NCBI GenBank assembly: GCA_027622315.1
Contig: JAQBZW010000001.1
Coordinates: forward strand, 433-64,432
Direction: 5' to 3'
DNA: 64,000 bases
From: Chloroflexota bacterium
GTDB taxonomy: Bacteria; Chloroflexota; Dehalococcoidia; UBA2979
In this document: one piece after another, positions 1 to 64,000 of the stretch
Position numbering within the stretch: position 1 is the stretch's first letter
Layout: each line of letters starts with the position of its first letter
Notes under the pieces: generated by a model
Database searches by the model: none
Told to the model about the DNA's origin: nothing
Seen by the model: the letters and a program-made list of their open reading frames with translations, nothing else
Made by a program: the position numbers and the translations under genes

Positions 1-220
1 CGATGTACTCGTCTGATTCGAGGTAGGTGACCAGGCCCTGCAGCTCGGCATGTTGCCGCCTGAGCACGTTGACCTCGACCTCGAGCACGCGTTGCTCGCG
101 GTGAAGGCGGTAGCTCTGGGCGGCAGTGTGAACAGTTGCGTAGAGGAAGAGCGCGAAGAGCAACAGTGCTACGGCGAGCACCATGTGCGCGAGCCCAAAC
201 GTGGGGAGACGGAGCGGCAC
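1..220 (-). CDS. FtsB/DivIC-like septum formation initiator (single TM helix then coiled coil); partial, 3' end runs off the window
   Basis: Minus-strand frame reads (V)PLRLPTFGLAHMVLAVALLLFALFLYATVHTAAQSYRLHREQRVLEVEVNVLRRQHAELQGLVTYLESDEY... A GTG at 218-220 follows AAGGAA (9 nt); ATG at 182-184 is the alternative start. There is an in-frame stop at 272-274 upstream. Track ORF 169..1296 (opposite strand) is rejected as an artifact. Confidence 0.5.
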   Translation of the reverse strand, partial: MPLRLPTFGLAHMVLAVALLLFALFLYATVHTAAQSYRLHREQRVLEVEVNVLRRQHAELQGLVTYLESDEYI

Positions 221-278
221 GCCGTTCGGTTCCTTGCCCACCCCGCGCGATTCACCGTAGCAGGGCGAGCGCTAGCGG

Positions 279-902
279 TCACGACCGGTCGCGGGCGACA
301 GCGCAGCGCTCGTTGAGGCGAAGCACGGTCCACGGCGCGTCGAGGCGCACGTCGACGGTGGACGTAGACGCCGGATCGATCTGCAGGCCGCGGAACGCCG
401 CGAGCGGCGCACCGAGCGCGTGGCTCAGCAGCGCTTTGAGCGCGAGCTGATGAGAGACCACGGCGACGGTGGCGCCGTCGAACTCCGCCGCGAGGGCGCA
501 CGCCGCGGCGACCATGCGCGCTCGCGCTTCGCCCATCGTTTCTCCGCCGGGCATCCGCAGCTCCTCCGGATCCTCGACGCGCCAGCGCGCGAGAAACTCC
601 GGAGCGCGCTGCGCGAACTCCTGTGGGATCAGGCCGTCGAGGTCGCCGAAGTCGAGCTCGACGAGGCGAGGGTCGACGCGGACGGTGAGCGCGTGGCGGG
701 CCGCGAGTGGCGACGCGGTCGCAATCGCTCGGGACGCAGGGCTGCTGACGACAGCGGCGAGCAGCTCGCCGACGCGCGACGCGAGGGCTTCTGCCTCGGC
801 TTCGCCGTGGGCGTTGAGCGGCACGTCGCGCCGACCCTGTGCGCGGCCTTCGGCGTTGCTGGCGGTCTGGCCGTGCCGGATCAGCAGCAGCCGCGCGGTC
901 AT
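279..902 (-). CDS. histidine phosphatase family protein (phosphoglycerate mutase-like)
   Basis: Internal Met of ORF 279..1172: MTARLLLIRHGQTASNAEGRAQGRRDVPL... shows the RHG catalytic motif. Its ATG (900-902) overlaps the TGA stop of the upstream DUF2344 gene (ATGA overlap). Confidence 0.75.
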   Translation of the reverse strand: MTARLLLIRHGQTASNAEGRAQGRRDVPLNAHGEAEAEALASRVGELLAAVVSSPASRAIATASPLAARHALTVRVDPRLVELDFGDLDGLIPQEFAQRAPEFLARWRVEDPEELRMPGGETMGEARARMVAAACALAAEFDGATVAVVSHQLALKALLSHALGAPLAAFRGLQIDPASTSTVDVRLDAPWTVLRLNERCAVARDRS

Positions 903-1600
903 GGCCGCTCGCGGCCCGGGAGCTTCGCTGCGCCGACGGCCCCCGGCGAGACCGCGCCGGGGTCGAGCTCGAGCGCGAGGCGATGGATCTCGACGCCATC
1001 GGCGTCGAGATCCATCGCGCGCAGGACCTGCGTGGGACGCCCGGTACGGCCGACCTCGAGCGAGAGATAGAGCTCGAGCACGACCCCTGCTCCGTCTGCT
1101 CTCGCCACGAGATCGAGGATCGTGGCGCGCAGGTCGTAGCGCCGGGTCTTCTCTCCGCGCTCCTCCTCCCAATCCAGCGTGTCCAGCGCGAGCAAGCGAT
1201 GAACCTGCGCGTGCACGGCGGAGAGGCCGTCAGCGGCGGGGAGGCGCGCCTCGTAGCGTGCGGCGCGCACGCATGACTGGAGGGAAGGCAGCGCATCGGA
1301 GACCGCCTCGGCCTCGACGATCGCGAGTCCCGGCGGCAACACGGCGACCAGCGCCTTCACCGCCGCCGCGGGATCGACGGCCGGTTCGAGCCAGATGTCC
1401 ATCAGCTCGTTCAGACCTTCGACGCCGACGGGCAGCGGCGCCGCGAGCGCCATGCGGGCGTGCGGCGAGAAACCACTCGTATAGACGAGCGGCAGTTGCG
1501 CACGCCGAATCGCCCGCTCCCAGGTGCGCATGGTGTCCAGGTGGGCCACGTAACGCATGGGGCCGGTGGTGGAGAAGGTGATGCGCAGTCGCTGGCTCAT
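899..1600 (-). CDS. DUF2344 / TIGR03936-type radical-SAM-linked protein
   Basis: MSQRLRITFSTTGPMRYVAHLDTMRTWERAIRRAQLPLVYTSGFSPHARMALAAPLPVGVEG matches the DUF2344 signature (K..R..F.K.G..+Y.SHLD..R..ERA.RRA..P...S.GFhP.P). The N-terminal 65 codons of track ORF 899..1795 are discarded. Confidence 0.7.
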   Translation of the reverse strand: MSQRLRITFSTTGPMRYVAHLDTMRTWERAIRRAQLPLVYTSGFSPHARMALAAPLPVGVEGLNELMDIWLEPAVDPAAAVKALVAVLPPGLAIVEAEAVSDALPSLQSCVRAARYEARLPAADGLSAVHAQVHRLLALDTLDWEEERGEKTRRYDLRATILDLVARADGAGVVLELYLSLEVGRTGRPTQVLRAMDLDADGVEIHRLALELDPGAVSPGAVGAAKLPGRERP

Positions 1601-1673
1601 GTGGCACTCAATGATACGAACGGGGCGGACGCACGCGCCGGGGGTGGCGCCGATCGATCCCGTCCCGCCGCGA

Positions 1674-2645
1674 CTATCGCGACGCGATCTCCGCGCCCCA
1701 CTCCCGGCGCACGGCCTCCAGCAGCACGCCGGCGGCGGAACGCGGATCGCGCCTGCGGCCGGCGACTTCGTCCACCAGCGCTGCCAGCGCGCCACTCTGG
1801 TTCGCGGTCACGAGCGCCTCGCGATGCAGTGCCGCACGTGTGAGCGCGACGATCTGCTTGCGCGCCAGGTCCCGGCGCTCACGATCGCCGTGCTCGTTGG
1901 AGCGCATGAAGGCGTGGTGCTCGTCAATGTGGTCGACGAGTGTGCCCACGCTGTCACCGGTCTTCGCCACGACCTTCAGAATGGGCGGACGCCAGGCGCC
2001 CAGATCGGCGATCGCGAGCAACGCCTTCAGCTGCGTCATGGCCGTGTCGGCGCCCGCGAGGTCCGCCTTGTTCACGACCAGGATCTGTGCCACCTCCATG
2101 AGGCCGGCCTTCATCGACTGGATCTCGTCGCCGCCGCCGGGGTTTGTGACGAGCACGGTCGTCTGGGCGGCGGTCGCGATCTCGACCTCGTCCTGGCCGG
2201 CGCCGACGGTCTCGATCATGACCACGTCGAAGCCTGCGGCATCCATCAGATCCGCCACGCCGGTCGCGGTCTCGGAGAGGCCGCCGAGGTTGCCGCGTGA
2301 GGCCATCGAGCGCATGAAGACGCCGCCGTCGGCGGTGAGGTCCTGCATGCGGATGCGGTCGCCGAGAATCGCGCCGTGCGAGAACGGTGAGGAGGGATCG
2401 ACGGCGACGATGCCCACGGTGCGCTCGCGCCGGCGCTGCTCACGTGCCAGCGCACCAACGAGCGTGGACTTCCCGGCTCCCGCGGAGCCGGTGATGCCGA
2501 CGATCTGCGCGTTGCCGGTGTACCGGTACAGCCTCCGCTGAAGTTCGCGGCCGATCGCCGAGTCCGCCTCGACGTGAGAGATCGCGCGGGCGAGCGCTCG
2601 CCGGTTGCCCGCGCGTACGCCCTCCGCGAGCTCGGCCGCTCCCAC
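1674..2645 (-). CDS. meaB: methylmalonyl-CoA mutase-associated G-protein chaperone MeaB (ArgK family GTPase)
   Basis: VGAAELAEGVRAGNRRALARAISHVE...GITGSAGAGKSTLVGAL...VNKADL with a P-loop. A GTG at 2643-2645 lies 5 nt after the stop of the B12-subunit gene. The longer track ORF would overlap that gene. Confidence 0.8.
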   Translation of the reverse strand: MGAAELAEGVRAGNRRALARAISHVEADSAIGRELQRRLYRYTGNAQIVGITGSAGAGKSTLVGALAREQRRRERTVGIVAVDPSSPFSHGAILGDRIRMQDLTADGGVFMRSMASRGNLGGLSETATGVADLMDAAGFDVVMIETVGAGQDEVEIATAAQTTVLVTNPGGGDEIQSMKAGLMEVAQILVVNKADLAGADTAMTQLKALLAIADLGAWRPPILKVVAKTGDSVGTLVDHIDEHHAFMRSNEHGDRERRDLARKQIVALTRAALHREALVTANQSGALAALVDEVAGRRRDPRSAAGVLLEAVRREWGAEIASR

Positions 2646-2650
2646 GCCGG

Positions 2651-3058
2651 CTATGTCCGCACCGGCGCGTGCGCCTTCACGAACTCGATGATGTCGCCGG
2701 TGTTCGTCCCGGGGCCGAAGACGCCCTGGAACCCGATCGCCTTGATCTTCTCGATGTCCTCCTGCGGGATGATGCCGCCGCAAAACAGCAACACGTCATC
2801 GACCCCTCGTTGCTTGAGCTCGTCCACGACGCGCGGAAAGAGCTCGAGGTGCGCGCCCGAGAGGATGGACAGGCCGACGACCTGCGCGTCTTCCTGGAGG
2901 GCGGCTTCGGCGATCATGGCCGGCGTCTGGCGGATGCCGGTGTAGATGACCTCCATACCGGCATCGCGCAACGCGCGCGCCACCACCTTCGCGCCACGGT
3001 CGTGCCCGTCCAGGCCGGGCTTCGCGATCAGCACACGAATTCGCTGTTCGTTCGCCAA
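2651..3058 (-). CDS. methylmalonyl-CoA mutase B12-binding small subunit (C-terminal cobalamin-binding domain homolog)
   Basis: (L)[40 protein letters not shown]...[13 protein letters not shown] contains the DxHxxG cobalamin-binding motif. The start is TTG at 3056-3058, preceded by GGAGGAG (5 nt). Confidence 0.8.
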
Positions 3059-3173
3059 GATCTCCTCCGTGCTCCGCGGTGCCGTTCGTTCGGTTCCACC
3101 GCGCGGTATCCACGCGCTCACAGTCTGTGCTCCCGGCGGCACGCGCGCCACAGTGCCGCGTGCCGGCGCGAGG

Positions 3174-3992
3174 CTAGCGTTCGAATTGAATGAGCTGGAT
3201 CCCGAGCCCGAAGGCCTGCTCCGCCGAGACCGTGGACGTGACCGACCGGGGCAGCACCCCCGGCTGAGCATCCGGGAGCTCGATCCCGTGCCCCCGGTAG
3301 CGCGCAATCTCGGCCGCGATGTCCGGTACCTCGATCGCGACCATGGACGCAGCGCGCTCGCCCTGCTCAGCGATGCGCTGCGCCATCGGCGAATCGGGAC
3401 CGGTGGGAGCGAGCAACTCGATCGTGCACTGGCTGCACGGCATCTGGCCGATCACCATGCCGCGGCCCTCAGCCCGCACCTCGCCCTTCACCTCGAGCCC
3501 GACGATCCGCTTCCACGTCGCCTGTGCGGCGTGGTAGTCGGCAACCGTCACGGCGAGGTGATCGAAGCCCTTGCCGGTGCCCACGTGGGCACCGGCGGGC
3601 GGCTGTGCGAACTCGATGAGCACACCGTGCACGGACTTCGGGTGCACGAAGCCGATGCGCCCGGCCAGGCCGTCGCGCGACGTCTCATCGATGAGCTCCA
3701 CGCCGGCGGCCTTCAGGCGCGCGAGCTCGCCATCGACGTCGTCCGTGTTGAAGCAGATGTGGTGCAGGGTCTGACCACGGCTCTCGAGAAAGCGAGCGAC
3801 ACCGGTGTCATCGCGTGTCGGCTGCAGCAGCTCGATCTCGTTCTCGCCGAGTCCGAGCAGCACGCCGCGCACGCCCTGCTCTTCGATCACGCGATCCTCG
3901 GTCACAGGCAATCCCATGACGTCGCGAAAGAAGCCGAGCGCGGCATCGGCGTCGCGCACGACGACGCCGACGTGGTGGACGCGATCGATCAT
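3174..3992 (-). CDS. methylmalonyl-CoA epimerase (VOC/glyoxalase fold) fused to a second VOC domain
   Basis: The N-terminal domain, [27 protein letters not shown]...[39 protein letters not shown]...[16 protein letters not shown], is MCE-like. A second VOC-type domain follows. AAGGAG SD precedes the ATG. Confidence 0.7.
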
Positions 3993-4047
3993 GGAGTGCT
4001 CCTTCGTGATCTCGAGTGCGTGTCGTCGCGGATCGCGATCGCGGTGA

Positions 4048-4521
4048 TCAGATGCCCTGCGCGCGGCGCCAGTCGCGGATCGCGTCGATGTGTTCGCGGT
4101 CGTGGCCGCCCGCGTTCGCGAGGTTGTGAGCCGTGCGCCCGGGCACGATGCGCTCCAGGTCCATCGTGCCGCGGAGGCCCCGCACCGCCGCCTCGTGGCG
4201 TTCGCGGTTCTGGCGGAAGTCGACCATGAGCTGCTCCCACGACCGCTCGCGTGCGGCTGCCACCGAGCCGGCGTTGTACGCGTCGTCGTCGCCCTCGTAG
4301 CCCGGCACGGCCGGGCGCTCGCCGCTAGCCATCAGCTCCAAGGCATGAGACCAGCCTGCCTGCCATCCGCCGAGGTGCCCGATAATGTCATGCACCGACC
4401 ACTGCTCGGGGCCGAACCAGCCCTCGCTTCGCCGCTCGGCCGGCAGCGCGTCGATCACGTCGATCAGCTCAGCGCGCGCCTGCGCGTTGCCCTCGATCAG
4501 TTCGTCGATCACATCGGCCAT
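4048..4521 (-). CDS. DinB/YfiT-like (DinB_2) metal-dependent protein
   Basis: MADVIDELIEGNAQARAELIDVIDALP...WSVHDIIGHLGGWQAGWSHALE is His-rich and DinB_2-like. The internal ATG of ORF 4048..4596 was chosen as the start. Confidence 0.5.
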   Translation of the reverse strand: MADVIDELIEGNAQARAELIDVIDALPAERRSEGWFGPEQWSVHDIIGHLGGWQAGWSHALELMASGERPAVPGYEGDDDAYNAGSVAAARERSWEQLMVDFRQNRERHEAAVRGLRGTMDLERIVPGRTAHNLANAGGHDREHIDAIRDWRRAQGI

Positions 4522-4610
4522 CGTCGCCCCCGCCCGCGCGATCGCGCGTCCCGCACAGCCGTGCCGCCGTCGCGCGGGAAGTTCGCCCGCGGACACGGAT
4601 CAGGCACGGA

Positions 4611-6266
<1,656 letters not shown>

Positions 6267-6288
6267 AGTACGCCTCGGGTTCCCCGCC

Positions 6289-6300
6289 GCACTCGAGTGC
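6289..6300. promoter_or_regulatory. 12-bp perfect palindrome GCACTCGAGTGC in the 5' leader of the mutase operon
   Basis: Read directly from the sequence, 23 nt upstream of the mutase ATG. Function unknown. Confidence 0.25.
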
Positions 6301-6439
6301 GACGCACCGGTATTGCTTGGACTCGCACGGGTGGTCGAGGGCCGGAGTGTAGGTACGCGAGATGAGGTCGATCAACACGACGAGTCCGGGAGCGCCCGGT
6401 CACGCATAGCAGTTGGCGGGCGCCACGGGTGCGGAGTCA

Positions 6440-6516
6440 TGGTGGGCGATGGAGGGTTCGAACCTCCGACCTTCCGGGTGTAAACCGGACGCTCTAGCCA
6501 ACTGAGCTAATCGCCC
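6440..6516 (-). tRNA. tRNA-Val (anticodon TAC), CCA encoded
   Basis: The reverse complement folds as GGGCGAT-TA-GCTC-AGTTGGCTA-GAGC-G-TCCGG-TTTACAC-CCGGA-AGGTC-GGAGG-TTCGAAC-CCTCC-ATCGCCC-A-CCA: a full cloverleaf, 77 nt. Confidence 0.85.
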
Positions 6517-6526
6517 GCGACAGGGC

Positions 6527-6546
6527 GCGGGCTCCCGGGAGCCCGC
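6527..6546. repeat. 20-bp perfect palindrome GCGGGCTCCCGGGAGCCCGC, with a partial direct repeat of CCCGGGAGCCCGCGA about 30 nt away
   Basis: Read from the sequence. It lies between the 5' side of tRNA-Val and the stop of the small membrane-protein gene. It could act as a terminator or operator. Confidence 0.4.
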
Positions 6547-6581
6547 GACGGGACGCCGGATCCCGGGAGCCCGCGATGGGG

Positions 6582-6803
6582 TCAAGCGCTACGTTCGTCG
6601 TCCCCTCGCTCGCCCGCGGGTCGTCGCCACGGCAGCGGGACGGTGATCCCGAGCACGAACCACAGGTACCCGAAGATGAGCACGACTTCAAAGCATTGAC
6701 GCGCCGGACCGCCCAGCCAGAGCTGGATCAGATCGCCGCCCGCCCACAGGTTAGTCACGAGCGCGACGAAGATCAGCACGTGCGTGAGAGGATTGAGGCG
6801 CAT
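6582..6803 (-). CDS. small two-TM membrane protein (hypothetical)
   Basis: MRLNPLTHVLIFVALVTNLWAGGDLIQLWLGGPARQCFEVVLIFGYLWFVLGITVPLPWRRP. The ATG is internal to track ORF 6582..7247, whose 5' part is Arg/Pro-rich junk. Confidence 0.4.
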   Translation of the reverse strand: MRLNPLTHVLIFVALVTNLWAGGDLIQLWLGGPARQCFEVVLIFGYLWFVLGITVPLPWRRPAGERGDDERSA

Positions 6804-6871
6804 GGCGTCAGCGTAACGCTTCGCCCGGCAACCGCGCGAAGCGCCAACCGACCCGGCGGAGAGATCGACTG

Positions 6872-7402
6872 ATGACTCAGCGTGACCCGTTTGATTCGCT
6901 CGCCCTGACGGAGCTGGAAGAGGCGTCCGGCGAGCTGCACCGTCGCATCGGCGCCGCGCTTCGCCGCATCGGCGAGGTGCAGGCCGAGCGAGACGACGGT
7001 GCGGGCGACAACCCACGTCGGCGCGTCGCGGCGCTTGCCGCGGCGATCGAGCTCGCCGGCAGCACCCTTGCGGCGGTGGCCGCCGGCGGGGGCGCACCAG
7101 ACGTGCGCAGCGACCGCCACCCCGCCGTGGTCGCCGCCGTGATGTACGCGACCCCGGCGATCCCGGCACTGCTGGCACGCCTGGATCAAGACCGTCGACT
7201 GCTCGCCTCGCTCGCGCGTTCGCTCGAGCTGCGCCTGGCCGAGGCACACGTCACCCCGTGGGGGCACGAAACGCTCCGTCAGTTGCTGAGCGAGATCGCC
7301 GTCGCCGAGCCCGCACGCTGCGCGCAGGCACTGGAGCGGCGCCTGGCCGTGCTCGAGGCGGAGGCCGCCGCTGCTCGCACCGCGGCCGCCCCGGAGCCCT
7401 GA
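6872..7402 (+). CDS. hypothetical protein (Ala/Arg-rich, predicted helical)
   Basis: GGAGAG SD lies 8 nt before the ATG, and third-position GC is high. No recognisable domain. Confidence 0.5.
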   Translation: MTQRDPFDSLALTELEEASGELHRRIGAALRRIGEVQAERDDGAGDNPRRRVAALAAAIELAGSTLAAVAAGGGAPDVRSDRHPAVVAAVMYATPAIPALLARLDQDRRLLASLARSLELRLAEAHVTPWGHETLRQLLSEIAVAEPARCAQALERRLAVLEAEAAAARTAAAPEP

Positions 7403-7504
7403 CACCACACCCTCGGTGTCCTGCCGTCCGCGTGACCGCGATATACGCCTGATCTCCGCCGTTATGTCGATTCAATTCCGGAGTTTCACCTCATCAAAAA
7501 ATGT

Positions 7505-7528
7505 AGTTATCCCCGCCTGTGGATAACT
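7505..7528. promoter_or_regulatory. palindromic operator AGTTATCC-N8-GGATAACT (contains a perfect DnaA box TTATCCACA) inside an AT-rich island
   Basis: tgtAGTTATCCccgcctgtGGATAACTtg. An A6 tract and about 100 bp of low-GC sequence (7441-7545) flank it, in a roughly 70% GC genome. Confidence 0.35.
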
Positions 7529-7605
7529 TGTTGAAAAGTGTGCGGACGGGTTGCGGACGCCGGGGTGTCAGGTGTGGAGGGGGTCGCGATCGCTCGAGCC
7601 GGCGC

Positions 7606-8154
7606 CTACCGATCGGGGTTGGGCACGACCTGATCCGTGGTCACCGCAAATGACGCGCCGTCCCACTGATACGTGACCTCATGCAGCTGCGACGGGCAGC
7701 ATTGCGCGTCTCCGGTCGCGTAGACGCCCTCGCGGATCACGATCAGCTCGCGGTTCACGAGCAGCCGGCCGTTGTACGAGAAGAAGCGCGTGAGCAGTGG
7801 CCGGCCCTCCACCAGGCGATAGACGCCGGCGCCAATCTCCCCGGCCGTCCCGCCGGAGTCGACGATCACGATCGCCTCCTCCGATCCGCCCGCGATCAGC
7901 TGGGCGAAGATCACGCTCTGGGCGCGCACCTCCCCGCCGCCCGCCTGCGCGATCAGCTCACCGGCGAGCGCGGGAGCGGAGAAGTCGGACTCGCGCAGTG
8001 TGGTCACGGGCGAACTCGCGGGCAACGCCGTCGCCGCCGGCGACGCGGTGGCCGTCAGCGTCACGTTGCTCGAACCGCCGCAGGCGACCGCGCTGATCGC
8101 GATCAGCGCCGTTCCGAGCGTGAGCGCTCCCCGGACCGATCGGCTGCGTTGCAC
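7606..8154 (-). CDS. secreted protein or lipoprotein (signal peptide, Cys after ...AISAVAC)
   Basis: GTG start. VQRSRSVRGALTLGTALIAISAVACGGSS reads as a signal peptide. No other domain is recognised. Confidence 0.5.
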   Translation of the reverse strand: MQRSRSVRGALTLGTALIAISAVACGGSSNVTLTATASPAATALPASSPVTTLRESDFSAPALAGELIAQAGGGEVRAQSVIFAQLIAGGSEEAIVIVDSGGTAGEIGAGVYRLVEGRPLLTRFFSYNGRLLVNRELIVIREGVYATGDAQCCPSQLHEVTYQWDGASFAVTTDQVVPNPDR

Positions 8155-8336
8155 GCGTACCCCATCTCTGCCCCGTGACCGTCATGTTCCGTGCGCGATC
8201 AGCCCGGGTCAACGCGACGCGCCCCCGCACCATGCGCGATGCGCAAGCGGCACGCACGCGCCGATGATCATCGCGAGCAGCCCCGCGACGGGCCACGGCC
8301 TGGCGCGTGCAACTTCGCTCATCGCAGGAGCACCAG

Positions 8337-9155
8337 ATGACGCCCGCGCCCACCGTCCTGCCCGTCCTGCCCGTCCTGCCCGCCGCGCAAGCGCGCGCGC
8401 TCACACTCGCCTCGCGCCCCGACGTCGGGATCCCGGAGCTCGCGGGAGTCGTCGAGAGTGACCCGGCGCTCACGATCGCGGTGCTCCGTGCCGCCAACAC
8501 GGCGAGCCAGGCGCCGGTGCAGCGCGTGCTGACGGCGAGCGACGCGATCGTGCGCATCGGGCTGAACGCCACTCGCCGTGTGGTCACCGCGACCGCGACG
8601 AACAGCGCGTTCGGTGACATCGCGCGCGCGGGCATCGACCTCGATGCGTTCTGGGATCACACGCTCGCGACCGCGCTGCTCGCGGACGCCTCCGCGTGGC
8701 CGAACGGGCCGCGCACAGAGGCCTTCACGACCGGACTGCTCCACGACATCGGTCGGCTGGCGCTCGCCAGCGCCGATCCCGAGCGCTACCGCTTCGTCGT
8801 CCGTCGGGTGCAGGGCGGCGCGTCGCCCGACGAGGCCGAGCGCGCGGTCTTCGGCGTCGACCACATCACGGTCGGGCGAGACGTGGCCGCGGCCTGTGGC
8901 CTGCCGCCCCAAATGGTCGACGCGATCGCACAGCACCACGTGGGCGACGGCTCGGCGCTCGCGTGGGTGACGTTCAACGGCCGCTCGCTCGCAGTCATGC
9001 TCGGCTTCGGCGACGGCGTCAGCGTGGCCACCCCGGCGGTCCCGGTCGAAGTCGGCCCCGGTGGCGCCGTCGTGCGCTCGCTGGGCGGGTCGGCGGGCAT
9101 CCGTATGAAGATCGCCTGGTACCGCGGCCTCTTCGTCGCACGCGCCGCCGCCTGA
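8337..9155 (+). CDS. HDOD domain-containing signalling protein
   Basis: LPAAQARALTLASRPDVGIPELAGVVESDPALTIAVLRAANTA... is HDOD-like. GGAG lies 8 nt before ATG 8337. Confidence 0.75.
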   Translation: MTPAPTVLPVLPVLPAAQARALTLASRPDVGIPELAGVVESDPALTIAVLRAANTASQAPVQRVLTASDAIVRIGLNATRRVVTATATNSAFGDIARAGIDLDAFWDHTLATALLADASAWPNGPRTEAFTTGLLHDIGRLALASADPERYRFVVRRVQGGASPDEAERAVFGVDHITVGRDVAAACGLPPQMVDAIAQHHVGDGSALAWVTFNGRSLAVMLGFGDGVSVATPAVPVEVGPGGAVVRSLGGSAGIRMKIAWYRGLFVARAAA

Positions 9156-9186
9156 CGAGGGCGCCCGTCCCGCCCGCCGACGTGGC

Positions 9187-11478
9187 TTGAAAGCGCCACG
9201 CGGTAGAATCCCTTCGAGAGCCACCACACTCGCGAGGGGACCCGCACTCATCATTTCGACCCGGTGTGCTTCCTGCGACGCCACCTTCGCCGGCGATGTG
9301 GCGTTCTGCCCAGAGTGCGGCGAGGTCGCCCAGGCGGCGCCGCCACATCCGGGCGACCTGCCGGCGCCGGCACCCGCGCCACGCCCGCTTCCACGCCCCG
9401 CGGCTACGCCGGCGACAGCGGGTGCGCCGGCACCCGCCCGCCTCCCCACCGAGCTCTACCGGTATAGACAGCGCCTGCGCGACACCTTCGGCTACCCCGA
9501 CTTCCGCGACGGGCAGGCCACGGTGCTCTCCGCGCTCGCCACCAGCGACGTGCTCGCCGTCATGCCCACCGGCAGCGGGAAGAGCCTCTGCTACGTGCTG
9601 CCCGCGCTCGAGGTGGGCCGCACGGTGGTCGTGTCGCCGCTGATCGCGCTCATGCAGGATCAGGTCGAAGGCCTGCAGGCGGCCGGCGTGGCGGCGACCT
9701 TCATCAATTCGAACGTCGGCCGCGACGAGCTGAATCGTCGCTACGCGGACTTCATCGCGGGACGCACCTCGCTGCTCTACGTCGCGCCCGAACGCTTCGC
9801 GAACGCCCGCTTCACAGAGGGCTTGCGGCGCGCCGGCGTGAACCTCTTCGCTGTGGACGAAGCGCACTGCATCTCGGAGTGGGGCCACAACTTCCGCCCT
9901 GACTACCTCCTGCTCGGCGCGATCCGCGCGCGGCTCGGCAATCCGCGCACGCTCGCGCTCACCGCCACCGCCAATCCGCGCGTGCGTCGCGACGTGCTCG
10001 CGCGGCTCGGCCTCAGCGGCCGCGCGCAGGAAGTCGTCACCACCGTGGACCGGCCGAACCTGCTGTACTCGGTGCACTCCATCGGCAGCCCGGCGGATCG
10101 CACGCGCTGGGTGATCGACTACGCACAGGCGCGTCCGGGCCAGGCCGGCATCGTGTACGCGCGCACGCGCCGTTCCGTCGACGAGCTCGCCAGCGCGTTG
10201 CAGGCAGCCGGTGTCCAGGCAGCCGCGTACCACGCGGGCCTCGGGCGCGAAGAACGCTCGACCGTGCAGCGGCGCTTCACGGTCGGCGACCTCCCGGTGA
10301 TCGTCGCGACCAACGCCTTCGGCATGGGCGTGGACAAGCCCGACGTCCGTTATGTCGTGCACTTCAACATGCCCGCCCGCCTCGAGTCCTACTACCAGGA
10401 GGCCGGCCGCGGGGGACGTGACGGCGACCCCGCAGAATGCACGCTGCTCTTCGCACCCTCCGATCGACGCGTGCAACAGCGCATGATCGAACAGTCGCAC
10501 CCGGACGCCGCGGCCGTGCGCGACACGTGGCGCCGCTGGGTGACGCTTGCCCGCAGCAGCGATGGGCGCCTGCCGAGCGGCCTCGCCGATGGGGACGTGG
10601 AGCGCTTCGCGATCACGGTCGCCGCCCTCCGCCACTCCGGCCTGATCGAGCCGGTCGCGCTGAGCCTCACGAGCCTCGACCCCGACGCGGCGATCGATCT
10701 GTCGAGCATCACCGAGCACCGGGCGTACGCCGAGGCGCGGCTACGCGAGATGTCGGAGTACGCCGAGACGGACCACTGCCGGCGCGCGCTCATCCTCCGC
10801 TACTTCGGCGAGACGCCGGAGGAGAGCTGCGAGCGTTGTGACATCTGCCTGGGTACCGCGACCACCGAGCGCGCGGACTACCCGTCGGATCTCTTCGAGG
10901 GACTGCTCGATCTGCGCGAACAGATCGCTCGCCAGAGCGGACGGGACCCGTCGCGCGTATTCGAACTGCGCACCGCACGCGAACTGGCCGAACAGCGGCC
11001 GCGCACCCGCGAGCAGCTGCTCGCCGTCTGGGGCATGGGTGAGCGGCGCGCGGACTGGTTCGGCCGGGAGCTGGTCGCCGCGATCGACGAGTGGAACGCG
11101 GCGCACCCCGACGCGCCGCCGCCGAGCGTCGCCCCGCCCGCGTCCGGGCGCCGCAGCTCAGGCGGGAGCGGCCGCGCCGCTCGCAGTGACAGGGATGCGC
11201 GCGACCCCGGCATCGAGGCCGTGCGCGACGATCCGTTGTTCGACGCTCTGCGGCGCTGGCGCTCGGGGCGCGCTCGCGAGGACGGCGTGCCGGCGTACGT
11301 GCTCTTCTCGGACCGCACCATGCGGGAGCTGGTCGCCGTGCGGCCCGGGTCGCGCGACGAACTGCTCGGGGTATGGGGACTCGGCGAGGCACGCGTGGAA
11401 CGCTTCGGGGAAGCGCTGCTCGGCGTAATCCGCGACCCCGAGACGGCGCCACCGGAACGCGGCGAGCCGGGGCGATGA
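9187..11478 (+). CDS. recQ: ATP-dependent DNA helicase RecQ with an N-terminal Zn-ribbon and two C-terminal HRDC domains
   Basis: CASCDATFAGDVAFCPEC is a zinc ribbon. DGQATVLSALATSDVLAVMPTGSGKSLCY and DEAHCISEWGHNFRPDY are helicase motifs I and II. CRRALILRYFGE...CERCDIC is the RQC Zn site. Two HRDC-like segments follow. The TTG start at 9187 is uncertain. Confidence 0.9.
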   Translation: MKAPRGRIPSRATTLARGPALIISTRCASCDATFAGDVAFCPECGEVAQAAPPHPGDLPAPAPAPRPLPRPAATPATAGAPAPARLPTELYRYRQRLRDTFGYPDFRDGQATVLSALATSDVLAVMPTGSGKSLCYVLPALEVGRTVVVSPLIALMQDQVEGLQAAGVAATFINSNVGRDELNRRYADFIAGRTSLLYVAPERFANARFTEGLRRAGVNLFAVDEAHCISEWGHNFRPDYLLLGAIRARLGNPRTLALTATANPRVRRDVLARLGLSGRAQEVVTTVDRPNLLYSVHSIGSPADRTRWVIDYAQARPGQAGIVYARTRRSVDELASALQAAGVQAAAYHAGLGREERSTVQRRFTVGDLPVIVATNAFGMGVDKPDVRYVVHFNMPARLESYYQEAGRGGRDGDPAECTLLFAPSDRRVQQRMIEQSHPDAAAVRDTWRRWVTLARSSDGRLPSGLADGDVERFAITVAALRHSGLIEPVALSLTSLDPDAAIDLSSITEHRAYAEARLREMSEYAETDHCRRALILRYFGETPEESCERCDICLGTATTERADYPSDLFEGLLDLREQIARQSGRDPSRVFELRTARELAEQRPRTREQLLAVWGMGERRADWFGRELVAAIDEWNAAHPDAPPPSVAPPASGRRSSGGSGRAARSDRDARDPGIEAVRDDPLFDALRRWRSGRAREDGVPAYVLFSDRTMRELVAVRPGSRDELLGVWGLGEARVERFGEALLGVIRDPETAPPERGEPGR

Positions 11479-11608
11479 ACCCCGCGTCGCCGTACGCGGG
11501 CACCCCCGACTTGCGCGGGTGTTCACACGTCGGGCATCATTAGCGAAGTTGACGCTGCTCTTTCGGCAGCACTCGAGCAACACTCGATACGACAGGGGAG
11601 TGACCCGC

Positions 11609-11950
11609 ATGGACCTGACCATCACGGACATCGCCAAGGAGCGCCTCAGCACCCTCGTCGAAGAGCGGAAGACCAGCCCGGCACAGGGCATCCGTATCTT
11701 CACGCAGTCCGGCGGCTGCGGTTGCAGCGGTCCCCGCTTCGGCATGGGCCTCGACGAGCCGACCGGCGAAGATGCCGTGCTGACGATCGGGACGCTCACG
11801 TTCCTCGTCGACCCGACCTCGGCGGACATCCTCGAAGGCGCCTCGATCGACTTTGTCGACGACGTCCTCCAGTCCGGCTTCGCGATCGACGCACCAAAGG
11901 CGAAGGAGATGGGCGGCGGCTCCTGCGGCTGCGGCGGCGGCGCGCACTAA
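11609..11950 (+). CDS. HesB/IscA-family iron-sulfur cluster insertion (A-type carrier) protein
   Basis: MDLTITDIAKERLSTLVEE...GIRIFTQSGGCGCSGPRFGMGLDE...IDFVDDVLQSGFAIDAPK...SCGCGG. AGGGGAG lies 8 nt before the ATG. Confidence 0.8.
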   Translation: MDLTITDIAKERLSTLVEERKTSPAQGIRIFTQSGGCGCSGPRFGMGLDEPTGEDAVLTIGTLTFLVDPTSADILEGASIDFVDDVLQSGFAIDAPKAKEMGGGSCGCGGGAH

Positions 11951-12000
11951 CCCCCGGGCGGCGGCACCAGCCGTCGTCTCCACGATCGCTACGATGACAG

Positions 12001-12030
12001 CCGGCCCGAATGGGCCGGCTGTTTGCTTGT
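12001..12030 (+). terminator. intrinsic terminator-like hairpin CCGGCCC-GAAT-GGGCCGG followed by a T-rich tract
   Basis: ccggcccgaatgggccggctgtttgcttgt, directly after hesB. The ATP-grasp gene's SD and ATG follow. Confidence 0.5.
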
Positions 12031-12040
12031 CGGAGGCGCC

Positions 12041-13276
12041 ATGCCCCGCGTGCTCTTGCTGATCCCCACGAGGAGCTATCGCGCGCCGGACTTCATGGAC
12101 GCGGCGGCGAAGCTCGGCATCGAGGTCGTCGTCGGCTCAGACGCCCGCAGCCCGCTCGAGGCGCTCAACGGCGGACGCACCGTCGGGCTCGACTTCGCGC
12201 ACCCCGACACCGGTGCGAGCGAGATCGAGGCGTTCGCGCGGACGCACCCGCTGGACACGATCGTCGCCGTCGACGACGCGGGGGCGCTCATTGCGGCGCG
12301 CGCCGCGCGCCGGCTGGAGCTCCCGTACAACCCCGTCTCCGCGGTCGAGGCGACGCGCAACAAGTCGCTGCTGCGCGAGCGTCTCGCCGCCGCGGGGCTG
12401 CCCTCGCCGGCCTTCCATGTCCTGCGCACGAGCGACGATCCCCGCCCCGCGGCGAACGCGCTGGCGTACCCCGTGGTGCTGAAGCCGCTCGCGCTGTCGG
12501 CCAGCCGCGGCGTGATCCGCGCCGACGACGCCGACGCCTTCGTGGACGCCTTCGCGCGCGTGTGCGCGATCCTCGCGAGCGATGAGGCGCGCGCCGAGTG
12601 CGGCGCGGAGCTGGCCGACCGTGTGCTCGTGGAGGGCTACATCCCCGGCACGGAAGTCTCGCTCGAAGGGTTGCTCGACCATGGCCGGCTGCGTGTGCTC
12701 GCGTTGTTCGACAAGCCCGATCCGCTCGATGGGCCGTTCTTCGAAGAGACGATCTACGTCACGCCGTCACGATTGCCGGACGCGGACCAACGACTGGTCG
12801 CGGAGACGGCCGAGCGTGCGTGTGCGGCGCTCGGGCTCGTCGACGGACCGGTGCACGCCGAGCTGCGGCTGAACGCGGACGGGGCGTACGCGATCGACAT
12901 CGCGGCGCGCTCGATCGGCGGATTGTGTGCGCGCACGCTCTCGTTCGGGACGGGCATGTCGCTCGAGGAGCTGCTGCTCCGGCACGCGATCGGCGCCGAC
13001 GTGCCGTCGTTCGAACGGCAGTCCGCCGCTGCGGGCGTGATGATGATCCCGATCCCCGCCGGCGGCACGCTGCGCGGCGTCGCTGGCGTCGCCACCGCCG
13101 AGGCGGTCCCGCTGATCGAGTCCGTCACGATCTCGATGCACGTGGGCAGCCGCATCACGCCGCTGCCCGAGGGCAGCGAGTACCTGGGCTTCATCTTTGC
13201 GCGCGGCGAGGGGCCCGCTGCCGTGGAGGCCGCGCTGCGCTCCGCACACGCGGCGCTGCGATTCGAGATCGCGTAG
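12041..13276 (+). CDS. ATP-grasp domain ligase (carboxylate-amine ligase family, substrate unknown)
   Basis: MPRVLLLIPTRSYRAPDFMDAAAKLGIEVVVGSD...TRNKSLLRERLAAAGLPSPAF...YPVVLKPLALSASRGV... has ATP-grasp architecture. GGAGG precedes the ATG. Confidence 0.7.
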   Translation: MPRVLLLIPTRSYRAPDFMDAAAKLGIEVVVGSDARSPLEALNGGRTVGLDFAHPDTGASEIEAFARTHPLDTIVAVDDAGALIAARAARRLELPYNPVSAVEATRNKSLLRERLAAAGLPSPAFHVLRTSDDPRPAANALAYPVVLKPLALSASRGVIRADDADAFVDAFARVCAILASDEARAECGAELADRVLVEGYIPGTEVSLEGLLDHGRLRVLALFDKPDPLDGPFFEETIYVTPSRLPDADQRLVAETAERACAALGLVDGPVHAELRLNADGAYAIDIAARSIGGLCARTLSFGTGMSLEELLLRHAIGADVPSFERQSAAAGVMMIPIPAGGTLRGVAGVATAEAVPLIESVTISMHVGSRITPLPEGSEYLGFIFARGEGPAAVEAALRSAHAALRFEIA

Positions 13277-13331
13277 CCGGGAGCCCGCGCCGTGTCTCGC
13301 GCGCGGCGTATCGCGCGCCCGGCGGGACGCG

Positions 13332-13951
13332 TCAGCCCGCGACGGGGCCGGGGTCGAGATGGCTGAGGAGCACCACGTCTGCGCCCAGCGCCCGCAGTGG
13401 CTCCACCGCCGGCGCGTCTGCGAACTCCTCGGCCTGTCCGGCGATCAGCGTCCGCCCGCCCACACCCTCGACAAGCACGCACTGGTGTCCGGGCGTGTGC
13501 CGGGCGCCGACACGAGCGCGAGCCCCGGTGCGAGCTCCACGTCGCCAGCATGCTCGACGTAGCGAGCGCCCGGGAACCAGACCCACTCGGCGATCGTGTA
13601 GCGAGGCTCGCGCGCCGCGGCGACCTCCGCCGCCTGCACGTGGATCGGGACCTCAGGGAAGGCGCTGTTCCCGCCGGCGTGGTCGAAGTGCAGGTGCGTG
13701 TTCACGATCGCCTCGATGTCGCCGGGCGCCACGCCATGCTCGGCGAGCGCCCCAGCGAGCGGCCGTCGAACCGGCCGGTACTGCTCGTCGATGAACGCCG
13801 ATCCCTCGCCCACGCCCGTGTCGACCAACCATGGCCGCGCGCCCGCGCGGAGCACGAGGTAGCCATAAATCGGAAGCACGAGGTTCGGCGTGGGATGCCA
13901 ATCGGGAGTCGTGACCTCAGCGAGGCGGAGCGGGATGACTCGGTTGGTCAC
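13332..13951 (-). pseudogene. MBL-fold metallo-hydrolase (lactonase/glyoxalase-II-like), frameshifted near 13500
   Basis: The 5' part (GTG 13951, GGGAGG SD) gives ...VNTHLHFDHAGGNSAF...ELAPGLALVSAPG. The continuation HTPGHQCVLVEGVGGRTLIAG...VLLSHLDP is in the -1 frame (track ORF 13332..13586). One missing G in a CCCGG(G) run breaks SAPG|HTPGH. Confidence 0.6.
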
Positions 13952-13976
13952 GAGGCGACCTCCCGCCGGCGCAGGA

Positions 13977-15542
13977 CTAGAGCCCGAGCGCCCGATCGAG
14001 CGGCGCGAGCTGCGCCTCCGTTGGCTCGGCACAGCAGAACCACGATTCGGTCAGGCCAGGCACGGTGGCGCCGGGCTGTGCGGCCACCGTGACCGGACCC
14101 TCCACGCCGAGCAGGTGCCGGTACGCCGCCGCCTTCACGTGACGGAAGATCTCGATCGCGTCAGTGTCATCGTCACAGCCCTCGCACGCCGCGGACTCGA
14201 CGATCGTCGAGAGCTCGCGCTGAAGCGCGTCGAGACGCGGGTCGGCCGCCGCCCACGTGTACGTCAGCGTGTCATCGTCGAACGGGCCGAGCCGGCCCTC
14301 GCAGTCGAGGCGCGCGATCAACGGCGACCCGGGCGGGACCAGCAGGCGGATCGCGTACTGCACCGGCTGTACGTTCGCGACGAGCCCGTGGCGCTCGATG
14401 AACGCCAGCAGGTCGAGGAAGTCCACCGCAGTCGTCCACGGCATGTGCGCCACCCAGGTCGGTCGCAGCGCGATGCCAGCGGCACTCGCGAGCGCGAGCG
14501 CGCGCTCCATGTCAGCCAGCGTGTGGCCCTTTTCGAGGATCGCGAGCGTCTCGTCGTTCGTCGATTCGAACGCGCACGTCACGAACAGACAGCCGAGCGC
14601 GCGCAGTCGCGGCAACACGTCGGCGTGCTCGATCAGGTGCTCGACCTTGATCGTCGCGTCGAAGGTGACCGCGGGGTACTGCTCATGGAGCGACTCGGCG
14701 AGTGAGAGCGCATGCGGCGCGGCGTTCAGGAAATCGGGGTCCCCGAAGGTGATGTGCTCGGCGCCGGCGGCCACGAGCTGATCGATGTCGGCCAGCACGG
14801 TCTCGCGCGCGACGAGCCGCAGCCGCCCGCCGTACACCGGCGTGAGCGGGCAATGCGTGCACTGGTGCGCGCACCCGCGGGTCGCCTCCACGTAGCCCAC
14901 GAGCCGGCGTGCCGTTCCGTGCGCGAGCCGCGCGTATGCGTCGAGCGGCGGCAGCCCGTGCCGATCCGGCACCGGGAAGTCCTGTCGTGCGAACGCCGGC
15001 TCCGCGCCGACACCCGGCAGCGCGCCTGCCGGCGTTGCTCCCGCAGCGCGCGCGGCGAGCTGCGCGGCGAACGCCACGAGCGCGGGCTCGTATTCGCCGC
15101 CGATCACCGCGTCGGCGAGCCCGTCGCGCATGAGGCGCGCGTACAGCGGCGACGCGTACAGCCCGTAGAAGGCGATGCGCAGCGGGAGCGCGCGCCGCCG
15201 CAGCCGTGTCGCGAGATCGATGCCGACGCGCGCCGCCGTGTGCATGGGCACGGAGATGGCCACGAGGTCGACGTCGTCGAAGCGCTCGCGCTCCGGCGAC
15301 TCCACGGCGAGATCCAGCGTGCGCACGTCGTGACCGGCGCGCCGCAGCGCAGCGGCCGGCGCGGCCAGCCCGAGCGGCTGGTGACCGAGCTCATACGTCG
15401 AGACGAGCAGCACGCGCAATGCGCGCGCGTCCCCCACCGGGCGAGGCGATCGCAGCGATCGCAGCGATCGCAGCGATCGCAGCGACGCGTCGAGCGCGAG
15501 CGACCGCACGGCCGATCTCGCCGGCGTCGACGACGCGGTCAT
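13977..15542 (-). CDS. B12-binding domain / radical SAM domain protein
   Basis: The N-terminal part, RVLLVSTYELGHQPLGLAAPAAALRRAGHDVRTLDL, is a cobalamin-binding Rossmann-type domain. YVEATRGCAHQCTHCPL carries the CX3CX2C radical SAM motif. The C-terminal roughly 120 aa include CEGC and WFCC. The ATG lies 7 nt after the nfuA-like stop. Confidence 0.8.
   Translation of the reverse strand: MTASSTPARSAVRSLALDASLRSLRSLRSLRSPRPVGDARALRVLLVSTYELGHQPLGLAAPAAALRRAGHDVRTLDLAVESPERERFDDVDLVAISVPMHTAARVGIDLATRLRRRALPLRIAFYGLYASPLYARLMRDGLADAVIGGEYEPALVAFAAQLAARAAGATPAGALPGVGAEPAFARQDFPVPDRHGLPPLDAYARLAHGTARRLVGYVEATRGCAHQCTHCPLTPVYGGRLRLVARETVLADIDQLVAAGAEHITFGDPDFLNAAPHALSLAESLHEQYPAVTFDATIKVEHLIEHADVLPRLRALGCLFVTCAFESTNDETLAILEKGHTLADMERALALASAAGIALRPTWVAHMPWTTAVDFLDLLAFIERHGLVANVQPVQYAIRLLVPPGSPLIARLDCEGRLGPFDDDTLTYTWAAADPRLDALQRELSTIVESAACEGCDDDTDAIEIFRHVKAAAYRHLLGVEGPVTVAAQPGATVPGLTESWFCCAEPTEAQLAPLDRALGL
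15448..15483. repeat. tandem repeat (GATCGCAGC)x4 inside the 5' end of the radical SAM ORF, encoding (SLR)n
   Basis: Four perfect 9-bp units plus one degenerate unit, read from the sequence. Confidence 0.8.
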
Positions 15543-15549
15543 CGGTGGG

Positions 15550-16176
15550 CTATTTCTTCGCCGGCTCGTAGTACGGGTTGTCGCCCGAGGCGTGGTCGGT
15601 CGAGTCGAGCACCTGCTCGATCCCGGGGACCTGTTCCCGCACGGCGACTTCGATGCCCTGCTTGAGGGTGACGTTCGCCATGCCGCAACCCTGGCAGCCG
15701 CCGCCGAACTCGACGTAGGCGATCGGCCCCTCGACGGCGAGCAGGTTGACGACGCCGCCGTGCGCGGCGATGGCCGGGTTGATCTGCTCGTCGAAGAGAC
15801 GCTGGATCATCTCTTCGGTCTCGCTCAGCCAGAGCGGGTTGGGGTTCGTGAACTCGAGCCCGGAGCGGTCCGGACCCTTGTGTGCGTAGTTCACCTCGAC
15901 GCCGTCGAGGTAGCGCGCGTTGCGGCGCTCGATGTAGACGCGGAGCCCATCCTCGGTCTCGACGACGAGGTCGTCTTCGACCTGCGCGCCGTCCTCGACC
16001 AGGCTCAGGATGTGCTGGAACTGACCTTCCGCACGTCCCATGATCTGGAGCCGCAGCCCGGCGACCGGGTTCGGGTGACTGCCGATCACATCGGAGAGCT
16101 TCTCGGCGGCGGCGTCCGTGAAGGTGACCTTCGGAAGCTGCATGGGTTCGTCCGTCTGCTGCGGTTCATTCGTCAT
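15550..16176 (-). CDS. NfuA-like Fe-S biogenesis protein (degenerate A-type carrier domain plus C-terminal Nfu domain)
   Basis: MTNEPQQTDEPMQLPKVTFTDAAAEKL... C-terminal ...NLLAVEGPIAYVEFGGGCQGCGMANVTLKQGIE is Nfu-like with a CxxC motif. GAGGGGG lies upstream of the ATG. Confidence 0.7.
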   Translation of the reverse strand: MTNEPQQTDEPMQLPKVTFTDAAAEKLSDVIGSHPNPVAGLRLQIMGRAEGQFQHILSLVEDGAQVEDDLVVETEDGLRVYIERRNARYLDGVEVNYAHKGPDRSGLEFTNPNPLWLSETEEMIQRLFDEQINPAIAAHGGVVNLLAVEGPIAYVEFGGGCQGCGMANVTLKQGIEVAVREQVPGIEQVLDSTDHASGDNPYYEPAKK

Positions 16177-16347
16177 CTGGCCCTGCCCCCTCGGCGTCAC
16201 CGATTCTGCCAGCGTCGCCTGCACAGCGTAATTGACGAAGGCGTCAGCGCGCGAATCCAGCAGCGAACGCTCGCGGTCGATCACGCCACCGGCGGGCAGA
16301 TGCCGCGTGCTCGGGTGCGGTACCGACGGCGATCGACTGCTCGCGGA

Positions 16348-17061
16348 TCACAACTCGCCGAGGTAGGCGCGGCGCACGCTGTCGTTCGCGCTCAGTTCCG
16401 GGCCGGTACCCGAGAGCACGATCTGGCCCGACTCAACGACGTAGCCGCGGTTGGAGATCGCAAGCGCGCTGGTGGCGTTTTGCTCGACGAGCAGGATCGT
16501 CGTGCCCTCGCGGTTGATCTCGCGGATGCGTTCGAAGATCGCCTGCGTGAGGATCGGGGAGAGGCCCATCGACGGTTCGTCGAGCAGAAGCAGGACCGGC
16601 CGCGCCATGAGCGCGCGGCCGATCGCGAGCATCTGCTGCTCGCCGCCGGAGAGCGTGCCGCCCGTCTGATGTGCGCGCTCACGGAGGCGAGGGAACGTCT
16701 CGAACGCGCGCTCGAGGTCGCGCGCGATCTCGGGGCCGCGCGGGCGCAGGTACGCCCCCATCTCGAGGTTCTCGGTCACGGTCAAACGAGCGAAGATGCC
16801 GCGGCCCTCGGGCACGTGCGCGATGCCCGCTGCCGCCACCCGATGTGGCGCCTCGTTGGTGATCGGCCGACCGCGGAACAGCACCCCGCCGTCGGTCACA
16901 CGGACCAGTCCCGAAATCGCTCGCAGTGTGGTGCTCTTGCCCGCGCCGTTCGAGCCGATCAGACAGACGGTCTCGCCTTCATCGACCTCGATGCTGATGC
17001 CGCGGACGGCGCGGATGGCGCCGTACCCGGCATGAACGGCTTCAAGCGCGAGGAGCGGCAT
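16348..17061 (-). CDS. livF: branched-chain amino acid ABC transporter ATP-binding protein LivF
   Basis: GSNGAGKSTTL (Walker A), LSGGEQQMLAIGRAL (signature), LLLLDEP (Walker B). Confidence 0.85.
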   Translation of the reverse strand: MPLLALEAVHAGYGAIRAVRGISIEVDEGETVCLIGSNGAGKSTTLRAISGLVRVTDGGVLFRGRPITNEAPHRVAAAGIAHVPEGRGIFARLTVTENLEMGAYLRPRGPEIARDLERAFETFPRLRERAHQTGGTLSGGEQQMLAIGRALMARPVLLLLDEPSMGLSPILTQAIFERIREINREGTTILLVEQNATSALAISNRGYVVESGQIVLSGTGPELSANDSVRRAYLGEL

Positions 17062-18001
17062 GACCGTCTTCCTCACCGCCCACCGGCGTACCGCTCCCGA
17101 GGTACGCCTCGATCACGGCAGCATCGCGCTGGATCTCGCGCGGCGCGCCCTCCGCGATCTTGCGGCCGTAGTCGAGCACGGTGATGCGCTCGCACACGCC
17201 CATGACCACGCTCATCGCGTGCTCGATCAGCAGCACGGTCACGCCGAGCTCGTCGCGCATGCGACGTACGAGCTGCACGACGGCTGCCGATTCGGCGGGA
17301 TTCATCCCGGCGGTCGGTTCGTCGAGCAGCAGCAGGCGCGGTTCGGTCGCGAGCGCGCGCGCGAGCTCGAGCCGGCGTTGGTCGCCGTACGGGAGGTTGC
17401 GCGCCAGCACGTTCTCGCGACCGCTCAGACCGACGAAGCGGAGCAGCTCCGCGCAACGCGCGACCGCCTCGGACTCCGCAGCGCGCACCGCCGGCGGACG
17501 AATAATCGCGCCGGCGACCTCGAGCACGCCATGCGTGAGCGCGGCCGGAACGCCCGGAAGCAGCTGGATCGCCGAGAGCACGCGGTTGGTGCGATGGCGA
17601 CGCGCATCGGCGCGCCGCTCACCCGACCGCGCGCCGATACGCGCGTGATGCCCGACGAGCACGTTTTCGAGCACGGTCATCGCCGAGAAGAGGCGGATGT
17701 TCTGGAAGGTGCGGGACACCCCGGACTCGGCGATCTCGTGGCGGTACAGCCCGTCGATGCGCTGGTCGTCCAGCGTGATCATGCCGGCCGTCGGCCGGTA
17801 GTAGCCGCTCACGACGTTGAACAGCGTCGTCTTGCCCGCACCGTTCGGACCGATCAGCCCGTGGATCGCCCCCGGGGCGACGTCGAGTTCGACGTCGTCG
17901 AGCGCGACGAGGCCCTCGAAGCGCATGGTCAGCCCGCGCACCGCGAGCCGCGGCGTCGCCTCCCCGTCGGCGGTCGTCGCGGCCACAGTTGCGAGCGTCA
18001 T
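17042..18001 (-). CDS. livG: branched-chain amino acid ABC transporter ATP-binding protein LivG
   Basis: MTLATVAATTADGEA...GPNGAGKTTLFN...LPYGDQRRLELARAL...LLLLDEP. There is an ATGA overlap with the livM stop. The 5' 261 codons of the track ORF are discarded. Confidence 0.85.
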   Translation of the reverse strand: MTLATVAATTADGEATPRLAVRGLTMRFEGLVALDDVELDVAPGAIHGLIGPNGAGKTTLFNVVSGYYRPTAGMITLDDQRIDGLYRHEIAESGVSRTFQNIRLFSAMTVLENVLVGHHARIGARSGERRADARRHRTNRVLSAIQLLPGVPAALTHGVLEVAGAIIRPPAVRAAESEAVARCAELLRFVGLSGRENVLARNLPYGDQRRLELARALATEPRLLLLDEPTAGMNPAESAAVVQLVRRMRDELGVTVLLIEHAMSVVMGVCERITVLDYGRKIAEGAPREIQRDAAVIEAYLGSGTPVGGEEDGHAAPRA

Positions 18002-19116
18002 GCCGTCGACTCGTGACGCTCGGGCAGCCGCGCCTGCGGGCGACGGGCGGGGAACAGCCCCTCGGGCCGGAGCGCCATCACGGCGACCAGCAGCACGCCG
18101 AACACAATGAAGCGCGCGGATGCCACCTGCCGACCCCAGTCGGTGGTGTCCGCGAAGGGAACCGCGGGGTTGATCACGGAGAGCAGGCGTTCCGTCTCCG
18201 AGAACTGCATCACCTCCGGGAGGCCGATCAGGATCAGCGCCCCGAAGAGCACGCCGGGCGTGCTGCCCATGCCCCCGATCACGACGATGCTCAGCACGTT
18301 GATGGACACCGCGAGCGTGAACGAGGAGGGGTTCACGAACTGGAAGAAGCCCGCGAACACGAGGCCACCGAACGAGCCGATCGACGCGCCCATCGCGAAC
18401 GCCATCAGCTTGTATTTCACGGTGTTCACGCCCATGCCGGCGGCCACGTCTTCGTCCTCGCGGATCGCCTCCCACGCACGGCCCATGCGCGACGCGCGCA
18501 TGCGACCGACCGCGGTCGCGATCAGGAACGCGCTCAGCACGAGCAGCCAGTACCACTGGTCGAGCGAACGCAGCACCCAGCCCCCGAGCTCGGGACGGGG
18601 GATGTTGAACAGCCCCTGCGCGCCGTTCGTCAGACCGCGCACGTTGAGCAGCAGGATGCGGATGATCTCGCCGAACCCGAGCGTGACGATCGCGAGATAG
18701 TCCCCGCGGAGCGGCAGCACAAACAGGCCGAGCATCACCCCCACCGCTGCGCCGAGCGCGAGCACGACGGGGATCGCGAGCCACCAGTTCAGGTCGGCCT
18801 GGAGCGCAGGCGAAGCCGGGGACGCGAGGATCGCGTAGGTGTACGCGCCCGTCGCGAAGAACGCGACGAAGCCGAGGTCGAGCAGTCCCGCGTAACCGAC
18901 GACGATATTCAGCCCGAGACCGAGCACGACGAAGATGCCGACGAGCACGAGGATGCGCAGCCAGCGCGAATCGACCATCGGCCAGAGCGGGACGCTGAGC
19001 AGCAGCACGAGTAGCAGCAGCCGCGCGACCGGCAGGCGCGTGCGCTCCTCCGCGGCGTGCAGGGCTTCGCGAAGCGCCGCGAACGGCGCGCGCGTTCGCT
19101 CCATCGCCTCACGCAC
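17998..19116 (-). CDS. livM: branched-chain amino acid ABC transporter permease LivM
   Basis: A multi-TM permease: ...LGLNIVVGYAGLLDLGFVAFFATGAYTYA... It overlaps the livH stop. Confidence 0.85.
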   Translation of the reverse strand: MREAMERTRAPFAALREALHAAEERTRLPVARLLLLVLLLSVPLWPMVDSRWLRILVLVGIFVVLGLGLNIVVGYAGLLDLGFVAFFATGAYTYAILASPASPALQADLNWWLAIPVVLALGAAVGVMLGLFVLPLRGDYLAIVTLGFGEIIRILLLNVRGLTNGAQGLFNIPRPELGGWVLRSLDQWYWLLVLSAFLIATAVGRMRASRMGRAWEAIREDEDVAAGMGVNTVKYKLMAFAMGASIGSFGGLVFAGFFQFVNPSSFTLAVSINVLSIVVIGGMGSTPGVLFGALILIGLPEVMQFSETERLLSVINPAVPFADTTDWGRQVASARFIVFGVLLVAVMALRPEGLFPARRPQARLPERHESTA

Positions 19117-20038
19117 GCTTGCTCACCCGTTCGCCGAAGATGCCCGTGGGGCGCACGATCAACACGATCACGAGCAGGCTGAATGCGATCACGTCGCGCC
19201 ATTCGTTGGGCAGGGACACGCCCGGCAGCTCGTTCAGCAGCTCCCGACCGACGGTCTCGCTGAGCCCGAGGAAGTAGCCGCCCGCCATCGCTCCCGGCAC
19301 GCTGCCGATGCCGCCGACCACGGCGGCGGTGAACGCCTTGATGCCCGGCAGGAACCCCATCGTCCCGCGGATGTTCGGGATCCACAGCCCCTGCAGCACC
19401 CCGGCCACTCCCGCCAGCGCGGCGCCCACGATGAAGGTGGTCACGATCGTCCGGTCCACGTCCACGCCCATAAGCGACGCCGTGGCGCGATCCTCGGAGA
19501 CTGCGCGCATCGCGCGGCCGGTCCTGGTGCGCTGGATGAAGACGATCAGTCCGACCATCATCACGACCGACGAACCGATCAGAAACGCCTGGATGTAGCC
19601 AACCGAGAAGTCTCCGAGCCCCACTTCACCGGTGGGGAAGACGCGCGGGTAGACGCGGTCGCGGCCGCCGGTGAGCTTCAGCGCGACGTTCTGCAGCGCG
19701 ATGCTCACGCCGATTGCGCTGATCAGCGGCGCCAGCCGCGGGGCGTTCCGCAGCCGGCGGTAGGCGACGCGCTCGATCACCACCGCGGAGAACGAGGATG
19801 CCAGCGCCGCCGCGATCATCGCCGCGAGCAGCGCGACGATCAGCATCGGCCCGGCGATCGCGGAGCCGCCGAGCAGCAGCAGCACCGCCCACCCGGCGAA
19901 GGCGCCAATCATGAAGATCTCACCGTGGGCAAAGTTGATCATCTGCAGGATGCCGTAGACGAGCGTGTAGCCAAGTGCGATCAGCGCGTACACGCTGCCG
20001 ACCGTGAGGCCGTTGACGAACTGATCAAACCAGAACAC
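19109..20038 (-). CDS. livH: branched-chain amino acid ABC transporter permease LivH
   Basis: MFWFDQFVNGLTVGSVYALIALGYTLVYGILQMINFAHGE... Confidence 0.85.
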   Translation of the reverse strand: MFWFDQFVNGLTVGSVYALIALGYTLVYGILQMINFAHGEIFMIGAFAGWAVLLLLGGSAIAGPMLIVALLAAMIAAALASSFSAVVIERVAYRRLRNAPRLAPLISAIGVSIALQNVALKLTGGRDRVYPRVFPTGEVGLGDFSVGYIQAFLIGSSVVMMVGLIVFIQRTRTGRAMRAVSEDRATASLMGVDVDRTIVTTFIVGAALAGVAGVLQGLWIPNIRGTMGFLPGIKAFTAAVVGGIGSVPGAMAGGYFLGLSETVGRELLNELPGVSLPNEWRDVIAFSLLVIVLIVRPTGIFGERVSKRA

Positions 20039-20144
20039 GCGGCGATGCTACCGTCCCCGGCCCCGACGCGGCCGATCAATGCGGACAAACGGAAGGCGCC
20101 GCCCGTGCGACGCCTCCCGTGACGTGACGTGGCCGCCGTCGAGG

Positions 20145-21413
20145 CTACCCCTCGAACGGAACGAACTGGCCATCCTTGACGATGAAGAAGGAGACCGGCG
20201 TCTCGCCGCCGGCGTTGTCGCCCTTCTCGTCGAACGCGATGCGCCCGATCGCGCCGGTCAAGTCGGACGCCGCGATCGCGTCGCGAAGCTTGCCGAGGTC
20301 GATCTTCAGCGTGGCGCCGTCGACCTCCGCGACCTGCTTCAGCGCGGCAATCAGGACCGAAGCGGCGTCGTACGACTCAGCGGTGAACGGCGAGGTGTCC
20401 GCTTCCTTGCCGTAGGCGGCGAGGTAGCCCGTCTTGAACGTGGTGTACACATCGCCGCTCAGGGTCGGGCTCGGAAGCGACAGGTACGCGCCCTCGGCCG
20501 CCGCGCCCGCGAGCGTGATGAACTGCTCGTCGCGCACGCCGTCCGCGGAGAGGAACGGCATCGTCTGCCCGCTCTCGCGAAGCTGCGTGATGAAGGGCAC
20601 GGCCTCGCCGAAGAAGCCCGAGAAGAAGACCGCGTCCGGCTTTGCCTGCTCGATGTTCGTGACGATCGAGGAGAAGTCCGTCGCGCCCTTCTCGAAGCCC
20701 TCGCTACCGAGCACCTCGCCGGTGTAGGCCTTCTCGAACTCGTCCTTCAGGCCCTGGCCGTAGGCGTCGTTGAAGAAGACCACGTAGACCTTCGCGGCGG
20801 TGAGCGTCTCGCTCGCGAACTTCGCGAGCGCGGGCCCCTGAATGGCATCGTTGTACGTGACGCGGAAGAACGTCGCGTACGGGGCGCGCCCCGCCGGCGC
20901 AGTACTGGCGACTGCCGTCGAAGACGGCGAGATCGTCGTGATGCCGGCCTCTTCGTAGAGCGGCTGTGACGCGATTACGGACGAAGAGCACACCGGGCCC
21001 ACCACGCCGACGACGCCGGCGTCGATCAGCTGCTGTGCCGCGGACGTGCCGCCCTCGGACGAGCACTGGTCATCCTTGCGCTCGAACGTGATCGCGTGAC
21101 CCTCGATCGTGACGTCCTTGCCGGCCAGCTCGGCCGCCTGCGCGATCGGAATGCCGAGCGCCTGCAGGTCGCCGGTGAGAATCGTCGAGATACCGATCTT
21201 GATCGGCTCTCCGGCACCCACGGTGATCACCGGATAGCCTGACTCCGGTGGTGCCACCGTGGCAGTGGCTCCACCTGCAACTGCCGTCCCTGTAGCGACA
21301 GGCGTACCAGTAGCCTCATCGTCGCTGCTGCCGCACGCGACGACGGTCAGCGCCATCGCGAGCATGAGCACCAGCAGCCAGCTCACACGTACCCATCGGG
21401 TACTCAATCGCAT
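20145..21413 (-). CDS. livK: branched-chain amino acid ABC transporter substrate-binding lipoprotein (LivJ/K family)
   Basis: MRLSTRWVRVSWLLVLMLAMALTVVACGSS has a lipobox. The periplasmic binding-protein fold is recognisable. GGAGGA lies 6 nt before the ATG. Confidence 0.85.
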   Translation of the reverse strand: MRLSTRWVRVSWLLVLMLAMALTVVACGSSDDEATGTPVATGTAVAGGATATVAPPESGYPVITVGAGEPIKIGISTILTGDLQALGIPIAQAAELAGKDVTIEGHAITFERKDDQCSSEGGTSAAQQLIDAGVVGVVGPVCSSSVIASQPLYEEAGITTISPSSTAVASTAPAGRAPYATFFRVTYNDAIQGPALAKFASETLTAAKVYVVFFNDAYGQGLKDEFEKAYTGEVLGSEGFEKGATDFSSIVTNIEQAKPDAVFFSGFFGEAVPFITQLRESGQTMPFLSADGVRDEQFITLAGAAAEGAYLSLPSPTLSGDVYTTFKTGYLAAYGKEADTSPFTAESYDAASVLIAALKQVAEVDGATLKIDLGKLRDAIAASDLTGAIGRIAFDEKGDNAGGETPVSFFIVKDGQFVPFEG

Positions 21414-21582
21414 CTCTTGTCCTCCGGAATACAGCTCTTGATGCGCACGTGCGTCTGCCCGTGCACAGTTCTTCAACCTAACAACGCCTTCACCGACGAT
21501 CCATACGCACGCAACGGCCGGGACGGACGCATCTGCGGATCGGGCCGGCCGGACCCGGGGCGGCCTGCCGCGACCGAGCACG

Positions 21583-22425
21583 TCACCACGGCGTGCCCTC
21601 GCTGGCCTGCTCGTCGAAGCGCGCGTTCTGTGCCTTCGACCACGCCACGCGATTCGCGTCCGCGTCGCTTGCGGCGCCACCGGAGCCACCGATCAGCCAG
21701 AAGTTCCCGGAGGCGCGCACGGCGGCGCTCTGCCCCATGATGTCCGCGGCCTGGTTGATCGACATCTTCGAGAGCTTCAGCGCATAGAGATCGTTCAGTG
21801 CCACCCGGCGCGCGAGCCACATCGTGGCGTCTTCAAGCTGCGCTCGCGGCACCACCCGGTTCACCATGCCCAGGCGATGCGCCTCCTCGGCGTCGACGAA
21901 GTCGCCCGTCCAGAGGTGCTCCTTCGCCTTCTTGATGCCGAGCTCCCAGAAGTGCGTCGGGTACTCGTGATGGGCACCACCCCAGCGCACCGATCGGTCC
22001 GCGAAGAGCGCGTCGTCCGCCGCCACCGCCAGATCGCAGGCGGCGACGAGCATCCACGAGCCCATGATGCAGTAGCCCTGCACCATCGCGATCGTCGGCT
22101 TGCCGATGTTTCGCCAGCGGTCGTGCAACCGCCAGTAGACGCCGCGATCCATCGACTCGAGCCGGCCGAGCGCCGACGTGTCGCGCGGAAAGTCCTCGAG
22201 CTCCGCCCGCGCCTCGTCCGTGCCGAGATCGTGCCCGCCGCCGAAGTGATCGCCGGCTCCGGCCACCACGATCACCTTGACGCTGTCGTCGCCCTCCGCG
22301 CGCGCGAATGCCTCGTCGAGCTCCGCGTATACGCGGCGGCTGATCACGTTGCGCTTCTCGGGACGGTTGACCGTCACCTTCACGATGTCATCGCGCTGTT
22401 CGTACAGGACGTGCTTCAGTTCCAC
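21583..22425 (-). CDS. enoyl-CoA hydratase/isomerase (crotonase) family protein
   Basis: VELKHVLYEQRDDIVKVTVNRPEKRNV...VIVVAGAGDHFGGGHDLG... A GTG start follows GGAGG (7 nt). Confidence 0.7.
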   Translation of the reverse strand: MELKHVLYEQRDDIVKVTVNRPEKRNVISRRVYAELDEAFARAEGDDSVKVIVVAGAGDHFGGGHDLGTDEARAELEDFPRDTSALGRLESMDRGVYWRLHDRWRNIGKPTIAMVQGYCIMGSWMLVAACDLAVAADDALFADRSVRWGGAHHEYPTHFWELGIKKAKEHLWTGDFVDAEEAHRLGMVNRVVPRAQLEDATMWLARRVALNDLYALKLSKMSINQAADIMGQSAAVRASGNFWLIGGSGGAASDADANRVAWSKAQNARFDEQASEGTPW

Positions 22426-22602
22426 GCTTCCGCCTCCACATCGCGCACGCCGTTCGCGGCGTCGCTGCCCGCACCCGGTTGCCGTCGAAGCCGCGGCTTC
22501 GTCACACGCTGCCCGGCACGCACGCATTACAGACGCCATCACGACCTGTCAACGCGAGGCGTGGCGGGAGGCGAGACGGGCGTGCGACGGGGGTCAGCCG
22601 AC

Positions 22603-23514
22603 TCAGCCGAGGCGGCTCACGACTTCATCGACGTGCCGCGCGACGAGCGCGGGCGACTCCATGGGGATGAAGTGCGTGCCGTGATCCAGCGGCACGTCCT
22701 CGCCGTGAGCGAAGCGGGTGGCGAGGTCCGGCGGCGTCGGCGACGACGTGAACGCGCGCGGCGCGCCCGCCTCCGCGACCGGCTGCGCCGGCGCGCGAAT
22801 GACGCGCACCGGGACCGTGATCCGAGCGACCTCATCCGCGACGTCCGTGCTGCCCGCGTGGGCGTAGACGTCCGCTTCGACGAGCGGTGGACACGCCAGC
22901 TCGAAGCCACCCTCGGCTAGGGGCAGCAGCCCGTAGCGGCAGTAGTCATCGAGCACGGCCGGCTCCCAGTCGCTGAACGGGGGTCGCGTTGCGAACCGCT
23001 CGATCATCTCCTCCGGCGACGCCCAGCGGTCACGCCGGCGCGCGACGAACGACGAGCTCGGCGGCTCACCGTCGGCGGCGTCGGGCCGCGCGGCGCCGCC
23101 GATCACCGGGTCGACGAGTACGAACCCCGAGAACCGATCTGGCTCGCGTCCGGCCGCGTACATCACCGAGTGCCCGCCCATCGAGTGGCCCACGCCAACG
23201 ATGCGCGTGAGGTCGAGCTCGCGCACGAGCGCGGTGAGGTCATCGCCGAAGCGCGCCCAGGCATACGGCCCATCCGGCCGCTCGCTGCGGCCATGCCCGC
23301 GCATGTCGACGGCGTATGCGCGCCGGCCGGGCAGCCGCCGGATCACCTCGTCCCAGCAGCGGGCGTGGAAGCCCGTTGCGTGCACGAACAGCAGCGGCGG
23401 ACCGTCCCCGGCCCACTCGAAAACGCACAGCCCGACGCCGTTCGCGGTCACGCGCGACTCGACGGGCTGCTCGTCCTCCGGTCGGCGGGCTACGTGGAAG
23501 GACTCGTCGGTCAT
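22603..23514 (-). CDS. alpha/beta hydrolase fold protein
   Basis: LLFVHATGFHARCWDEV...IVGVGHSMGGHSVMYAA contains GxSxG. Start ambiguous (GTG 23529 or ATG 23514). Confidence 0.7.
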   Translation of the reverse strand: MTDESFHVARRPEDEQPVESRVTANGVGLCVFEWAGDGPPLLFVHATGFHARCWDEVIRRLPGRRAYAVDMRGHGRSERPDGPYAWARFGDDLTALVRELDLTRIVGVGHSMGGHSVMYAAGREPDRFSGFVLVDPVIGGAARPDAADGEPPSSSFVARRRDRWASPEEMIERFATRPPFSDWEPAVLDDYCRYGLLPLAEGGFELACPPLVEADVYAHAGSTDVADEVARITVPVRVIRAPAQPVAEAGAPRAFTSSPTPPDLATRFAHGEDVPLDHGTHFIPMESPALVARHVDEVVSRLG

Positions 23515-23658
23515 CGCTGCTCGATTCACGTTGACGGGGAACGCGACGGGTTCGCCTCCGGGGCGGCTCGGGGCGGTCGCACGATACCGGCGCGGCGTCG
23601 GCGCGCTCCGACACGGGTTCGACCGAGGGCCGAGTCTTTACCTAGAATGGGCGACCGC

Positions 23659-23733
23659 GGCAGGGTAGCTCAGTGGTAGAGCAGGGGACTCATAAGCCCT
23701 TGGTCGGGAGTTCAACTCTCCCCCCTGCTACCA
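23659..23733 (+). tRNA. tRNA with anticodon CAT (tRNA-Met; initiator or lysidine-modified Ile2 not excluded), CCA encoded
   Basis: GGCAGGG-TA-GCTC-AGTGGTA-GAGC-A-GGGGA-CTCATAA-GCCCT-TGGTC-GGGAG-TTCAACT-CTCCC-CCCTGCT-A-CCA. Pairs 1:72 G-U and 31:39 A/G are imperfect. Confidence 0.8.
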
Positions 23734-23744
23734 ACTTCGAACGC

Positions 23745-23786
23745 GATGATGCCTCTGACCGCTGCCATGCGATCAGGGGCATCATC
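23745..23786 (+). terminator. long hairpin immediately 3' of the tRNA: GATGATGCCTCTGACCGC / GCGATCAGGGGCATCATC around loop TGCCAT
   Basis: Read from the sequence. About an 18-bp stem with one or two mismatches and no clear U-tract. Confidence 0.4.
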
Positions 23787-23902
23787 AATTCAGGCTCAAT
23801 CAGGGCTGAGAAGCGGCAGCCCGCGCGACGTGTCCGGGCTCACGGGCGCGTGCGCGACGCTCGTCGGCGCGTCCTCGGCGGGAACGCCCCGCCTCTGTCG
23901 AG

Positions 23903-25147
23903 TCAGTTGTCCGGCTGAATATTTGCGACGCCTGGGGTGAGACGGCGCCCGCCCCGCAGTACCGGCCGGCCCAGCGCCTCGTCTTCCTCAGCCGCGGCAA
24001 GCGCGCGTTCGTTCTCGCGGATCTTGCTCTCGATCGCCTCACCCGCCCGCTGCCACGTGCCCCGATTCTCGATCACGAACTTGTTCGACTCTCGGTAGTC
24101 GTCGAGCAGTCCATTGATCTGCGGGATCACGTAGCGCGCCACCAGGTCCCAGCTTCGTAGTGTGTTCTCACGATTCGCCCAGTCGTGGACGAAGCCGACG
24201 ACGCAGCCGAATCCGCCCGTGAGCTCTTCCATCTGACGGATACGCTCCACCAGATCATCCGGCGTACCGATCACCGCCGTGCTGACGTCGGAGAACGCGA
24301 CGGCATCAACCGCCTCGTCCGGCGTGCCGAAGATCGGCCCCTCGCCGGCCGCGAGCGTGCCCACCTGATATTCGTTGTTGTGCCGCATCAAGCCGTCGCG
24401 CGCCTGCTCGCGGGCCTGCTGCCTGGTTTCGGCGATGTGCCAGCTGAGGACGACCCGCCAGTTCTTGCGGTCGACCGTCTTGCCGTGCTTCGCCGCCGAC
24501 TCTTCGGCGAAGCTCCACTGCATCGGCAACGCGCGGATGCCTTCCCTGGACATCGAACCGAGCGACAGGATGCCCGTTTCGTGCTTGCCGGCGAGCGTCA
24601 TACCGGACGGACTCACGATCGAGGCGACCGCGAACTCCATGCTCTTCTGGACCGGCCTGAGCTGCAGCTTTGCGTCCCGGAGCGTGAACCACTCCGACTC
24701 ATGGCTGACCCGCTCCCCCGCGAGCAGGCGCCGGATCACGCCCATCGCCTCATCCTGACGGTCCCGTAGCACCATGGGGTCGACGCCCAGGGTGTGGGCG
24801 TCGGAAGGCAGCGCACCGGGACCGGAGCCGAAGATCACGCGACCGCGTGACTGGTGATCGAGCTGCACTAATCGCTGGGCGACCATGAACGGATGGTGGT
24901 ACGGCAGCGAGACCACGCCGGTGCCCAGCTTGATCCGATGCGTGCGCTCGGCAGCGGCCGCCAGGAAGAGCTCTGGCGACCCGATCACCTCCCAGCCCGT
25001 GGAGTGATGCTCGCCGCACCAGAATTCGTCATAGCCCAGGCGTTCGATGTGTTCGACGAAGGTCAGATCGCTTTGAATCTGGAGCGTCGGGTGCTCACCG
25101 ATCGGGTGATAGGGCGCGAGAAACGCACCGAACCGCAGATCAGCCAT
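23903..25147 (-). CDS. LLM-class (luciferase-like) flavin/F420-dependent oxidoreductase
   Basis: MADLRFGAFLAPYHPIGEHPTLQIQSDLTFVEHIERLGYDEFWCGEHH... has a TIM-barrel LLM signature. Confidence 0.8.
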   Translation of the reverse strand: MADLRFGAFLAPYHPIGEHPTLQIQSDLTFVEHIERLGYDEFWCGEHHSTGWEVIGSPELFLAAAAERTHRIKLGTGVVSLPYHHPFMVAQRLVQLDHQSRGRVIFGSGPGALPSDAHTLGVDPMVLRDRQDEAMGVIRRLLAGERVSHESEWFTLRDAKLQLRPVQKSMEFAVASIVSPSGMTLAGKHETGILSLGSMSREGIRALPMQWSFAEESAAKHGKTVDRKNWRVVLSWHIAETRQQAREQARDGLMRHNNEYQVGTLAAGEGPIFGTPDEAVDAVAFSDVSTAVIGTPDDLVERIRQMEELTGGFGCVVGFVHDWANRENTLRSWDLVARYVIPQINGLLDDYRESNKFVIENRGTWQRAGEAIESKIRENERALAAAEEDEALGRPVLRGGRRLTPGVANIQPDN

Positions 25148-25308
25148 CGCTGTACCTCATGTCGTGCCGCCTGGCGTACTCGACCAGATCGGCCCCACTT
25201 TAGTCGACCCCTCTCCACCGTTGGGACCCGCTGAACGGCCTCGGCGAGGCGTACGCGGTCCGCACGATGCGGTCGCTCACAGAGACGTCTGCCCGGCCCG
25301 GGCACTGC

Positions 25309-26436
25309 TCAGGCAACGTCCCTGTTCGGGTTGATCAGATACTTCTCGCCCGTCGCGCGCCTGTTGTAGACCGCGATGTGCTCCAGGCTCAGCGCCTCGC
25401 GGAGCGAGATCTCCCGGACGTAGTGGCTGGCGAAGGTGGTCTTCACCTCGTCGGCGACCCGCCGGCGCAGGCGTTCCGTTGCCTCCGGGCCGATGCGCGG
25501 GAGGAACGGCGTGAGCAACCACCCGCCGATACCCCACGCCATGCCATACGCGCGGCGGAGTTCCGTCGGCGAAGTGTCCAGGCCACCGTAGATGTACAGC
25601 TGCTTGTGCACGGACGAGCCGTACCGGTTGAACCCCGGCTCGTTCGCGCTCGCGGCCGCCTCCATGCACGTCAGGATGTCGCTGCCCAGGCGACCGCCGC
25701 CCACGGCGTCGAAGGCGAGCGTGGCGCGCGTCTTCGTGAGCGTCGCCGTCAGCTCGGGCATGAACGACGGCTGGCTCGAGTCGATCACGTGCTTCGCACC
25801 AATCGACTTCAACAGCGCCACCTGCTCGGGTGTGCGCACGATGTTCACGAGCTCGACGCCGTCGGCGAGGCAGATCTTCACCAGCATCTGGCCCAGATTC
25901 GACGCTGCCGCCGTGTGCACGAGCGCGCTGTGACCTTCGAGCCGCATCGTCTCCACGAACCCGAGCGCCGTGAGCGGATTGACGAAGCAGGACGCGCCTT
26001 CCGCGGGCGTCGTGCCTTCGTGCAGGAGCAGGCACTGGTCCGCCTTGACCACGCGGAACTGGGAGTACATCTCACGGCCGAGCACCGCCACCGTCCGCCC
26101 GAGCAGCGACCGCGCCAGTTCGCCCGAACCGGCCTCGACGACCACGCCGGCGCCCTCGTTGCCGACAGGCATCGGCTGATCGAAGCGCGCCGCCGCCATC
26201 GGCAGCAGCGCCGGCGCGATCGGTGCGGTCACGACCGGTGCTTCCGGCGTGCCTGACAGTTTCGCCTTCGTCATGTCGGCCGGGCCGAGCAAGAGGCCCA
26301 GGTCGGAGGGGTTGATGGGTGTGCCCTCGACACGGATCACGACCTCGTCCGGGCCGGGCGACGGTGTCTCCACGTCAACAAGCTCGAGTTTGAGCTGGCC
26401 GGCACTGCTGATGGTGGAACGGAGTTGCAGGGGCAT
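25309..26436 (-). CDS. MDR-superfamily (Zn-ADH/quinone oxidoreductase-like) oxidoreductase
   Basis: EVVIRVEGTPINPSDLG...PMPVGNEGAGVVVEAG...TAAASNLGQMLVKI... A GGGAGAAGG SD is present. Confidence 0.75.
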   Translation of the reverse strand: MPLQLRSTISSAGQLKLELVDVETPSPGPDEVVIRVEGTPINPSDLGLLLGPADMTKAKLSGTPEAPVVTAPIAPALLPMAAARFDQPMPVGNEGAGVVVEAGSGELARSLLGRTVAVLGREMYSQFRVVKADQCLLLHEGTTPAEGASCFVNPLTALGFVETMRLEGHSALVHTAAASNLGQMLVKICLADGVELVNIVRTPEQVALLKSIGAKHVIDSSQPSFMPELTATLTKTRATLAFDAVGGGRLGSDILTCMEAAASANEPGFNRYGSSVHKQLYIYGGLDTSPTELRRAYGMAWGIGGWLLTPFLPRIGPEATERLRRRVADEVKTTFASHYVREISLREALSLEHIAVYNRRATGEKYLINPNRDVA

Positions 26437-26646
26437 CTGGTTCGCCTTCTCCCAGGGAGCGCGCCGATCCGGTCCCGGAGCGGCGTCGGTCTGGCAGCGT
26501 ATCTCAACGCCGGGGGCGCCTTCGGTGCGACGTGCCCGGGGTGCGCGCGTCCGTCCCCCGGCGCTGTCCGCATCTGAGGCAGCCCCATGGAGCGATCGCG
26601 GCCGGCCCTTCGGCGAGTGCGGCCGGCGGCGGCGTCCGGGCTGCCC

Positions 26647-28194
26647 TTACGGGCGCATCGTCCGCATACGCGGGCCGAGCTCGCGTGTGGCGAGCTGGAT
26701 CTGCGCGTGCCGGATGAACTGCACGGCGAGCGGTCGCGACTCGCGCGGATCGATCAGGTCGTACAGCCCGAACGACTCCGCGCGAAAGAACGGTGAGCGG
26801 TCGCGCGAGTGCAGATCCTCCAGTTCCTGGCGGCGGGCATCGGGATCGGGCGCGGCCTCGATCTCGCGGCGATAGGCAGCCCACACGCCGCCCTCGATCG
26901 GGATCGAGCCCCACTCGCCCGACGGCCACGCGTAGACCGGGCCGTTGCCGTTGTGGTGCAGCCCTGCCGCGACCCCGTACGCGCGGCGCACGATGAACTT
27001 CATCCACGGCACGGTCGCCTGGCTCACGGCGGACTGTGCGCGCACGCCCTGTCGGAGCGTGCCCGCCGTCTCCGCCTCGACACCGACCATGAACCCGGGC
27101 TCGTCCTCGAAGCTCAGGACCGGCAGATGGAACGAGTCGCAGAGGTCGATGAAGCGCGTGAGCTTCTCGGAGGAGTCGGCGGTCATGGCGCCGCCCTCGA
27201 AGTTTGGGTTGTTGCACGTGACACCCACCGGGTAGCCGTCGAGCCGCGCCAGCCCGGTCATGAGCGAGCGGCCGAAGTACGGCGCGAGCTCGAAATAGCT
27301 GTCCTGATCGAGCACGCACGCGATCAGCTTGCGCGGGTTGAAGGGCCGCCGGCGGTCGCGCGGCATCAGCGAGAGCAGATCCTCATCGCGGCGATCTGCC
27401 GGATCCGCGCAGTCGCGACGCTGCGGGAGCATCCAGGCGTTGCTCGGCATGTAGGACAGGAACGTCTTGACCTGGCGCAGGCAGTCGGCCTCGTCCTCGG
27501 CGAGGTTGTCGACGATGCCGCTGCGCGTGTGCACCTGCCAACCACCGAGATCTTCCTTCGACACCGACCAGCCGAGCGCGCGCTCAACCACCGGCGGTCC
27601 GCCCGCGAACAGGAACGCGGTGTTGCGCGCCATGACCGAGAAGTGCGACTGCGCAACGCGCGCGGCAACGATCCCTGCACACGCGCCCATCGCGGCGGTG
27701 GCCACCGGCACGGTGCCCAGCAGATCCGCGTGCGGCGACACGGGCTGGCCAGAGATCGCGTTGCCCGAGTGACGACTGCGGTTCGTGCGCACGCTGCCGC
27801 CGGCGCCCTCGTGCAGCCGCACCAGCGGCAGCCGCATGCGCCGCGCCAGGTGCTCCATGTAGTAGCCCTTCGCGCTGCCGCCGCCGTCCGACGCGCCGCC
27901 GCGGATCGTCGCATCCTCGCCACCGATCACGACGTCCTGCCCGTCGATGCGTGCGGTGCCGATCACCGCGTTCGAGGGCGTCAGCGAAACGAGGTTGCCG
28001 TCGTCATCACGCTCGGCGGAGGCGGTGAGCCGGCCGATCTCCTGGAACGAGCCGACGTCCACGAGCTCGTCGATGCGCTCGCGAATCGTGAGCAGGCCGC
28101 GCGCGTGCTGCCGCTCGACGGCGGCCGGACCGCCCATCTGCTCGGCAAGCCTCCGGCGACGCTCGATCTCTTCGACTTCTGGCTGCCAGGTCAT
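26647..28194 (-). CDS. acyl-CoA carboxylase carboxyltransferase subunit family protein (AccD/PccB/methylmalonyl-CoA decarboxylase-like)
   Basis: 515 aa in a two-domain carboxyltransferase arrangement: ...DGQDVVIGGEDATIRGG... and ...AMTADSSEKLTRFIDLCDSFHLPVLSFEDEPGFMVG... GGGAGG lies 5 nt before the ATG. Confidence 0.75.
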   Translation of the reverse strand: MTWQPEVEEIERRRRLAEQMGGPAAVERQHARGLLTIRERIDELVDVGSFQEIGRLTASAERDDDGNLVSLTPSNAVIGTARIDGQDVVIGGEDATIRGGASDGGGSAKGYYMEHLARRMRLPLVRLHEGAGGSVRTNRSRHSGNAISGQPVSPHADLLGTVPVATAAMGACAGIVAARVAQSHFSVMARNTAFLFAGGPPVVERALGWSVSKEDLGGWQVHTRSGIVDNLAEDEADCLRQVKTFLSYMPSNAWMLPQRRDCADPADRRDEDLLSLMPRDRRRPFNPRKLIACVLDQDSYFELAPYFGRSLMTGLARLDGYPVGVTCNNPNFEGGAMTADSSEKLTRFIDLCDSFHLPVLSFEDEPGFMVGVEAETAGTLRQGVRAQSAVSQATVPWMKFIVRRAYGVAAGLHHNGNGPVYAWPSGEWGSIPIEGGVWAAYRREIEAAPDPDARRQELEDLHSRDRSPFFRAESFGLYDLIDPRESRPLAVQFIRHAQIQLATRELGPRMRTMRP

Positions 28195-28215
28195 GTCAGT
28201 ACCTCCCGGGCGGCG

Positions 28216-29469
28216 CTACTCCATGGCACCCGCCGCCGCATAGTCCGCGATCTCGTCCGCGCTCAGTCCCAGCACCTCCGTCAGCACCTCGAACGTGTGC
28301 TCGCCGATCAGCGGCGCGCGTGATGTGACAGGCGGATGCGCCCGTGAGCGGATCGGGTTGCGATGGATCAAGAACGATCGCCCGGACGGATGATCCCCGG
28401 GCGCGGTCTCGTGGAACTGGTTGCCGCCGAGCGTCGGATCGCGATGCACGCTATCCGGGATGGTCTGATACGGACCGGCCGGCACGCCGGCTGCCTGCAG
28501 TTGTTCCGCCAGCTCATGCCGGTCGAATGCGCGCGTCCACGCCTCCAGCGCGTCGCGGATCTCCTCGCCGGCGGCGCGGCGGCCATCGAGCGTGGCGAAG
28601 CGCGTGTCGCGCAGTGCGTCGACGCCCGACAGCGCGACCAGCGTCTGCCACTGCCGGTCGTCGTAGACCGCGATCGCGCACCAAGAATCCTCGCCGGCGC
28701 AGCGGAAGAAGTCGTGCGGGCAAGCACTCGCGTCGTCGTTCCCGATTGGCGCCGGCGCGCTCCCCGTCGCCCCGTACTCGAGTAACGCCGGCCCCATGAT
28801 CGCGATGGTCGACTCGTACTGGCTGAGCTCGATGAACTGCCCCTCGCCGGTGCGATCGCGGTGTTCGAGAGCGGCGAGCACGGCGATCGCGGCATGGAAC
28901 GGATTCGACGAGAAGTCGGCGTACTGGTGTCCCCAGGGCAACGACGGCTCGCCGGGGTGGCCGGAGACCGACTTCAGCCCGGCCACGCCCGCGAACATGT
29001 CGCCGAAGCCTCGCCAGCGTGCGCGCGGCCCGCTGCTCTCCATGCTCGGCATGTTGACGACGATCACGCCGGGGTTCAGATCGCGCGCGCGCTCGTAGCC
29101 CGCGCCCCACTGCTCGAGCTGATCGCCAGCAAGGTTGCACAGCACGACGTCGGACGCGGCGACTAGCCGCTGGAGCAGCTCGCGGCCCTCCGCGGAGCCG
29201 AGATTCACCGTGCACGATCGCTTTCCCGAGTTCGCGTCCTGGAAATATCCACCGCTGTCGGGATCCGAATTCGCGTCGCCCGGGAGCACGCCGAACAGCG
29301 GCGTGCGGTTCGCTCGTCCGACCTCCATGCGCTTGCGTGACTCCACCTTGATCACGTCCGCGCCGAAGTCCGCCAGCAGCCGCGCCGCGAACGGGCCCGC
29401 GATGATCCACGAGAGGTCGAGCACGCGCACTCCCGCGAGCGGCCGGGGGGCGTGATCGCCCGCGCTCAT
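28216..29469 (-). CDS. CoA transferase family III (CaiB/BaiF/Frc-like)
   Basis: LAGVRVLDLSWIIAGPFAARLLADFGADVIKVE... is full length (417 aa). Its start overlaps the upstream gene's stop (ATGA). Confidence 0.85.
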   Translation of the reverse strand: MSAGDHAPRPLAGVRVLDLSWIIAGPFAARLLADFGADVIKVESRKRMEVGRANRTPLFGVLPGDANSDPDSGGYFQDANSGKRSCTVNLGSAEGRELLQRLVAASDVVLCNLAGDQLEQWGAGYERARDLNPGVIVVNMPSMESSGPRARWRGFGDMFAGVAGLKSVSGHPGEPSLPWGHQYADFSSNPFHAAIAVLAALEHRDRTGEGQFIELSQYESTIAIMGPALLEYGATGSAPAPIGNDDASACPHDFFRCAGEDSWCAIAVYDDRQWQTLVALSGVDALRDTRFATLDGRRAAGEEIRDALEAWTRAFDRHELAEQLQAAGVPAGPYQTIPDSVHRDPTLGGNQFHETAPGDHPSGRSFLIHRNPIRSRAHPPVTSRAPLIGEHTFEVLTEVLGLSADEIADYAAAGAME

Positions 29470-30332
29470 AGCACGCCCTCAGCGCGCAGCCCGGCGAGCG
29501 CCGCGCCGTCGAGACCAATGGCGCCGTACACCTCGGCGTTGTGCTCCCCGAGTCGCGGGGGGCGCCCGCCCACGCCCCCGGGGGTGACGCCGAAGCGCAT
29601 CGGCAGACCCGCATCGCGCGGCACGGTCGCGAGCTCCGGATGGTCGATGTCGACGAAGAACGCACGGGCTTCGAGGAAGGGGTCCCGCAGCAGGTCGGCC
29701 GCGTCGTGCACCGGCAGCGCCAGCAGCCCGCGCGACTGGACCGCATCGACCAACACGCCTCGCGTCTGCGTGCCAACCCACCGCGCGATCAGCCGGGTGG
29801 GACGTTCGTCCGCCATGAACTGATCGTGGGTGAGGTCCGCGCGCAGCGCGCGCAGCGCGCGCAGCTCCGCGACGACGGCCGGTGCATCCTCGCCGCTGAG
29901 TTCGCCGACGAGCGCGATGGCCTCCGGGTCGCGCCAGGGGTTGAACGCGACGTAGCCGTCGGCCGCCTCGTAGAGGCCGTTGGGCAGACCGTCGCCGCGT
30001 GGCGTGCGACCGCGCTCGAAACCGAACTGGTGGTAGAGCGACGCGTTCTGCATCTGGAACGTGACCAGCGTTGCGACGCGCTCGATCGCGATGTCGACGA
30101 CATCGCCACCACCCCCGATGCGCGCGGAGCGGCGGGCGATCAGCGCGCCGAGCGCGGCGGCGAGTCCCGCCAGCTCCGACGCCTGCTCCGGGCCAAAGCG
30201 CGCGGGGCACCCCTCGCGGTAGCCGTACAGGCCGAGCATGCCGCTCATCGCCTGGCAGACCAGGTCCCCACCCAGTCCCTCTCTCTGGCCACATATCTGT
30301 CCGGTCATGTCCGCCGCTCGATACGCACGCAA
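29466..30332 (-). CDS. CoA transferase family III homolog lacking the N-terminal about 150-aa Rossmann/CoA-binding region (truncated paralog)
   Basis: It begins near the catalytic-Asp region (GGDLVCQAMSGMLGLYG) and continues through the small domain and C-terminus. No N-terminal domain is encoded upstream in any frame; only 118 bp separate it from the divergent gene. Confidence 0.55.
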   Translation of the reverse strand: MRAYRAADMTGQICGQREGLGGDLVCQAMSGMLGLYGYREGCPARFGPEQASELAGLAAALGALIARRSARIGGGGDVVDIAIERVATLVTFQMQNASLYHQFGFERGRTPRGDGLPNGLYEAADGYVAFNPWRDPEAIALVGELSGEDAPAVVAELRALRALRADLTHDQFMADERPTRLIARWVGTQTRGVLVDAVQSRGLLALPVHDAADLLRDPFLEARAFFVDIDHPELATVPRDAGLPMRFGVTPGGVGGRPPRLGEHNAEVYGAIGLDGAALAGLRAEGVL

Positions 30333-30450
30333 TCCGGATGCGCCGAGGGCGCGCCCGCCGATCGGCGCGCATAATCAGCGCGCCGCGCGCGGGATCGCGC
30401 GACGACACGGCGATCGGATGCGGGCCGGAGGGGGTGCGGGGGGGCGACTC

Positions 30451-32207
30451 GTGGTTGTGCATCGTGGAATTGTGATCGTCCACGGCGTGGGCGAAGCCGG
30501 CAAAGGCGGGTACCTCGATCTGTTCGTGGAACCGCTGGCGCGCTTCGTCGGCGACGCGATCGAAGATGCCAACGTGGCGATCGAAGTCAGCAACGAAGCG
30601 GACATCGGCCGCATGAGCTCCGCCACGTTGCGTCTGCGGGACGAGAACACGCGGGCGGTCGTGGAAGAGTGGCGCATCCAGGACGCCTGGTGGGCGCGGT
30701 CGTTCGCAGCGAGCGGCTCTCAGGTGGTGCTGTACTGGGGCATCATCGCCGGCATCACGTCGATGTGGATGACCTTCCGCAACGTCTTCGTCCGCAACGC
30801 GCTGCGCTTCCTCATGCCGCGCCGCTACGAGCAGCTCCCGCTCGCGCGTGCGGACCTGCGCGGGCGGCCGCTCAGCCCGAGCACGGCCCGTCGCCTCGGC
30901 GAGGCGGACGAGGGCGCATGGGTGGTCGCCGGCGCCGCGCGCATGAAGGCGCTACTCGATGCATTCGTGTGGATGCTGATCACCGCCGGTTACCTGGTCG
31001 TCGCGGTGACGGGTCTCCTGATCGTGATCCCCGTCTACCTGCTCCTGCTCACCCCGCTCGCGATGCTGGTTCCACAGGTGTCGCGGGTGCAGCGAGCGAT
31101 CGTGGGCACGCTCGTGCGTGGCGTCGGTGATCAGCAGGCGACGACCACGCGCCGGTTCGCGCTCGCCGCCGCCGCGAACGAGGTCTCGCGCGCGCTGGCG
31201 CCCATGCTCGACCCGAGAGCGCTGGCGGCCGAGCGCGACCGTGACCCGGCGTTCGCCGGATACCGCACCGTGACGGTGGTCGCCTACTCGGGTGGCACGA
31301 TCGTCTCCTACGACGCGCTGGCGACGCAGGTCCAGGACTGGATGGCGCAGCCCGTCCCGGAGGGGATCGAGCGGCCGACGCGCGTGAACTGGATCACGGC
31401 GGGAAGCGGCCTGAACCTCGCGTACCGCATGCGCCGACGCCGCTCACAGCGCGATAACGCGTTCTGGGGGCGTCGCATCGACGGCTACGTAAACTGGTTG
31501 AACATCTACGCGCGCTACGACCCGATTCCGCAGGGTCCGGCGCCCGGCGCGCTAGTGGAAGCGCTCGTCGGGCGAGACCCGTGGCTCGACGTTCCCCCCG
31601 ACACCGGGCAACAGCGGCCGCCGTACGTGTGCCTGCGAGTCGTGAACGACGACTTCCCGGCGACGGACCACTTCGGCTACTGGAGCAACGGGGACGAGGT
31701 GCTCTCACGGGTCGCGCTCGTCGTGATGTCCGACACGCTCGCCCACAGACAGATCGACCCGCAGGATGTCGCCTTCGGCACCAGTCCACTCACACGACTG
31801 GCGTCGGAGGTGGCACGGCGGACGGCCCGCGGCCGTCCGCACCGGAACGAAGTCCTGCGCCGGCAACTGCCGGTCTACCTCGGGATGCTCGGGTTCATCG
31901 CGCTGCTACCGCGGGCCGCACTCGCCGGTCGCTGGCTGCTCGGCAAGGACACGCTGTTCGGCGTGCCCGCGGTCAGCTTCCGCGGCCGCGTGCTGGACGA
32001 GTTGCTGCCGACGTCGCTCGGCGGCCTGAGCATCGAGGGCTACCGCGACTGGCTGGTGGGTGTGGCCGCGATCGCGTTCGCGGCGCTGGTCGCCGTCCAG
32101 CTCATCCAGCTGCTCGCGACCCTCGCCCGCTGGGTCCGCGACGGGGGATCGTTCTGGCTGGTGATCGTTCCGGTGCTCGGGACCGTGCTCACGATCGCGC
32201 TCGTCGC

Positions 32208-32232
<25 letters not shown>
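30451..32232 (+). CDS. membrane-anchored alpha/beta-hydrolase-like protein (HG oxyanion motif, GYSGG nucleophile elbow, at least 5 TM helices); hypothetical
   Basis: A GTG start lies after a G-run SD. IVIVHGVGEAGKG...VVAYSGGTIVSYDAL...NDDFPATDHFGYW, with hydrophobic helices in the middle and at the C-terminus. Confidence 0.5.
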
Positions 32233-34232
<2,000 letters not shown>

Positions 34233-34442
34233 GCAAGCCTCCAGCTGAGCGGACTGCTCGGCCGGCCCGTACGAGACCATAATCGACACCAGCACGTGTT
34301 GATAGTGCGTGGATAGATGAGGTTTGCATTGGTTTCTTCGCCGCACCGCACGGCCCCGAGCGGACCCACACCGTCGAGCCCCACCCGTGAGGACGCCTCA
34401 ACTCCACCCGGCGGTCGTCGCCCCCGGGCGGGACGCGGTGCT

Positions 34443-35312
34443 TCAGCGGAAGTCAGTGAGCGTGGGCTCGCCCTCGCCAAACGGGGGGCGGGCGCGGTAG
34501 AAGCGTTCTTCACCGAAGAAGCGCTCGGCGAGGTCTTCTGGCATGCGCGCGAACATGCTGCTCTCGCCGAACTGGCTGCGGTGCATCGCCGCCGCGCGGC
34601 GTTTCGCCGCGGCGTATGCCGCGCAGTCGATCACCACGCTCACGGGCGGGTCCGGGCGGGCCAGCGCCTCTTCAAAACGCTTGCGCATGTCTTCACCCAA
34701 GGGCTCCGGGGCGAGCCCGCGCCGTTCGAGTTCCAGTCGCACGTTCGCGAACTGCTTCATCGTGCGCGCGCCCCAGTAGAGCCGCTCAGGTGCCCATGGC
34801 GCGCCCGTCTCCGGGAAAGCCCCCGGATCGCCACAGGCATCGAAGGCCGCGACCGTGTGCATGTACGTCGCAATGTGATCGGGATGGCCGTAGCCGCCGT
34901 CGGGCTGCCACGTGAAGACGTCGTGCGGGCGCACCTCGCGCATGATCGCCAGCAGCGCCGGGACAGCCACTGCGGGCGGCTGCTGGTGAAAGCTGCGCGG
35001 GTCGTCGTTCTCGGTCGTGCCCGCCATGCCGCTATCGCGGAACGGCAGGAGACGGACCTCGGCGAGCCCGATCTGCGCCATCGCCGCGCGCAATTCCAGC
35101 TCGCGCGTGTAGCCGAGCGTCTCTGGCGTTGCGAGCGTGGCATCGCTGATCTCGCCCACCTCGCCGCGTGTCGTGCACACGAGCGTGACGGCGTTGCCTT
35201 CCGCCAGGAAGGCTGCAAGCGTGCCGGTGACCTGGCCTTCATCGTCCGGATGGCCGTAGACGGCCATGATCCGCCGGCCGCTCACGCCGACCACGGAGGG
35301 CAGTGCACTCAT
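34443..35312 (-). CDS. PIG-L/LmbE family deacetylase (MshB/Mca/BshB-like)
   Basis: IMAVYGHPDDEGQVTGTL...GGYGHPDHIA contains HPDDE plus the His motifs. AGGAG lies 5 nt before the ATG. Confidence 0.75.
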   Translation of the reverse strand: MSALPSVVGVSGRRIMAVYGHPDDEGQVTGTLAAFLAEGNAVTLVCTTRGEVGEISDATLATPETLGYTRELELRAAMAQIGLAEVRLLPFRDSGMAGTTENDDPRSFHQQPPAVAVPALLAIMREVRPHDVFTWQPDGGYGHPDHIATYMHTVAAFDACGDPGAFPETGAPWAPERLYWGARTMKQFANVRLELERRGLAPEPLGEDMRKRFEEALARPDPPVSVVIDCAAYAAAKRRAAAMHRSQFGESSMFARMPEDLAERFFGEERFYRARPPFGEGEPTLTDFR

Positions 35313-35536
35313 CTTCGCTCCTGCATCGTCATATCCGTCGGGACTGACCCGCTCGCTCGCTGGAGGAGGCCGACGAGGGAACTGAGACCCCACGGAGTCC
35401 CGAGGTTAGGGCACACCGGCCGAACGCACCGCCGGTACCCCCCGATCCCACCGGCATCCGACAACCGACCGGGCGGACGAAGACGGACCTTCGGGGTACA
35501 TTAGTGAACCCGCGCACAATGTCTGGGAAGGCTCGA

Positions 35537-37840
35537 CGCATGCTCGCTCGTCTCGGCACATGGTGTTTCCGCAACCGCTGGAAGGTGCTGGCGGGCTGGC
35601 TCGCGCTGGTGGTCGTCGTGTTCGGCGCGGGCGCAGTGATTGGTTCGGCGTTCGACGGCGCATTCGAGATTCCGGCGTCCGAGAGCCGTCGCGGATTCGA
35701 TGCGCTCGACGAGCACTTCGGCGGCGTGGGTAGCGGTCAGAGCGGGTCCATCGTCTTCCGCGCCGAGCAGGGTGTGCAGGATCCCGCCGTGCAGTCGGCG
35801 ATGGAGGGCTTGTTCTCCCGCGTCGCGGCGATCGAGGGCGTGTCCGTCACGAGCCCCTACGAGGAGTTCGGCGCGCAGCAGGTCAGTGCAGACGGCATGA
35901 TTGCGTACGCGACCGTCACGCTCGCCGTCGACATCGACATGACGGAATCCACGGTGATCGGCCAGACCATTATCGACGAAGCGCCGGCCATGGACGGCCT
36001 CACCGTGGAGGTGGGTGGCCAGGCGCTCGCGCCGTTCGAGCCGCCGCAATCGGAGTTCGTCGGGCTGGCATTCGCGGTGGTCGTGCTGATCCTGGCATTC
36101 GGCTCCGTGCTCGCGATGGGGCTGCCGATCGGCGTGGCCGTTGCGGGCGTAGGCGTGGGCGCCGGGCTGATCGCGCTGATCTCGAACCTGCAACCGGTCC
36201 CGGACTTCGCGACGACGCTCGGCGCCATGATCGGGCTCGGTGTGGGCATCGACTACGCGCTGATCATCGTCACCCGCTATCGCGAGGGCCTCGCCAGCGG
36301 ACTGACGCCGGAGGCGGCCACGGAGCGCGCGCTCGATACCGCCGGGCGGGCCGTGTTCTTCGCGGGCATCACCGTCGTGATCTCACTGCTCGGGATGCTG
36401 CTGATGGGCCTGAGCTTCGTCTCGGGGCTCGGCATCGGTGCCGCCACGGTGGTCGCCGTCACGATGCTCGCGTCGCTCACGCTGCTCCCGGCCTTCCTCG
36501 GATTCGCCGGGCACCGCGTCGAAATTACGCGCTGGCCGGAGTTGATCGCGGCCGCGCTGCTCGCCGCGGCGCTGCTGGGCGCGGGCCTCGGCCTGCGGCC
36601 GCTGCTGTTCGCCGCGCCGGCTGCGGTGCTCGTGTTCGTCGCGGGCCTGCTCGTCCCGGCGCTGCGCGTCGACGTGCCGCGGCGACCGCGCCGGGCGCTC
36701 CGCGACTCGCTCGCGTATCGCTGGAGCCGGCTCGTGCAGTCGCACCCCTGGACCGGCGTGATCGCCGGCGCCGGGGTGCTGCTGCTGCTCGCCGCGCCCG
36801 TGCTCTCGCTGCGCATGGGCTTCTCCGACGAAGGCAACTTCGGCGAGGACACGACCACCCGGCGCGCGTACGACATGCTCGGGGCCGGCTTCGGGCCCGG
36901 CTTCAACGGGCCGCTGCTGGTCACGCTGGTGCTCGGGCAGCCGTCCGATCGCGATGCCGTTGCGGCCGTACATGATGCGATCGCGAGCGCGCCGGGCGTG
37001 GCGAACGTGGGTCCGCCGCTACCGAGCGACCGCGCACAGCCGGCGAGCGCCGCGGCTTACCTCATACAGGTGATCCCCACCACGTCGCCACAGGATCGCG
37101 CGACCGACGAGCTCGTTGAGCTGCTGCGGCGCAGCGCGGTCCCGTCCGCCGTCGCAGGCAGCACACTCGCCGTGAGCGTCACCGGCAACGTCGCCGTCGG
37201 CGTGGATTTCACGAGCTACCTCTCTGGACGGATCCTGATCTTCTTCGGCGCCGTGCTGGCGCTCTCCTTCCTGCTCCTGATGGCGGTCTTCCGTTCGGTG
37301 CTCGTGCCGATCAAGGCCGTACTGATGAACGTGCTCTCAATTGGCGCGGCGTACGGCATCGTCGTGGCCGTATTCCAGTGGGGGTGGCTCGGCGGCTGGC
37401 TCGGCATCACGGGTGGGCCGATCGAACCGTTCCTCCCGATGATGATGTTCGCAATCGTGTTCGGACTCTCGATGGACTACGAGGTCTTCCTGCTGTCGCG
37501 CGTCAAGGAGGAGTTCGACCGCACGGGCGACCCCGTGGGCTCGGTGGCGGACGGGCTCGCCTCCACCGCGCACGTGATCACGGCGGCGGCGGCGATTATG
37601 GTTGTGGTCTTCGGGAGCTTCATGTTCGAGGATCAGCGCATCATCAAACTCTTCGGCCTCGGGCTCGCCGTGGCAGTGCTGCTCGACGCAACGCTGGTAC
37701 GCATGCTGCTCGTGCCGGCGACGATGAAGCTGCTCGGCCGCTGGAACTGGTGGCTGCCGAGCTGGCTCGACCGCGCCCTGCCACGCATCCATGTCGAAGG
37801 CCAGCGCGAAGCTGCCCCCGACGCCGGCATCGCGAGCTAG
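35537..37840 (+). CDS. MMPL-family (RND superfamily) membrane transporter
   Basis: MLARLGTWCFRNRWKVLAGWLALVVVV... has the 12-TM two-repeat MMPL architecture. Start could instead be GTG 35504 or ATG 35519. Confidence 0.85.
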   Translation, partial: RMLARLGTWCFRNRWKVLAGWLALVVVVFGAGAVIGSAFDGAFEIPASESRRGFDALDEHFGGVGSGQSGSIVFRAEQGVQDPAVQSAMEGLFSRVAAIEGVSVTSPYEEFGAQQVSADGMIAYATVTLAVDIDMTESTVIGQTIIDEAPAMDGLTVEVGGQALAPFEPPQSEFVGLAFAVVVLILAFGSVLAMGLPIGVAVAGVGVGAGLIALISNLQPVPDFATTLGAMIGLGVGIDYALIIVTRYREGLASGLTPEAATERALDTAGRAVFFAGITVVISLLGMLLMGLSFVSGLGIGAATVVAVTMLASLTLLPAFLGFAGHRVEITRWPELIAAALLAAALLGAGLGLRPLLFAAPAAVLVFVAGLLVPALRVDVPRRPRRALRDSLAYRWSRLVQSHPWTGVIAGAGVLLLLAAPVLSLRMGFSDEGNFGEDTTTRRAYDMLGAGFGPGFNGPLLVTLVLGQPSDRDAVAAVHDAIASAPGVANVGPPLPSDRAQPASAAAYLIQVIPTTSPQDRATDELVELLRRSAVPSAVAGSTLAVSVTGNVAVGVDFTSYLSGRILIFFGAVLALSFLLLMAVFRSVLVPIKAVLMNVLSIGAAYGIVVAVFQWGWLGGWLGITGGPIEPFLPMMMFAIVFGLSMDYEVFLLSRVKEEFDRTGDPVGSVADGLASTAHVITAAAAIMVVVFGSFMFEDQRIIKLFGLGLAVAVLLDATLVRMLLVPATMKLLGRWNWWLPSWLDRALPRIHVEGQREAAPDAGIAS

Positions 37841-38670
37841 TGATCGACGAGCTGCCACACCGCTCCCCGCGCCTGCGCGAGAGCCGGGCGGCGCGTGCGT
37901 TCGGAGGCGTCCGCGATCGCGCTCGCGTCGTGCGGCCGTCGGCCATCGGGCTTTCGGCCGCGCAGTCGTGGACGGTCGCGGCGTTCGTCGGCGGTGGGCT
38001 GCTGCTGACGGTCGCGGGCGCGTGGATCTTCGGCTCCGTGTACGAGGTGAACGCGGAAGCGCTGCGGGACTGGCTGCAGGCGCGCGGACCGCTGGCGCCC
38101 CTCGCGTACATCGCACTGCTCGTGGCAGCAATCGTCGTCTCCCCGATCCCGTCGGTGCCACTGAACGTCGCGGCCGGGCTCGCGTTTGGCCTGGTCTGGG
38201 GGACGATCTACACGCTGATCGGGATCGAACTCGGTGGCGTGATCGCCTTCTTGCTCGCGCGTCATCTCGGGCGGCCGGCGGTGGTGCGCTACGTACCGGC
38301 TGCCTCGGTCGAGTTCGTCGATCGGCTGGCCGACCGGCTGGGCTGGCGCGGCATCTTCCTCGTGCGCCTGATCCCACTCTTTCACTTCGATTGGATCAGC
38401 TACGCGGCGGGGCTCACGCAGATGCGATTCCTCTCCTTCGCCAGCGCCAGCCTCGCCGGGATCGTCGTTCCTGTGATCGGCGTCGTCGCCGTCGGCGACT
38501 CGCTCGTGAGCGACCCGCGTCGCGCCGCCCTGATCGTGGCCGCGCTGATCGTGCTCGCGCTCACGCCGGTCGCCTGGGCGACGGGGTCACGCCGGCGCGC
38601 TCGTGGCCGATCCGTGCCCGCGGCTGTAGACGAACGTGAGCCGGTGCTCCCGGGCGCACACCGCGACTGA
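37840..38670 (+). CDS. DedA/TVP38 (VTT-domain) family membrane protein
   Basis: ...LAYIALLVAAIVVSPIPSVPLNVAAGLAFGLVWGTIYTLIGIELGGVIAFLLARHLGR... The GTG overlaps the MMPL stop (TAGTG). The 5' end of track ORF 37378..38670 lies inside the MMPL gene and is rejected. GTG 37930 is an alternative start. Confidence 0.65.
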   Translation: MIDELPHRSPRLRESRAARAFGGVRDRARVVRPSAIGLSAAQSWTVAAFVGGGLLLTVAGAWIFGSVYEVNAEALRDWLQARGPLAPLAYIALLVAAIVVSPIPSVPLNVAAGLAFGLVWGTIYTLIGIELGGVIAFLLARHLGRPAVVRYVPAASVEFVDRLADRLGWRGIFLVRLIPLFHFDWISYAAGLTQMRFLSFASASLAGIVVPVIGVVAVGDSLVSDPRRAALIVAALIVLALTPVAWATGSRRRARGRSVPAAVDEREPVLPGAHRD

Positions 38671-38901
38671 GTCGACTGCCACGCACCGTCCCGACCATCA
38701 TCAAGATCGCAATGTCTCGTCCGTGCGGAGACGCGTCATACTGGCGAAGCTCCGCGACCCGGACGCCGGGAGCGCGGCAGAGGCTGGCGGCACGCGCTGC
38801 GAGGTGGTAGTCAGTGCCTTGCCCACGAGAGCGTGCCGCCGTCCGGCCATGATCCGGTCACGGCGGTCCCGACTGGTCGTGTGAGGGGGAGGAGTCAGAA
38901 C

Positions 38902-40875
<1,974 letters not shown>

Positions 40876-40901
40876 GTCGGAGCGCCTCCGAGAACGCGAA
40901 A

Positions 40902-40935
40902 GGCCCCGGCGGGACCCGCCGGGGCCTGTTCGTCT
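40902..40935 (+). terminator. intrinsic terminator after acs: GGCCCCGGCGGG-A-CCCGCCGGGGCC stem-loop followed by TGTTCGTCT
   Basis: Read from the sequence, 27 nt after the acs stop. Confidence 0.6.
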
Positions 40936-40937
40936 AC

Positions 40938-41070
40938 CTCTCCCCCGGGGCTTCCGCGCCGACCCCTCGCCCCAAAGGGGCGAGGGGTAGTTGTCTCCTG
41001 CGGCCGCGTCAAAGTGCACCCCTCCCCCGGAAGCGGGGGAGGGGTCGGCGCGGAAGCGCCGGAGGGAGAG
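40938..41070. repeat. composite nested palindromic (REP-like) element: 26-bp outer inverted repeats enclosing two perfect hairpins (CCCCTCGCCCC-AAA-GGGGCGAGGGG and CCCCTCCCCC-GGAAGC-GGGGGAGGGG)
   Basis: Read from the sequence, in the convergent intergenic region between acs and a crotonase gene. A related copy lies at 48408-48438. Confidence 0.6.
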
Positions 41071-41071
41071 G

Positions 41072-41863
41072 TCAGCGCCCTGTGAACTGCGGCCGGCGCT
41101 TCTCGGCGAAGGCCTTGCGGCCTTCGAGGAAGTCATCGCTCTCGGCGCAATCCACAGCCATGGCGCGCACGCGCTCCATGTCGCGCTCTTCCGGCTCGAG
41201 CATCGACTGCCGGATCGACTCGCGCACGAGGCGCACGGTCAGTGGCGCGTTCTCCGCGATCGTCGACGCAAGCTCGCGCACCGTCGGCTCCAGCTGGTCC
41301 ACCGGCACGACGCGGCTCACCAGCCCGAGCCGGAGCGCCTCCTCCGCGCTGAATTGGCGGCCGGTCAGCAGGATCTCGGCGGCGGCCGTCTTGCCCACGG
41401 CGTCGACGATCGCCTTCGTGCTCTCGAAGCCGTAGCCGAGGCCCAGCCGCGCCGCCGGGATCCCGAAGCGCCCGTCCTCCGCCGTGATGCGAATGTCCGC
41501 GCGCAGGGCGGTCAGCAGGCCCGCGCCGAGCGCGTAGCCGCGGATCATCGCAATCAGTGGCTTCTCGAGCAGCGCGAAGCCGTCACGAGGGCGGCCGTCG
41601 TCGCCGCCGTCACGTCGCGGCATCCCGCGCTCGCGGCCGAACTCGCCGATGTCCGCACCCGCAACGAATGCCTTGTCGCCGGCGCCGCGCATCACGACGA
41701 CGCGCACGTCGGGGTCGGCCTGAAACGTTTCGAGGATCGCCGGGATCACGCGCTGCATCTCGCCGGAGAGCGCATTGCGGCGTTCCGGCCGGTTGAACGT
41801 CATCCAGCCGATGCCGTCCTCGACGCGAGCGAGCATCTGTTCCGTTTCGAGCATGATTGTCAT
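41072..41863 (-). CDS. enoyl-CoA hydratase/isomerase family protein
   Basis: MTIMLETEQMLARVEDGIGWMTFNRPERRNAL...VVVMRGAGDKAFVAGADIGEF... GGAGGG lies 8 nt before the ATG. The upstream part of the track ORF is discarded. Confidence 0.8.
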   Translation of the reverse strand: MTIMLETEQMLARVEDGIGWMTFNRPERRNALSGEMQRVIPAILETFQADPDVRVVVMRGAGDKAFVAGADIGEFGRERGMPRRDGGDDGRPRDGFALLEKPLIAMIRGYALGAGLLTALRADIRITAEDGRFGIPAARLGLGYGFESTKAIVDAVGKTAAAEILLTGRQFSAEEALRLGLVSRVVPVDQLEPTVRELASTIAENAPLTVRLVRESIRQSMLEPEERDMERVRAMAVDCAESDDFLEGRKAFAEKRRPQFTGR

Positions 41864-41889
41864 CAGCGGGACCCTCCGTGTACGGACGT

Positions 41890-42750
41890 TCAGGAGCTGG
41901 AGCGGTTGCCCCGGCCCGGCACCGCGGCCGCGCCCTCGCCCTGGTAGAGCCCGGCACCGCCGACCTCGCGCCAGTGGGTGTGTGCGAGCGTGTGCATGAT
42001 GAAGACGGCCTGCATCGCCGTCCACTGGCCCTGCGCGTCCTGCGTCTGGTTGATCGCTTCCTTCGTGAGCTTGAGACCGAAGAGCGGCTTCTCGGCGATC
42101 CGCTTGGCCATGTCCTCGGTGAACGTGCGGAGCTCGTCGTTCGGGACGACGTGGTTCACCATGCCCAGCCGGAACGCATCCTGCGCGCTCACCCAGTCGC
42201 CCGTGTAGAGCATCTCGCGGGCCTTGCGGTGGCCAAGCTCCCACGGGTGCGCGAAGTACTCGACACCCGGGATGCCCCATGCCACCACGAGATCACGGAA
42301 GCGCGCGTCCTCGGCGGCGATGATGATGTCGCAGGCCCACATCAGCATCAGGCCGCCCGCGATCGCGGCCCCCTGCACCTCGGCGATGATTGGCTTCGGG
42401 ATGTTGCGCCAGCGGCGCGTCATCTGGAGGTAGATCTCCTCCTCGCGGCCCATCGGCCCCTCGGCGCCCTCGAGCTCGAAGTTCGACCACGTGCCGACGG
42501 TCTTGAAGTCTTCGATCTTCGCGCCCGTACCGCCGCGCATGTCATGGCCGGAGCTGAAGTGCGGGCCTTCGCCGGAGAGGATGATCACCTTCACGTTCGA
42601 GTCGGCGTTCGCGTGATCGAAGGCGTCGTTCACGTCGTAGAGGAGCTGGGCGTCCTGGGCGTTCCGCGCCTCGGGGCGGTTCAGCGCCACGCGGACGACC
42701 TCCGGCGTGACGTGGCTGTAGAGCACGGTCTTGAACTCTGGATCGGCCAT
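41890..42750 (-). CDS. enoyl-CoA hydratase/isomerase family protein (HFSSGHD subtype)
   Basis: MADPEFKTVLYSHVTPEVVRVALNRPEARNA...VIILSGEGPHFSSGHD... Paralog of the 21583-22425 gene (HFGGGHD). Confidence 0.75.
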   Translation of the reverse strand: MADPEFKTVLYSHVTPEVVRVALNRPEARNAQDAQLLYDVNDAFDHANADSNVKVIILSGEGPHFSSGHDMRGGTGAKIEDFKTVGTWSNFELEGAEGPMGREEEIYLQMTRRWRNIPKPIIAEVQGAAIAGGLMLMWACDIIIAAEDARFRDLVVAWGIPGVEYFAHPWELGHRKAREMLYTGDWVSAQDAFRLGMVNHVVPNDELRTFTEDMAKRIAEKPLFGLKLTKEAINQTQDAQGQWTAMQAVFIMHTLAHTHWREVGGAGLYQGEGAAAVPGRGNRSSS

Positions 42751-42858
42751 CGATCGTCCTTTCGCGACGTGGCAGGGCCACGAACCGGCAATGTCGGCCA
42801 CGCCTCTCACCGCGCCGCGCGACGGGTCGCGCGGGCGGGCCGGGCGGGGCCGCGTTGG

Positions 42859-43704
42859 ATGGTACCGTCGCGCGCGAACCCGCACCGCACAGCGCACGAG
42901 GAGCACGTCGCCGTGGCCGACTACACCACCCTCACCCTGACGCGCGACGAGGGCGTCGCGCGCATCACGCTCAATCGACCCGAAGCGCTGAATGCGCTCG
43001 ACGAAGCGATGGCGCGCGAACTCCTCGCGGCAGCGACCGCCTGCGACGACGACCGAGCGGTACGCGCGGTCGTGATCGCGGGCGCCGGCCGCGCGTTCTC
43101 GGTGGGCGGCGACCTGAAGAGCTTCGCCGCACAGGGCGAGGCGCTGCCGACGCATCTCAAGGACGTGACCACCTACGCACACGCCGCGGTCTCTCGACTC
43201 GCGCGCATGCGCGCACCCGTGCTCGCCTCCGTGCACGGCGCCGCCGCCGGCTTCGGCATGAGCCTCGTCGGTGCCTGCGACCTGGCGATCGCCGCCGACA
43301 ACGCGAAGTTCACGCTCGCGTACACCCGCATCGGCCTCACGCCCGACGGCTCCTCGAGCTACTCCCTGCCGCGCACGATCGGCATGAAGCGCGCGCTCGA
43401 GCTCGCGCTCACCAACCCCACGCTCGACGCGGCGCAGGCGCGCGACTGGGGCCTCGTGAACTGGGTCGTGCCTGCGGACGAACTCGAGGCCGAAGCGACG
43501 CGCATCGCGCGTGAACTCGCGGCCGGACCGACGAGTGCATTCGCCGGAGCAAAGGCGCTGATGCGTTCGGGCGGCTCGGAGAGCCTCGAGAGCCAGATGG
43601 AGCGCGAGACGCGCGCCATCTCCGAGATCGCCCGAGGCGCCGACGCCCGCGAGGGCATCGACGCGTTCCTCGCGAAGCGAGCGGCCAGCTTCGGCGGAGA
43701 GTGA
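42859..43704 (+). CDS. enoyl-CoA hydratase/isomerase family protein
   Basis: ...VADYTTLTLTRDEGVARITLNRPEALNAL...VVIAGAGRAFSVGGDLK... Start is ATG 42859 or GTG 42913 (the latter after GAGGAG). Confidence 0.75.
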   Translation: MVPSRANPHRTAHEEHVAVADYTTLTLTRDEGVARITLNRPEALNALDEAMARELLAAATACDDDRAVRAVVIAGAGRAFSVGGDLKSFAAQGEALPTHLKDVTTYAHAAVSRLARMRAPVLASVHGAAAGFGMSLVGACDLAIAADNAKFTLAYTRIGLTPDGSSSYSLPRTIGMKRALELALTNPTLDAAQARDWGLVNWVVPADELEAEATRIARELAAGPTSAFAGAKALMRSGGSESLESQMERETRAISEIARGADAREGIDAFLAKRAASFGGE

Positions 43705-43741
43705 GGGCCGCGCGCGGCCGGACCACCGCGGGAGTCAGCCT

Positions 43742-44188
43742 ATGGCCACGCTGCGACCGGCGAGAGCGGACGATTTCCAACTGCTCTACGAGATCAATCG
43801 CGAAGCGCTGCAGGGATTCGTGACAGCGACGTGGGGGGCCTGGGACGAGGCCTTCCAGCAACGCTGGTGCCGCGACCACTTCCTCCCGGGTCGAGCCCAG
43901 GCCATCCTCTCCGACGACGGCGCCGTGGTTGGCTACTTCGATGCGGAGCGCCAGCCGAGTTGCTGGTTCCTCCACAACATCGTGCTCGCGCCAGCGTGGC
44001 ATCGACATGGGATCGGTGCCTCGCTCATTCGCGATCTGCTAGCTCGCGCCAGCGAGGAAGGCGTCCCGGTCGAGCTCCGCGTGCTTCGAGTGAATCCGGC
44101 TCGCGGGCTCTACGAGCGCCTGGGGTTCGAGGTGACCGGGCAGACCGGAACGCACGACCTCATGCGCTGGGTGCCCCTCGCAGCGTGA
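43742..44188 (+). CDS. GNAT family N-acetyltransferase
   Basis: ...HNIVLAPAWHRHGIGASLIRDLLARA... is the acetyl-CoA-binding motif. GGGAG lies 7 nt before the ATG. Confidence 0.8.
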   Translation: MATLRPARADDFQLLYEINREALQGFVTATWGAWDEAFQQRWCRDHFLPGRAQAILSDDGAVVGYFDAERQPSCWFLHNIVLAPAWHRHGIGASLIRDLLARASEEGVPVELRVLRVNPARGLYERLGFEVTGQTGTHDLMRWVPLAA

Positions 44189-44271
44189 ATCCGAGCAGAG
44201 CTTCGGAGAACTGAGAGCCCTCGGCGGACAACCGCGGGTCGAGAGTGTTGCCCCGGTGGCAGGCGAGTTAG

Positions 44272-45939
44272 CTAGATCGCGACGTAGACCGGCTGCTCGC
44301 CGAACACCCGGCGCCACATGTTGCAGATCTCGCCGACGGTGCAATACGCGTGCGCGGCCTCGACGAGGTACGGCATCACGTTCTCGCCGTCTTTCGTCGC
44401 CCGCTCGAGCTCGCTCATCGCACGGGCGGCGCGGGCGGCGTCTCGGGTCTTCCGCGTGCGGCGCAGCCGCTCGAGGTGTCGCGCCTCCCCGTCGGGGTCC
44501 ATCTCGAGGATGGGGATGTCGAGCGCCTCGTCGAGCACGTAGTCGTTCACGCCCACGATCACGCGTTCGTGCTGCTCGATCTCACGCTGATAGACCTGCG
44601 CGGCGTCCGCGATCTCGGACATGAAGAAGCCCTGCTCAATCGCCGGCAGCACGCCGCCGAGATCCTCGATGCGGTCGAAGTACTGGAGGCAGATGCGCTC
44701 CATCTCGTCGGTCATCGACTCGACGAAGAACGAGCCGCCGAGCGGATCCACCGTGTTCACGACACCGGACTCGTGCTCGATCACCTGCTGCGTGCGCATC
44801 GCCAGGCGCACGGCCTTCTCACTCGGTAGCGCGAGCGCCTCGTCCCACGAGTTCGTGTGCAGCGACTGCGTGCCGCCGAGCACACCGGCGAGCGCCTGGA
44901 TCGTCGTGCGGATCAGGTTGACCTCGGGCTGCTGGCTCGTCAGCGAGACGCCGGCGGTCTGCGTGTGGAAGCGCATCAGCCACGAGCGCGGGTTCTTCGC
45001 GCCGAAACGCTCGCGCATCTGGCGCGCCCAGATGCGCCGCGCCGCGCGGAACTTGCCGATCTCCTCGAAGAAGTCGTTGTGGCAGTTGAAGAAGAACGAC
45101 AGGCGTGGCGCGAACTCGTCGATGTCGAGGCCGCGTTCCAGCCCCCACTTCACGTACTCAATGCCGTTGGCGAGGGTGAACGCGAGCTCCTGCGCCGCCG
45201 TCGAGCCGGCCTCCCGGATGTGGTAGCCGGAGATCGAGATGCTGTTCCATTCCGGCATCTCGCGCGACGCGTACTCAATCGTGTCCACCACGAGGCGCAT
45301 GCTCTCCTCGGGCGGATAGATGTACTCGTTCTGGGCGATGTACTCCTTGAGGATGTCGTTCTGAAGCGTGCCACGCAGCGTGCTGCGGTCGACACCCTGC
45401 TTCTCCGCCGCAGCGATGAACATCGCCCAGATCACCGCCGCCGGTGAGTTGATCGTCATCGACGTCGAGATCTTGTCGAGCGGGATCTGGTCGAACAGGA
45501 TCTCCATGTCGGCGAGCGAGTCGATGGCCACGCCGCAGCGGCCGAACTCGCCGAAGGCCTCCGGCTCGTCGTGGTCGTAGCCCATGAGCGTGGGCATGTC
45601 GAAGGCGACCGACAGTCCGTCGTCGCCGTGCTCGATCAGGTAGCGATAGCGTGCGTTCGTCTCCTCGGCGGAGCCGAAACCGGCGAACATGCGGATCGTC
45701 CATGGCTTCGCCCGGTAGCCGGTGCGATGGACGCCGCGGGTGAAGGGGTAGGCGCCGGGCAGGGCAAGGTCGCGCTCGTAGTCGAGCTTCGCGACGTTCG
45801 TCGCGTCGTACACGCGATCGATTGGCATGCTCGATGTCGTGATGAACGGACCAGGCTGTTCGCGGCCTTCCGCGGCCACCTCGGCCTCGTAGCGCTCGCG
45901 CGCCTCGCGGGCGGCTTTCGCCGTCTTCTCGTCGAACAT
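44272..45939 (-). CDS. second coenzyme-B12 acyl-CoA mutase large subunit, isobutyryl-CoA-mutase-like (Gln replaces the substrate-carboxylate Arg)
   Basis: 555 aa. [33 protein letters not shown]...[21 protein letters not shown]...[11 protein letters not shown]. The other copy has [10 protein letters not shown] at this position. GAAGGAG SD is present. Confidence 0.85.
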
Positions 45940-45974
45940 GAAGCACTCCTTCTCCGAGCAGCCCCATCGTATGC

Positions 45975-46065
45975 GGGTGTTGTAGGGGCTTGTAGGGGCA
46001 GGCTGACCAGCCTGCCGAGCACCGCCGATGTTCGCCGGGCAGGCTGGTCAGCCTGCCCTACGAAC
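45975..46065. repeat. about 26-bp inverted repeats (GTAGGGGCAGGCTGACCAGCCTGCC ... GGGCAGGCTGGTCAGCCTGCCCTAC), each also a self-hairpin, preceded by a TGTAGGGGC x2 direct repeat
   Basis: Read from the sequence. It spans the SDR stop codon and the leader of the mutase-2 gene. Confidence 0.5.
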
Positions 46066-46849
46066 GCAGTCGGGCCTTCGTCGCCGCGTCCGCGAGCCGC
46101 TCGACGGCCTGCTCGTCGTTGAACGCCTCGCCGGTGCACGTGTCCGGCGTCTGTAGCGCCAGCAACACGGCGGCTTCGACGTAGCTCGCCGCCGTGGGCA
46201 GGCCGGCGCGCACGTCCGGCGCGAGATCGCCGCCGTGGCCAAAGCGCATGCCCGGCGTCTCGATCGCCGCCACGGGCTTCAGTGCGTTCACCGCGATCCC
46301 GTGGGCGCGCACTTCGCGCGCGAGCTGGCGCGTGAAGTCCTCGACCGCGCGCTTCGTGATCCCGTACGACCCCGAGTCCTCCCGGTCGGCCGCCACCGAC
46401 GAGATGTTGATGATGCTCCCGCTGCGCTGCTCGACCATGGTCGGAAGCACGGCGCGGGTGCAGAAGAACGGGCCGTTCACGTTCACGCGGAACTGGAGCT
46501 CCCAGTGACGCGACTGGAGATCAGACAGCGCGCCGGGCACGAGCACGCCCGCGTTGTTCATGAGGATGTCGATCCGCCCGTATTTCGCGAGCACGGTCTC
46601 AACCATCTGCTCGACCGACGCGCGGTCGGCGACGTTGCAGACGACGGGGAAGCCCTCGCCGCCGACCTCGTCGACCTTGATCGCCGCCGAATAGATCGTG
46701 CCCTCGAGGATCGGGTTGCTGACCTGCTCGGTGCGCGCGGCGATCACTACGGTCGCTCCCTCGCGCCCGTATTCGATGGCGCAGTACTCGCCGAGTCCGC
46801 GGCTCGCGCCGGTGATGATCGCAACCTTGCCCGCCAGCCTGCCCGCCAT
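46058..46849 (-). CDS. SDR-family oxidoreductase
   Basis: MAGRLAGKVAIITGASRGLGEYCA... (TGxxxGxG) and ...NNAG... with a YxxxK-type region. AAGGAGGA lies before ATG 46849. The upstream 28 codons of the track ORF are discarded. Confidence 0.8.
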   Translation of the reverse strand: MAGRLAGKVAIITGASRGLGEYCAIEYGREGATVVIAARTEQVSNPILEGTIYSAAIKVDEVGGEGFPVVCNVADRASVEQMVETVLAKYGRIDILMNNAGVLVPGALSDLQSRHWELQFRVNVNGPFFCTRAVLPTMVEQRSGSIINISSVAADREDSGSYGITKRAVEDFTRQLAREVRAHGIAVNALKPVAAIETPGMRFGHGGDLAPDVRAGLPTAASYVEAAVLLALQTPDTCTGEAFNDEQAVERLADAATKARLRS

Positions 46850-46989
46850 GCCGTCCTCCTTCGTCCCCGCGGGCGACGATAGCGCCCGCTTCCGGCGAGC
46901 GGAGCGCGCGAAGCCGCCGCTCGCCAGAGACACGAAGGCGGCCGCCCTCCGGGGCGGCCGCCTTTACGATCGTCGACCCGGGGGCTGCG

Positions 46990-48171
46990 CTAGTTCAGGT
47001 TCTCGAAGATCGCCGAGATGCCCTGGCCCCCGCCGATGCAGAGCGAGACGAGCCCGTACTTGCCGCCTGTGCGGGCGAGCTCGTGCATGAGCTTGACGGT
47101 CAGGATCGCACCGGTCGCGCCGACGGGGTGGCCGAGCGCCACCGCGCCGCCGTTCGGGTTCGTGCGCTCGGGGTCGAGGTCCAGCTCACGCGTGCACGCC
47201 AGGGCGACCGACGCGAAGGCCTCGTTCAGCTCGATGCTGTCGAGCTCGTCGCGCTTGATCCCCGTGCGCTCGAACACCTTCTTCGTCGCGGGGATCGGAC
47301 CGCTGCCCATGATCGCCGGGTCGACGCCCGCTACCGCACTGCCGACAAACCGCAGCCGCGGCTTCAGGTTCAGCTCGGCCGCCCGTTTCGCCGTCATCAT
47401 GACGAGGGCGGCTGCGCCGTCATTGATGCCCGACGCGTTGCCGGCCGTGACCCTGCCGCCCTCCTGGAAGGCGGGCCGCAGGCTGCCCATGCGCTCGATG
47501 CTGGAGTCGGCTCGTGGGTGCTCATCGGTGTCGGCGATCTTCGTCTCGCGTCCCACCTTCACCTCGAGCGGGAGAATCTCCTCCTTGAAGCGTCCCTCGG
47601 TCGTCGCCGCGACCGCGCGGCGGTGGCTCTCGACCGAGAAGATGTCCATGTCCTCGCGCGAGATGTTGTACTTCTGAGCGAGGTTCTCCGCCGTGACGCC
47701 CATGTGGTAGTTGTTGAACGGATCCGAGAGCAGGATCGGGATGCCGTCCTCGAGCACGCCGTTGCCCATGCGCAGGCCGAAGCGTGCGCTGCGGTCGTAG
47801 TACGGCAGCATCGTCATGTTCTCGGTGCCGCCGGCGATCACGATCTCCGCCTCGCCCGTCTGCAGCCAGCGAGCGGCCGTGGTGATCGCCTCGAGCCCGG
47901 ACCCGCAGAGGCGGTTGACCGTGTAGGCGGGCGTCTCGATCGAGAGCCCGGCGTCGATCGCGGCATGGCGTGCGATGTAGGCGTCCTCGGCCACCTGGCC
48001 GACGCAGCCCATCACGACCTGCTCAACCTGCCCCGGCTCAATGCCCGCGCGCTTCACGGCCTCACGAATGACCGCGGCGCCGAGGTCCGAGGCCGGTGTC
48101 TCGATGAAAGAGCCGCCGAAGCGACCAATCGCCGTCCGCACCCCACTGACGATGACGATGTCTTCGCTCAT
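46990..48171 (-). CDS. acetyl-CoA C-acetyltransferase (thiolase II)
   Basis: MSEDIVIVSGVRTAIGRFGG...NRLCGSGLEAI...NGGAVALGHPVGATGA...CIGGGQG are thiolase signatures. Confidence 0.9.
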   Translation of the reverse strand: MSEDIVIVSGVRTAIGRFGGSFIETPASDLGAAVIREAVKRAGIEPGQVEQVVMGCVGQVAEDAYIARHAAIDAGLSIETPAYTVNRLCGSGLEAITTAARWLQTGEAEIVIAGGTENMTMLPYYDRSARFGLRMGNGVLEDGIPILLSDPFNNYHMGVTAENLAQKYNISREDMDIFSVESHRRAVAATTEGRFKEEILPLEVKVGRETKIADTDEHPRADSSIERMGSLRPAFQEGGRVTAGNASGINDGAAALVMMTAKRAAELNLKPRLRFVGSAVAGVDPAIMGSGPIPATKKVFERTGIKRDELDSIELNEAFASVALACTRELDLDPERTNPNGGAVALGHPVGATGAILTVKLMHELARTGGKYGLVSLCIGGGQGISAIFENLN

Positions 48172-48407
48172 GATCGGGTCGCTCCCTGCTTCTCGAATCC
48201 CACTGGTGCTCACGCCAGGGCGGCGCGCCCACCGTCTGTGCTCGTGCCGTGTCCCATGGGGCCGCGCGTGCGCGGTCGCGCACATCCTAGCGACGGCGCG
48301 CGAGCCGAGACAACGGACCGACCATGCGATGTACTTTCCCGCTCCGCGTACCTCCCCGCTCGGCGTCACCCCACTGCGCGGAGCTCTGCCCCGCTGCTTC
48401 CGCAGCG

Positions 48408-48438
48408 ACCCCTTTCCCCCTTCGGGGCGAGGGGTGAC
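48408..48438. repeat. imperfect hairpin with UUCG tetraloop sharing the GGGGCGAGGGG motif with the 40938-41070 element
   Basis: gacccctttccccc-ttcg-gggcgaggggtgac, in the divergent region between the thiolase and typA genes. Confidence 0.4.
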
Positions 48439-48611
48439 GGCGCTCACGCGCCGTGAGGAACGCTCCCCCGAAACCAAGGTGGGGAGTGACCAGAGGCGGC
48501 TAGCTCGCGCGGGTGCGACACTGAATGCTCAACACCACACCCGTCCTTGCCGACGCCCGATCACGCCCGCCGATGCGCGTGTGATCACGTGCCCGGCCCA
48601 TCGGAGACCCC

Positions 48612-50438
48612 ATGCCCATTCGAGACGACATCCGCAACGTCGCGATCATCGCGCACGTCGACCACGGCAAGACCACGCTGGTGGACGGGCTGCTGCGTCA
48701 GTCCGGCTCCTTCACAGCACACGAGGCACTCACCGACCGGGTCATGGACTCAGGCGACCTCGAACGCGAGAAGGGGATCACGATCCTCGCGAAGAACACC
48801 GCGATCCGGTACCGCGATGTGAAGATCAACATCATCGACACACCGGGCCACGCGGACTTCGGCGGCGAAGTGGAACGCGGGCTCACGATGGCAGATGGCG
48901 CCCTGCTACTCGTCGACGCGAGCGAGGGGCCTCTGCCGCAGACCCGCTTCGTGCTGCGCAAGGCGCTCGAGCGACGGATGTCGATCATCCTGATCATCAA
49001 CAAGGTCGATCGGCCGGACGCGCGCATCAAGGAAGTCGTGGACGAGGTTTACGAGCTGTTCCTCGACCTCGACGCCGACGCGCAGCAGATCGAGTTTCCG
49101 ATCGTGTACTGCAACGCGCGCGCGGGCGTCGCATCACTCGACGCGGACACGCCGGGCACGGACCTCGCTCCGCTGTTCGACCTCCTGCTCGCCCGCATTC
49201 CCGCGCCGGTCTACCGCGAGGGGCACCCGCTCCAGGCGCTCGTGACCAACCTCGACGCCTCGCCGTACCTGGGCCGGCTCGCGATCTGCCGCGTACTCGA
49301 GGGCGAGATTCAGCGCGGCCAGATGATCGCGCACTGCCGTGAGGACGGCACGATCGACAGGGTGCGCGTCGCCGAGCTGTTCGTGACCGAGGCGCTCGAT
49401 CGCGTGGACGCCGCCTCGGCCGGCCCCGGCGAGATCATCGCCGTCGCCGGCATGCAGGACGTGACGATCGGCGAAACGCTGTCCGACGCCGACGATCCGC
49501 GACCGCTGCCGGTGATCCGCGTCGATGAGCCGAGCCTCTCGATGACGATCGGCATCAACACATCGCCGCTGGTCGGCCGCGAGGGCGACAAGCTCACTTC
49601 CCGCCTGCTGAAGACTCGGCTCGACGCCGAGATCCTCGGCAACGTCTCGATTCGCGTTTCACCGGCGGACCGGCCGGACACCTGGACCGTGCAGGGGCGG
49701 GGCGAGCTCCAGCTCGCGGTGCTCGTGGAGACCATGCGCCGCGAGGGCTACGAACTCACCGTCGGCAAGCCCGAGGTCGTGACGCGGGAGATCGACGGCA
49801 AGCTGTGTGAGCCGATGGAGCAGCTCTTCGTCGACATCCCGGAGGAGTACCTGGGAGTGGTTACGCAGCTGCTCGCGCTGCGCAAGGGTCGCATGCAGCA
49901 GATGGTGAACCATGGCACGGGACGCGTTCGGATGGAGTTCATCGTCCCGGCGCGCGCACTGATCGGCTTCCACACGGAATTCCTCACGGAGACGCGCGGA
50001 TCCGGGATGCTCAACCACCTCTTCCACGGCTACGAGCCGTGGCACGGCGAGCTGCGCACGCGCCCGACCGGGAGCCTCGTCGCCGACCGCCGCGGCGCGA
50101 CCACGACGTACGCGCTGCTGAACCTCCAGGAGCGCGGCGTGCTGTTCATCCCGCCCGGCACCGACGTGTACGAGGGCATGATCATCGGCGAGAACGCCCG
50201 CACCGAGGACATGGACGTCAACCCGACGCGCGAGAAGAACCTCACGAACATGCGCAGCTCGAGCTCCGATCGCACGGAGCGGCTCTACCCGCACACCCCG
50301 CTCTCGCTCGAGCAGTCGCTCGAGTTCCTGCGAGAAGACGAGTGCCTGGAGGTCACGCCCGGCGCCGTGCGCCTGCGCAAGGTCGTGCTCGACCAGAACG
50401 ATCGGTCGCGCCGGTCCAAGGGGCGTCCCGGCGGCTAG
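48612..50438 (+). CDS. typA: translational GTPase TypA/BipA
   Basis: [22 protein letters not shown] is the G1 motif. The domains are EF-G-like. GGAGA lies 5 nt before the ATG. Confidence 0.9.
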
Positions 50439-50515
50439 CCCCGCGGGGAGAGTCCTTCCGGGACACGCAGAGAGCCGCCCTGTTGGGCGGCTCTCGATTT
50501 CCGGTGTGCCGAACG

Positions 50516-50752
50516 CTAGTGGGGCAGATCCCGCGCGAGCCGCTCAGCCTCGGTGCGCCGCAGCTCGCGCGCCTCTACCGGTGTGAACGTGCTCGCGCAC
50601 GAGTCGCACTTGTAGCTCGACGCGCGGTCCTCATGCCCCATGTCTTCCGCGCTGTCCCAGCGCGGGACCAGCGTCACGTGCGGACACTGCACAGCGATCG
50701 GTGGCGCCGCTTTCGCAGCTTTTCGTCCCATGATCTTGCTCAACCAGCTCAT
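50516..50752 (-). CDS. small zinc-ribbon-like protein (CPH...CDSC), hypothetical
   Basis: 78 aa with high third-position GC. GGAGGA lies 3-4 nt before the ATG. ...VQCPHVTLVPRW...YKCDSCASTF... Confidence 0.5.
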   Translation of the reverse strand: MSWLSKIMGRKAAKAAPPIAVQCPHVTLVPRWDSAEDMGHEDRASSYKCDSCASTFTPVEARELRRTEAERLARDLPH

Positions 50753-50976
50753 GCAGTCCTCCAGATGCCGCTACCGCGACATCGCGCCCAGGGGACACAC
50801 CACCGCGTGGGTGACCCGGCCCGGGCGTCGCGCGCAGCGCGGCTGACCCGCTCACACATGCTGGGTCGCAGAATGCGCACAGCCGTGGGAGCGGGTAGGA
50901 GCATACGTAATCTGCGCGAAACTGGCGTATCTCGATCAGCGGTATTGAGATCTGCGACCGCGGCTGTGAACAGCGC

Positions 50977-51882
50977 TCATGTCGCGCGAGCGTGCCCCTC
51001 GACCTTGCGCCGCGACTGCTGGCGTCGCCTCAGCTCACCCGCGCGACGGAGCAACTCGCGGTTCGTGTCGTCGACCCGCATGTAGTTGTCTCGCCACCAC
51101 GCGGAGTCGTCCCAGGTGAACGGCGTCTGCACCGTGGTCCGCGGGAAGCGTGCGCTTTCGAGCACATCGAAGCCGTACGCGACGATCGCGCGCTGCATCT
51201 CGCTGTCGTATGGCTTGCCCGTCGGGTTGCCGAGCGGGAAGTCCGTGAAGACGAAGCGCGCCACGCCGCACTGCTCCACGATGTCGCGCGCCGAGCCCAG
51301 GATCACCGTGGGGATGCCGTTCGCCTCGAGGTGCCGCGAAACCAGACTCACGGTCTGGTGGCAGACCGGTCAGAGGGGCACCAGCATCGCGATATCGACG
51401 CCGTCCTCGCGACACCAGTCGAGCACTCGCGGCGCGTCCAGTTCGACGGTGCGCCGCTGGCTGTAGTCGGTCGGCACGCCGTAGAAGCGAGGCGAGAGCT
51501 CCGCGATGCGCCCGTCGGCAACGAACTCCTGCAGGCGATGGATTGGGAAGAACGAGTCGAGATCCTCGGTGTGCGTGGCGTCCTTGTCCCACGATCGGTG
51601 CTGGGTGTAGAGGCGCGCAGGCGGCGGCTCGACCGGCGACGCGTATGGCTCACCCGCGGGCACGCGGTCGGGGTCGGGGTCCGTGTCGCCTTCGATCAGC
51701 GACGCGGTGGTGATCAGCGCCACCCGGCTCTCCGCGAGCGGTTTCGCCAGCGGCGCCCACGGCGCGTCCTCGTGGTGGGCCCAGCGGTACGGGTTCCCGT
51801 AGCCGTGGGCGAGGTAGTACTCGCGCGACTTATCGATATAGCTGACGAACATGCGATGCGCCGGGTCGTGGACATCGTCCAT
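50977..51882 (-). CDS. GrdB/PrdB-family (glycine/betaine/D-proline reductase component B-like) selenoprotein; in-frame TGA at 51370-51372 read as selenocysteine
   Basis: Track ORFs 51370..51981 and 50977..51351 are in the same frame, separated by one TGA. The joined product reads ...RLQEFVADGRIAELSPRFYGV...GVDIAMLVPL-U-PVCHQTVSLVSRHLEANGIPTVILGSARDIV..., which parallels PrdB ...DLVVMTAG-U-GTCHRSAVIVQRAIEEAGIPTIII. The start (ATG 51882) follows GAGGAGGG (4 nt). A stem-loop begins 2 nt after the TGA. Confidence 0.65.
51330..51369 (-). other. candidate bacterial SECIS-like stem-loop immediately 3' of the in-frame UGA
   Basis: The mRNA reads UGA-CC-GGUCUG-CCAC-CAGACC-GUGAGUCUGG... with overlapping alternative hairpins (GGUCUG/CAGACC and CCAGAC/GUCUGG). 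Confidence 0.4.
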
Positions 51883-52047
51883 GGAAGCCCTCCTCGGAAC
51901 GAGGAGCCCACTAGAGCACACGCACACTCCGCACGAACAGAGACGATGGGCCCGTGACCACGACCAGCGCGGGCGCCGCACGTCCGGCGCTGCGCCACGG
52001 GTGTTCGCGAGGTGCAGGCATCGGCCGACGATGCGTGTCCGGACGGC

Positions 52048-53985
52048 TCACGCGGCGACCGTCCGTCCCTCGTCCGTGAGCTCGCCCAGTGCCAGCCGAG
52101 CGCGCAGCCGGGGCATCGCGAGTTCGACCGCCAGGCGGCCGGCTTCGATGAACTCGTCCGCCCGGTGCCAGTCCCGCAGACCTGTCGATCCGTGAAACAC
52201 GGGCTCGAGACTCACGTCTGCGCGCGATGCGCCTTCCGAGGTGATCTTCCACTGCATCACGTCGAACGCCCGCATCACGGTGTCGACAATCGGTGGCGAG
52301 AGGCGGGCCCGCCAGCCGGTGCGTCGCTCCGCGCGCGCGGCCGGCGGCGAGAGCATGACGCCGATCACGATGTCGGCGCCGTCCGCCGCCACGGTGTTCG
52401 TCGGCACCGGGTTCAACACGGCGCCGTCGACGAGGCGACGGCCATCGAACTCAACCGGCGGATAGACCGCCGGGATAGCGATGCTGGCGAGGATGGCGTC
52501 CGTCAGTGGTCCCTTGCGGAACACGTACTCCTCGCGACGGTCGAGATCGGCCGCAACGATCGAGAGCGGGAGCCGCAGGCTGCCGAACGTACGTCCCTGG
52601 GAGAGCCGTTCGAAGCCGCCCCGCAACGCCCCGGCGCTCCACATCGAGTGCCACGGCAGGCGCGGCCTCGCCAGCTCACGGAAGATCCGGTCCATATGTC
52701 CGCGCATCTCGTCGACGGACATGCCGAGCGCCGCGCCGCTGGCGAGCGGCGCGCCGATGCTGCTGCCGGCCAGGTAGTCGACGGTGATCCCGTGCTCCTC
52801 GAGACCGGCGAGCACGCCCAGGTGCGCGTAGCCCTTCGCCCCCCCGGCCCCGAGCGCGAGCCCGACCTTGCGCTGCAGGAAGTGGCGCGCGAGCCAGTCG
52901 ATCGACTGGCCCGGTTCACCGGCGGTCTCCGCGCTGCGGAAGAGCGGCATCGGCCCGCCGGGGATCACGCGGAGCACGCGCGCGCGGCAGTGCTCGCTCA
53001 GCCGGCCGCGCTCCGCTTCGTTGTCCACGGAGCCACTCTCGGAGAGCACCACCACGTCACGCTCCGCGGGCAGACGGTTACGTCGGACCACGTCGAGCTG
53101 GCGGTCGAAGCCGATCGCGATCATGGTGTCCGCGACGGCGACGAGCGTCGGGCGCGTCTGTGACGTCATCGGCACGTGCGCGATCACGAGCGGGTAACGA
53201 CCGGCGAGCTCGTTCAGCAGATCGATCACCACCGTGCGGTTCAGCTCCCGCCCTTCGCCGTGCCGGACCACGCCGACGCGCGCACCGATTCCGGTCGCGA
53301 ACGCATCGTGCACGGCGAACTGCGCCGGTTGCGCGAGCAGCTCGCGCAGGCTCGGCAGCTCGTGCGCGTACGTCGGCACCACGGTCGCCTCGGTGAGGTC
53401 CACCAGCAGCACCGGCCGCTCGAGCGTGCGCGCTGCCGAGAGCGCCGTACGCGCCAGCAGCGCGACCGCCCAACCGGGGTCGCCAAAGCTCCCCGCTCCG
53501 ACCATCCGGCCGCGTGCGTGCATGCGCTTCAGACGACGGTTCGTGTCGCTCAGCCGGGATGCGATCTTCGAGGCGAGCTCGCGCATCATCCGCGGCGATC
53601 GCTCAGCGACCTCGGCGAGCACGACGTGCGGCACCTCCCACACGATCGCGTCGTCGAGCGCCTCGACACGAGCGCCGGAGTGCTCGTGGCGGATCAGCGA
53701 CAGCTCGCCGCAATAGTCGCCGGGCCCGAGCCGTGCGACCTCGATCGCCTCGCCGCGCTCGTCCGGGATGGCGACGCCCAGCAGTCCGCTCTCCACGATG
53801 TAGACGCTGTCGATCGCCACGCCAACGCCGGCGACGAGATCGCCCACGCGGAACACGCGACGGTGCGAGCTCGCGGCGAGCAGGTCACGGCCCGCGGGGT
53901 CGATGCCCGCGAACAGCTCGACTTCGGAGGCGACGCTCCAGAAGTCAGGGTCGGATGGCGATGAGTCGTTCACAACACTCAGCAT
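52048..53985 (-). CDS. cyclic-nucleotide-binding domain protein fused to a patatin-like phospholipase
   Basis: The N-terminal part, FAGIDPAGRDLL...RVGDLVAGVGVAIDSVYIVESG...GPGDYCGELSLI, is a cNMP-binding fold. GLALGAGGAKGYAHLGVLAGL...YLAGSSIGAPLA carries the patatin GxGxxG and GxSxG motifs. Confidence 0.8.
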   Translation of the reverse strand: MLSVVNDSSPSDPDFWSVASEVELFAGIDPAGRDLLAASSHRRVFRVGDLVAGVGVAIDSVYIVESGLLGVAIPDERGEAIEVARLGPGDYCGELSLIRHEHSGARVEALDDAIVWEVPHVVLAEVAERSPRMMRELASKIASRLSDTNRRLKRMHARGRMVGAGSFGDPGWAVALLARTALSAARTLERPVLLVDLTEATVVPTYAHELPSLRELLAQPAQFAVHDAFATGIGARVGVVRHGEGRELNRTVVIDLLNELAGRYPLVIAHVPMTSQTRPTLVAVADTMIAIGFDRQLDVVRRNRLPAERDVVVLSESGSVDNEAERGRLSEHCRARVLRVIPGGPMPLFRSAETAGEPGQSIDWLARHFLQRKVGLALGAGGAKGYAHLGVLAGLEEHGITVDYLAGSSIGAPLASGAALGMSVDEMRGHMDRIFRELARPRLPWHSMWSAGALRGGFERLSQGRTFGSLRLPLSIVAADLDRREEYVFRKGPLTDAILASIAIPAVYPPVEFDGRRLVDGAVLNPVPTNTVAADGADIVIGVMLSPPAARAERRTGWRARLSPPIVDTVMRAFDVMQWKITSEGASRADVSLEPVFHGSTGLRDWHRADEFIEAGRLAVELAMPRLRARLALGELTDEGRTVAA

Positions 53986-54120
53986 GACGGACGCGACTCC
54001 CCCTGCGAATCGGGAGCGGTCCCTACGGAGACTCCCTCAGCCCGGTCACCGGGAAGCCCGCGACGTGGCGGCGCCCGCTAGAGTCCGTCCCTCGACGCGA
54101 GCGGTGCGAAGGGAGCGAGC

Positions 54121-54921
54121 GTGGATCTCCAGCTGACGGGCAAGGTGGCAATCGTCACGGGCGGCAGCCGTGGCATCGGCAAGGCGATCGCGCGCGAACT
54201 CGCGCGGGAGGGCGCCGACGTGGCGATCGCGGCGCGTGGGGCCGATGCGCTCGCCGCCACGGCCGCCGAGCTCGCGGCCGCGAGCGGACGGCGCGTGGAG
54301 CCCTTCACGGTCGACACCGGCGACGACGCGTCCGTACGCGCGATGGTCGCCGCCGTGGAGGCGGCATTCGGACGCATCGACATCCTGGTGAACGCCGCAG
54401 CGAAGGCGGGCGGCCAGGCGCCCGTGCCACGGCTCGAGGAGATCACCGAAGCCCACTTCTGGGACGACATGAACGTCAAAGTGCTCGGCTACCTGCGGTG
54501 CGCGCGCGAGGTCGCCCCGGTGATGAAGCGGCAGGGCTGGGGCCGGATCGTGAACATCAGCGGCCTGGCGGCCCGGCAGTCGGGCTCGACCATCGGCAGC
54601 GTGCGCAACGTGGCCGTCGCCGCGCTGACGAAGAACCTCGCCGACGAGCTCGGACCGCACGGGATCAACGTGACGGTGGTGCACCCCGGCCTCACGCGCA
54701 CGGAGGCGACACCGGGCGTGGTCGCGGCACGCGCACAGGCCGAGTCCATCACGCCGGAGGAGGCGGAGCAGCGCATGGCCTCCGGCAACAGCATCCGCCA
54801 CCTGGTGGACGCGACGGAGGTGGCCTACGTGGTCGCCTTCCTCGCCTCACCGCTGTCGATCGCGATCAACGGCGACACGATCGCCGTTGGGGGCGGCGCG
54901 CCGCGAGCGATCCACTACTAG
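54121..54921 (+). CDS. SDR-family oxidoreductase
   Basis: A GTG start follows AAGGGAG. LTGKVAIVTGGSRGIGKAIA... and NAAA/YxxxK-like motifs are present. Confidence 0.8.
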   Translation: MDLQLTGKVAIVTGGSRGIGKAIARELAREGADVAIAARGADALAATAAELAAASGRRVEPFTVDTGDDASVRAMVAAVEAAFGRIDILVNAAAKAGGQAPVPRLEEITEAHFWDDMNVKVLGYLRCAREVAPVMKRQGWGRIVNISGLAARQSGSTIGSVRNVAVAALTKNLADELGPHGINVTVVHPGLTRTEATPGVVAARAQAESITPEEAEQRMASGNSIRHLVDATEVAYVVAFLASPLSIAINGDTIAVGGGAPRAIHY

Positions 54922-54942
54922 GCGGACCGGTACGCTCGCGCC

Positions 54943-55494
54943 ATGGTCGAGCCACGAGCCCGCGACCCGCTGTCGTACTTCTGGTCCCCGCTGTGCGCCG
55001 TCGGGTCGCACGGCGAATGGCCGAACGCGCAGATCTGCGTTTCCGTCTTCGGCGCGTCGATCGTGCCGGAGCGACCGCGACTGTTGATCGGGTTGTGGAA
55101 GGAGAACTTCACGCACGATCTGGTGGCCACCAGCGGCACGCTCGCCGTCACGCTGCTGGGACAGGCGCAGAGCGGCCTGATCGGGCCGCTCGGGCTGGGC
55201 AGCGGGCGTGCCGGCAACAAGCTCGCCGGGCCCGACCATGAGCTGACGGCGGCCGGCGATCCGTACTTCACCGGCGGCACCGGCTACATCGACGCCGAAG
55301 TGCTCAACGCCTTCGACTGGGGAGACGCCACCGGTTACCTCGTCGCCGTCCGTCACCGCGAGCGGATGAGCGGCGACGAGCCGCTGACGTGGCCGGACGC
55401 TCGACCGCTGTTGCCGGCGAGCCTGCTCCAGCGCTGGGACGAGAAGAGCCGGCGCGACCAGGCCGCCGCGCGGGCGGTCATGCGCTGGTTGTGA
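54943..55494 (+). CDS. flavin reductase-like (FMN-binding split-barrel) domain protein
   Basis: ...VSVFGASIVPERPRLLIGLWKENFTHDLVATSGTLAVTLL... fits the flavin reductase family fold. Confidence 0.7.
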   Translation: MVEPRARDPLSYFWSPLCAVGSHGEWPNAQICVSVFGASIVPERPRLLIGLWKENFTHDLVATSGTLAVTLLGQAQSGLIGPLGLGSGRAGNKLAGPDHELTAAGDPYFTGGTGYIDAEVLNAFDWGDATGYLVAVRHRERMSGDEPLTWPDARPLLPASLLQRWDEKSRRDQAAARAVMRWL

Positions 55495-55500
55495 GCGCGC

Positions 55501-56883
55501 TCAGTCTGCGAGACCCGCGCGCGACGCAGCCTCTTCCGCCTCGGCGCTGTCGGCCACCAGGCCCGCGCCAACCGTGACCGCGTACGGCTCCACCCGCTCG
55601 ATGCTCCGCAGCGCGGGCGGGAGTCGCCGCAGCTGATCGCTGGCGTACTCGCGAATCGCGGCGAGGGACCGTGTCTCGTCCGGCAGCCGGCGCCCGTCGC
55701 GCATCACCGACCGGAGCAGCGGCTCACCATCGATCGCCTCGCCCTCGCGAGCGATCACATCGCGATCCGCAACGCCGTCGACGAAGCGGCGGAAGACCTG
55801 CTTCCGTCCCGGCATGGTCAGCTTGTTCGGGGAGAGCTTCACCCGCCCGACCCCCGCGTAGGCGGTCAGCTTGTACACGCTGTCGAGCGTCGGCGCGTCC
55901 GCGGACGTGCTCACGCGCGTGCCCACCGCATAGGCGCTGATCGGCGCGCCGGCGTGCTCGAGCGCGGCGATCGCGTGCTCATCCAGCCCACCGCTCACGA
56001 CAATGCCCACGTCGGGGAGACCGGCCTCGTCCAGGATCGCGCGCGCGCGTCGCGAGAGCGCGTCGAGATCGCCCGAGTCAAGACGCACCGCGCTGAGGTC
56101 CACCCCAGCGTCCGGACCGGTCGCCAGCGCGACGGCGCGCCGCACGCCCTGCTCCGTGTCGTACGTGTCCACAAGCAAGACGGTCCCGCGGTACTGCGCC
56201 GCGAACGCGGCGAACGCTTCGCGCTCGCTCGCGTGTGCCTGCACGTAGCTGTGTGCCATCGTGCCGGTCATGGCCAGACCGTAGCGTCGCCCCGCCTCCA
56301 CGTTCGACGTCGCATTGAAGCCCACGATGTGGAGCGCACGTGCCGCCTTCAGCGCCGCGTCGGTTCCGTGAGCACGCCGCGTGCCGAAATCGATCACGGG
56401 CTTGCCCCGGGCCGCGAGCACGGAGCGCGCGCCCTTCGACGCGATCAGCGTCTGGAATGTGACCTGGTTCAGGAGGTACGTCTCGACCACCTGTGCCTCG
56501 CCGATCGGCGCCTCGATCTCGAGCAGCGGCTCGCCCGCGAAGACCGGGGTGCCCTCGGGCACTGCATAGACGTCTCCGGTGAAGCGAAAGTCGGCGAGCG
56601 CGTCGACAAACTCGTTCGAGAACTGCGGCATCATGCGCAGGTAGCCGCGCGCGGTCGGCCCGAAGCGCAGCACCTCGAGGTACGCGAGCGCATCTTCGAG
56701 CCCGGCGGCGATCAGGTAGTTACGTTCCGCGGGCAGCGTGCGCACGAACAGCGAGAAGACGGCGCGCGCGGCCATGCCCTCGGCCTCGTAGGACTGGAGC
56801 ATCGTGAGCTGATACAGGTCGGTGAAGAGCGCCGGCTCGAACGCCCCAAACGCATCGTCCGAGTCGTGGGGTGGTTCGCTCAC
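55501..56883 (-). CDS. pncB: nicotinate phosphoribosyltransferase
   Basis: FTDLYQLTMLQSY...DFGTRRAHG...SGGLDE is an NAPRTase signature. Confidence 0.85.
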   Translation of the reverse strand: MSEPPHDSDDAFGAFEPALFTDLYQLTMLQSYEAEGMAARAVFSLFVRTLPAERNYLIAAGLEDALAYLEVLRFGPTARGYLRMMPQFSNEFVDALADFRFTGDVYAVPEGTPVFAGEPLLEIEAPIGEAQVVETYLLNQVTFQTLIASKGARSVLAARGKPVIDFGTRRAHGTDAALKAARALHIVGFNATSNVEAGRRYGLAMTGTMAHSYVQAHASEREAFAAFAAQYRGTVLLVDTYDTEQGVRRAVALATGPDAGVDLSAVRLDSGDLDALSRRARAILDEAGLPDVGIVVSGGLDEHAIAALEHAGAPISAYAVGTRVSTSADAPTLDSVYKLTAYAGVGRVKLSPNKLTMPGRKQVFRRFVDGVADRDVIAREGEAIDGEPLLRSVMRDGRRLPDETRSLAAIREYASDQLRRLPPALRSIERVEPYAVTVGAGLVADSAEAEEAASRAGLAD

Positions 56884-57473
56884 GCGATGGTGGCGCCGGC
56901 CAGCGTCAGGGTCTGGAACGCGCGCTCCGTGTCACCCGGGGCGAGATCGACGCCCCGCGTGAGGTCGCGTGGCACGAGCGTGGCGAAGCCGCGCGCCCGT
57001 GCGTCGAGTGCGGTGTCCTTCACGCACACGTCCGCCGCCAACCCGACGACGACGACACGCTCGATGCCGCGTGATCGCAGCATCGGTTCGAGCGCGGTCG
57101 GCACTTCGTGTCCGGTGGCCGCGTCGCGCATCGTGAAGCCGGAGTACCCGTCCTCGCCCGCCACGCCCTTGCGGACGATCTCACCGGCGACCGTCAGCTC
57201 GCGGTGCAACTCCGCGCCCCAGGTGTCGTGCACGCAGTGCACGGGCCAGATGCCGCCGTCCTTCGCGAAGTGCGGGGTGGAGGGCGGGTGCCAGTCCTGC
57301 GTGTACACGACGAGCGCGCCGGCAGCAGACGCGCGCTCCACCTCGTCGTTGATCCCGGCGATAATCACTTCTCCGCCGCTCACATAGAGCCCGCCAGAGG
57401 GATCCGCGAAGTCGTTCTGGACATCGACGATCACGAGCGCCGTACGCGCGTCGCACTCGATCACCGCCGTCAC
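56880..57473 (-). CDS. pncA: nicotinamidase/isochorismatase-family hydrolase (PncA-like)
   Basis: TALVIVDVQNDF...VVYTQDWHPP...VVVVGLAADVCVKDTALDA (catalytic Cys). The GTG start is chosen to avoid overlapping the YHS gene; ATG 57560 is the alternative. Confidence 0.7.
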   Translation of the reverse strand: MTAVIECDARTALVIVDVQNDFADPSGGLYVSGGEVIIAGINDEVERASAAGALVVYTQDWHPPSTPHFAKDGGIWPVHCVHDTWGAELHRELTVAGEIVRKGVAGEDGYSGFTMRDAATGHEVPTALEPMLRSRGIERVVVVGLAADVCVKDTALDARARGFATLVPRDLTRGVDLAPGDTERAFQTLTLAGATIA

Positions 57474-57493
57474 GCTCCGGCTCTGCCGGCCTG

Positions 57494-57697
57494 CTACATC
57501 TCCATCTTCTTGCGTCCGGAGAGGTAGCCCTCCGCATCTTCCTCGAACTCGGCGCGACATCCGTGGCCGCAGAAGTAGTAGGTCTGCCCCTCGTACTCAG
57601 AGCTGCCGCCACCCGGTGCGCGCTTGTTGACGTCCATCCCGCACACGGGATCGACGGCGGTCCCGCGCCTCATGAGATTCATCAACCAGCTGACCAT
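57494..57697 (-). CDS. YHS/TRASH-domain small metal-binding protein
   Basis: ...[36 protein letters not shown]... GAGGAGG lies 5 nt before the ATG. Confidence 0.6.
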
Positions 57698-57774
57698 CGG
57701 TACCTCCTCGGTGGTCCGGCGCGAAACACCGGCTCACACGCAGTCTAGACGACGACTATGGCGTTGCCGCCGCG

Positions 57775-58305
57775 TCAGTCGCCCCCGCCGCGCACGAGGA
57801 TCACGCCCACGAGCAGCGCACCGGCGCCGGCCACGCGCAGCGCGCTCACTCGATGCACCGTGCCGCCGAACGCGCCGAGCTGATCCATGGTCAGGCCGCC
57901 GATCAGCTGGCCTGCGACGAGCGCGCTCACGAAGAGCGCGATCCCGAGTCTCGGCGCGAGTGCGCCCATGCCCACGATCATCACGAGCCCAAACAGGCCC
58001 GCCGCCGCGTAGTACAGATCGAGACCGCGCATCGTCACGATCAGCGCGACGCCGGCGCATACGGCGATGATGGCGTGAATCCACGCACGGTCGAGCGGCG
58101 ACGGCAGCAGCGGCGGCGCCCCGCGCAGCGCGCGCAGCCCGAAGAAGAGCGCGATGCCGGCGACCGTCGCCAGCAACGACATCCACGCGGCCTCAGTGGA
58201 CCCGCGTTGCCGCGCCACTGACCCGAGCATCGACGTCTGCACCGCGAAGCCGAGCCCAATCAGGAGCGCAACGCCAAGCGACAGCAGCTGCGCCATGCGG
58301 AGCAT
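57775..58305 (-). CDS. small multi-TM membrane protein (DUF606/DMT-like), hypothetical
   Basis: MLRMAQLLSLGVALLIGLGFAVQ... with about five hydrophobic helices. The start is chosen at the internal Met. Confidence 0.45.
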   Translation of the reverse strand: MLRMAQLLSLGVALLIGLGFAVQTSMLGSVARQRGSTEAAWMSLLATVAGIALFFGLRALRGAPPLLPSPLDRAWIHAIIAVCAGVALIVTMRGLDLYYAAAGLFGLVMIVGMGALAPRLGIALFVSALVAGQLIGGLTMDQLGAFGGTVHRVSALRVAGAGALLVGVILVRGGGD

Positions 58306-58477
58306 CCATTCGTTCCACGGCACTGAAGAGCGGCAGGTTAATGCCCGCCGGCGGCTGGGGCGCACAGGCTCGGAAGCCAGTGCCACGGCTCCACCCCGGC
58401 AGGTGGCCGGGCGAGTCGCACAGGCCCGTAGGCCTGTTCCACAGGTCTGACATCAGGCAGGTTCGCGAATGCTTGCG

Positions 58478-59404
58478 CTACTTGCGCGAGCCTGGGCCGA
58501 TGCCGCGCACCTTGGTCTCCACGCTGTAGACACTCGTCTGAGCGGTGAGGAAGAGTGTGGAGAACTTTGCTCCGCCGAACGCGATGTTTGCCGCGTGCTC
58601 GTCGCACTCGAACACGCCGAGCGGTTTGCCTTCGGCCGTGATCACCCACACACCGCCGGCGCCGGTGGTCCAGAGCCGCCCGTCCTCGTCGACCTTCATT
58701 CCGTCCGGCACGCCGGGACGCTCGTCGCCGCTCATGTCCACGAACACGTCGCCGCCGCGGAGCGATCCGTCCGGCTGCACGGTGTAGCGACGGATGATGC
58801 GGTCCTGCGAGTCGCCGATGTACAGCACGGACTCGTCCGGTGAGAACGCGAGGCCGTTCGGCTGAGTGAAGTCCTGGATGATCACGCCAAACGAGCCGTC
58901 CGGACCAGTGCGGTACACGCCCTGGTAGTGGAGCTCCTGCCGCGCGTGAGGTTCGCCCATCACCAGCTTCGCCCCGGGCCGGGGGAGGCCGTAGGTGGGG
59001 TCGGTGAAATAGATGGCGCCAGAGGAGTGCACCACGATGTCGTTCGGGCTGTTCAGGCGCTTGCCGTCGTAGCGGTCGACGAGCACGGTCGGGGTCGCGC
59101 TCGGTCCGTCGGGCACATACGGCGAGCGCGAGACGCGGCGGCCGCCGTGCTCGCACGCGAGGATGGTGCCGCGGGCGTCGATCGCCAGGCCGTTCGCGAA
59201 GCCGCTCGGCTCGCGGTAGACCTCTGCCGCCTTCATGCCGGGACGCCAGCGATGTGTGCGGTTGCCGGGGATATCGCTGAACAGCAGGGCGTTGTCCGAC
59301 GCGATCCAGAGCGGCCCCTCCGTGAAGGTGAAGCCGGTGCAGAGCTTCTTCTCGTCTTTCGACGTGAGGAGCGCCGACAGTCCATCATCGTTCTCAATGC
59401 GCAT
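58478..59404 (-). CDS. SMP-30/gluconolactonase/LRE-family beta-propeller hydrolase
   Basis: ...FTEGPLWIASDNALLFSDIPGNR...NSPNDIVVHSSGAIYFTDP...PNGLAFSPDESVLYIGDS... Confidence 0.8.
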   Translation of the reverse strand: MRIENDDGLSALLTSKDEKKLCTGFTFTEGPLWIASDNALLFSDIPGNRTHRWRPGMKAAEVYREPSGFANGLAIDARGTILACEHGGRRVSRSPYVPDGPSATPTVLVDRYDGKRLNSPNDIVVHSSGAIYFTDPTYGLPRPGAKLVMGEPHARQELHYQGVYRTGPDGSFGVIIQDFTQPNGLAFSPDESVLYIGDSQDRIIRRYTVQPDGSLRGGDVFVDMSGDERPGVPDGMKVDEDGRLWTTGAGGVWVITAEGKPLGVFECDEHAANIAFGGAKFSTLFLTAQTSVYSVETKVRGIGPGSRK

Positions 59405-59566
59405 GCCACAGCCTCTTCCGGCGTACGGATCGTGAGTGGTGCAGATCGTTTGGTGGCGGGATCTGTGCGCGGGGAGACGCGCCCACCTCTCCCACTCTCC
59501 GCCTGTTACGCGCTGAGCGCTATGCGTGGGCGCTGCAGACGGGCCTCGGATCAGGTGCGCGCGCGT

Positions 59567-61156
59567 TCAGTTCACGCGCCGTGTCTTGCCGCCCCAGTAT
59601 TCCTCGCGCAACTCGAACTTCTTGAGCTTGCCCGTCGCCGTCCGGGGCAGCGCCGACACGAACTCGATGCGAGTCGGTGCCTTGAAGTGCGCCATGCGCT
59701 CGCGGCAGAACTCGATCAGCTCGCGGTCCGTCGCCTTCGCGCCTTCGCGCAAGACGACGGCGGCCAGCGGCGTCTCGCCCCACTGCTCGTGCGGCACGCC
59801 GATCACCGCCGCCTCGAGCACCGCGGGGTGCTTGTACAGCGTGTCTTCGACCTCGATCGACGAGACGTTCTCGCCACCCGAGATGATCACGTCCTTCGCC
59901 CGGTCCACGATGTTGATGTAACCGTCTTTGTTGATCGTGGCGAGATCGCCGGTGTGGAAATAGCCGTCGACGATCGCCTTCGCGGTTTCGTCCGGCTGGT
60001 TCCAATAGCCCTTGAAGACCATGTTCCCGCGCGCGCACACCTCGCCGACGGTCTCGTCGTCCCACGGGACGTCCTCGCCGCCCTCGCCGAGCACGCGGAT
60101 CTCGACCCCCACGCCCTCCTGGCCGGCGCGACCCTTGATCGCGATCGCCTGGTCGCCGCGCGCGTTCAGGTGCGGCTTCACCTCTGCGATCGTGAGGATC
60201 GGGGCGGTCTCGGTGAGCCCGTAAATCTGGATGAAGGTCCAGCCGAGCTCCTCTTCGAGCCGCTTCACGAACGTGAGCGGGGGCGGCGCTCCGGCGATCA
60301 CGAAGCGCGGCTTCGTCTTGATGTTGTGCCGGTCCTTGTGCGCGTATTCGAGGATGCGCGCGAGCACTGCCGGCGCCATGCAGGCGAAGGTGATGCCCTC
60401 GCGCTCGATCACCTCGTACATCTCGGCGTCGTTCGGCGCGCGCACGATCACGTGCTTCGCCCCCATCGCCGTCAGCGCGTAGGGCCCGCCCCAGCCGTTG
60501 CAGTGGAAGAGCGGCAGCGTCCACATGTCCACGTCGTCGTGGGTGATGCCGAAGTGAGAGATGTAGTTGTAGGCGTTCACGTAGAAGTTGCGGTGCGTGA
60601 GCATCACGCCCTTGGGCCGCGCCGTCGTGCCCGACGTGTAGTTGATGCTCACCAGGTCGTTCTCATCGAGCCCGGGGTCGACCGGCGGGGTCGTCGGCTG
60701 ACCCGCGATCAGCGTCTCCCAGTCTGTCCAGCCGTCGGCGACCGGCGCGTCGCCGTAGCGGGCCACGACGAAGTGCTTCAGGTCCGGGAGGCTCGTGCGG
60801 ATCGCGTCGACGGACTCTGTGAGATCGGAGTCCGCGAGGATCACGCTCGCGCCCGCGTGCTGCAGGCAGTACTCGAAGTCCGCAGCGATCAGCCGGTAGT
60901 TGAGGGGCACCAGCACCGCCCCGATGCTCGCGGTGCCGTAGAAGGCCTCGAGGAAGTGGTGGCTGTTCGGGCTGAGGATACCGACGCGGTCGCCCTTCTT
61001 CACCCCGAGGATTTGCAGCGCGTGTCCGAGCTGGTAGCAGCGCGCGCCGTACTCGGCGTAACTGAAGCGATTTGCCCCGTCGACGACGGCTTCGCTTTCG
61101 CCGTAGAGTTTGACGGCTCGACGCAGGAAATCGTTGACGAGCAGCGGAACTTCCAC
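59567..61156 (-). CDS. long-chain fatty-acid--CoA ligase (AMP-dependent synthetase)
   Basis: YTSGTTARPKGV, YGLTE, GDLATINKDGYINIVDRAKD and TATGKLKK. The GTG start follows GGGAGG (6 nt). Confidence 0.85.
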   Translation of the reverse strand: MEVPLLVNDFLRRAVKLYGESEAVVDGANRFSYAEYGARCYQLGHALQILGVKKGDRVGILSPNSHHFLEAFYGTASIGAVLVPLNYRLIAADFEYCLQHAGASVILADSDLTESVDAIRTSLPDLKHFVVARYGDAPVADGWTDWETLIAGQPTTPPVDPGLDENDLVSINYTSGTTARPKGVMLTHRNFYVNAYNYISHFGITHDDVDMWTLPLFHCNGWGGPYALTAMGAKHVIVRAPNDAEMYEVIEREGITFACMAPAVLARILEYAHKDRHNIKTKPRFVIAGAPPPLTFVKRLEEELGWTFIQIYGLTETAPILTIAEVKPHLNARGDQAIAIKGRAGQEGVGVEIRVLGEGGEDVPWDDETVGEVCARGNMVFKGYWNQPDETAKAIVDGYFHTGDLATINKDGYINIVDRAKDVIISGGENVSSIEVEDTLYKHPAVLEAAVIGVPHEQWGETPLAAVVLREGAKATDRELIEFCRERMAHFKAPTRIEFVSALPRTATGKLKKFELREEYWGGKTRRVN

Positions 61157-61462
61157 GGGTCACCTCCCTCAGGACGCGCATCCTAACCGGGCCGAGTGCC
61201 TTCGGCATGCAGGCTGTCTCCGGTACACGCCCGCCGGCCGCTCGCCCACCGCGACCTCCAGCCCTGCCCCAGGTCTGCCCTGGTCCGCCCGCACAGCGAT
61301 CCGGCCACTGGTCCGCACGCTCGCGAGCCGCGCCGGGGCGCGAGCGGAGTCGTGTCATGGCACAGGCTGCCGTCACGTTCGCGTGAACGCACATGGAGGG
61401 GCCGGCAGCGGATTGCCCGCCGCCGGCCCCTTGAGCGCTCCGGCTCGCCTGCGACGCTCCGC

Positions 61463-61789
61463 TCAGCCCAGCGGCGAGAAGTCCGTTGGCGCCATCAGCC
61501 GGTTCTCGATGTGGTGCACGAGCGCACCGTCCTTCTCGGACTCGGTCCGCGCCTGTTGCCATTCGGGATCCGCACCGAACGACGCCCATGCCTTCTGTCG
61601 AGAACCCACGTCCTCGTACGCAACCATGTACCAGAGCTCATCGCTGCGGCCGCCCACGGCGTTCGTCCAGTAGCCCACGTTCTTGATGCCGTGACGTTCG
61701 AAGATCTTCGTGGTGTGGTCGCGGAAGCGCGCCTGCAGCGCCCCCATCTTGCCCGGCATCGCCGTGTAAATCCGCAGCTCGTAGATCAT
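61463..61789 (-). CDS. NIPSNAP-family protein
   Basis: MIYELRIYTAMPGKMGALQARF... The start is taken at the third Met of the track ORF (an SD lies about 8 nt before it). Confidence 0.7.
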   Translation of the reverse strand: MIYELRIYTAMPGKMGALQARFRDHTTKIFERHGIKNVGYWTNAVGGRSDELWYMVAYEDVGSRQKAWASFGADPEWQQARTESEKDGALVHHIENRLMAPTDFSPLG

Positions 61790-61860
61790 GTGCATGCTCC
61801 CCTTCGTCCCGGCTCGGGCCGGGCGTTCGGCCCTGTTTCGGTGAGTTTCGAGTCGTCAGC

Positions 61861-62802
61861 CTACGAGCCGGCGGGCGCAGACCCCGCAGTGGCCAGGCGC
61901 GCTCGGGCGTCGTCGTACAGATCCGCGGGCAGCGGGCCGTTCGCCGCTGCCGCGAGGTTCTGTGCCAGGTGTTCGGGGTTCGCCGTCCCGACGATCGTGG
62001 TGTGCAGATCCGGGTGGCTGAGCGTGAAGCGGAGCGTGAACTCCATCCGGCTCATGCCTTCCGGCAGGATCTCGTCGAGCCGGGCGTGCTCCCACAGGTC
62101 CTTCGGCGCCGGGCCCGACGCGCCGACCGGGCTCGTCCCCCACTGCTTGTCCTCAGACGGAGCACCACGCGCCACGCCGCCACGGATCACGGTGCCGGCG
62201 CCGGCGCGCGCGGCCGCGGAGATCGCCGCTTCGTGTTCGCGCTGGAGGGCGGAGTACGGGATCTGGAACTCGTCGAAGACGCCCATCGCGATGTGGTCCG
62301 CGAGGTGCGGCAGCGTCGACGAAGCGCCGATGAAGCGCACCTTGCCCTCCCGCTGCAGCGCCTGCAGCTCGTCCAGCCCGCCGTGCTCCTCGAGCTCCGC
62401 CTTTGACGGGCTGCCGTGGAACTGCACGAGGTCCAGCCGATCCGTGTGCATGCGGCGCAGGCTCTGCTCGATCGCCGCGCGGATGTTCTCGCGCGTGTAG
62501 ACGTGTCGCGGTCCGCCCTCCACCTGCTCGACGGCCACCATGCAGCCGCACTTCGTCGCGAGGAAGTACTCGTCTCTCCGGTGCGCGATGAAGCGCCCGA
62601 TCAGTTCCTCGCTGCGCCCGTAGTCGGGCGAGGTGTCGACGAAGTTGATGCCGGCATCGAGCACGGCATTGAGCACTCGCTCCGCCTGCTCGTCCGGGAT
62701 CTCTCGTCCTCGCGAGCCTCCACGCAGCTCCATCGCCCCGTAGCCGAGGGTCGTCACCTGCACGCCGGTTCGCCCCAGCTCGCGCATTGGTTGGCCGGTC
62801 AT
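61861..62802 (-). CDS. aldo/keto reductase
   Basis: ...LGYGAMEL...VLNAVLDAGINFVDTSPDYG... GAGAGGAAG SD lies before ATG 62802. Confidence 0.8.
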   Translation of the reverse strand: MTGQPMRELGRTGVQVTTLGYGAMELRGGSRGREIPDEQAERVLNAVLDAGINFVDTSPDYGRSEELIGRFIAHRRDEYFLATKCGCMVAVEQVEGGPRHVYTRENIRAAIEQSLRRMHTDRLDLVQFHGSPSKAELEEHGGLDELQALQREGKVRFIGASSTLPHLADHIAMGVFDEFQIPYSALQREHEAAISAAARAGAGTVIRGGVARGAPSEDKQWGTSPVGASGPAPKDLWEHARLDEILPEGMSRMEFTLRFTLSHPDLHTTIVGTANPEHLAQNLAAAANGPLPADLYDDARARLATAGSAPAGS

Positions 62803-62857
62803 CTGTTCTTCCTCTCGCACGGCACGCGGGGTGCCAGAGCTCACGCGGCGTCAGCCG

Positions 62858-64000
62858 CTACGGCGACTCGTCGCTGGCGCGCGCCGGCGCGCGCGGGGGA
62901 AACGGCTCGTACGGGAAGCGGGCCAGCGCCGCTTCGTCGAGATCGATGCCAAGCCCGGGCGTCCGCGGCAGTGCGATGTGCCCGTCCACGACCTCGAAGG
63001 GCGGGCGCGCAATCTCACGGCCCCACGGCTCGAGGTTCACGAAGTACTCGGTGATGAGGAAGTTCGTGAGCGTCGCCGAGACCTGCACGGTCGCCGCGAG
63101 CCCGACCGTTGTGCTGTTGTAGTTGTGCGGCGACACGGCGACAAAGTACGGCTCCGCCATCGCCGCGATCTCCTTGAGCTCGAGGATGCCGCCGACGTTA
63201 CAGACATCGGGGTTGATGATGTCTGCCGCCTGCTTCTCGAAGACCTCGCGGAACTCGTGCTTCGTGTACAGCTCCTCGCCCGTGACGACGGGGATGCGAA
63301 TCTCACGCTTCGCGGCCGCGAGCGCGTCGATGTTCTCGGCCAGCACCGGCTCTTCGAACCAGAACGGTGCGAAGGGCTCGATCTCGCGGGCGATGCGCAC
63401 GGCGTGCATCGGCGCCAGACGACGATGCATCTCGACGAGGATCTCCACGTCGTCGCCGACCGCCTCGCGCACGGCGCGCACGCGCTCGACCGCGATGCGC
63501 TCCTGCGCGCGGCTGATGAAGGTGCGCCAGCGGCCGGGCACGGGGTCGAACTTGAGCGCGGTGAAACCACGCGCCACCACTGCACGGGCGCTCTCCGCGA
63601 GCGACTCGAGCGAGTCGCTCTTCGCCCAGCCGTTCGCGTACACGCGGATGCGCTCACGGCAGGCGCCACCGAGCAGCTCGTAGACGGGCACGCCGAGGCG
63701 CTTGCCCGCGAGGTCCCACATCGCCTGCTCGATACCGCTGATCGCCGAGTAGAAGTCCATCGCGCCGCGACGCGCGGAGAAGTCGTCGTACATCGAGCGC
63801 GTGAACTGCTTGATCTCGCGCGCGTCCCAGCCCTCGATGTAGCGCTTCAGTTGATCGAGGTGCGCAACGACCTGCGTGTCGCGATCCGCCTGCGTGTAGC
63901 ACTCGCCCCAGCCATGCAGCCCGTCGGCCGTCTCCAGGCGCACGAAGAGCAGGTTCTTCGCCGCGGGCGGATGCACGAGGTAGTGGCGCAGCGACGTGAT
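62858..64000 (-). CDS. enolase-superfamily mandelate racemase/muconate lactonizing enzyme-like protein; 5' end beyond the window
   Basis: ...NLLFVRLETADGLHGWGE...ALKFDP...EILVEMHRRL...WFEEP... The frame stays open to the window edge. Confidence 0.8.
   Translation of the reverse strand: MTSLRHYLVHPPAAKNLLFVRLETADGLHGWGECYTQADRDTQVVAHLDQLKRYIEGWDAREIKQFTRSMYDDFSARRGAMDFYSAISGIEQAMWDLAGKRLGVPVYELLGGACRERIRVYANGWAKSDSLESLAESARAVVARGFTALKFDPVPGRWRTFISRAQERIAVERVRAVREAVGDDVEILVEMHRRLAPMHAVRIAREIEPFAPFWFEEPVLAENIDALAAAKREIRIPVVTGEELYTKHEFREVFEKQAADIINPDVCNVGGILELKEIAAMAEPYFVAVSPHNYNSTTVGLAATVQVSATLTNFLITEYFVNLEPWGREIARPPFEVVDGHIALPRTPGLGIDLDEAALARFPYEPFPPRAPARASDESP

What the first reader, a model, noticed from the sequence alone, without database searches (positions are those of the whole stretch)
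7441..7560. AT-rich island with a perfect palindromic DnaA-box operator between convergent genes
In a roughly 70% GC genome, about 100 bp of low-GC DNA (tcaattccggagtttcacctcatcaaaaaatgtagttatcc...) contains AGTTATCC-N8-GGATAACT. One arm is an exact DnaA box (TTATCCACA on the minus strand) and the other a 2-mismatch box. It lies downstream of both flanking genes, where promoters are not expected. Possibilities are a DnaA-titration or DARS/datA-like site, the promoter or terminator of an unannotated small RNA, or a remnant of horizontally acquired DNA.
Basis: seen in the sequence. Interest (0 to 1): 0.55.

Follow-up and report, generated by a model that had tools for sequence, protein, structure and literature searches.

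The report
Conserved DARS-like DnaA-box cluster
The AT-rich palindrome is the visible part of a roughly 85-bp non-coding array of DnaA-box-like sites, conserved at the same spot in ten related uncultured Chloroflexota genomes; its layout copies the core of the E. coli DARS sites that recharge the replication initiator DnaA, so it is probably a DnaA-binding control site outside the origin, not an operator or a simple terminator.

Summary
Window 7426-7561 is the only stretch of the 64 kb below 50% GC. AGTTATCC-N8-GGATAACT (7505-7528) is unique, holds an exact TTATCCACA, and lies between two real convergent genes.

Ten orthologous loci from Dehalococcoidia-like metagenomes change the picture. The AT-rich spacer, the perfect palindrome and the T-run are specific to this strain. 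What is conserved is 7491-7575, which is better conserved than the flanking coding DNA.

Read on the minus strand, the conserved block is a phased array (11-12 bp): GCGTCCGCA, CCGTCCGCA, TTTTCAACA-ag-TTATCCACA-gg, then an inverted TTATCCCCG. The middle part is a "double DnaA box", the unit E. coli DnaA binds in vivo. Of ten E. coli DnaA-bound double boxes I read, only the three DARS ones are followed by an inverted box. The gap there is 5 bp; here it is 2 bp. One relative (L030) has no hairpin but carries TTATCCACT-ggc-TTGTCCACA in direct orientation, so the boxes are conserved rather than the stem.

oriC is unlikely: no dnaA or dnaN gene, no skew switch, no run of DnaA-trios next to the boxes, no conserved unwinding element. 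A terminator or a known RNA family is not supported as the conserved function.

Best reading (about 0.5): a DnaA assembly site outside the origin, DARS-like in layout. No biochemical function has been tested.

The parts
7491..7575 (-). Conserved non-coding core, the whole box array. The natural reading direction is the minus strand, which is the sense of the lipoprotein gene.
   Evidence: Mean identity to the window across 8 orthologues is 0.68-0.93 per 15-nt bin, peaking at 0.93 for 7521-7535. That is at or above the neighbouring coding DNA (0.5-0.87). The rest of the intergenic region is 0.19-0.46. Alignments.
7518..7526 (-). Box B (counterpart of DARS box II): TTATCCACA, an exact DnaA-box consensus.
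   Evidence: TTATC and the A at position 7 are invariant in all 10 orthologues. Position 8 is C in 7 of 10 and position 9 is A in 4 of 10.
7529..7537 (-). Box A (counterpart of DARS box III): TTTTCAACA, a weaker box in the same orientation, 2 bp upstream of box B. Together they form a 'double DnaA box'.
   Evidence: It is the only double box in the window; 0 of 150 simulated 64-kb sequences gave one under strict criteria. TCAACA is invariant in 8 of 10 orthologues. The grammar matches E. coli sites bound in ChIP-seq.
7507..7515 (+). Box C (counterpart of DARS box I): TTATCCCCG, in inverted orientation, 2 bp from box B with the ACA ends facing each other.
   Evidence: It reads TTRTCCC(C/A)G in 8 orthologues, TTATCACCA in L013, and is absent in L030. 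E. coli DARS2 box I is TTATCCCAG.
7541..7549 (-). Phased repeat E: CCGTCCGCA, a candidate low-affinity box with 3 mismatches to TTGTCCACA.
   Evidence: Direct repeat D3. Start-to-start spacing is 11-12 bp. GTC.GCA is invariant in the 5-genome alignment; in the 10-genome table, L029, L017 and L030 depart from it.
7552..7560 (-). Phased repeat D: GCGTCCGCA.
   Evidence: CGTCCGCAA is invariant in the 5-genome alignment; in the 10-genome table, L031, L015, L029, L017 and L030 depart from it.
7566..7571 (-). Conserved CTGACA motif upstream of the repeats. Its role is unknown.
   Evidence: Present in 8 of 10 orthologues at the same offset; L013 reads CTTACA there and L030 has a CTGACA about 30 nt further upstream.
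7491..7499 (+). Outer inverted weak box / outer stem: TCATCAAAA here, TCATCAACA in L008.
   Evidence: It pairs with TGTTGA (7529-7534) as an outer helix that is 83% paired.
7505..7528 (.). Perfect palindrome AGTTATCC-N8-GGATAACT, formed by the inner parts of boxes B and C plus one flanking base on each side.
   Evidence: This exact palindrome occurs only in the window and L029. Six relatives have GGACAAC, which gives an A.C mismatch on the minus strand and a G.U pair on the plus strand.
7496..7501 (-). T6 run after the hairpin on the minus strand. Together they look like a weak intrinsic terminator for the lipoprotein gene, in this strain only.
   Evidence: 8-bp stem, 3 G-C pairs. The T-run is absent from 7 of 9 relatives.
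7441..7490 (.). AT-rich spacer. It is not conserved beyond the closest relatives.
   Evidence: Conservation 0.21-0.46. It is shared with L009 and partly with L012.
7606..8154 (-). Flanking gene: a 182-aa lipoprotein-like protein, with a weak LppP/LprE match below the Pfam cut-off.
   Evidence: The array lies 60-89 nt beyond its stop codon in 9 of 10 genomes and 146 nt beyond it in L017.
6872..7402 (+). Flanking gene: a conserved 176-aa protein of unknown function, convergent with the lipoprotein gene.
   Evidence: No match in Pfam, NCBIfam or PDB.

Best explanation
The palindrome is part of a single-copy, lineage-conserved cluster of DnaA-binding sites outside the replication origin. On the minus strand, a consensus box (TTATCCACA) is preceded by a weaker box 2 bp away in the same orientation, and by two more phased GTCCGCA repeats. 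It is followed 2 bp later by an inverted box.

Inferred mechanism: DnaA binds the consensus box. It recruits further DnaA head-to-tail onto the phased weak boxes and one oppositely oriented DnaA onto the inverted box, as at the E. coli DARS core (III-II-I). The complex changes the availability or the nucleotide state of DnaA (ADP release as in DARS, or simple titration) and so tunes the timing of initiation.

Shown: the sequence layout, its conservation, and its match to the grammar of E. coli DnaA-bound and DARS sites. Inferred: DnaA binding and any effect on DnaA. In this strain the perfect stem plus T6 may also act as a weak terminator for the lipoprotein gene.
For: (1) The element is at the same position in 10 genomes and is better conserved than the flanking genes.
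(2) TTTTCAACA-ag-TTATCCACA-g fits the 'double DnaA box' (weak box, 2-3 bp, consensus box) that E. coli DnaA binds in vivo, for example nrdD TTAAGAACAggTTATCCACAg (PMC11317965). It is the only such site in the window and in each relative's locus.
(3) E. coli DARS1 reads TAATACACA-tgg-TTATCCACA-ggaat-AGTGGATAA. DARS2 reads CTTACACCA-tg-TTATCCACA-gaaag-CTGGGATAA. The window reads TTTTCAACA-ag-TTATCCACA-gg-CGGGGATAA.
(4) Of 10 E. coli DnaA-bound double boxes read here, only the 3 DARS ones are followed by an inverted box with at most 3 mismatches within 8 bp. Opposite orientation of boxes I and II is the defining feature of DARS (PMC6868365).
(5) L030 lacks the hairpin but has two near-perfect direct boxes 3 bp apart, TTATCCACT-ggc-TTGTCCACA.
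(6) Bases in the would-be hairpin loop are conserved: the A at position 7 of box B is invariant and the matching C of box C is nearly so.
(7) The repeats are phased at 11-12 bp.
(8) There is no promoter-like site, no conserved ORF and no Rfam family.
Against: There is no binding data or any other experiment. The DnaA-box preference of this lineage is unknown; Ori-Finder proposed TTATCGAAA for Dehalococcoides. Positions 8-9 of box B vary in 3-6 of 10 genomes, although E. coli DnaA depends on them. The gap between the opposed boxes is 2 bp, not the 5 bp of all three E. coli DARS triads, so the geometry differs. L030 has no inverted box, so a function that strictly needs opposed boxes would be lost there. 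The GTCCGCA repeats have 3 mismatches to any known box and could belong to another protein. The two arms co-vary symmetrically, which also fits a hairpin.
Confidence: 0.5

Rival explanations
1. A structured nucleic-acid hairpin is the conserved element. It would be either an RNA made from the plus strand or single-stranded DNA: an 8-bp inner stem, an 8-nt loop, a 5-nt asymmetric internal loop and a 5-6-bp outer stem. It could act as a processing or stability element, a terminator, or a protein-recognised hairpin.
For: On the plus strand the inner stem is 97% paired in 9 genomes. Two pairs changed on both sides (A-U to U-A or G-C; C-G to A-U). Covariation exceeded all 500 shuffles and all slid controls. 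RNAalifold recovers the hairpin on the plus strand only. In this strain the minus-strand hairpin plus T6 scores as terminator-like.
Against: The stem is weak: the 61-66-nt segments that contain it fold at only about -8 to -16 kcal/mol, with z-scores from +0.35 to -2.4. No U-tract follows it on the plus strand, and the minus-strand T-run is missing in 7 of 9 relatives. The minus-strand stem carries A.C mismatches in 6 of 9. No promoter-like site was found, and Rfam gave only chance-level matches far below each family's gathering score. In L009 there is 1.2 kb between the element and the upstream plus-strand gene, so it is not that gene's 3' UTR. L030 has no hairpin. Loop bases and about 40 nt of unstructured flank are as conserved as the stem.
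Confidence: 0.2
2. The array is the binding site of a sequence-specific DNA-binding protein other than DnaA, for example a regulator that recognises GTTATCC half-sites and/or the phased CGTCCGCA direct repeats. The likeness to DnaA boxes would then be coincidental.
For: The conserved core is GTTRTCC/GGATAAC rather than the full 9-mer. The CACA end that E. coli DnaA needs is only partly conserved. The CGTCCGCA repeats at 11-bp spacing look like response-regulator-type direct repeats.
Against: There is no promoter to regulate, because the site is downstream of both genes. The outer half-sites are offset by 5 nt, which does not suit a symmetric dimer. In L030 the site is rebuilt as two direct consensus DnaA boxes. 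The layout matches DARS down to box I, TTATCCC(A/C)G. No DNA-binding gene is linked to the site.
Confidence: 0.15
3. The site is the chromosomal replication origin (oriC) of this lineage: a DnaA-box array next to an AT-rich unwinding element.
For: Five or six phased box-like 9-mers lie beside the most AT-rich 80 nt of the window. The ten genes to the left are almost all on the minus strand and the four genes from 8.3 to 13.3 kb are on the plus strand.
Against: None of the ORFs scanned against Pfam across the 64 kb (about 40) is a dnaA, dnaN, gyrB or parB-type gene. GC skew does not change sign at 7.5 kb: about 0 to the left and -0.05 to the right. Genes from 13 to 30 kb are all on the minus strand. 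By my own reading of the sequences against the published BUS rules, the nearest run of three NAN trios starts 17 nt from the consensus box, beyond the 16-nt limit, and none adjoins the boxes. The AT-rich tract is not conserved and is GC-rich in L017 and L013.
Confidence: 0.05
4. The island is a chance AT-rich patch or a remnant of horizontally acquired DNA with no function.
For: The AT-rich spacer 7441-7490 is not conserved. In L009 a 1.2-kb segment carrying a broken gene sits beside the element, so the intergenic region does tolerate insertions.
Against: The core is conserved in ten genomes above the level of coding DNA. The layout did not arise in simulations.
Confidence: 0.02

Closest known systems
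E. coli DARS1/DARS2 core (DnaA-reactivating sequences; PMC6868365, PMC10380432)
   Same: Non-coding and intergenic. Three 9-mer boxes in the order weak box, consensus TTATCCACA, inverted box, with the ACA ends facing each other. The weak and consensus boxes are 2-3 bp apart. The inverted box (TTATCCCCG or TTGTCCCAG) is close to DARS2 box I (TTATCCCAG) and is followed by CT as in both DARS sites. In E. coli this triad layout separated the DARS sites from the seven other DnaA-bound sites I examined.
   Different: The gap between the opposed boxes is 2 bp, not 5 bp. The phylum is different (Chloroflexota); DARS-like sequences are reported only from Proteobacteria. The neighbouring genes are different. 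No IHF or Fis sites were identified. Two extra phased GTCCGCA repeats and a CTGACA motif are present. One relative (L030) has direct boxes only. ADP-release activity is untested.
'Double DnaA box', the in-vivo binding unit of E. coli DnaA (PMC11317965)
   Same: An upstream weaker box ending in ACA, a 2-bp gap (3 bp in L030), then a consensus box followed by G.
   Different: Most E. coli examples lie upstream of regulated genes. This one is downstream of both neighbours.
Bacillus subtilis DnaA-box clusters outside oriC (PMC3245932) and E. coli datA
   Same: Intergenic clusters of DnaA boxes away from oriC that bind DnaA and restrain or tune initiation.
   Different: From my own knowledge, those clusters hold more strong boxes spread over a longer stretch, and datA needs an IHF site. 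Here there are only one or two strong boxes within about 70 bp. No inverted-box requirement is described for them.
oriC basal unwinding system: tandem DnaA boxes, DnaA-trios and an AT-rich element (PMC8287927, PMC6669920)
   Same: Tandem boxes 2 bp apart, then a G-rich run (GGCGGGG), then AT-rich DNA in this strain.
   Different: There is no adjacent run of three or more NAN trios. The AT-rich tract is not conserved. There is no origin-type genomic context.
Intrinsic (Rho-independent) terminator between convergent genes
   Same: In this strain, a hairpin followed by T6 on the minus strand, 78 nt after the lipoprotein stop codon.
   Different: The stem is AT-rich and weak. The T-run and perfect pairing are not conserved, whereas the primary sequence, including the loop, is conserved.

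Membership tests
DARS (DnaA-reactivating sequence) core | A central DnaA box (II) that matches the 9-mer consensus | tested here: met
   TTATCCACA is exact in the window, L012, L015 and L029. The other six have 1-2 mismatches.
DARS (DnaA-reactivating sequence) core | A second box (III) in the same orientation, 2-3 bp from box II | tested here: met
   TTTTCAACA with a 2-bp gap in 9 of 10 genomes. L030 has a 3-bp gap.
DARS (DnaA-reactivating sequence) core | A box (I) oriented opposite to box II, next to it | tested here: met
   An inverted TTRTCC(C)(C/A)N is present in 9 of 10 genomes and absent in L030. It was specific to DARS among the 10 E. coli sites read.
DARS (DnaA-reactivating sequence) core | A 5-bp spacer between boxes I and II, as in DARS1 and DARS2 | tested here: not met
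   The gap is 2 bp in all 9 genomes that have the inverted box, against 5 bp in the three E. coli triads. The total span of 20 bp is still within the 19-26 bp the authors' head-to-head dimer model allows.
DARS (DnaA-reactivating sequence) core | Promotes ADP release from ADP-DnaA | not testable with these tools
   This needs purified DnaA and a nucleotide-release assay.
DARS (DnaA-reactivating sequence) core | Common descent or shared synteny with proteobacterial DARS (the uvrB or mutH neighbourhood) | tested here: not met
   The neighbours here are a lipoprotein gene and an unknown 176-aa gene in a Dehalococcoidia-like genome. E. coli DARS1 lies between bioD and uvrB. The DARS2 triads map to about 2,969,170-2,969,480, between rppH/ygdT and mutH.
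Double DnaA box | Two boxes in the same orientation 2 or 3 bp apart, one of them near consensus | tested here: met
oriC / basal unwinding system | At least three DnaA-trios (3'-NAN-5') within 16 bp of a DnaA box | tested here: not met
   By my reading of the sequences under the rules quoted, the only conserved run of three (TTG TTN ATG on the top strand) starts 17 nt from box B and is separated from it by the inverted box.
oriC / basal unwinding system | A conserved AT-rich unwinding element, a GC-skew switch, and dnaA or dnaN nearby | tested here: not met
Intrinsic terminator | A stable G+C-rich stem followed by a U-tract, kept across relatives | tested here: not met
   Terminator-like in the window only. 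The 61-66-nt segments around the hairpin fold at only about -8 to -16 kcal/mol, no better than shuffles in L009 and L017. The T-run is lost in 7 of 9 relatives and the minus-strand stem is mismatched in 6 of 9.
Any Rfam RNA family | A covariance-model match at the gathering score | tested here: not met
   Only two tRNAs in the window. At E<=10 the region gives only chance matches.
datA / B. subtilis DBC-type titration cluster | Several (four or more) strong DnaA boxes, and for datA an IHF site | tested here: inconclusive
   There are one or two strong boxes plus three or four weak phased ones. No IHF site was identified, and IHF is mainly proteobacterial.

The most novel reading that the evidence does not exclude
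This is a working DARS-type element in Chloroflexota. An opposed pair of DnaA boxes, with a tighter 2-bp spacing, would drive nucleotide exchange on DnaA. Recycling of the initiator by a chromosomal DNA site would then not be a proteobacterial speciality but an old, widespread and so far overlooked layer of replication control, found here in an uncultured lineage.
Probability: 0.2. Interest if true: 0.75.

Novelty: new variant of a known kind. Interest (0 to 1): 0.58.

Why it matters
DNA sites outside the origin that control DnaA (datA, DARS1/2, the B. subtilis clusters) are known from a few model organisms. According to the review read here, DARS-like sequences are reported only from Proteobacteria.

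A short triad that is strongly conserved, has the DARS layout and lies in uncultured high-GC Dehalococcoidia gives a concrete 85-bp fragment to test for DnaA binding and ADP release. [quoted passage not shown]

There is a practical point too. Comparative data were needed to find the real unit.

Tried and rejected
- Promoter. The sigma-70 scan found none in 6300-8400. Hand inspection of -35/-10, extended -10 and ECF-type spacings on both strands gave nothing that is conserved.
- Small ORFs. Nine ORFs of at least 20 aa overlap the region, but none lies in conserved sequence. The conserved ATG after the array is followed by a stop after 2 codons in the window.
- Known RNA families. None matched.
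- Repeat or mobile element. The first metagenome scan, with a 24-base pattern, found nothing. The second, with about 19 specified bases, found one true relative (L020) and 8 hits in low-GC contigs that are chance matches. The element is therefore single-copy and confined to one lineage.
- Flanking inverted repeats (7398-7406 with 7564-7572 and others). These suggested MITE-like ends, but whole-region folds are not better than shuffles (z -1.5 and -1.7) and the left arm is not conserved.
- dif/Xer sites, parS, LexA, Fur, CRP/NtcA-type boxes and Ter sites. I compared these consensus sequences from memory only. None fits, and none was tested with a tool.
- More relatives. The single genome-collection scan gave one locus.
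- More distant relatives. L014 and L016 (52-56% lipoprotein identity) have an extra small membrane-protein gene at this position and no double box anywhere in the locus.

Full report
**1.

The window is 69.4% GC. With an 80-nt sliding window, GC drops below 50% at only one place in the 64 kb: 7426-7561, with a minimum of 39% at 7462-7541. AGTTATCC-N8-GGATAACT lies at 7505-7528. It is unique even with two mismatches allowed, and none of 100 shuffles produced one. TTATCCACA is exact on the minus strand at 7518-7526. It is the only match in the window to the relaxed consensus TTWTNCACA. The other arm reads TTATCCCCG.

The neighbouring genes are convergent and real. The ORF 6872-7402(+) has a coding-type GC pattern and is 72-73% identical to its orthologues. 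The ORF 7606-8154(-) is a lipoprotein-like protein with 42 homologues. Single boxes with up to one mismatch are not enriched in the window: 3 found against 1.7 expected. What matters is therefore the arrangement and its conservation.

**2. Source organism and relatives**

Exact-protein look-ups place the locus in metagenome assemblies. The one related reference genome is a Dehalococcoidia MAG. Using lipoprotein homologues and contig look-ups, I collected ten orthologous intergenic regions. Lipoprotein identity to the window ranges from 58% to 91%. In every case the region lies between the lipoprotein gene and the convergent gene of about 176 aa.

**3. What is conserved**

| Region | Mean identity to the window |
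|---|---|
| 7491-7575 (core) | 0.61-0.93, peak 0.93 at 7521-7535 |
| Lipoprotein gene 3' end | 0.68-0.87 |
| 176-aa gene 3' end | 0.5-0.7 |
| Rest of the intergenic region | 0.19-0.46 |
| AT-rich spacer 7441-7490 | 0.21-0.46 |

- The perfect palindrome occurs only in the window and L029. Six relatives have GGACAAC, L013 has a different perfect palindrome, and L030 has no inverted arm.
- The T-run that makes the minus-strand hairpin look like a terminator is missing in 7 of 9 relatives.
- In the closest relative (L009, 91%), 1.2 kb carrying a frameshifted Glycolipid_bind gene separates the core from the 176-aa gene. The core stays about 80 nt from the lipoprotein stop codon.

**4. Anatomy of the core (minus strand)**

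CTGACA-N5-[GCGTCCGCA]-ac-[CCGTCCGCA]-cac-[TTTTCAACA]-ag-[TTATCCACA]-gg-[CGGGGATAA]-ctacat-TTTTGATGA.

- The four bracketed 9-mers on the left point the same way, with start-to-start spacing of 11, 12 and 11 bp.
- The fifth is an inverted TTATCCCCG.
- The last segment is an inverted weak TCATCAAAA (TCATCAACA in L008).
- In box B, TTATC and the A at position 7 are invariant in all ten genomes. Box A keeps TCAACA in eight.
- L013 has TTATCA in boxes A, B and C alike.
- L030 differs most. It has no inverted arm and no hairpin, but it has TTATCCACT-ggc-TTGTCCACA as direct boxes, with ATGACCACG 12 bp upstream.
- This double box is the only one in the window: 0 of 150 simulated sequences gave one under strict criteria, and 8% under loose criteria. 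It is also the only one in each relative's locus.

**5. Comparison with known DnaA sites**

ChIP-seq in E. coli showed that DnaA binds pairs of boxes 2-3 bp apart, a weaker upstream box followed by a consensus box. Examples are datA TTGTAAACAgagTTATCCACAg and nrdD TTAAGAACAggTTATCCACAg (PMC11317965). TTTTCAACAagTTATCCACAg fits this exactly.

The DARS cores are defined by three boxes: II matches the consensus, III points the same way, and I points the opposite way (PMC6868365). I read both cores from the MG1655 genome.

| Site | Box III | gap | Box II | gap | Box I (inverted) | Source |
|---|---|---|---|---|---|---|
| DARS1 | TAATACACA | tgg | TTATCCACA | ggaat | AGTGGATAA | |
| DARS2 | CTTACACCA | tg | TTATCCACA | gaaag | CTGGGATAA | |
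| Window | TTTTCAACA | ag | TTATCCACA | gg | CGGGGATAA | |
| L008, L017 (box I only) | | | | | CTGGGACAA | |

I then examined ten E. coli DnaA-bound double boxes. Only the three DARS triads are followed within 8 bp by an inverted box with at most 3 mismatches, always at a 5-bp gap. datA, polA, purH, nrdD, oriC, mioC and nrdA have none. The triad layout is therefore DARS-like. The 2-bp gap is the clear difference. The total span of 20 bp still falls within the 19-26 bp that the published head-to-head dimer model allows.

**6. Is it a hairpin?**

On the plus strand the 8-bp inner stem is 97% paired. It includes eight G.U pairs, and two pairs changed on both sides. Covariation beats the shuffled and slid controls. 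On the minus strand pairing falls to 87.5%, and RNAalifold does not recover the stem.

This is genuine evidence for a symmetry constraint, but it does not discriminate between the readings. The A/G change in the left arm is TTATCC versus TTGTCC. From my own knowledge, both forms are accepted DnaA-box variants.

Points against an RNA:
- The stem is weak.
- There is no promoter-like site and no plus-strand U-tract.
- The L009 insertion uncouples the element from the upstream plus-strand gene.
- L030 has no stem.
- Loop bases and 40 nt of unstructured flank are equally conserved.

**7. Is it oriC?**

- About 40 ORFs across the window were scanned against Pfam. All that matched are metabolic, transport or housekeeping genes, and none is dnaA, dnaN, gyrB or parB.
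- GC skew is about 0 to the left and -0.05 to the right of the site, with no sign change.
- Genes from 13 to 30 kb are all on the minus strand.
- I applied the published rules for the basal unwinding system by reading the sequences. There is no adjacent run of three or more trios; the nearest starts 17 nt away, beyond the inverted box.
- The AT-rich tract is not conserved.

oriC is unlikely.

**8. Verdict**

The most likely reading, at about 0.5, is a conserved DnaA assembly site outside the origin, with a DARS-core-like layout plus extra phased weak sites. Whether it releases ADP from DnaA, titrates DnaA or does something else cannot be decided from sequence. L030, with direct boxes only, argues that generic DnaA binding is the conserved property.

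Caveats:
- The DnaA-box preference of this lineage is unknown. Ori-Finder proposed TTATCGAAA for Dehalococcoides.
- Positions 8-9 of box B drift.
- The GTCCGCA repeats may belong to another protein.

'Operator', 'perfect palindrome' and 'horizontal remnant' are not supported.

Noticed in passing
L009:2470-3700 (also L010): In the closest relative, 1.2 kb of extra DNA lies between the box array and the 177-aa gene. It carries a Glycolipid_bind (PF06475) gene split over two frames (2851-3126 and 2987-3463). This is either a pseudogene or an assembly frameshift.
   Followed up: partly
window 4611-6266(-) and 44272-46047(-): There are two full-length methylmalonyl-CoA mutase paralogues in one 64-kb window. 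The first sits in a cluster with B12-binding, MeaB and glyoxalase genes. The second sits among enoyl-CoA hydratase, thiolase and CoA-transferase genes.
   Followed up: no
window 6582-6806(-): A small membrane protein of 73-74 aa is conserved next to the 176-aa gene in all relatives and lies beside tRNA-Val (6440-6516, minus strand). It has no Pfam or NCBIfam family. Mechanical ORF listing hides it inside a longer spurious ORF (6582-7247).
   Followed up: partly
window 7398-7406 and 7564-7572: A perfect 9-nt inverted repeat, CCTGACACC / GGTGTCAGG, brackets the island. The right arm contains the conserved CTGACA motif. The left arm overlaps the stop codon of the 176-aa gene and is not conserved in relatives, so it is probably chance.
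   Followed up: partly
L014:3540-3851 and L016:2203-2442: In the more distant relatives (52-56% lipoprotein identity), a small membrane-protein gene occupies the place of the box array. No double DnaA box occurs anywhere in those loci, so the array seems confined to one sub-clade.
   Followed up: partly
L030:800-870: In L030 the AT-rich DNA lies on the other side of the boxes, directly after the lipoprotein stop codon. It contains a small palindrome, CGTTA-N8-TAACG.
   Followed up: no
L033 (E. coli NC_000913.3, about 2,969,170): The second DARS2 double box listed by the ChIP-seq paper (TTCTTCACA-act-CTATCCACA) is also followed, after 5 bp, by an inverted box (TTATTCACC). DARS2 therefore carries two triads of the same layout.
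   Followed up: partly
window 32200-35350: No ORF in this 3-kb stretch passed my filter for high GC3 and moderate GC2, although long ORFs exist on both strands (32208-34346 minus, 34317-35504 plus). It was not annotated.
   Followed up: no
window 8307-9155(+) and 9187-11478(+): An HDOD-domain protein and a RecQ helicase lie directly beyond the lipoprotein gene, and this arrangement is kept in the relatives. I saw no evident link to the box array.
   Followed up: no

What the first reader, a model, noticed from the sequence alone, without database searches (positions are those of the whole stretch)
11609..16176. Compact module: NfuA-like, then B12-binding radical SAM (translationally coupled), then a frameshifted MBL hydrolase, with a convergent ATP-grasp ligase and HesB/IscA
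On the minus strand the nfuA-like gene ends 7 nt before the ATG of a 521-aa B12-binding radical SAM enzyme (CX3CX2C plus an N-terminal cobalamin domain and a Cys-rich C-terminus). An MBL-fold gene follows 25 nt later. The convergent plus strand holds a HesB/IscA A-type Fe-S carrier, a terminator, and an ATP-grasp ligase. Two dedicated Fe-S delivery proteins flank a B12-rSAM. Class-B radical SAM methyltransferases and ATP-grasp ligases are hallmark tailoring enzymes of RiPP and other natural-product pathways. No precursor-peptide ORF was found, so the substrate is unknown. It could instead be cofactor or lipid modification.
Basis: partly seen in the sequence, partly recalled or inferred. Interest (0 to 1): 0.7.

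Follow-up and report, generated by a model that had tools for sequence, protein, structure and literature searches.

The report
ArsL-like radical SAM, ligase, Nfu module
This is one copy of a widespread but uncharacterised gene set (a radical enzyme related to the one that makes the arsenic antibiotic arsinothricin, an amino-acid ligase and an iron-sulfur cluster carrier) that probably builds an unknown modified amino acid or dipeptide; the broken hydrolase gene in the middle is a passenger.

Summary
The sequence observation holds at the stated coordinates. The radical SAM (rSAM) protein is not a class-B methyltransferase. It is a full member of NCBIfam NF040546, "CUAEP/CCAEP-tail radical SAM (seleno)protein" (583 bits, cutoff 500), here in the Cys form. 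The literature held here calls this family uncharacterised. [quoted passage not shown]

In 45 flank-controlled loci from at least 8 phyla, the same L-amino-acid-ligase-type ATP-grasp lies within 4 kb of the rSAM in 64%. An Nfu-type Fe-S carrier does so in 60%. Gene orders vary, and one genome encodes an ATP-grasp-rSAM fusion. The carrier occurs in three different architectures. The MBL gene is absent from all 160 related loci and sits in a variable slot. HesB is syntenic in the two close relatives examined; elsewhere stand-alone A-type carriers appear only sporadically. No conserved precursor peptide exists.

Best model, inferred and not shown: ACP transfer to a soft atom held by Cys318 and the CC/CU tail, then ligation of the new amino acid by the ATP-grasp, with Nfu or HesB resupplying the cluster. 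The window adds a new member of a catalogued family. The system itself is undescribed and testable.

The parts
11609..11950 (+). HesB/IscA A-type Fe-S carrier (113 aa), upstream of the ATP-grasp gene. Probably an accessory part of the module in this lineage.
   Evidence: It matches Pfam Fe-S_biosyn at 51 bits and TIGR00049 at 70.6 bits, above the 58.8 cutoff. It holds the same position in close relatives L081 and L082 and in L103. Stand-alone A-type carriers flank the rSAM in L041 and L050. Outside those cases it is not widely conserved: 5 of 45 loci.
11996..12023 (+). 12-bp GC-rich hairpin with a GAAU loop, followed by UUUGCUUG, between HesB and the ATP-grasp. A possible weak intrinsic terminator or attenuator.
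   Evidence: The 95-nt intergenic stretch 11951-12045 that contains it folds with MFE -51.3 kcal/mol and z = -3.3, and 0 of 200 shuffles fold as well. The strict terminator scan does not call it.
12041..13276 (+). L-amino-acid-ligase-type ATP-grasp enzyme (411 aa from ATG 12041; the mechanical ORF starts at TTG 12023). Conserved partner of the rSAM.
   Evidence: Domains are ATPgrasp_N, ATP-grasp_4 and LAL_C2. The best solved relative is the L-amino-acid ligase BL00235 (3VOT), E = 1.4e-40 over the full length, followed by BacD. Homologues of 44-78% identity lie within 4 kb of the rSAM in 29 of 45 flank-controlled loci. It is fused to the rSAM in P0377/L168.
13332..13951 (-). Metallo-beta-lactamase-fold (AiiA-like lactonase) pseudogene carrying a 1-nt frameshift near 13497-13500. 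A passenger, not part of the module.
   Evidence: Two frames are needed to read it. Joining them raises Lactamase_B from 55.6 to 75.9 bits. No homologue is found in 160 related loci. In relatives the same slot is empty (L001-L003), holds a Usp gene (L082) or holds two transferase genes (L081).
13977..15542 (-). CCAEP-tail radical SAM protein (521 aa), NF040546 family and ArsL-related. Core enzyme of the module.
   Evidence: NF040546 scores 583.1 bits against a cutoff of 500. ArsL NF040542 scores 291.8 bits against a cutoff of 450. The AF2 model has pLDDT 87, and the best PDB neighbours are AprD4, OxsB and TsrM.
14850..14873 (-). CX3CX2C motif (C224, C228, C231) that binds the radical SAM [4Fe-4S] cluster.
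   Evidence: The sequence reads CAHQCTHC. These Cys are conserved in 97% of 105 family members.
14022..14036 (-). CCAEP tail motif (C503, C504). Position 504 is selenocysteine (in-frame TGA) in most relatives.
   Evidence: Of 79 GTDB loci carrying the motif, 53 have TGA at this codon followed in frame by the conserved AEPTxxQ, and 26 have Cys. Most database homologues are truncated at ...WFC. C318 (codon 14589-14591) is the only other conserved non-cluster Cys, at 90%.
15446..15508 (-). 9-bp tandem repeat in 7 copies, encoding an (SLR)n expansion in the disordered N-terminal extension of the rSAM.
   Evidence: TRF score 82. pLDDT is below 50 for residues 1-37. Relatives P0001 and P0002 share the MTASSTPA start but have fewer repeats.
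15550..16176 (-). NfuA-type Fe-S carrier (208 aa): a Cys-free A-type N-domain plus a NifU C-domain with CxxC. Its stop codon lies 7 nt before the rSAM start.
   Evidence: Pfam NifU scores 70 bits and Fe-S_biosyn 33.5 bits. TIGR03341 scores 100.5 bits, below its 269 cutoff. The 7-nt gap is also seen in L081, and the genes overlap in L082. An Nfu-type gene lies within 4 kb of the rSAM in 27 of 45 loci and within 4 kb of the ATP-grasp in 24 of 31 loci.

Best explanation
The window carries the Cys form of a conserved three-part system from a high-GC Chloroflexota (Dehalococcoidia-like) genome. The parts are a CUAEP/CCAEP-tail radical SAM enzyme, an L-amino-acid-ligase-type ATP-grasp enzyme and an Nfu-type [4Fe-4S] carrier, with an extra A-type carrier (HesB) in this lineage.

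**Proposed mechanism**
1. NfuA, translationally coupled to the rSAM, together with HesB loads or reloads the rSAM's [4Fe-4S] cluster.
2. The rSAM works like its nearest characterised relative ArsL. It cleaves SAM at the C-gamma-S bond and gives MTA plus a 3-amino-3-carboxypropyl (ACP) unit. It transfers ACP to a soft heteroatom (metalloid, chalcogen or metal). That atom is held by the flexible C-terminal Cys-Cys (elsewhere Cys-Sec) tail together with the conserved Cys318. The product is a gamma-substituted 2-aminobutyrate, that is, a Met/Glu analogue.
3. The ATP-grasp ligase condenses this amino acid with a second amino acid, or otherwise amidates it. In some lineages an adjacent MFS transporter exports the product.

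**What is shown and what is inferred**
- Shown: family membership, conservation of the triad, the fusion, the Sec/Cys tail, and the passenger status of the MBL pseudogene.
- Inferred: the chemistry in steps 1-3 and the nature of the acceptor atom.
- My confidence is about 0.95 for family membership and about 0.9 for functional coupling of rSAM, ATP-grasp and Nfu. It is about 0.4 for ArsL-like ACP transfer followed by ligation.
For: **Family membership**
- NF040546 scores 583 bits (cutoff 500). ArsL is the second-best model at 292 bits and covers residues 44-456.
- The tail reads ...LTESWFCCAEPTEAQL.

**Sec/Cys tail and conserved Cys**
- 53 of 79 species-level loci read TGA at the second tail Cys, and the conserved in-frame sequence continues after it.
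- The only conserved Cys outside the cluster motif are C318 (90%), C503 and C/U504 (96%). That makes three thiol(ate)/selenolates, the same number that binds As(III) in ArsL (bioRxiv 10.64898/2026.04.29.721666; bioRxiv 10.1101/2024.02.01.577332).

**Coupling to the ATP-grasp**
- The ATP-grasp lies within 4 kb in 29 of 45 flank-controlled loci. These come from Chloroflexota, Acidobacteriota, Actinomycetota, Planctomycetota, Nitrospirota, Rokubacteria, KSB1 and Gammaproteobacteria, in convergent, co-directional upstream and co-directional downstream arrangements.
- In the reverse test, the rSAM lies near the ATP-grasp in 16 of 31 metagenome loci, and Nfu in 24 of 31.
- Percent identities of the two proteins to the window copies correlate at r = 0.82 over 74 loci.
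- A single 850-aa ORF fuses the ATP-grasp (with LAL_C2) to the rSAM, with a divergent Nfu gene beside it (P0377/L168).

**Ligase character of the ATP-grasp**
- Its nearest solved relative is BL00235, an L-amino-acid ligase that makes Met-Gly and Met-Met. Methionine shares the ACP backbone (PMC6920838).

**Fe-S supply**
- Three non-orthologous carrier types sit beside the rSAM in different phyla.
- YggX Fe(II)-trafficking proteins and SufT/IscU-like proteins also occur nearby.

**Soft-metal and organometallic flavour**
- An rSAM-MerB fusion (P0243) has the MerB C-A-x-D motif intact, and MerB-like genes lie near the rSAM in L031, L072 and L024.
- A SaoD/DsrE-family protein (NF040913, 194 bits against a cutoff of 152) is found in 7 of 45 loci.
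- DF-family (seleno)protein and the Cys-rich DUF169 also recur.
- Haft (bioRxiv 10.1101/2022.07.06.499078) notes that the CU dipeptide is otherwise typical of HgcA, MerT and SAO proteins.

**Export**
- An ATG22-like MFS transporter is adjacent in 6 Blastocatellia loci. An MFS gene lies downstream of the ATP-grasp in L163.
Against: - No biochemical data exist for any member. Whether SAM is cleaved to ACP or to 5'-deoxyadenosyl cannot be read from sequence, and the ArsL papers give no sequence determinant.
- The ArsL defining tail (RCCLKC) is absent. The ArsL model scores below its cutoff.
- Recurrent-family clustering of the 160 loci turned up no ars gene family. Arsenic is therefore probably not the substrate, and the acceptor atom is unknown.
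- In a third to a half of flank-controlled loci the ATP-grasp and rSAM are not adjacent.
- The strong Fe-S-carrier association fits a sacrificial-cluster sulfur-insertion enzyme at least as well.
- Selenocysteine is more often a redox catalyst than a substrate-binding ligand.
- The fusions are single sequences. In L029 the two genes are in the same frame, separated by only one stop codon, so a fusion can arise trivially.
Confidence: 0.4

Rival explanations
1. Sulfur (or selenium) insertion enzyme of the LipA/BioB/MiaB type. The rSAM makes a canonical 5'-deoxyadenosyl radical. C318 plus the CC/CU tail hold an auxiliary Fe-S cluster or a persulfide, which is consumed as the sulfur donor. Nfu, IscA and YggX rebuild it after each turnover. 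The ATP-grasp makes or ligates the thiolated substrate, for example a low-molecular-weight thiol dipeptide.
For: - Late-acting Fe-S carriers of three architectures, plus YggX, SufT-like and IscU/SufU-like proteins, lie beside the rSAM or the ATP-grasp.
- NfuA-type carriers are reported to regenerate the sacrificial auxiliary cluster of lipoyl synthase (e.g. PMC9585516, found).
- There are three conserved extra Cys/Sec.
- MiaB and LipA appear among the fold neighbours.
- DsrE-family neighbours are sulfur-relay-like.
Against: - The nearest characterised homologue, ArsL, uses its Cys tail to bind substrate, not a cluster.
- To my knowledge, adjacent Cys-Cys or Cys-Sec as ligands of one cluster, and Sec as an Fe-S ligand, are without precedent.
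- The DsrE-like neighbour belongs to the SaoD branch that Haft associates with metal transport rather than sulfur relay.
- A dedicated NfuA could simply protect an oxygen-labile cluster in aerobes.
Confidence: 0.2
2. Diphthamide-like macromolecule modification. The rSAM attaches ACP to a carbon or heteroatom of a protein or RNA. The ATP-grasp then amidates or extends the ACP carboxylate, as Dph6 does after Dph2.
For: - ACP-radical chemistry is known for Dph2 as well as ArsL.
- The system sits among core genes (liv ABC transporter, recQ) in Dehalococcoidia.
- The module has no recognisable small-molecule tailoring genes.
Against: - The ATP-grasp has the complete L-amino-acid-ligase architecture and is closest to free-amino-acid ligases.
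- No conserved candidate target gene or peptide lies nearby.
- MFS exporters in several lineages point to a small secreted product.
Confidence: 0.1
3. One reading: a cobalamin-dependent class-B radical SAM methyltransferase and an ATP-grasp ligase acting as tailoring enzymes of a RiPP or other natural-product cluster.
For: - There is a Pfam B12-binding hit at 40.7 bits.
- OxsB, TsrM, TokK and CysS are among the fold neighbours.
- ATP-grasp ligases do occur in RiPP pathways (general knowledge).
Against: - All curated B12-rSAM families score 61 bits or less, against cutoffs of 251-775 bits.
- The best fold neighbour is the cobalamin-free AprD4.
- ArsL homologues are reported not to bind cobalamin (PMC12931638).
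- No conserved small ORF is found in 160 loci; only one lineage has a nearby 42-57-aa peptide.
- No SPASM, RRE, protease or other RiPP hallmark genes were found.
- The ATP-grasp is of the free-amino-acid-ligase type.
Confidence: 0.04
4. No shared function. The genes are neighbours by chance or by lineage-specific synteny only.
For: - RecQ, HDOD and the liv ABC genes are also syntenic in close relatives. Part of the local order is therefore plain inheritance.
- The rSAM stands without the ATP-grasp in about a third of loci.
Against: - Adjacency survives across at least 8 phyla despite rearranged order and orientation, whereas RecQ, MBL and liv do not.
- There is a natural fusion protein.
- The genes overlap or are translationally coupled in many lineages.
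Confidence: 0.03

Closest known systems
ArsL (NF040542), the arsinothricin-biosynthesis radical SAM enzyme of the arsQML cluster
   Same: - It is the second-best curated model, at 292 bits, aligned over residues 44-456.
- It has the same layout: an N-terminal Rossmann-like pseudo-B12 domain, a CX3CX2C radical SAM core, and a flexible C-terminal tail with vicinal Cys.
- It has three conserved non-cluster Cys.
- ArsL does not bind cobalamin and makes ACP rather than 5'-dA.
   Different: - The window protein scores below the ArsL cutoff of 450.
- Its tail is WFC[C/U]AEPT, not RCCLKC. One of the three Cys (C318) sits in the barrel rather than the tail.
- Two thirds of members are selenoproteins.
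- The partners are an L-amino-acid ligase and Fe-S carriers, not ArsM and ArsQ.
- There is no arsenic-resistance context.
NF040546, CUAEP/CCAEP-tail radical SAM (seleno)protein (NCBIfam; Haft 2022 preprint)
   Same: The window protein is a bona fide member: 583 bits against a cutoff of 500, with the CCAEP tail.
   Different: The family is catalogued but described as uncharacterised. The conserved ligase/Nfu partnership, the fusions and the third conserved Cys reported here are not in the literature I could search.
L-amino-acid ligases (BL00235, BacD/YwfE, DdaF, RizA, TabS)
   Same: - It has the same three-domain architecture (ATPgrasp_N, ATP-grasp_4, LAL_C2).
- BL00235 matches at E = 1.4e-40 over the full length.
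- The invariant ATP-grasp catalytic motifs are kept.
- Several known LALs attach a carrier amino acid to a toxic amino-acid warhead (own knowledge).
   Different: - It scores far below every curated LAL equivalog: BacD 55 against 850, DdaF 54 against 840.
- It forms its own large clade, with 8000 or more hits, tied to an rSAM and Nfu.
- Its substrates are unknown.
NfuA with LipA or MiaB (Fe-S carrier dedicated to radical SAM enzymes)
   Same: - It has a Cys-free A-type N-domain plus a CxxC Nfu domain, as in E. coli NfuA.
- It is physically and translationally coupled to a radical SAM gene.
   Different: - It is below the NfuA equivalog cutoff: 100 against 269.
- In other phyla NFU1-type or plain IscA carriers take its place.
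- There is no evidence yet that the client enzyme consumes a cluster.
AprD4 (PDB 6FD2), a cobalamin-independent radical SAM diol dehydratase
   Same: It is the best solved structural neighbour (Foldseek E = 1.8e-18, TM 0.62/0.70) and the only PDB sequence hit. It shares the Rossmann-like N-domain that does not bind B12.
   Different: It is only 20% identical. It has no Cys/Sec tail, uses different chemistry (5'-dA-initiated dehydration) and sits in an aminoglycoside cluster.
SAO and HgcAB organometallic systems (Haft 2022)
   Same: - The rare Cys-Sec dipeptide is shared.
- SaoD/DsrE-family and MerB-like proteins occur as neighbours or as a fusion.
   Different: - These are unrelated catalytic proteins.
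- The window locus itself has none of the SaoD or MerB neighbours.
- The link is circumstantial.

Membership tests
NF040546 CUAEP/CCAEP-tail radical SAM (seleno)protein | Whole-protein HMM score at or above the curated cutoff (500 bits) | tested here: met
   583.1 bits, E = 3.7e-175, model positions 1-467 of 468.
NF040546 CUAEP/CCAEP-tail radical SAM (seleno)protein | C-terminal C-[U/C]-A-E-P motif | tested here: met
   WFCCAEPTEAQL at residues 501-512. The Sec form is found in 53 of 79 related loci.
NF040546 CUAEP/CCAEP-tail radical SAM (seleno)protein | CX3CX2C radical SAM cluster motif | tested here: met
   C224, C228 and C231. Pfam Radical_SAM scores 48.5 bits.
ArsL (NF040542, arsinothricin biosynthesis) | HMM score at or above the cutoff (450 bits) | tested here: not met
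   291.8 bits.
ArsL (NF040542, arsinothricin biosynthesis) | RCCLKC (CCxxC) arsenite-binding tail | tested here: not met
   The tail is CCAEP, with no third tail Cys. A third conserved Cys is at position 318 instead.
ArsL (NF040542, arsinothricin biosynthesis) | Genomic association with arsM/arsQ or other ars genes | tested here: not met
   Recurrent neighbours in 160 loci are the ATP-grasp, Nfu, DUF169, YggX, SaoD-like proteins and MFS transporters. No ars family recurs.
ArsL (NF040542, arsinothricin biosynthesis) | Cleavage of SAM to MTA plus ACP, and C-heteroatom bond formation | not testable with these tools
   This needs enzymology. The ArsL papers define no sequence determinant.
Class-B cobalamin-dependent radical SAM methyltransferases | Membership of a curated B12-rSAM family (HpnR, TIGR04295, BchE, PhpK, KedN5, etc.) | tested here: not met
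   The best is HpnR at 61 bits against a cutoff of 650. TIGR04295 scores 42 against 400, and BchE 33 against 481.
Class-B cobalamin-dependent radical SAM methyltransferases | Cobalamin binding by the N-terminal domain | not testable with these tools
   There is only a Pfam fold-level hit at 40.7 bits. The best fold neighbour, AprD4, lacks B12. The literature states that ArsL homologues do not bind it.
L-amino-acid ligase (ATP-grasp) | ATPgrasp_N + ATP-grasp + LAL_C2 architecture and similarity to a solved LAL | tested here: met
   Scores are 44.4, 103.4 and 54.0 bits, all above their cutoffs. BL00235 matches at E = 1.4e-40 over residues 21-403.
L-amino-acid ligase (ATP-grasp) | Membership of a characterised LAL equivalog (BacD, DdaF) | tested here: not met
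   55 bits against a cutoff of 850, and 54 against 840.
L-amino-acid ligase (ATP-grasp) | ATP-dependent dipeptide formation from free amino acids | not testable with these tools
   This needs an enzyme assay.
NfuA (TIGR03341) | Degenerate (Cys-free) A-type N-domain plus Nfu C-domain with CxxC | tested here: met
   Pfam Fe-S_biosyn covers residues 52-150 and NifU covers 160-225. The only Cys are in GGGCQGCG.
NfuA (TIGR03341) | Equivalog HMM cutoff (269 bits) | tested here: not met
   100.5 bits.
RiPP biosynthetic cluster | Conserved precursor-peptide ORF next to the tailoring enzymes | tested here: not met
   Small-ORF clustering over 160 loci plus the window finds no broadly conserved peptide. 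Gaps between the rSAM and ATP-grasp genes are often below 100 bp.
RiPP biosynthetic cluster | SPASM/twitch or RRE domain on the rSAM | tested here: not met
   Only B12-binding and Radical_SAM are found by Pfam. The C-terminal CxxC (453/456) is not conserved.
Metallo-beta-lactamase-fold lactonase (AiiA-like) | Intact ORF covering the whole fold | tested here: not met
   The ORF is frameshifted. AiiA scores 75 bits against a cutoff of 375. The joined frames cover Lactamase_B positions 13-157 of 196.

The most novel reading that the evidence does not exclude
The triad is a widespread, so far undescribed pathway. In it a second family of non-canonical, ArsL-like radical SAM enzymes, mostly selenoproteins, forges a carbon-heteroatom bond between the ACP moiety of SAM and a soft element held on a Cys-Sec/Cys-Cys tail. 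The bond could be C-S, C-Se, C-As/Sb or even C-metal. A dedicated L-amino-acid ligase then turns the resulting non-proteinogenic amino acid into a dipeptide, such as an antimetabolite, metallophore or low-molecular-weight thiol/selenol. The product would be made by Chloroflexota, Acidobacteriota, Actinomycetota and others in soils and oceans.
Probability: 0.25. Interest if true: 0.85.

Novelty: new variant of a known kind. Interest (0 to 1): 0.62.

Why it matters
- According to a 2026 preprint held here, ArsL is the only enzyme with the canonical radical SAM fold known to cleave SAM to an ACP unit. Only one product, arsinothricin, is known from it.
- NF040546 is a much larger sister family. 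It has more than 7,800 90%-identity clusters at E <= 1e-10 among the 8,000 candidates scored and 383 50%-identity clusters at E <= 1e-30.
- If these enzymes also do ACP chemistry, non-canonical SAM cleavage would be common rather than exotic. An abundant unknown metabolite, or family of metabolites, would await discovery in uncultured soil and marine bacteria.
- The analysis gives concrete handles for experiments: a Cys-form enzyme (this window) that can be expressed in E. coli without Sec machinery, three candidate substrate-binding residues, an obligate-looking ligase partner, a natural fusion protein and a matched Fe-S carrier for reconstitution.
- It also corrects automatic labels ("B12-binding radical SAM", "YgiQ", "biotin carboxylase") that hide the system.

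Tried and rejected
1. **RiPP precursor search.** I clustered all 18-75-aa ORFs not overlapping core genes in 160 loci plus the window. Apart from Arg-rich low-complexity noise, the clusters were out-of-frame shadows of conserved genes, a CDGSH protein and one lineage-specific 42-57-aa peptide.
2. **Terminators and RNA elements.** The strict promoter/terminator scan found none in 11300-16500. Rfam at gathering thresholds over the whole window found only two tRNAs, Val and Met, and no tRNA-Sec.
3. **Conservation of other window genes.** I tested MBL, RecQ and LivF as possible module members. None is conserved beyond close relatives.
4. **Literature.** "CUAEP" is found only in Haft's preprint, which calls the family uncharacterised. 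Searches combining radical SAM, ATP-grasp, NfuA and selenocysteine, and searches for ArsL with the ACP radical, found no characterisation of this family. The JACS 2025 ArsL paper (PMID 40490932) is not held.
5. **DUF169.** The literature gives only weak hints: a STRING link to YedE, and a neighbour of Nitrospina hgcAB.
6. **Solved ArsL structure.** No ArsL-family sequence was found in the PDB copy; the only hit is AprD4. I therefore could not compare active sites. The AF2 model gives no coordinates to the sandbox, so Cys318-to-tail distances could not be measured.
7. **Neighbour census.** I tried to annotate every neighbour ORF by Pfam through one large pseudo-alignment and abandoned it as impractical. 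I used cross-locus clustering plus targeted HMM scans instead.
8. **HIP1-like GCGATCGC enrichment.** There are 26 sites against 15.5 expected, but 4 of them come from the tandem array inside the rSAM gene. I did not pursue this.
9. **Further ATP-grasp-rSAM fusions in Actinomycetota loci.** L029 has the two genes in the same frame separated by a single TAG. L053 and L064 overlap in different frames. Apart from L168, the three loci inspected showed tight coupling, not fusion.

Full report
**1. Observation**

The window has about 70% GC.

On the minus strand:
- An nfuA-like gene lies at 15550-16176. It ends EPAKK-TAG, 7 nt before the ATG of a 521-aa radical SAM (rSAM) gene at 13977-15542.
- 25 nt after the rSAM TAG, a GTG preceded by GGGAGG opens a metallo-beta-lactamase-fold ORF.
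- That ORF is broken. One frame ends ...LVSAPGTRPDTS...*, and another continues HTPGHQCVLVE...SHLDPGPVAG*.
- Joining the two frames raises the Pfam Lactamase_B score from 55.6 to 75.9 bits and extends the match. This indicates a 1-nt deletion near 13497-13500.

On the plus strand:
- A HesB/IscA gene lies at 11609-11950.
- A stable 12-bp hairpin lies at 11996-12023. The 95-nt intergenic stretch containing it folds with z = -3.3. The strict terminator scan does not call it.
- An ATP-grasp gene follows. Its real start is most likely ATG 12041, which gives 411 aa like its homologues.

**2. What the rSAM is**

Pfam sees only B12-binding plus Radical_SAM. NCBIfam is far more specific:
- NF040546, "CUAEP/CCAEP-tail radical SAM (seleno)protein", scores 583 bits against a cutoff of 500.
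- The second-best model is ArsL (NF040542), at 292 bits against a cutoff of 450, aligned over residues 44-456.
- Every curated cobalamin-dependent family (HpnR, TIGR04295, BchE, PhpK, KedN5) scores 61 bits or less.

The tail reads ...LTESWFCCAEPTEAQL. Most database homologues stop at ...WFC because the next codon is TGA. In 79 species-level loci carrying the motif, 53 have an in-frame TGA followed by the conserved AEPTxxQ, and 26 have Cys. The window therefore carries the Cys form of a mostly selenoprotein family.

Across 105 members the only conserved Cys are these:
- the cluster triad 224/228/231 (97%);
- C318 (90%);
- C503 and C/U504 (96%).

The window's CxxC at 453/456 is not conserved.

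The AF2 model is confident (pLDDT 87). It has a disordered N-terminal extension and a moderately confident tail. Its best solved neighbour is the cobalamin-independent AprD4, followed by OxsB, TsrM, MgmA and MiaB. AprD4 is also the only PDB sequence hit.

From the literature:
- ArsL cleaves SAM to MTA plus a 3-amino-3-carboxypropyl (ACP) unit, binds arsenite with its C-terminal Cys tail, and forms an Fe-ACP organometallic species.
- ArsL homologues do not bind cobalamin.
- Haft's 2022 preprint lists NF040546 as uncharacterised and points out how rare the CU dipeptide is.

**3. Is the neighbourhood a module?**

I fetched 80 loci from species-representative genomes using an rSAM alignment. They span Chloroflexota, Acidobacteriota, Actinomycetota, Planctomycetota, Nitrospirota, Gemmatimonadota, Rokubacteria, Poribacteria, KSB1, a Gammaproteobacteria MAG and others.

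tblastn with the window proteins gave these counts among the 45 loci that have at least 4 kb on both sides of the rSAM:

| Neighbour within 4 kb of the rSAM | Loci (of 45) |
|---|---|
| ATP-grasp orthologue (44-78% identity) | 29 |
| Nfu-type gene | 27 |
| DUF169 | 8 |
| YggX | 7 |
| DsrE-like | 7 |
| MBL | 0 |
| RecQ | 0 |

The arrangement differs by lineage:
- Dehalococcoidia: Nfu -> rSAM <- ATP-grasp, as in the window.
- Solirubrobacterales and Thermoleophilia: Nfu <- | ATP-grasp -> rSAM -> | <- DsrE-like.
- Blastocatellia: ATP-grasp -> rSAM -> Nfu -> | <- ATG22-like MFS.
- Others: rSAM -> DUF169 -> ATP-grasp.

The reverse test used 80 metagenome loci fetched with the ATP-grasp alignment. 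In the 31 loci with at least 2.5 kb on both flanks, the rSAM is present in 16 and Nfu in 24. No other family recurs comparably.

Further support for coupling:
- The two proteins' identities to the window copies correlate at r = 0.82 over 74 loci.
- The exhaustive representative search revealed a single 850-aa ORF, P0377, that fuses the ATP-grasp (with LAL_C2) to the rSAM. A divergent Nfu gene lies beside it (L168).
- In L029 the two genes are in the same frame, one stop codon apart.

The closest relatives of the window share its full synteny (L081 at 80% identity, L082 at 73%):

liv ABC -> NfuA -> rSAM -> [slot] <- ATP-grasp <- HesB <- RecQ <- HDOD

The slot between the convergent genes varies:
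- two transferase genes in L081;
- a Usp gene in L082;
- nothing in L001-L003;
- the MBL pseudogene in the window.

The MBL is therefore a passenger.

**4. The partners**

*ATP-grasp.* It has the full L-amino-acid-ligase architecture. Its best solved relative is BL00235 (E = 1.4e-40), a ligase that makes Met-Gly and Met-Met. It belongs to no curated equivalog. The ATP-grasp catalytic motifs are invariant in its clade.

*Fe-S carrier.* The carrier beside the rSAM comes in three architectures:
- NfuA-type in Chloroflexota and Actinomycetota;
- Nfu_N-NifU (NFU1-type) in Acidobacteriota;
- stand-alone A-type carriers in a Gammaproteobacteria MAG and a Bacteroidetes MAG.

YggX Fe(II)-trafficking proteins, a SufT/DUF59-like protein and IscU/SufU-like proteins also occur. 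Recruitment of non-orthologous carriers argues for a real need for dedicated cluster supply. It also makes the window's HesB a plausible accessory.

*Minority neighbours with a soft-metal or organometallic flavour:*
- a SaoD/DsrE-family protein (NF040913, 194 bits against a cutoff of 152);
- DF-family (seleno)protein;
- MerB-like lyases in L031, L072 and, weakly, L024;
- an rSAM-MerB fusion (P0243) that keeps the MerB C-A-x-D motif, with a second MerB gene on the same contig.

MFS exporters sit next to the cluster in Blastocatellia and in L163.

**5. Mechanism**

The best-supported model is by analogy with ArsL:
1. NfuA and HesB supply the [4Fe-4S] cluster.
2. The rSAM transfers ACP from SAM to a soft atom presented by C318 and the CC/CU tail. 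This is a three-thiolate site, like ArsL's but built differently.
3. The ligase couples the resulting Met/Glu-like amino acid to a partner amino acid.
4. The product is exported in some lineages.

Family membership, gene coupling and the Sec/Cys tail are shown. The chemistry is inferred. The acceptor atom is unknown, and arsenic is unlikely because no ars gene family recurs nearby.

The main rival is a LipA/MiaB-like sulfur insertion with a sacrificial cluster rebuilt by Nfu. It explains the Fe-S carriers well. It requires a Cys-Sec pair to ligate a cluster, for which I know no precedent. A diphthamide-like macromolecule modification is possible but lacks any conserved target. The class-B methyltransferase/RiPP reading is essentially excluded.

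**6. Novelty**

The rSAM family is catalogued, so the window adds a member rather than a new family. I found no report of its function, of the ligase/Nfu partnership, of the fusions or of the third conserved Cys.

The family is large:
- more than 7,800 90%-identity clusters at E <= 1e-10 among the 8,000 candidates scored;
- 383 50%-identity clusters at E <= 1e-30.

I rate it a new variant of a known kind: an ArsL-type system with a different tail, different partners and an unknown substrate. Interest is moderately high because the hypothesis can be tested directly with the Cys-form enzyme encoded here.

Noticed in passing
window 15446-15508 (-): A 9-bp tandem repeat (GCGATCGCA, 7 copies, TRF score 82) lies inside the 5' end of the rSAM gene. 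It encodes an (SLR)n expansion in a disordered N-terminal extension. The closest relatives share the MTASSTPA start but have fewer repeats, so the copy number looks variable.
   Followed up: partly
P0243 (JGI metagenome 3300047160, 8.3-kb contig; no DNA held): A CCAEP-tail rSAM is fused at its C-terminus to a MerB (alkylmercury lyase) domain with the catalytic C-A-x-D motif intact. A second stand-alone MerB gene lies 4 kb downstream.
   Followed up: partly
L072 10001-16900 (Actinopolyspora xinjiangensis DSM 46732); L031; L024: In these loci the rSAM lacks an adjacent ATP-grasp. Instead it lies near MerB-like lyase genes. In L072 it also lies near a DAP-decarboxylase-like PLP enzyme, a SaoD/DsrE-like protein and pyridine-nucleotide-disulfide oxidoreductases, possibly MerA-like.
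   Followed up: partly
L168 8001-10553 (GCA_004366215.1): One 850-aa ORF fuses the ATP-grasp (with LAL_C2) to the rSAM. Its tail is the variant CCAAPTS, and a divergent NifU-domain gene lies immediately upstream.
   Followed up: yes
L071, L089, L099, L104, L108, L117, L120, L122, L127, L128, L135, L145 (about 2 kb upstream of the ATP-grasp): One soil lineage carries a CDGSH-type Fe-S protein (about 68 aa). Next to it is a conserved 42-57-aa peptide, MWEWFSPSRGRTVTS...DDWVLLTDVEPD, of unknown role. This is the only small conserved ORF found near the module.
   Followed up: no
window 13277-13976 versus L081, L082 and L001-L003: The gap between the convergent rSAM and ATP-grasp genes is a variable insertion slot. 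It holds the MBL pseudogene here, a Usp gene in L082 and an NTP-transferase/CDP-alcohol-transferase/HAD fusion plus an NTP-transferase in L081. In L001-L003 it is essentially empty.
   Followed up: yes
L031, L037, L067: DF-family (seleno)protein (NF049942, 93 bits against a cutoff of 70) occurs within a few kb of the rSAM in three unrelated lineages.
   Followed up: no
L123, L151, L154, L158 and relatives: In one lineage the ATP-grasp keeps its divergent NfuA neighbour, but an NDH-2-like FAD oxidoreductase follows it instead of the rSAM. The rSAM is presumably encoded elsewhere.
   Followed up: no
window 8307-9155 and 9187-11478; 16348-19116: The flanking genes are an HDOD-domain protein, RecQ helicase and a liv-type branched-chain amino-acid ABC transporter. 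They are syntenic with close Dehalococcoidia relatives but unrelated to the module.
   Followed up: partly

What the first reader, a model, noticed from the sequence alone, without database searches (positions are those of the whole stretch)
28216..30332. Truncated family-III CoA-transferase translationally coupled to a full-length paralog
Gene 29466-30332 encodes only the portion from the catalytic-Asp region onward (about 288 aa, no N-terminal CoA-binding Rossmann half). Its stop overlaps the ATG of a complete 417-aa CoA transferase (ATGA), and a carboxyltransferase gene and an MDR-family oxidoreductase follow. Family-III CoA transferases are interlocked homodimers, so a half-size partner could form a heteromeric or regulatory complex. 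It could also be a decaying duplicate.
Basis: partly seen in the sequence, partly recalled or inferred. Interest (0 to 1): 0.5.

Follow-up and report, generated by a model that had tools for sequence, protein, structure and literature searches.

The report
Truncated non-catalytic CoA-transferase subunit gene
In an uncultured Chloroflexota bacterium, one gene of a conserved two-subunit CoA-transferase has lost its first third to a deletion or rearrangement; the leftover is still intact but is most likely a recent gene remnant, which is an ordinary finding.

Summary
The minus-strand ORF 29466-30332 (280 aa from ATG 30308) matches only positions 128-366 of the 366-position family-III CoA-transferase profile. 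Its stop overlaps (ATGA) the start of a complete 417-aa CoA-transferase, and a carboxyltransferase and an MDR oxidoreductase follow.

The two genes are not duplicates (28% identity). They are the E-type and F-type subunits of a BbsEF-like heteromeric enzyme. An E(~400 aa)-F(~408 aa) pair, usually followed by a carboxyltransferase, recurs in other Dehalococcoidia/Chloroflexota contigs, and E is full-length in essentially all homologues. Only this organism has the short form, seen in three assemblies. The two best-documented relatives have ABC-transporter genes directly upstream of E. Here they and about 142 codons are replaced by an unrelated divergent gene.

The nucleophile position (Frc D169, BbsF D178) is Ser52 in the short ORF and is never Asp in the E-type clade. 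The intact partner carries it as Asp185.

The remnant shows no decay: 35/35 invariant residues are kept and there is no rate acceleration. But it lacks five of six Rossmann strands and a Shine-Dalgarno core, and it models poorly.

Best reading: a recent 5' truncation, probably non-functional. A working "mini-E" subunit is not excluded (~15%).

The parts
29466..30332 (-). Short ORF, the 5'-truncated E-type (BbsE-like, non-catalytic) CoA-transferase subunit gene. It is 288 aa from TTG 30332 and 280 aa from ATG 30308. Homology to full-length orthologues starts at about residue 15-20.
   Evidence: Pfam CoA_transf_3 positions 128-366/366. A family HMM matches positions 143-402/403. It aligns to PDB 9fn0_A residues 140-404. 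It is 56% identical to the C-terminal two thirds of the full-length L007 protein.
30177..30179 (-). Codon TCG = Ser52 of the short ORF. This is the position of the catalytic Asp of canonical family-III enzymes (Frc D169).
   Evidence: The alignment of the L007 orthologue to 1p5h_A (wild type, GD) and 1t3z_A (D169S mutant, GS) puts the orthologue's Ser at D169. In 28 E-type homologues this column is S20/Y4/F2/E1 and never D.
30275..30310 (-). Region where homology to full-length orthologues ends (the truncation breakpoint).
   Evidence: DNA alignment with L007, L008 and L002 is conserved from about GGACTGGGTGGGGACCTGGTCTGCCAGGCG onward and unrelated upstream. blastn and tblastn homology to L007 ends at window 30266 and 30290.
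30309..30450 (.). Intergenic region of about 140 bp between the short ORF and the divergent 593-aa gene. It has no room for about 142 missing codons.
   Evidence: Three-frame translation. No sigma-70-like promoter match in 29300-30700. No GAGG-type Shine-Dalgarno core precedes TTG 30332 or ATG 30308, unlike the four downstream genes.
29466..29469 (-). ATGA stop/start overlap between the short ORF and the F-type gene.
   Evidence: Sequence. The E/F junction is equally tight in orthologous loci (overlap or a gap of 1-3 nt), so the coupling is ancestral.
28216..29469 (-). Full-length F-type (BbsF-like) CoA-transferase subunit, 417 aa. This is the catalytic subunit.
   Evidence: Pfam 1-366/366. 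PDB 9fn0_B at 9.6e-68 over residues 8-410. It is 70% identical to the L007 orthologue.
28915..28917 (-). Codon GAC = Asp185 of the F-type partner, the predicted catalytic nucleophile.
   Evidence: It aligns with D178 of 9fn0_B and with the FAD motif Asp of 4ed9_A. PDB 9fol is titled 'D178-CoA adduct'. The residue is invariant in 34/34 F-type sequences.
26647..28194 (-). Carboxyltransferase (acyl-CoA carboxylase beta / MmdA-like), 515 aa. It is the third gene of the module and follows the E-F pair in most, not all, related loci.
   Evidence: Pfam Carboxyl_trans 3.8e-87. PDB 1vrg_A at 2.4e-84. Orthologues at 66-75% identity lie directly after E-F in L002, L007 and L008, with 5' fragments at the ends of the short contigs L004 and L009. 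None was found in L011 or L012.
25309..26436 (-). MDR-family oxidoreductase, 375 aa. This is local context and is not conserved with the module.
   Evidence: Pfam ADH_zinc_N and ADH_N. It is absent from the related loci examined.
30451..32232 (+). Divergent 593-aa gene of unknown family. It occupies the place where relatives have ABC-transporter genes and the 5' part of E.
   Evidence: It is called as a 593-aa gene in L001 and L048. It has no Pfam or NCBIfam hit and no homologue in the related loci.
29837..29866 (-). 9-nt tandem repeat (CTGCGCGCG on the coding strand, encoding LRA). There are 3 copies here and 2 in L001.
   Evidence: It is the only difference between the window and L001 over 5.5 kb. 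It is repeat family D5.

Best explanation
The short ORF is the 3' two thirds of the gene for the E-type (BbsE-like) subunit of a heteromeric family-III CoA-transferase. The ancestral unit, kept in other Chloroflexota/Dehalococcoidia, is E (~400 aa) then F (~408 aa), usually followed by an acyl-CoA-carboxylase-beta-type carboxyltransferase. In two relatives, including the closest one, an ABC importer (SBP_bac_5 plus two permeases) lies directly upstream.

In this organism a deletion or rearrangement with one end inside E removed whatever lay upstream, probably including the transporter genes and the promoter. It also removed the first ~142 codons of E and joined the rest to an unrelated divergent gene (shown).

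In this enzyme type only F carries the aspartate nucleophile (Asp185 here). E is a catalytically dead structural partner (shown by alignment, and supported by the BbsEF D178-CoA adduct structure).

The lost part comprises strands beta1-beta5 and the helices of the Rossmann-like large domain of E. The kept part comprises the dimer-interface helices, strand beta6, both linkers, the small domain and the C-terminal helices.

The remnant has no dedicated Shine-Dalgarno core and loses model confidence exactly where the missing half would pack. The event also looks recent, because there is no excess substitution. I therefore infer that the remnant is a young, probably non-functional or badly impaired gene fragment whose open frame simply has not yet decayed. 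F and the carboxyltransferase are then orphaned, unless another E-type paralogue elsewhere in the genome serves them (inferred).
For: - **Coverage of the short ORF:** it covers only profile positions 128-366/366 and 143-402/403 of a clade HMM.
- **Homologues are full-length:** of the 53 closest non-self homologues (>=47% identity), 47 are 386-432 aa. I traced the three shortest that lie on contigs long enough to judge. P0008 is a scaffold gap. P0027 is a frameshift with the N-terminus still present. P0053 is a frameshift near codon 355.
- **Conserved module:** an E-F pair occurs in L002, L004, L006-L012. A carboxyltransferase follows in L002, L007 and L008, with a fragment at the end of L004 and L009.
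- **Upstream context in relatives:** L007 (the closest) and L002/L003 have SBP_bac_5 plus two permeases directly upstream of a full-length E. The window has no homologue of these.
- **Breakpoint:** it maps to about 30275-30310.
- **Subunit identities:** E matches 9fn0_A and F matches 9fn0_B.
- **Nucleophile:** it is Ser52 in the remnant and never Asp in 28 E-type sequences. It is Asp in 34/34 F-type sequences. PDB 9fol is titled 'D178-CoA adduct'.
- **Structure models:** the full-length homologue models at pLDDT 87 with beta1-beta5 in residues 12-134. The remnant, with essentially the same alignment, drops to pLDDT 65, with residues 1-49 below 50 and 50-110 at about 50-60.
- **Shine-Dalgarno cores:** the four downstream genes have GAGG-type cores and the short ORF has none.
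- **Real junction:** it is seen in three assemblies.
Against: - **No sign of decay:** there is no frameshift or stop. All 35 otherwise-invariant and 27 of 29 near-invariant clade residues are kept, the same as any full-length member.
- **Normal identity ratio:** the E/F identity ratio is 0.82-0.88, inside the 0.80-0.93 range of most full-length pairs (one close pair reaches 1.03).
- **No rate acceleration:** Tajima relative-rate counts against full-length L007 are balanced (33 vs 32, 27 vs 36, 38 vs 26 and so on; all p>0.1).
- **Retained elements are the relevant ones:** the missing part belongs to the catalytically dead half-site. The small domain, which in this fold completes the partner's active site (PMC9196870), is kept and models confidently (pLDDT 80-92). 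The ATGA coupling to F is also kept.
- **Low power of the remaining arguments:** open frames persist by chance in 70% GC DNA. With only near-identical assemblies and then a 57%-identical orthologue, the age of the truncation cannot be measured.
Confidence: 0.65

Rival explanations
1. Functional 'mini-E' subunit. The 280-aa product still binds the F-type subunit through the central interface helices. Its small domain closes F's single active site. The lost Rossmann half belonged only to the dead second site and is dispensable.
For: - E-type subunits have no nucleophile, so their own large-domain site is catalytically silent.
- The retained small domain models confidently.
- All conserved residues are kept and there is no rate acceleration.
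- The ATGA coupling is kept.
- F and the carboxyltransferase are intact and conserved at 70-75% identity to L007.
Against: - The form is unique to one organism among about 50 homologues.
- The N-terminal half is strongly conserved in the E-type clade (consensus RVLDL..GAYG..GAEVIRVEPP, SLYFLHYNAGKRGITLD), which argues that it is needed.
- Five of six core strands are lost, and the remaining large-domain helices lose model confidence.
- No Shine-Dalgarno core precedes either start.
- The breakpoint coincides with loss of synteny, as expected for an accident rather than an adaptation.
Confidence: 0.17
2. Split gene. An inversion or translocation cut E in two. The N-terminal ~140 codons survive elsewhere in the genome, next to the transporter genes, and the two fragments reassemble non-covalently.
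For: Only 64 kb of the genome is visible. Neither the transporter genes nor the N-terminal part is in the window, so relocation rather than deletion is formally possible.
Against: - No N-terminal fragment attributable to this organism was found in the protein collection. The best N-terminal-only hit, P0143 (68% identity), is a truncated gene on a 591-bp farmland-soil contig and cannot be linked to this genome.
- No inverted repeats or mobile-element signatures lie at the junction.
- Cutting inside a Rossmann sheet is an unlikely place for productive fragment complementation.
Confidence: 0.07
3. Assembly or gene-calling artefact: a chimeric join or a missed frameshift hides a full-length gene.
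For: Artefacts of exactly this kind exist among the homologues. L006 has a scaffold gap, L004/L005 have a frameshift, and L049 has an E-carboxyltransferase join.
Against: - The same junction occurs in three assemblies from different pipelines, which differ by 3 SNPs and one 9-nt indel.
- No N-terminal coding sequence is present in any frame upstream.
- A well-formed divergent gene occupies the space.
Confidence: 0.03
4. Decaying recent tandem duplicate of the neighbouring full-length gene.
For: Two adjacent genes belong to the same Pfam family.
Against: The two are only 28% identical over 180 aa. Each has its own orthologues at 50-70% identity in many genomes and its own best PDB chain. The pair is therefore ancient.
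Confidence: 0.01

Closest known systems
[quoted passage not shown]
   Same: - Two adjacent, anciently diverged family-III CoA-transferase genes are arranged E then F.
- The E-type sequence matches chain A best (5e-46 for the full-length orthologue, 2.9e-18 for the remnant). The F-type matches chain B best (9.6e-68).
- The nucleophile Asp is on the F-type chain only (BbsF D178, equivalent to Asp185 here). The E-type chain has a non-acidic residue there (Tyr in BbsE, Ser here).
   Different: - Identity is only about 33%.
- No bbs beta-oxidation genes (BbsG, BbsH, BbsCD, BbsAB) are nearby. The neighbours are a carboxyltransferase, an MDR and a luciferase-like oxidoreductase, so the substrate is not expected to be benzylsuccinate.
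- The E-type gene here lacks its first ~142 codons.
Homodimeric family-III CoA-transferases (Frc, YfdW, CaiB, BaiF, Mct)
   Same: Same Pfam family and fold. The full-length orthologue model has TM 0.75-0.80 to Frc, YfdW and CaiB. The partner keeps the catalytic Asp.
   Different: Those enzymes are homodimers with two equivalent active sites and about 400-aa subunits. Here there are two different subunits, one without the nucleophile, and that one is also truncated.
Ordinary 5'-truncated gene remnants (young pseudogenes left by deletions)
   Same: - The form is unique to one lineage.
- The breakpoint coincides with a synteny break.
- The essential fold core, the likely promoter and the Shine-Dalgarno core are lost.
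- The remaining frame is still open in GC-rich DNA.
   Different: There is no detectable excess substitution. The piece that is left is exactly the part that contacts the partner's active site.

Membership tests
Family-III CoA-transferase (Pfam CoA_transf_3), as a complete enzyme subunit | A complete two-domain subunit: a Rossmann-like large domain built from N- and C-terminal segments, plus a small domain | tested here: not met
   The short ORF covers only profile positions 128-366/366. Strands beta1-beta5 (residues 12-134 of the modelled homologue) are missing. The partner gene meets this feature (1-366/366).
Family-III CoA-transferase (Pfam CoA_transf_3), as a complete enzyme subunit | A catalytic aspartate nucleophile at the Frc/CaiB D169 position | tested here: not met
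   The short ORF has Ser52 and its clade has S/Y/F/E. The partner has Asp185, invariant in 34/34 sequences.
Family-III CoA-transferase (Pfam CoA_transf_3), as a complete enzyme subunit | An interlocked dimer | not testable with these tools
   Only monomer prediction is available, and no complex model or experiment could be run.
BbsEF-type heteromeric family-III CoA-transferase (architecture) | Adjacent E-type and F-type genes, each closest to the corresponding BbsEF chain | tested here: met
   9fn0_A is the best hit for the short ORF and its orthologue. 9fn0_B is the best hit for the partner.
BbsEF-type heteromeric family-III CoA-transferase (architecture) | Both subunits full length (~400 aa) | tested here: not met
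   The E-type product is at most 288 aa. Orthologues are 386-432 aa.
Benzylsuccinate CoA-transferase (function, bbs operon) | Genomic context of benzylsuccinate beta-oxidation genes (bbsG, bbsH, bbsCD, bbsAB) and bss genes | tested here: not met
   The neighbours are Carboxyl_trans, MDR and luciferase-like genes. No NCBIfam equivalog cut-off is reached.
Decaying pseudogene | Frameshifts, internal stops or loss of conserved residues | tested here: not met
   The frame is open, and 35/35 invariant and 27/29 near-invariant residues are kept.
Decaying pseudogene | Accelerated substitution relative to intact orthologues | tested here: not met
   The identity ratio is normal and Tajima relative-rate tests are balanced. 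Power is limited to roughly the last 10-15% of the branch.
Decaying pseudogene | Loss of an indispensable part of the gene and of its expression signals | tested here: inconclusive
   About 142 codons and the upstream operon are lost. There is no Shine-Dalgarno core or promoter match. Expression itself cannot be tested here.

The most novel reading that the evidence does not exclude
The 280-aa product is a working 'mini' pseudo-subunit. E-type subunits are catalytically dead and contribute mainly their small domain and interface helices to the F-type active site. The organism may therefore have shed the useless Rossmann half of E and still assemble an active F/E' CoA-transferase. This would be a natural minimal heterodimer of an otherwise obligately interlocked fold.
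Probability: 0.15. Interest if true: 0.5.

Novelty: new member of a known kind. Interest (0 to 1): 0.18.

Why it matters
As a truncated gene remnant it matters little. It is mainly an annotation caution: the short gene should be flagged as an N-terminally truncated BbsE-like subunit, not as a CoA-transferase.

Two by-products are more useful.

- Chloroflexota/Dehalococcoidia carry a recurrent, uncharacterised module: a BbsE-like subunit, a BbsF-like subunit and usually a carboxyltransferase, sometimes with an ABC importer. Only the F-type subunit has the nucleophile.
- If the truncated E were shown to be functional, it would define which parts of the dead subunit are needed. It would also show whether the interlocked family-III dimer can form with an 'open-ring' partner.

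Tried and rejected
- **In-frame or frameshifted N-terminal domain upstream (30333-31100, three frames):** none.
- **N-terminal fragment elsewhere in the window (HMM against the six-frame translation):** only the partner gene.
- **Conserved family of short C-terminal-only proteins:** the three shortest homologues on contigs long enough to judge (P0008, P0027, P0053) are a scaffold gap or frameshifts. The other short ones (P0010, P0012, P0054) look like partial or late-start gene calls and were not traced.
- **Closer relatives for dN/dS:** the protein collection and the GTDB genome scan gave only near-identical assemblies and then relatives of at most 57% identity. Classical dN/dS is therefore impossible or saturated, and I used amino-acid relative-rate and invariant-site tests instead.
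- **Standalone N-terminal half from the same organism:** nothing attributable. That search oddly returned only short proteins.
- **Mobile-element or repeat signature at the junction, or a composition shift:** none.
- **Promoter or terminator scan of 29300-30700:** no hits.
- **Paper describing the BbsEF structure:** not in the library. I used the PDB entry titles and alignments only.
- **NCBIfam naming of the module:** no model reaches its cut-off.
Full report
**1. What is in the sequence**

On the minus strand, ORF 29466-30332 is 288 aa from TTG 30332 and 280 aa from ATG 30308. Its stop overlaps (ATGA, 29466-29469) the start of a 417-aa ORF at 28216-29469. Pfam places the short product on positions 128-366 of the 366-position CoA_transf_3 profile. 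It places the 417-aa product on positions 1-366. Downstream lie a Carboxyl_trans protein (26647-28194), an MDR oxidoreductase (25309-26436) and a luciferase-like oxidoreductase.

The reading frame of the short ORF is closed by a stop at 30375-30377. A divergent 593-aa gene starts at 30451. None of the three frames upstream encodes CoA-transferase sequence. An HMM of the missing N-terminal part finds nothing else in the 64-kb window.

The same arrangement is present in a Logan contig and in an NCBI MAG contig. L001 (SRR2027830) is identical except for one copy of a 9-nt repeat. L048 (GCA_027592075.1, 'Chloroflexi bacterium') has 3 SNPs in 12.5 kb, none in the short ORF.

**2. The two genes are two subunit types, not duplicates**

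They share only 28% identity over 180 aa. The short ORF and its full-length orthologues match chain A of the solved benzylsuccinate CoA-transferase BbsEF (9fn0_A) best. The values are 2.9e-18 over chain residues 140-404 for the short ORF and 5e-46 for the L007 orthologue. The partner matches chain B best (9.6e-68, full length). A model of a full-length homologue also has 9fn0_A as its top structural match (TM 0.80). Source annotations of the homologues likewise read BbsE and BbsF.

**3. Which subunit is catalytic**

The Frc wild-type chain (1p5h...ALGDSNSG...) and its D169S mutant (1t3z...ALGSSNSG...) fix the nucleophile column. In the alignment that column is Ser in the E-type orthologue, which corresponds to Ser52 of the short ORF. 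BbsE has Tyr there.

Across 28 full-length E-type homologues the column is S/Y/F/E and never D. In the partner the column is Asp185. It aligns with D178 of 9fn0_B and with the Asp of 4ed9, and it is invariant in 34/34 F-type sequences. PDB 9fol is titled 'BbsEF, D178-CoA adduct'.

So F is the catalytic subunit and E is a dead partner.

**4. The ancestral arrangement and the lesion**

I checked the related loci for their gene order:

- E-type (~400 aa) followed immediately by F-type (~408 aa) occurs in L002, L004, L006, L007, L008, L009, L010, L011 and L012.
- A 515-aa carboxyltransferase follows the pair in L002, L007 and L008, and its 5' end is visible at the ends of the short contigs L004 and L009.
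- No carboxyltransferase was found in L011 or L012. L006 and L010 are too short to tell.

The closest relative is L007, a Dehalococcoidia MAG. Its E, F and carboxyltransferase are 56%, 70% and 75% identical to the window's. L007 and L002/L003 have an SBP_bac_5 binding protein and two permeases directly upstream of a full-length E. The window has no homologue of these.

Of the 53 closest non-self homologues of the short ORF, 47 are 386-432 aa. I traced the three shortest that lie on contigs long enough to judge. One is a scaffold gap (L006). One is a frameshift with the N-terminus still present (L004/L005). One is a C-terminal frameshift (L012). The other short entries look like partial or late-start gene calls and were not traced.

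Nucleotide and protein homology to L007 stops at about window 30275-30310. Beyond that point lies the unrelated 593-aa gene, which has no Pfam or NCBIfam hit and no counterpart in the related loci. No repeats, mobile-element signatures or composition shift mark the junction.

The simplest account is a deletion or rearrangement with one end inside E.

**5. What was lost and what was kept**

In the AlphaFold model of a full-length homologue (P0002, pLDDT 87.4), residues 12-134 hold strands beta1-beta5 and the intervening helices of the Rossmann-like domain. The short ORF begins to align at P0002 residue ~140-147.

It therefore keeps these elements:

- the helix with the DLxCQAMSG motif
- the long central helices
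- strand beta6
- both linkers
- the small domain
- the C-terminal helices

According to the Mct structure paper (PMC9196870), the ADP part of CoA binds loops of beta1-beta4. The dimer centre is formed by helices equivalent to those retained. [quoted passage not shown]

Modelled with essentially the same alignment, the short product drops to pLDDT 65. Residues 1-49 are below 50 and residues 50-110 are about 50-60. The small domain stays at 80-92.

**6. Is it decaying?**

The remnant shows no sign of decay:

- The frame is open.
- All 35 residues invariant in the other 28 clade members are kept, and 27 of 29 near-invariant ones. This is indistinguishable from any full-length member in a leave-one-out test.
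- Its identity to orthologues relative to that of the F-type gene (0.82-0.88) lies within the range of most full-length pairs (0.80-0.93; one close pair reaches 1.03).
- Tajima relative-rate counts against full-length L007, with six outgroups, are balanced and no different from those of F.

The power of these tests is limited. With neutral amino-acid change 5-10 times faster than constrained change, I estimate that only a neutral period longer than roughly 10-15% of the branch since the split from L007 would be visible.

The three assemblies differ in the ORF only by an in-frame 9-nt repeat copy, which says nothing about selection. Open frames of hundreds of codons are common by chance in this ~70% GC DNA.

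**7. Expression signals**

The four downstream genes each have a GAGG-type Shine-Dalgarno core 6-11 nt before the ATG. Neither TTG 30332 nor ATG 30308 has one. The sigma-70 scan finds nothing in the ~140-bp intergenic region, but the expectation there is near zero anyway. The tight E/F junction is ancestral (overlap or a gap of 1-3 nt in orthologous loci) and is not a special feature of the short gene.

**8. Verdict**

It is shown that this is a 5'-truncated E-type (non-catalytic, BbsE-like) subunit gene of a conserved heteromeric CoA-transferase module. It is unique to this organism and was produced by a lesion that also removed the upstream context.

I infer that it is a young remnant that no longer makes a properly folded subunit (confidence ~0.65). 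The main rival is a functional 'mini-E' that still supplies its small domain and interface helices to the F-type active site (~0.15-0.2). This reading is made less absurd by the fact that the lost half belongs to a dead site. It is weakened by four points:

- strong conservation of that half in all relatives
- loss of the fold core
- the missing ribosome-binding site
- the form's uniqueness to one organism

A split gene with the N-terminal half elsewhere (~0.07) and an artefact (~0.03) are minor rivals.

The function of the module is unknown. By analogy it may activate an imported carboxylic acid by CoA transfer, followed by a carboxyl-transfer or decarboxylation step. The carboxyltransferase is PCC-beta/MmdA-like. 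This functional idea is inference only. Large CaiB/BaiF paralogue families are typical of related Chloroflexota (PMC5395668), so another E-type partner elsewhere in the genome is plausible.

Noticed in passing
window 29837-29866 (minus strand coding): A 9-nt tandem repeat, CTGCGCGCG (encoding Leu-Arg-Ala), has 3 copies in the window and L048 but 2 in L001. It is the only difference over 5.5 kb. It lies in a stretch of the short ORF that is about 8 residues longer than in orthologues.
   Followed up: partly
E-type clade generally (alignment A2; window codon 30177-30179): The whole BbsE-like clade lacks the catalytic Asp (Ser, Tyr, Phe or Glu instead), while the F-type clade keeps it. These heteromers should therefore have one active site per E-F pair. 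No paper describing this was found in the library.
   Followed up: partly
L049 1169-2266 (Logan SRR23961926; protein P0055): One ORF joins the middle of an E-type sequence directly to carboxyltransferase residue ~100, skipping the rest of E and all of F. This is either a real deletion in another population or a chimeric contig.
   Followed up: partly
L004 370-1586 and L005 1011-2227 (two JGI samples): The E-type gene is split by a frameshift at about codon 98, with all sequence still present. The same state occurs in two samples, so it may be a real frameshift rather than a sequencing error.
   Followed up: partly
window 30451-32232 (+): This divergent 593-aa ORF is predicted to be membrane-associated from its hydrophobic stretches and has an N-terminal IVIVHGVGE motif. 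It has no Pfam or NCBIfam match and no counterpart in the related loci.
   Followed up: no
L002 1920-4313 and 14148-16394: Genes of about 750-800 aa carry two CoA_transf_3 regions, which look like fused tandem CoA-transferases. They lie near the E-F-carboxyltransferase module in a relative, which suggests that covalent fusion is another route taken by this family.
   Followed up: no
window 5046-5973 and 44707-45634: A paralogous stretch of about 900 bp is present twice at 72-86% identity, 39.7 kb apart.
   Followed up: no
window 40942-40972 / 41035-41065: A 31-nt inverted repeat is 90% complementary, with 62 nt between the arms.
   Followed up: no
L012 6593-9016 and L011 6572-9021: In these relatives the E-F pair is present without the carboxyltransferase. 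In L012, E also carries a frameshift near codon 355 (this is a long-read assembly, so it may be an error). The carboxyltransferase is therefore not an obligatory part of the module.
   Followed up: partly

What the first reader, a model, noticed from the sequence alone, without database searches (positions are those of the whole stretch)
40938..41070. Nested palindromic REP-like element with a GGGGCGAGGGG hairpin family
After the acs terminator, 26-bp outer inverted repeats bracket two perfect GC-rich hairpins (11-bp stems). A related, partly degenerate hairpin with a UUCG loop and the same GGGGCGAGGGGT core recurs at 48408-48438, 7 kb away. This is a dispersed repetitive extragenic palindrome family, possibly a MITE-like or REP-associated element or a target for a REP-associated tyrosine transposase.
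Basis: seen in the sequence. Interest (0 to 1): 0.5.

Follow-up and report, generated by a model that had tools for sequence, protein, structure and literature searches.

The report
BoxC-like nested palindromic repeat doublet
The nested GC-rich palindrome after the acetyl-CoA synthetase gene is real, and it is a lineage-specific variant of a known but functionally unexplained class of bacterial intergenic repeats (BoxC / PIT / "intrastrand triplex motif"), so it adds a variant to that class rather than a new kind of element.

Summary
Window 40936-41072 is a 137-bp near-perfect palindrome. It has outer arms matching at 25 of 27 positions and two perfect 12-bp hairpins, with fold z about -10 on both strands. 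It lies between the convergent acs and enoyl-CoA hydratase genes of an uncultured Chloroflexota (Dehalococcoidia-class) MAG.

Each half is one unit made of three parts:
- a C-rich terminal block;
- a 16-nt GC hairpin (CGGCGC-GGAA-GCGCCG);
- a hairpin of the form CCCTCNCCC-loop-GGGNGAGGG.

The locus at 48380-48454 is a true homologue. A covariance model built without it scores it at 53 bits. It is a collapsed form: small hairpin, big hairpin, small hairpin.

The big hairpins match blocks 1 and 2 of the published E. coli BoxC/PIT/TMECO pattern exactly. The third block is present, but it lies behind the inserted small hairpin instead of a 3-nt loop. Chloroflexota relatives carry canonical three-block units. 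Azospirillum carries a similarly built dispersed family (504 places), and a Latescibacterota-like contig carries the same hairpin-bearing unit.

No transposase or RAYT is in the window, there is no target-site duplication, and the element is absent from the orthologous gap of a relative with 92% identical acs. Genome-wide copy number could not be measured.

Verdict: a new variant of a known repeat class, of modest interest.

The parts
40936..40945 (+). Left terminal C-rich block (ACCTCTCCCC). It is the counterpart of the BoxC 'third' block and pairs with 41062-41072 in the minimum-free-energy fold.
   Evidence: Sequence. Aligned by model R2 to the CCCTCACCCCC block of canonical units in relatives.
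40946..40961 (+). Left small GC hairpin, CGGGGC-TTCC-GCGCCG (5 of 6 pairs).
   Evidence: Alignments A1 and A2. Helix 1 is 95.8% paired, with 2 pairs changed on both sides across 4 units.
40962..40988 (+). Hairpin A, ACCCCTCGCCCC-AAA-GGGGCGAGGGGT (perfect 12 bp). It matches CCCTCNCCC-N5-GGGNGAGGG.
40989..41017 (.). 29-nt spacer. GCGGCCGC (41000-41007) lies at the centre of symmetry.
   Evidence: Sequence.
41018..41045 (+). Hairpin B, ACCCCTCCCCCG-GAAG-CGGGGGAGGGGT (perfect 12 bp). It matches CCCTCNCCC-N6-GGGNGAGGG.
41046..41061 (+). Right small GC hairpin, CGGCGC-GGAA-GCGCCG (6 of 6 pairs; the loop fits GNRA on this strand).
41062..41072 (+). Right terminal G-rich block, GAGGGAGAGG(T). It contains GGGAGAGG, which is 8 of 9 to the third block GGGNGAGGG. 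Base 41072 is also the first base of TCA, the TGA stop of the minus-strand enoyl-CoA hydratase gene.
   Evidence: pattern 'blk3far'. Gene ends.
48380..48391 (+). Second locus: degenerate terminal block (GGAGCTCTGCCC).
   Evidence: Leave-one-out model R2 alignment.
48392..48407 (+). Second locus: small hairpin CGCTGC-TTCC-GCAGCG. Two compensatory pair changes relative to the main element.
48408..48435 (+). Second locus: hairpin C, ACCCCTTTCCCC-CTTC-GGGGCGAGGGGT (imperfect).
48437..48454 (+). Second locus: right small hairpin ACGGCGC-TCAC-GCGCCGT. The stem CGGCGC/GCGCCG is identical to that of 41046-41061.
   Evidence: (minus-strand hit at 48404-48457).

Best explanation
The element is a non-coding, non-autonomous intergenic palindromic repeat of the BoxC / PIT / TMECO class (the G/C-rich 'intrastrand triplex motif' class of Holder et al. 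2015). Here it is an inverted doublet of two units in an uncultured Chloroflexota genome.

Each unit has the three blocks of that class: a pyrimidine block, its purine complement forming a hairpin, and a second mirror-like block. The 3-nt second loop is replaced by a 16-nt GC hairpin with a GGAA/TTCC loop.

Because the two units are inverted with the third blocks outward, either strand, once unpaired, can fold in two ways. One is a row of four local hairpins (small, big, big, small). The other is a closed three-way structure with a 26-bp outer stem.

Shown: the anatomy, the homology of the three units, the relation to canonical units in relatives, the intergenic position, and the absence from the orthologous site of a close relative.

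Inferred:
- It arrived or expanded in a variable gap as a selfish or neutral repeat, by a mechanism that is also unknown for BoxC.
- At this locus its main consequence is probably at the RNA level. It would be a very stable 3' structure shared by the convergent acs and enoyl-CoA hydratase transcripts. It would block read-through and 3' exonucleases.
- Because the structure starts at the last base of the hydratase stop codon, it may also interfere with translation termination of that gene.
- At the DNA level it may act as a hotspot for slippage and deletion. The second locus looks like a doublet collapsed onto a single big hairpin.
For: Anatomy and fold.

Unit homology:
- The alignment of A, B (minus strand), C and L005 has 83% mean column identity.
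- The small hairpin is kept through changes on both sides of two pairs.
- The leave-one-out model finds copy C at 53 bits.

Link to the known class:
- Both big hairpins match CCCTCNCCC-N3-6-GGGNGAGGG exactly. Each has GGGNGAGG 19-20 nt further out.
- An E. coli blastn hit falls on the potF|potG gap, which carries the strict TMECO pattern.
- Pattern, BoxC/PIT synonymy, intergenic location and inverted pairs come from PMC4666352.

Relatives:
- Model R2 aligns full length, with the small hairpin deleted, to units CCCTCACCCCC-NN-CCCCTCTCCC-loop-GGGAGAGGGG in L036, L037 and L011. The best E is about 8e-7.
- Five of those eight (in L036 and L037) fit a loosened three-block pattern; the two in L011 do not.

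Same architecture elsewhere:
- An Azospirillum element (c' block, hairpin, hairpin, small GC hairpin, c block) has 504 places in 45 replicons.
- L005, from a Latescibacterota-like contig, has one unit with the hairpin insert and one without.

Not locus-specific: the acs|ECH gap of the relative with 92% identical acs holds a different 108-bp tandem duplication. The gap of the relative with 80% identical acs holds two BoxC-like units.

Collapsed doublet.
Against: - The strict published TMECO pattern is not met (0 strict matches in the window). Loop 2 is 19-20 nt, well outside the 1-6 nt loops used to define intrastrand triplex motifs.
- Hairpin A has a pyrimidine inside its purine arm, which should weaken any triplex.
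- The sequence similarity to E. coli BoxC is short (about 41 nt, E = 0.1). It could be convergence on a structural theme rather than common descent.
- Multi-copy status in this genome is unproven. There are only two loci in 64 kb plus about 5 kb of extension.
- The unit signature was found in none of 185,579 species genomes, and only once, in L005, in JGI metagenomes.
- Earlier work cited by Holder et al. reports no terminator or promoter activity for the E. coli motif. No T-tract terminator is predicted here. The proposed RNA-level role is therefore inference only.
Confidence: 0.6

Rival explanations
1. It is a REPIN, a doublet of REP sequences mobilised in trans by a REP-associated tyrosine transposase (RAYT) encoded elsewhere in the genome.
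For: - The layout is an inverted doublet of short palindromic units with singlet-like relatives.
- A 'CGA' junction immediately 5' of every big hairpin is invariant. It could be a recognition or cleavage motif.
- It lies in extragenic positions next to gene ends.
Against: - No Y1_Tnp/RAYT or any transposase domain is present in the window.
- The best-matching known class (BoxC/TMECO) was reported as not associated with mobile elements.
- High copy number is not shown.
- The unit signature is absent from 185,579 species genomes.
Confidence: 0.12
2. It is a MITE, a deletion derivative of an insertion sequence, with 26-nt terminal inverted repeats and moved by a DDE transposase.
For: - Size is 137 bp with terminal inverted repeats matching at 25 of 27 positions.
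- It is absent from the orthologous gap of a close relative.
- Two other assemblies of this locus (a second sample, ERZ23495042, and the Logan assembly of SRR2027830) break at its left end.
Against: - There is no target-site duplication. The flanks are ...TCGTCT | element | CAGCGC....
- No second full-length copy was found in the window, in other loci, or as translated ORFs among 5.8 billion proteins.
- The second locus has single-unit-like collapsed architecture, not two terminal repeats around a core.
- The contig breaks are explained by the inverted repeat itself.
Confidence: 0.08
3. It is a locus-specific bidirectional terminator or structured 3'-UTR RNA for acs and the hydratase. The second locus would then be an unrelated GC hairpin.
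For: - It sits in a convergent gap, and the structure begins at the hydratase stop codon, which has no other terminator.
- The fold is very stable on both strands.
- Each inner hairpin is followed by a slightly T-rich stretch of the spacer.
Against: - It is not conserved in the same gap of relatives with 92% and 80% identical acs.
- No consensus terminator is detected.
- The second locus is a full-length homologue lying in a divergent promoter-side gap.
- There is no Rfam match.
Confidence: 0.12
4. It is a chance palindrome or an assembly artefact.
For: The genome is 69% GC with many intergenic hairpins. The 12-mer recurrence alone is not significant.
Against: - z is about -10 with 0 of 200 shuffles folding as well.
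- The sequence is reproduced in other assemblies.
- The independent model hit to copy C has E about 3e-12.
Confidence: 0.02

Closest known systems
E. coli BoxC, also called PIT element or TMECO intrastrand triplex motif (Holder et al. 2015, PMC4666352; earlier work cited there)
   Same: - The hairpin sequence theme is the same, CCCTCNCCC-loop-GGGNGAGGG. Hairpin A shares CCCTCGCCCC-TTT-GGGG.GAGGG with the commonest E. coli type.
- A third, mirror-like G-rich (or C-rich) block is present.
- It is strictly intergenic.
- It occurs as an inverted pair, as 5 of the K-12 loci do.
- The loci vary between related genomes.
   Different: - Loop 2 is a 16-nt GC hairpin plus junction, 19-20 nt in total, instead of 3 nt.
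- The third blocks point outward and close the whole element. From the Table 1 coordinates, the third blocks of E. coli pairs lie inside.
- Both big hairpins are perfect, whereas most E. coli copies carry one mismatch.
- The host is Chloroflexota; TMECO was reported from 262 proteobacterial genomes.
- Copy number here is unknown.
Azospirillum ~115-130-bp intergenic repeat (found here; I know of no published name)
   Same: Same order of parts: C-rich block, Y/R hairpin, Y/R hairpin, small GC hairpin, G-rich block. The third blocks face outward. It is dispersed and lies almost entirely in stretches with no annotated gene.
   Different: - The small hairpin is on one side only and has a different sequence (CCCGCGGC-AGC-GCCGCGGG).
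- The other side has the canonical TAA loop.
- Only about 76% identity over 68 nt to the window element.
REP / BIME / REPIN elements with RAYT transposases
   Same: Short extragenic palindromes that occur as singlets and inverted doublets, near gene ends, able to form long hairpins.
   Different: No RAYT was found. The sequence theme is unrelated to known REPs. High copy number is not shown.
Correia/NEMIS-type MITEs
   Same: 100-150 bp, terminal inverted repeats of about 26 nt, located at gene ends, and the transcript folds into a long hairpin.
   Different: No TA or other target-site duplication, no related IS, and an internal structure made of repeated Y/R hairpins.

Membership tests
BoxC / PIT / TMECO intrastrand triplex motif | Blocks 1 and 2: CCCTCNCCC, a loop of 3-6 nt, then GGGNGAGGG. 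| tested here: met
   Both hairpins match on both strands (40964-40986 and 41020-41043). They are the only two such sites in 64 kb.
BoxC / PIT / TMECO intrastrand triplex motif | A second loop of exactly 3 nt followed by the third block GGGNGAGGG. | tested here: not met
   There are 0 strict matches in the window. GGGAGAGG(T), 8 of 9, lies 19-20 nt away behind a 16-nt GC hairpin.
BoxC / PIT / TMECO intrastrand triplex motif | Always intergenic. | tested here: met
   The main element lies in the 196-bp acs|ECH gap. The second locus lies in the 440-bp thiolase|bipA gap.
BoxC / PIT / TMECO intrastrand triplex motif | Many dispersed copies per genome. | tested here: inconclusive
   Three units at two loci in 64 kb and none in about 5 kb of extension. 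The rest of the genome could not be reached. Relatives carry 2-4 canonical units per ~22 kb.
BoxC / PIT / TMECO intrastrand triplex motif | Relatedness to canonical three-block units. | tested here: met
   Model R2 aligns end to end, with the small hairpin deleted, to units in L036, L037 and L011, with E from 8e-7 to 2e-3. The five in L036 and L037 fit a loosened three-block pattern.
BoxC / PIT / TMECO intrastrand triplex motif | The single strand forms a purine-motif triple helix. | not testable with these tools
   This needs CD, NMR or UV melting. By eye the third block aligns antiparallel to the purine arm with 1-2 mismatches. Hairpin A has a C inside its purine arm.
REP/REPIN-RAYT | A RAYT (Y1 HUH transposase) gene in the genome, typically flanked by the repeats. 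| tested here: not met
   No such domain among the predicted window genes. The rest of the genome was not testable.
REP/REPIN-RAYT | Tens to hundreds of near-identical copies. | tested here: inconclusive
   As above. The signature is absent from GTDB species genomes, and only L005 turned up in JGI metagenomes.
MITE | Terminal inverted repeats. | tested here: met
   25 of 27 positions.
MITE | Target-site duplication flanking the element. | tested here: not met
   The flanks TCGTCT and CAGCGC share no direct repeat. The right flank is the native ECH stop codon, which is conserved in L010.
MITE | Several full-length copies and a parent IS with the same ends. | tested here: not met
   No second full-length copy by blastn in the window, by models in other loci, or by six-frame peptide search. 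No transposase is in the window.
Intrinsic terminator | A GC-rich stem followed by a T/U tract. | tested here: not met
   0 terminator-like sites in 40500-41500 or in 48100-48700.
Any Rfam RNA family | A score at or above the family gathering threshold. | tested here: not met
   Only two tRNAs in the window reach threshold. The best hit over the element is 26.8 bits against a threshold of 74.

The most novel reading that the evidence does not exclude
The module 'small GC hairpin with invariant GC-TTCC-GC, then CGA, then Y/R hairpin' may be a specific recognition site for an as yet unknown trans-acting enzyme that copies or moves BoxC-type repeats. It is shared by a 69%-GC Chloroflexota genome and a 49%-GC Latescibacterota-like contig, with compensatory changes in the small stem. 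If so, this variant would be a handle on how BoxC/PIT elements spread, which has no published answer that I found.
Probability: 0.1. Interest if true: 0.65.

Novelty: new variant of a known kind. Interest (0 to 1): 0.3.

Why it matters
BoxC/PIT/TMECO repeats have been known in E. coli since the 1990s. They are abundant in many bacteria, yet they have no established function or mechanism of spread.

This case matters in three ways:
- It shows the same sequence theme in uncultured Chloroflexota.
- It shows a variant in which a structured hairpin replaces the short loop that the triplex model relies on.
- That variant recurs in an unrelated phylum, and a similar layout recurs in Azospirillum. This suggests that local hairpins, rather than a triple helix, may be what is maintained.

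In practice such elements break short-read assemblies; three assemblies of this organism differ at palindromes in this region. Annotation pipelines should mask them rather than call ORFs or sRNAs over them.

Tried and rejected
- **Rfam.** Gathering threshold on the whole window and permissive E-values on 40600-41400 gave only noise (miRNA models, sbcD RNA at 24.5 of 40 bits).
- **GTDB genome scan.** Pattern TTCCGCNNCGACCCCTN{12,18}GAGGGGT over 185,579 species genomes gave one hit (L002), which has no hairpin and looks like chance. The source genome is therefore not in that collection, and I could not count copies genome-wide.
- **JGI metagenome scan.** The same pattern gave 7 hits, of which 6 are coding-sequence coincidences. 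Only L005 is a real relative.
- **IMG/VR scan.** GCTTCCGCNNCGACCCCT gave 17 hits, none with the big hairpin.
- **Peptide search.** The four open reading frames of the element, concatenated, were searched against 5.8 billion proteins to catch copies hidden in spurious ORFs. Nothing scored E <= 10.
- **Walking out of the window.** End genes gave only about 0.4 kb on the left and about 4 kb on the right. One look-up failed on start-codon choice.
- **Target-site duplication.** None found.
- **Consensus promoter and terminator scans.** Empty.
- **Weak model hits.** Hits at 6812-6867 and 46288-46342. By eye the first shows no Y/R hairpin. The second lies inside the SDR gene and was not inspected. 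I treat both as false positives.
- **Registration error.** My first structure string for helix 2 was mis-registered by two columns. Only the helix 1 (small hairpin) counts from that call are used.

Full report
**What is there**

Window 40936-41072 is a 137-bp near-perfect palindrome. Read on the + strand it has seven parts:
- a C-rich terminal block, ACCTCTCCCC (40936-40945);
- a small GC hairpin, CGGGGC-TTCC-GCGCCG (40946-40961);
- hairpin A, ACCCCTCGCCCC-AAA-GGGGCGAGGGGT (40962-40988);
- a 29-nt spacer with GCGGCCGC at the centre of symmetry;
- hairpin B, ACCCCTCCCCCG-GAAG-CGGGGGAGGGGT (41018-41045);
- a second small hairpin, CGGCGC-GGAA-GCGCCG (41046-41061);
- a G-rich terminal block, GAGGGAGAGG(T) (41062-41072).

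The outer arms match at 25 of 27 positions. Repeat-finder runs them a 31-nt, 90% inverted repeat, the longest inverted repeat within 150 nt in the 64-kb window. Folding gives -151.6 kcal/mol with z = -10.7 on the + strand, z = -9.6 on the - strand and z = -9.8 with DNA parameters. No shuffle did as well.

**Context**

The window is 69% GC. The element fills most of a 196-bp gap between two convergent genes. One is acetyl-CoA synthetase, which ends at 40875. The other is an enoyl-CoA hydratase on the minus strand (41072-41863), whose TGA stop overlaps the last base of the element. A separate perfect 13-bp hairpin at 40901-40927 follows acs.

The best acs relatives are named as MAGs of Dehalococcoidia, Tepidiformaceae and Chloroflexota. 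The same DNA occurs in an ENA metagenome scaffold, differing only by a 16-bp indel elsewhere. A Logan contig from a separate read set carries about 128 nt of the element before it ends. The element is therefore real.

Two assemblies end at or inside its left arm. The inverted repeat itself explains that without invoking many copies.

**The second locus**

The similarity runs from 48380 to 48439 and covers the terminal block, the small hairpin and the big hairpin. Its small hairpin (CGCTGC-TTCC-GCAGCG) differs from the main element at two pairs, and both changes are compensatory (helix 1 is 95.8% paired).

A covariance model built from units A, B (minus strand) and an outside sequence, without this copy, finds it full length at 53.2 bits, rough E about 3e-12.

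On its right, the same big hairpin is followed by another small hairpin (48437-48454). Its stem, CGGCGC/GCGCCG, is identical to that of the main element's right arm. The second locus therefore looks like a doublet collapsed onto one big hairpin. It lies in the 440-bp divergent gap between a thiolase gene and bipA.

In this copy the two arms can no longer pair with each other, yet each small hairpin still pairs locally. This suggests that the local hairpins, not the long outer stem, are what is maintained. No other unit exists in the window or in the roughly 5 kb of extra sequence I could reach.

**What it belongs to**

Rfam has nothing here. A sensitive blastn against E. coli genomes hit an unannotated gap between potF and potG. 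That gap reads GGGGCTTCCCCTCACCCTAACCCTCTCCCCAAAGGGGCGAGGGGA.

A literature search on such strings led to Holder et al. 2015 (PMC4666352). That paper reports the following:
- The motif is BoxC, also called PIT or TMECO, a G/C-rich 'intrastrand triplex motif'.
- Its pattern is CCCTCNCCC N3-6 GGGNGAGGG N3 GGGNGAGGG.
- E. coli K-12 has 23 copies, always intergenic, five of them as inverted pairs.
- There are 3610 copies in 262 proteobacterial genomes.
- It shows no association with mobile elements.
- Loci carrying it are unusually variable between strains.
- The isolated single strand forms a triplex in vitro, but this was not seen in duplex DNA or in vivo.
- Earlier work cited there found no promoter or terminator activity.

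Both hairpins of the window element fit blocks 1 and 2 of that pattern exactly, and they are the only such sites in 64 kb. A third block, GGGAGAGG, lies at each outer end, 19-20 nt away behind the small hairpin instead of 3 nt away. The strict pattern is therefore not met.

**Relatives**

The unit model aligns end to end, skipping exactly the small hairpin, to units of the form CCCTCACCCCC-NN-CCCCTCTCCC-loop-GGGAGAGGGG in loci from Chloroflexota relatives. The acs identity is 77-80%. There are 2 units in L036, 4 in L037 and 2 in L011, and the best E is about 8e-7. Five of the eight, those in L036 and L037, fit a loosened three-block pattern with loop 2 of ACG, CCG or TTG. The lineage therefore carries canonical BoxC-like repeats, at about 2-4 per 22 kb in these samples.

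The element itself is not conserved at its site:
- In the relative with 92% identical acs, the acs|ECH gap is 339 bp and holds a different 108-bp tandem duplication. The ECH stop codon and the acs hairpin are retained.
- In the relative with 80% identical acs, the gap holds two BoxC-like units.

This argues against a locus-specific regulatory structure. It fits the reported variability of such loci.

**The hairpin-bearing variant elsewhere**

One JGI contig (L005, 49% GC) carries the same unit, CGCCGC-TTCC-GCGGCG followed by ACCCCTCTCTCGC-TTT-GCGAAAGAGGGGT. It is paired with an inverted canonical unit that lacks the small hairpin. Its purA gene is closest (82%) to Latescibacterota. The search pattern fixed part of this match. 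It did not fix the 5' half of the small stem, the complementarity of that stem or of the big hairpin, or the terminal block.

Azospirillum replicons carry an element with the same order of parts and a small GC hairpin of different sequence on one side. It has 504 places in 45 replicons, almost all in stretches with no annotated gene. So the architecture behaves as a dispersed repeat in at least one other lineage.

- No transposase of any kind is in the window. Pfam scans of the predicted genes found metabolic, transport, signalling and RecQ domains only.
- There is no target-site duplication.
- No second full-length copy was found in the window, in IMG/VR, or among translated ORFs.
- No consensus terminator or promoter was found.

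**Conclusion**

The element is best read as an inverted doublet of BoxC/PIT/TMECO-type units, with a structured hairpin inserted in loop 2. Its likely local effect is a very stable shared 3' structure for two convergent transcripts, beginning at the hydratase stop codon. That effect is inferred, not shown. How such repeats spread is unknown here, as it is for BoxC.

Noticed in passing
window 46937-46952: A 16-bp stretch (GGCGGCCGCCCTCCGG) is present in the window but missing from the otherwise identical ENA scaffold. It removes one arm of the perfect hairpin AAGGCGGCCGCCC-TCCG-GGGCGGCCGCCTT that follows the thiolase gene. This is either a slippage polymorphism or an assembly collapse at a palindrome.
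   Followed up: partly
window 45996-46058: Two near-identical hairpins, GGCAGGCTG-ACC-AGCCTGCC and GGCAGGCTG-GTC-AGCCTGCC, lie 21 nt apart between the methylmalonyl-CoA mutase and SDR genes. Together they form a 21-nt perfect inverted repeat. This is another nested palindrome, of a different sequence family.
   Followed up: no
window 6514-6575: A pair of overlapping palindromes (CGCGGGCTCCCGGGAGCCCGCG twice) lies immediately beside tRNA-Val (6440-6516, minus strand).
   Followed up: no
window 980-1018: A perfect 18-bp hairpin, GCGATGGATCTCGACGCC-GGC-GGCGTCGAGATCCATCGC. Its relation to the neighbouring genes was not examined.
   Followed up: no
L010 12071-12283: The relative with 92% identical acs has a 108-bp unit duplicated in tandem (2.0 copies, 90% match) in the acs|ECH gap. 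Each copy carries a CCCCTC...GGGAGGGGG hairpin.
   Followed up: partly
L031 1140-1270 and 45 Azospirillum replicons: An apparently unnamed dispersed repeat of about 115-130 bp built from BoxC-like hairpins plus a small GC hairpin. It has 504 places, up to 39 per replicon, almost all in stretches with no annotated gene.
   Followed up: partly
L036 9566-9611 and 18889-18933; L037 9220-9273, 9719-9777, 11963-12021 and 20629-20686; L011 11972-12029 and 12117-12166: All eight BoxC-like units in the three Chloroflexota relatives lie in the same orientation as acs. Several start right after a TAA, TAG or TGA triplet; in L037 the acs stop codon itself abuts the unit. This could be an orientation or target preference, but some loci may be orthologous, so the count is not independent.
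   Followed up: no
window 1674-6371, 21583-22548 and 38905-48171: The neighbourhood is dense in acyl-CoA metabolism genes. It holds two methylmalonyl-CoA mutase-family genes, MeaB, four enoyl-CoA hydratase paralogues, a thiolase, an SDR and acs, and between them CoA-transferases and a carboxyl transferase (26647-30374).
   Followed up: no
L041 end (window ~40940) and L043 end (window ~40946): Two other short-read assemblies of this locus (one from a second sample, one a Logan assembly of SRR2027830) terminate at or inside the left arm of the element. This is a practical sign that such palindromes fragment metagenome assemblies.
   Followed up: yes
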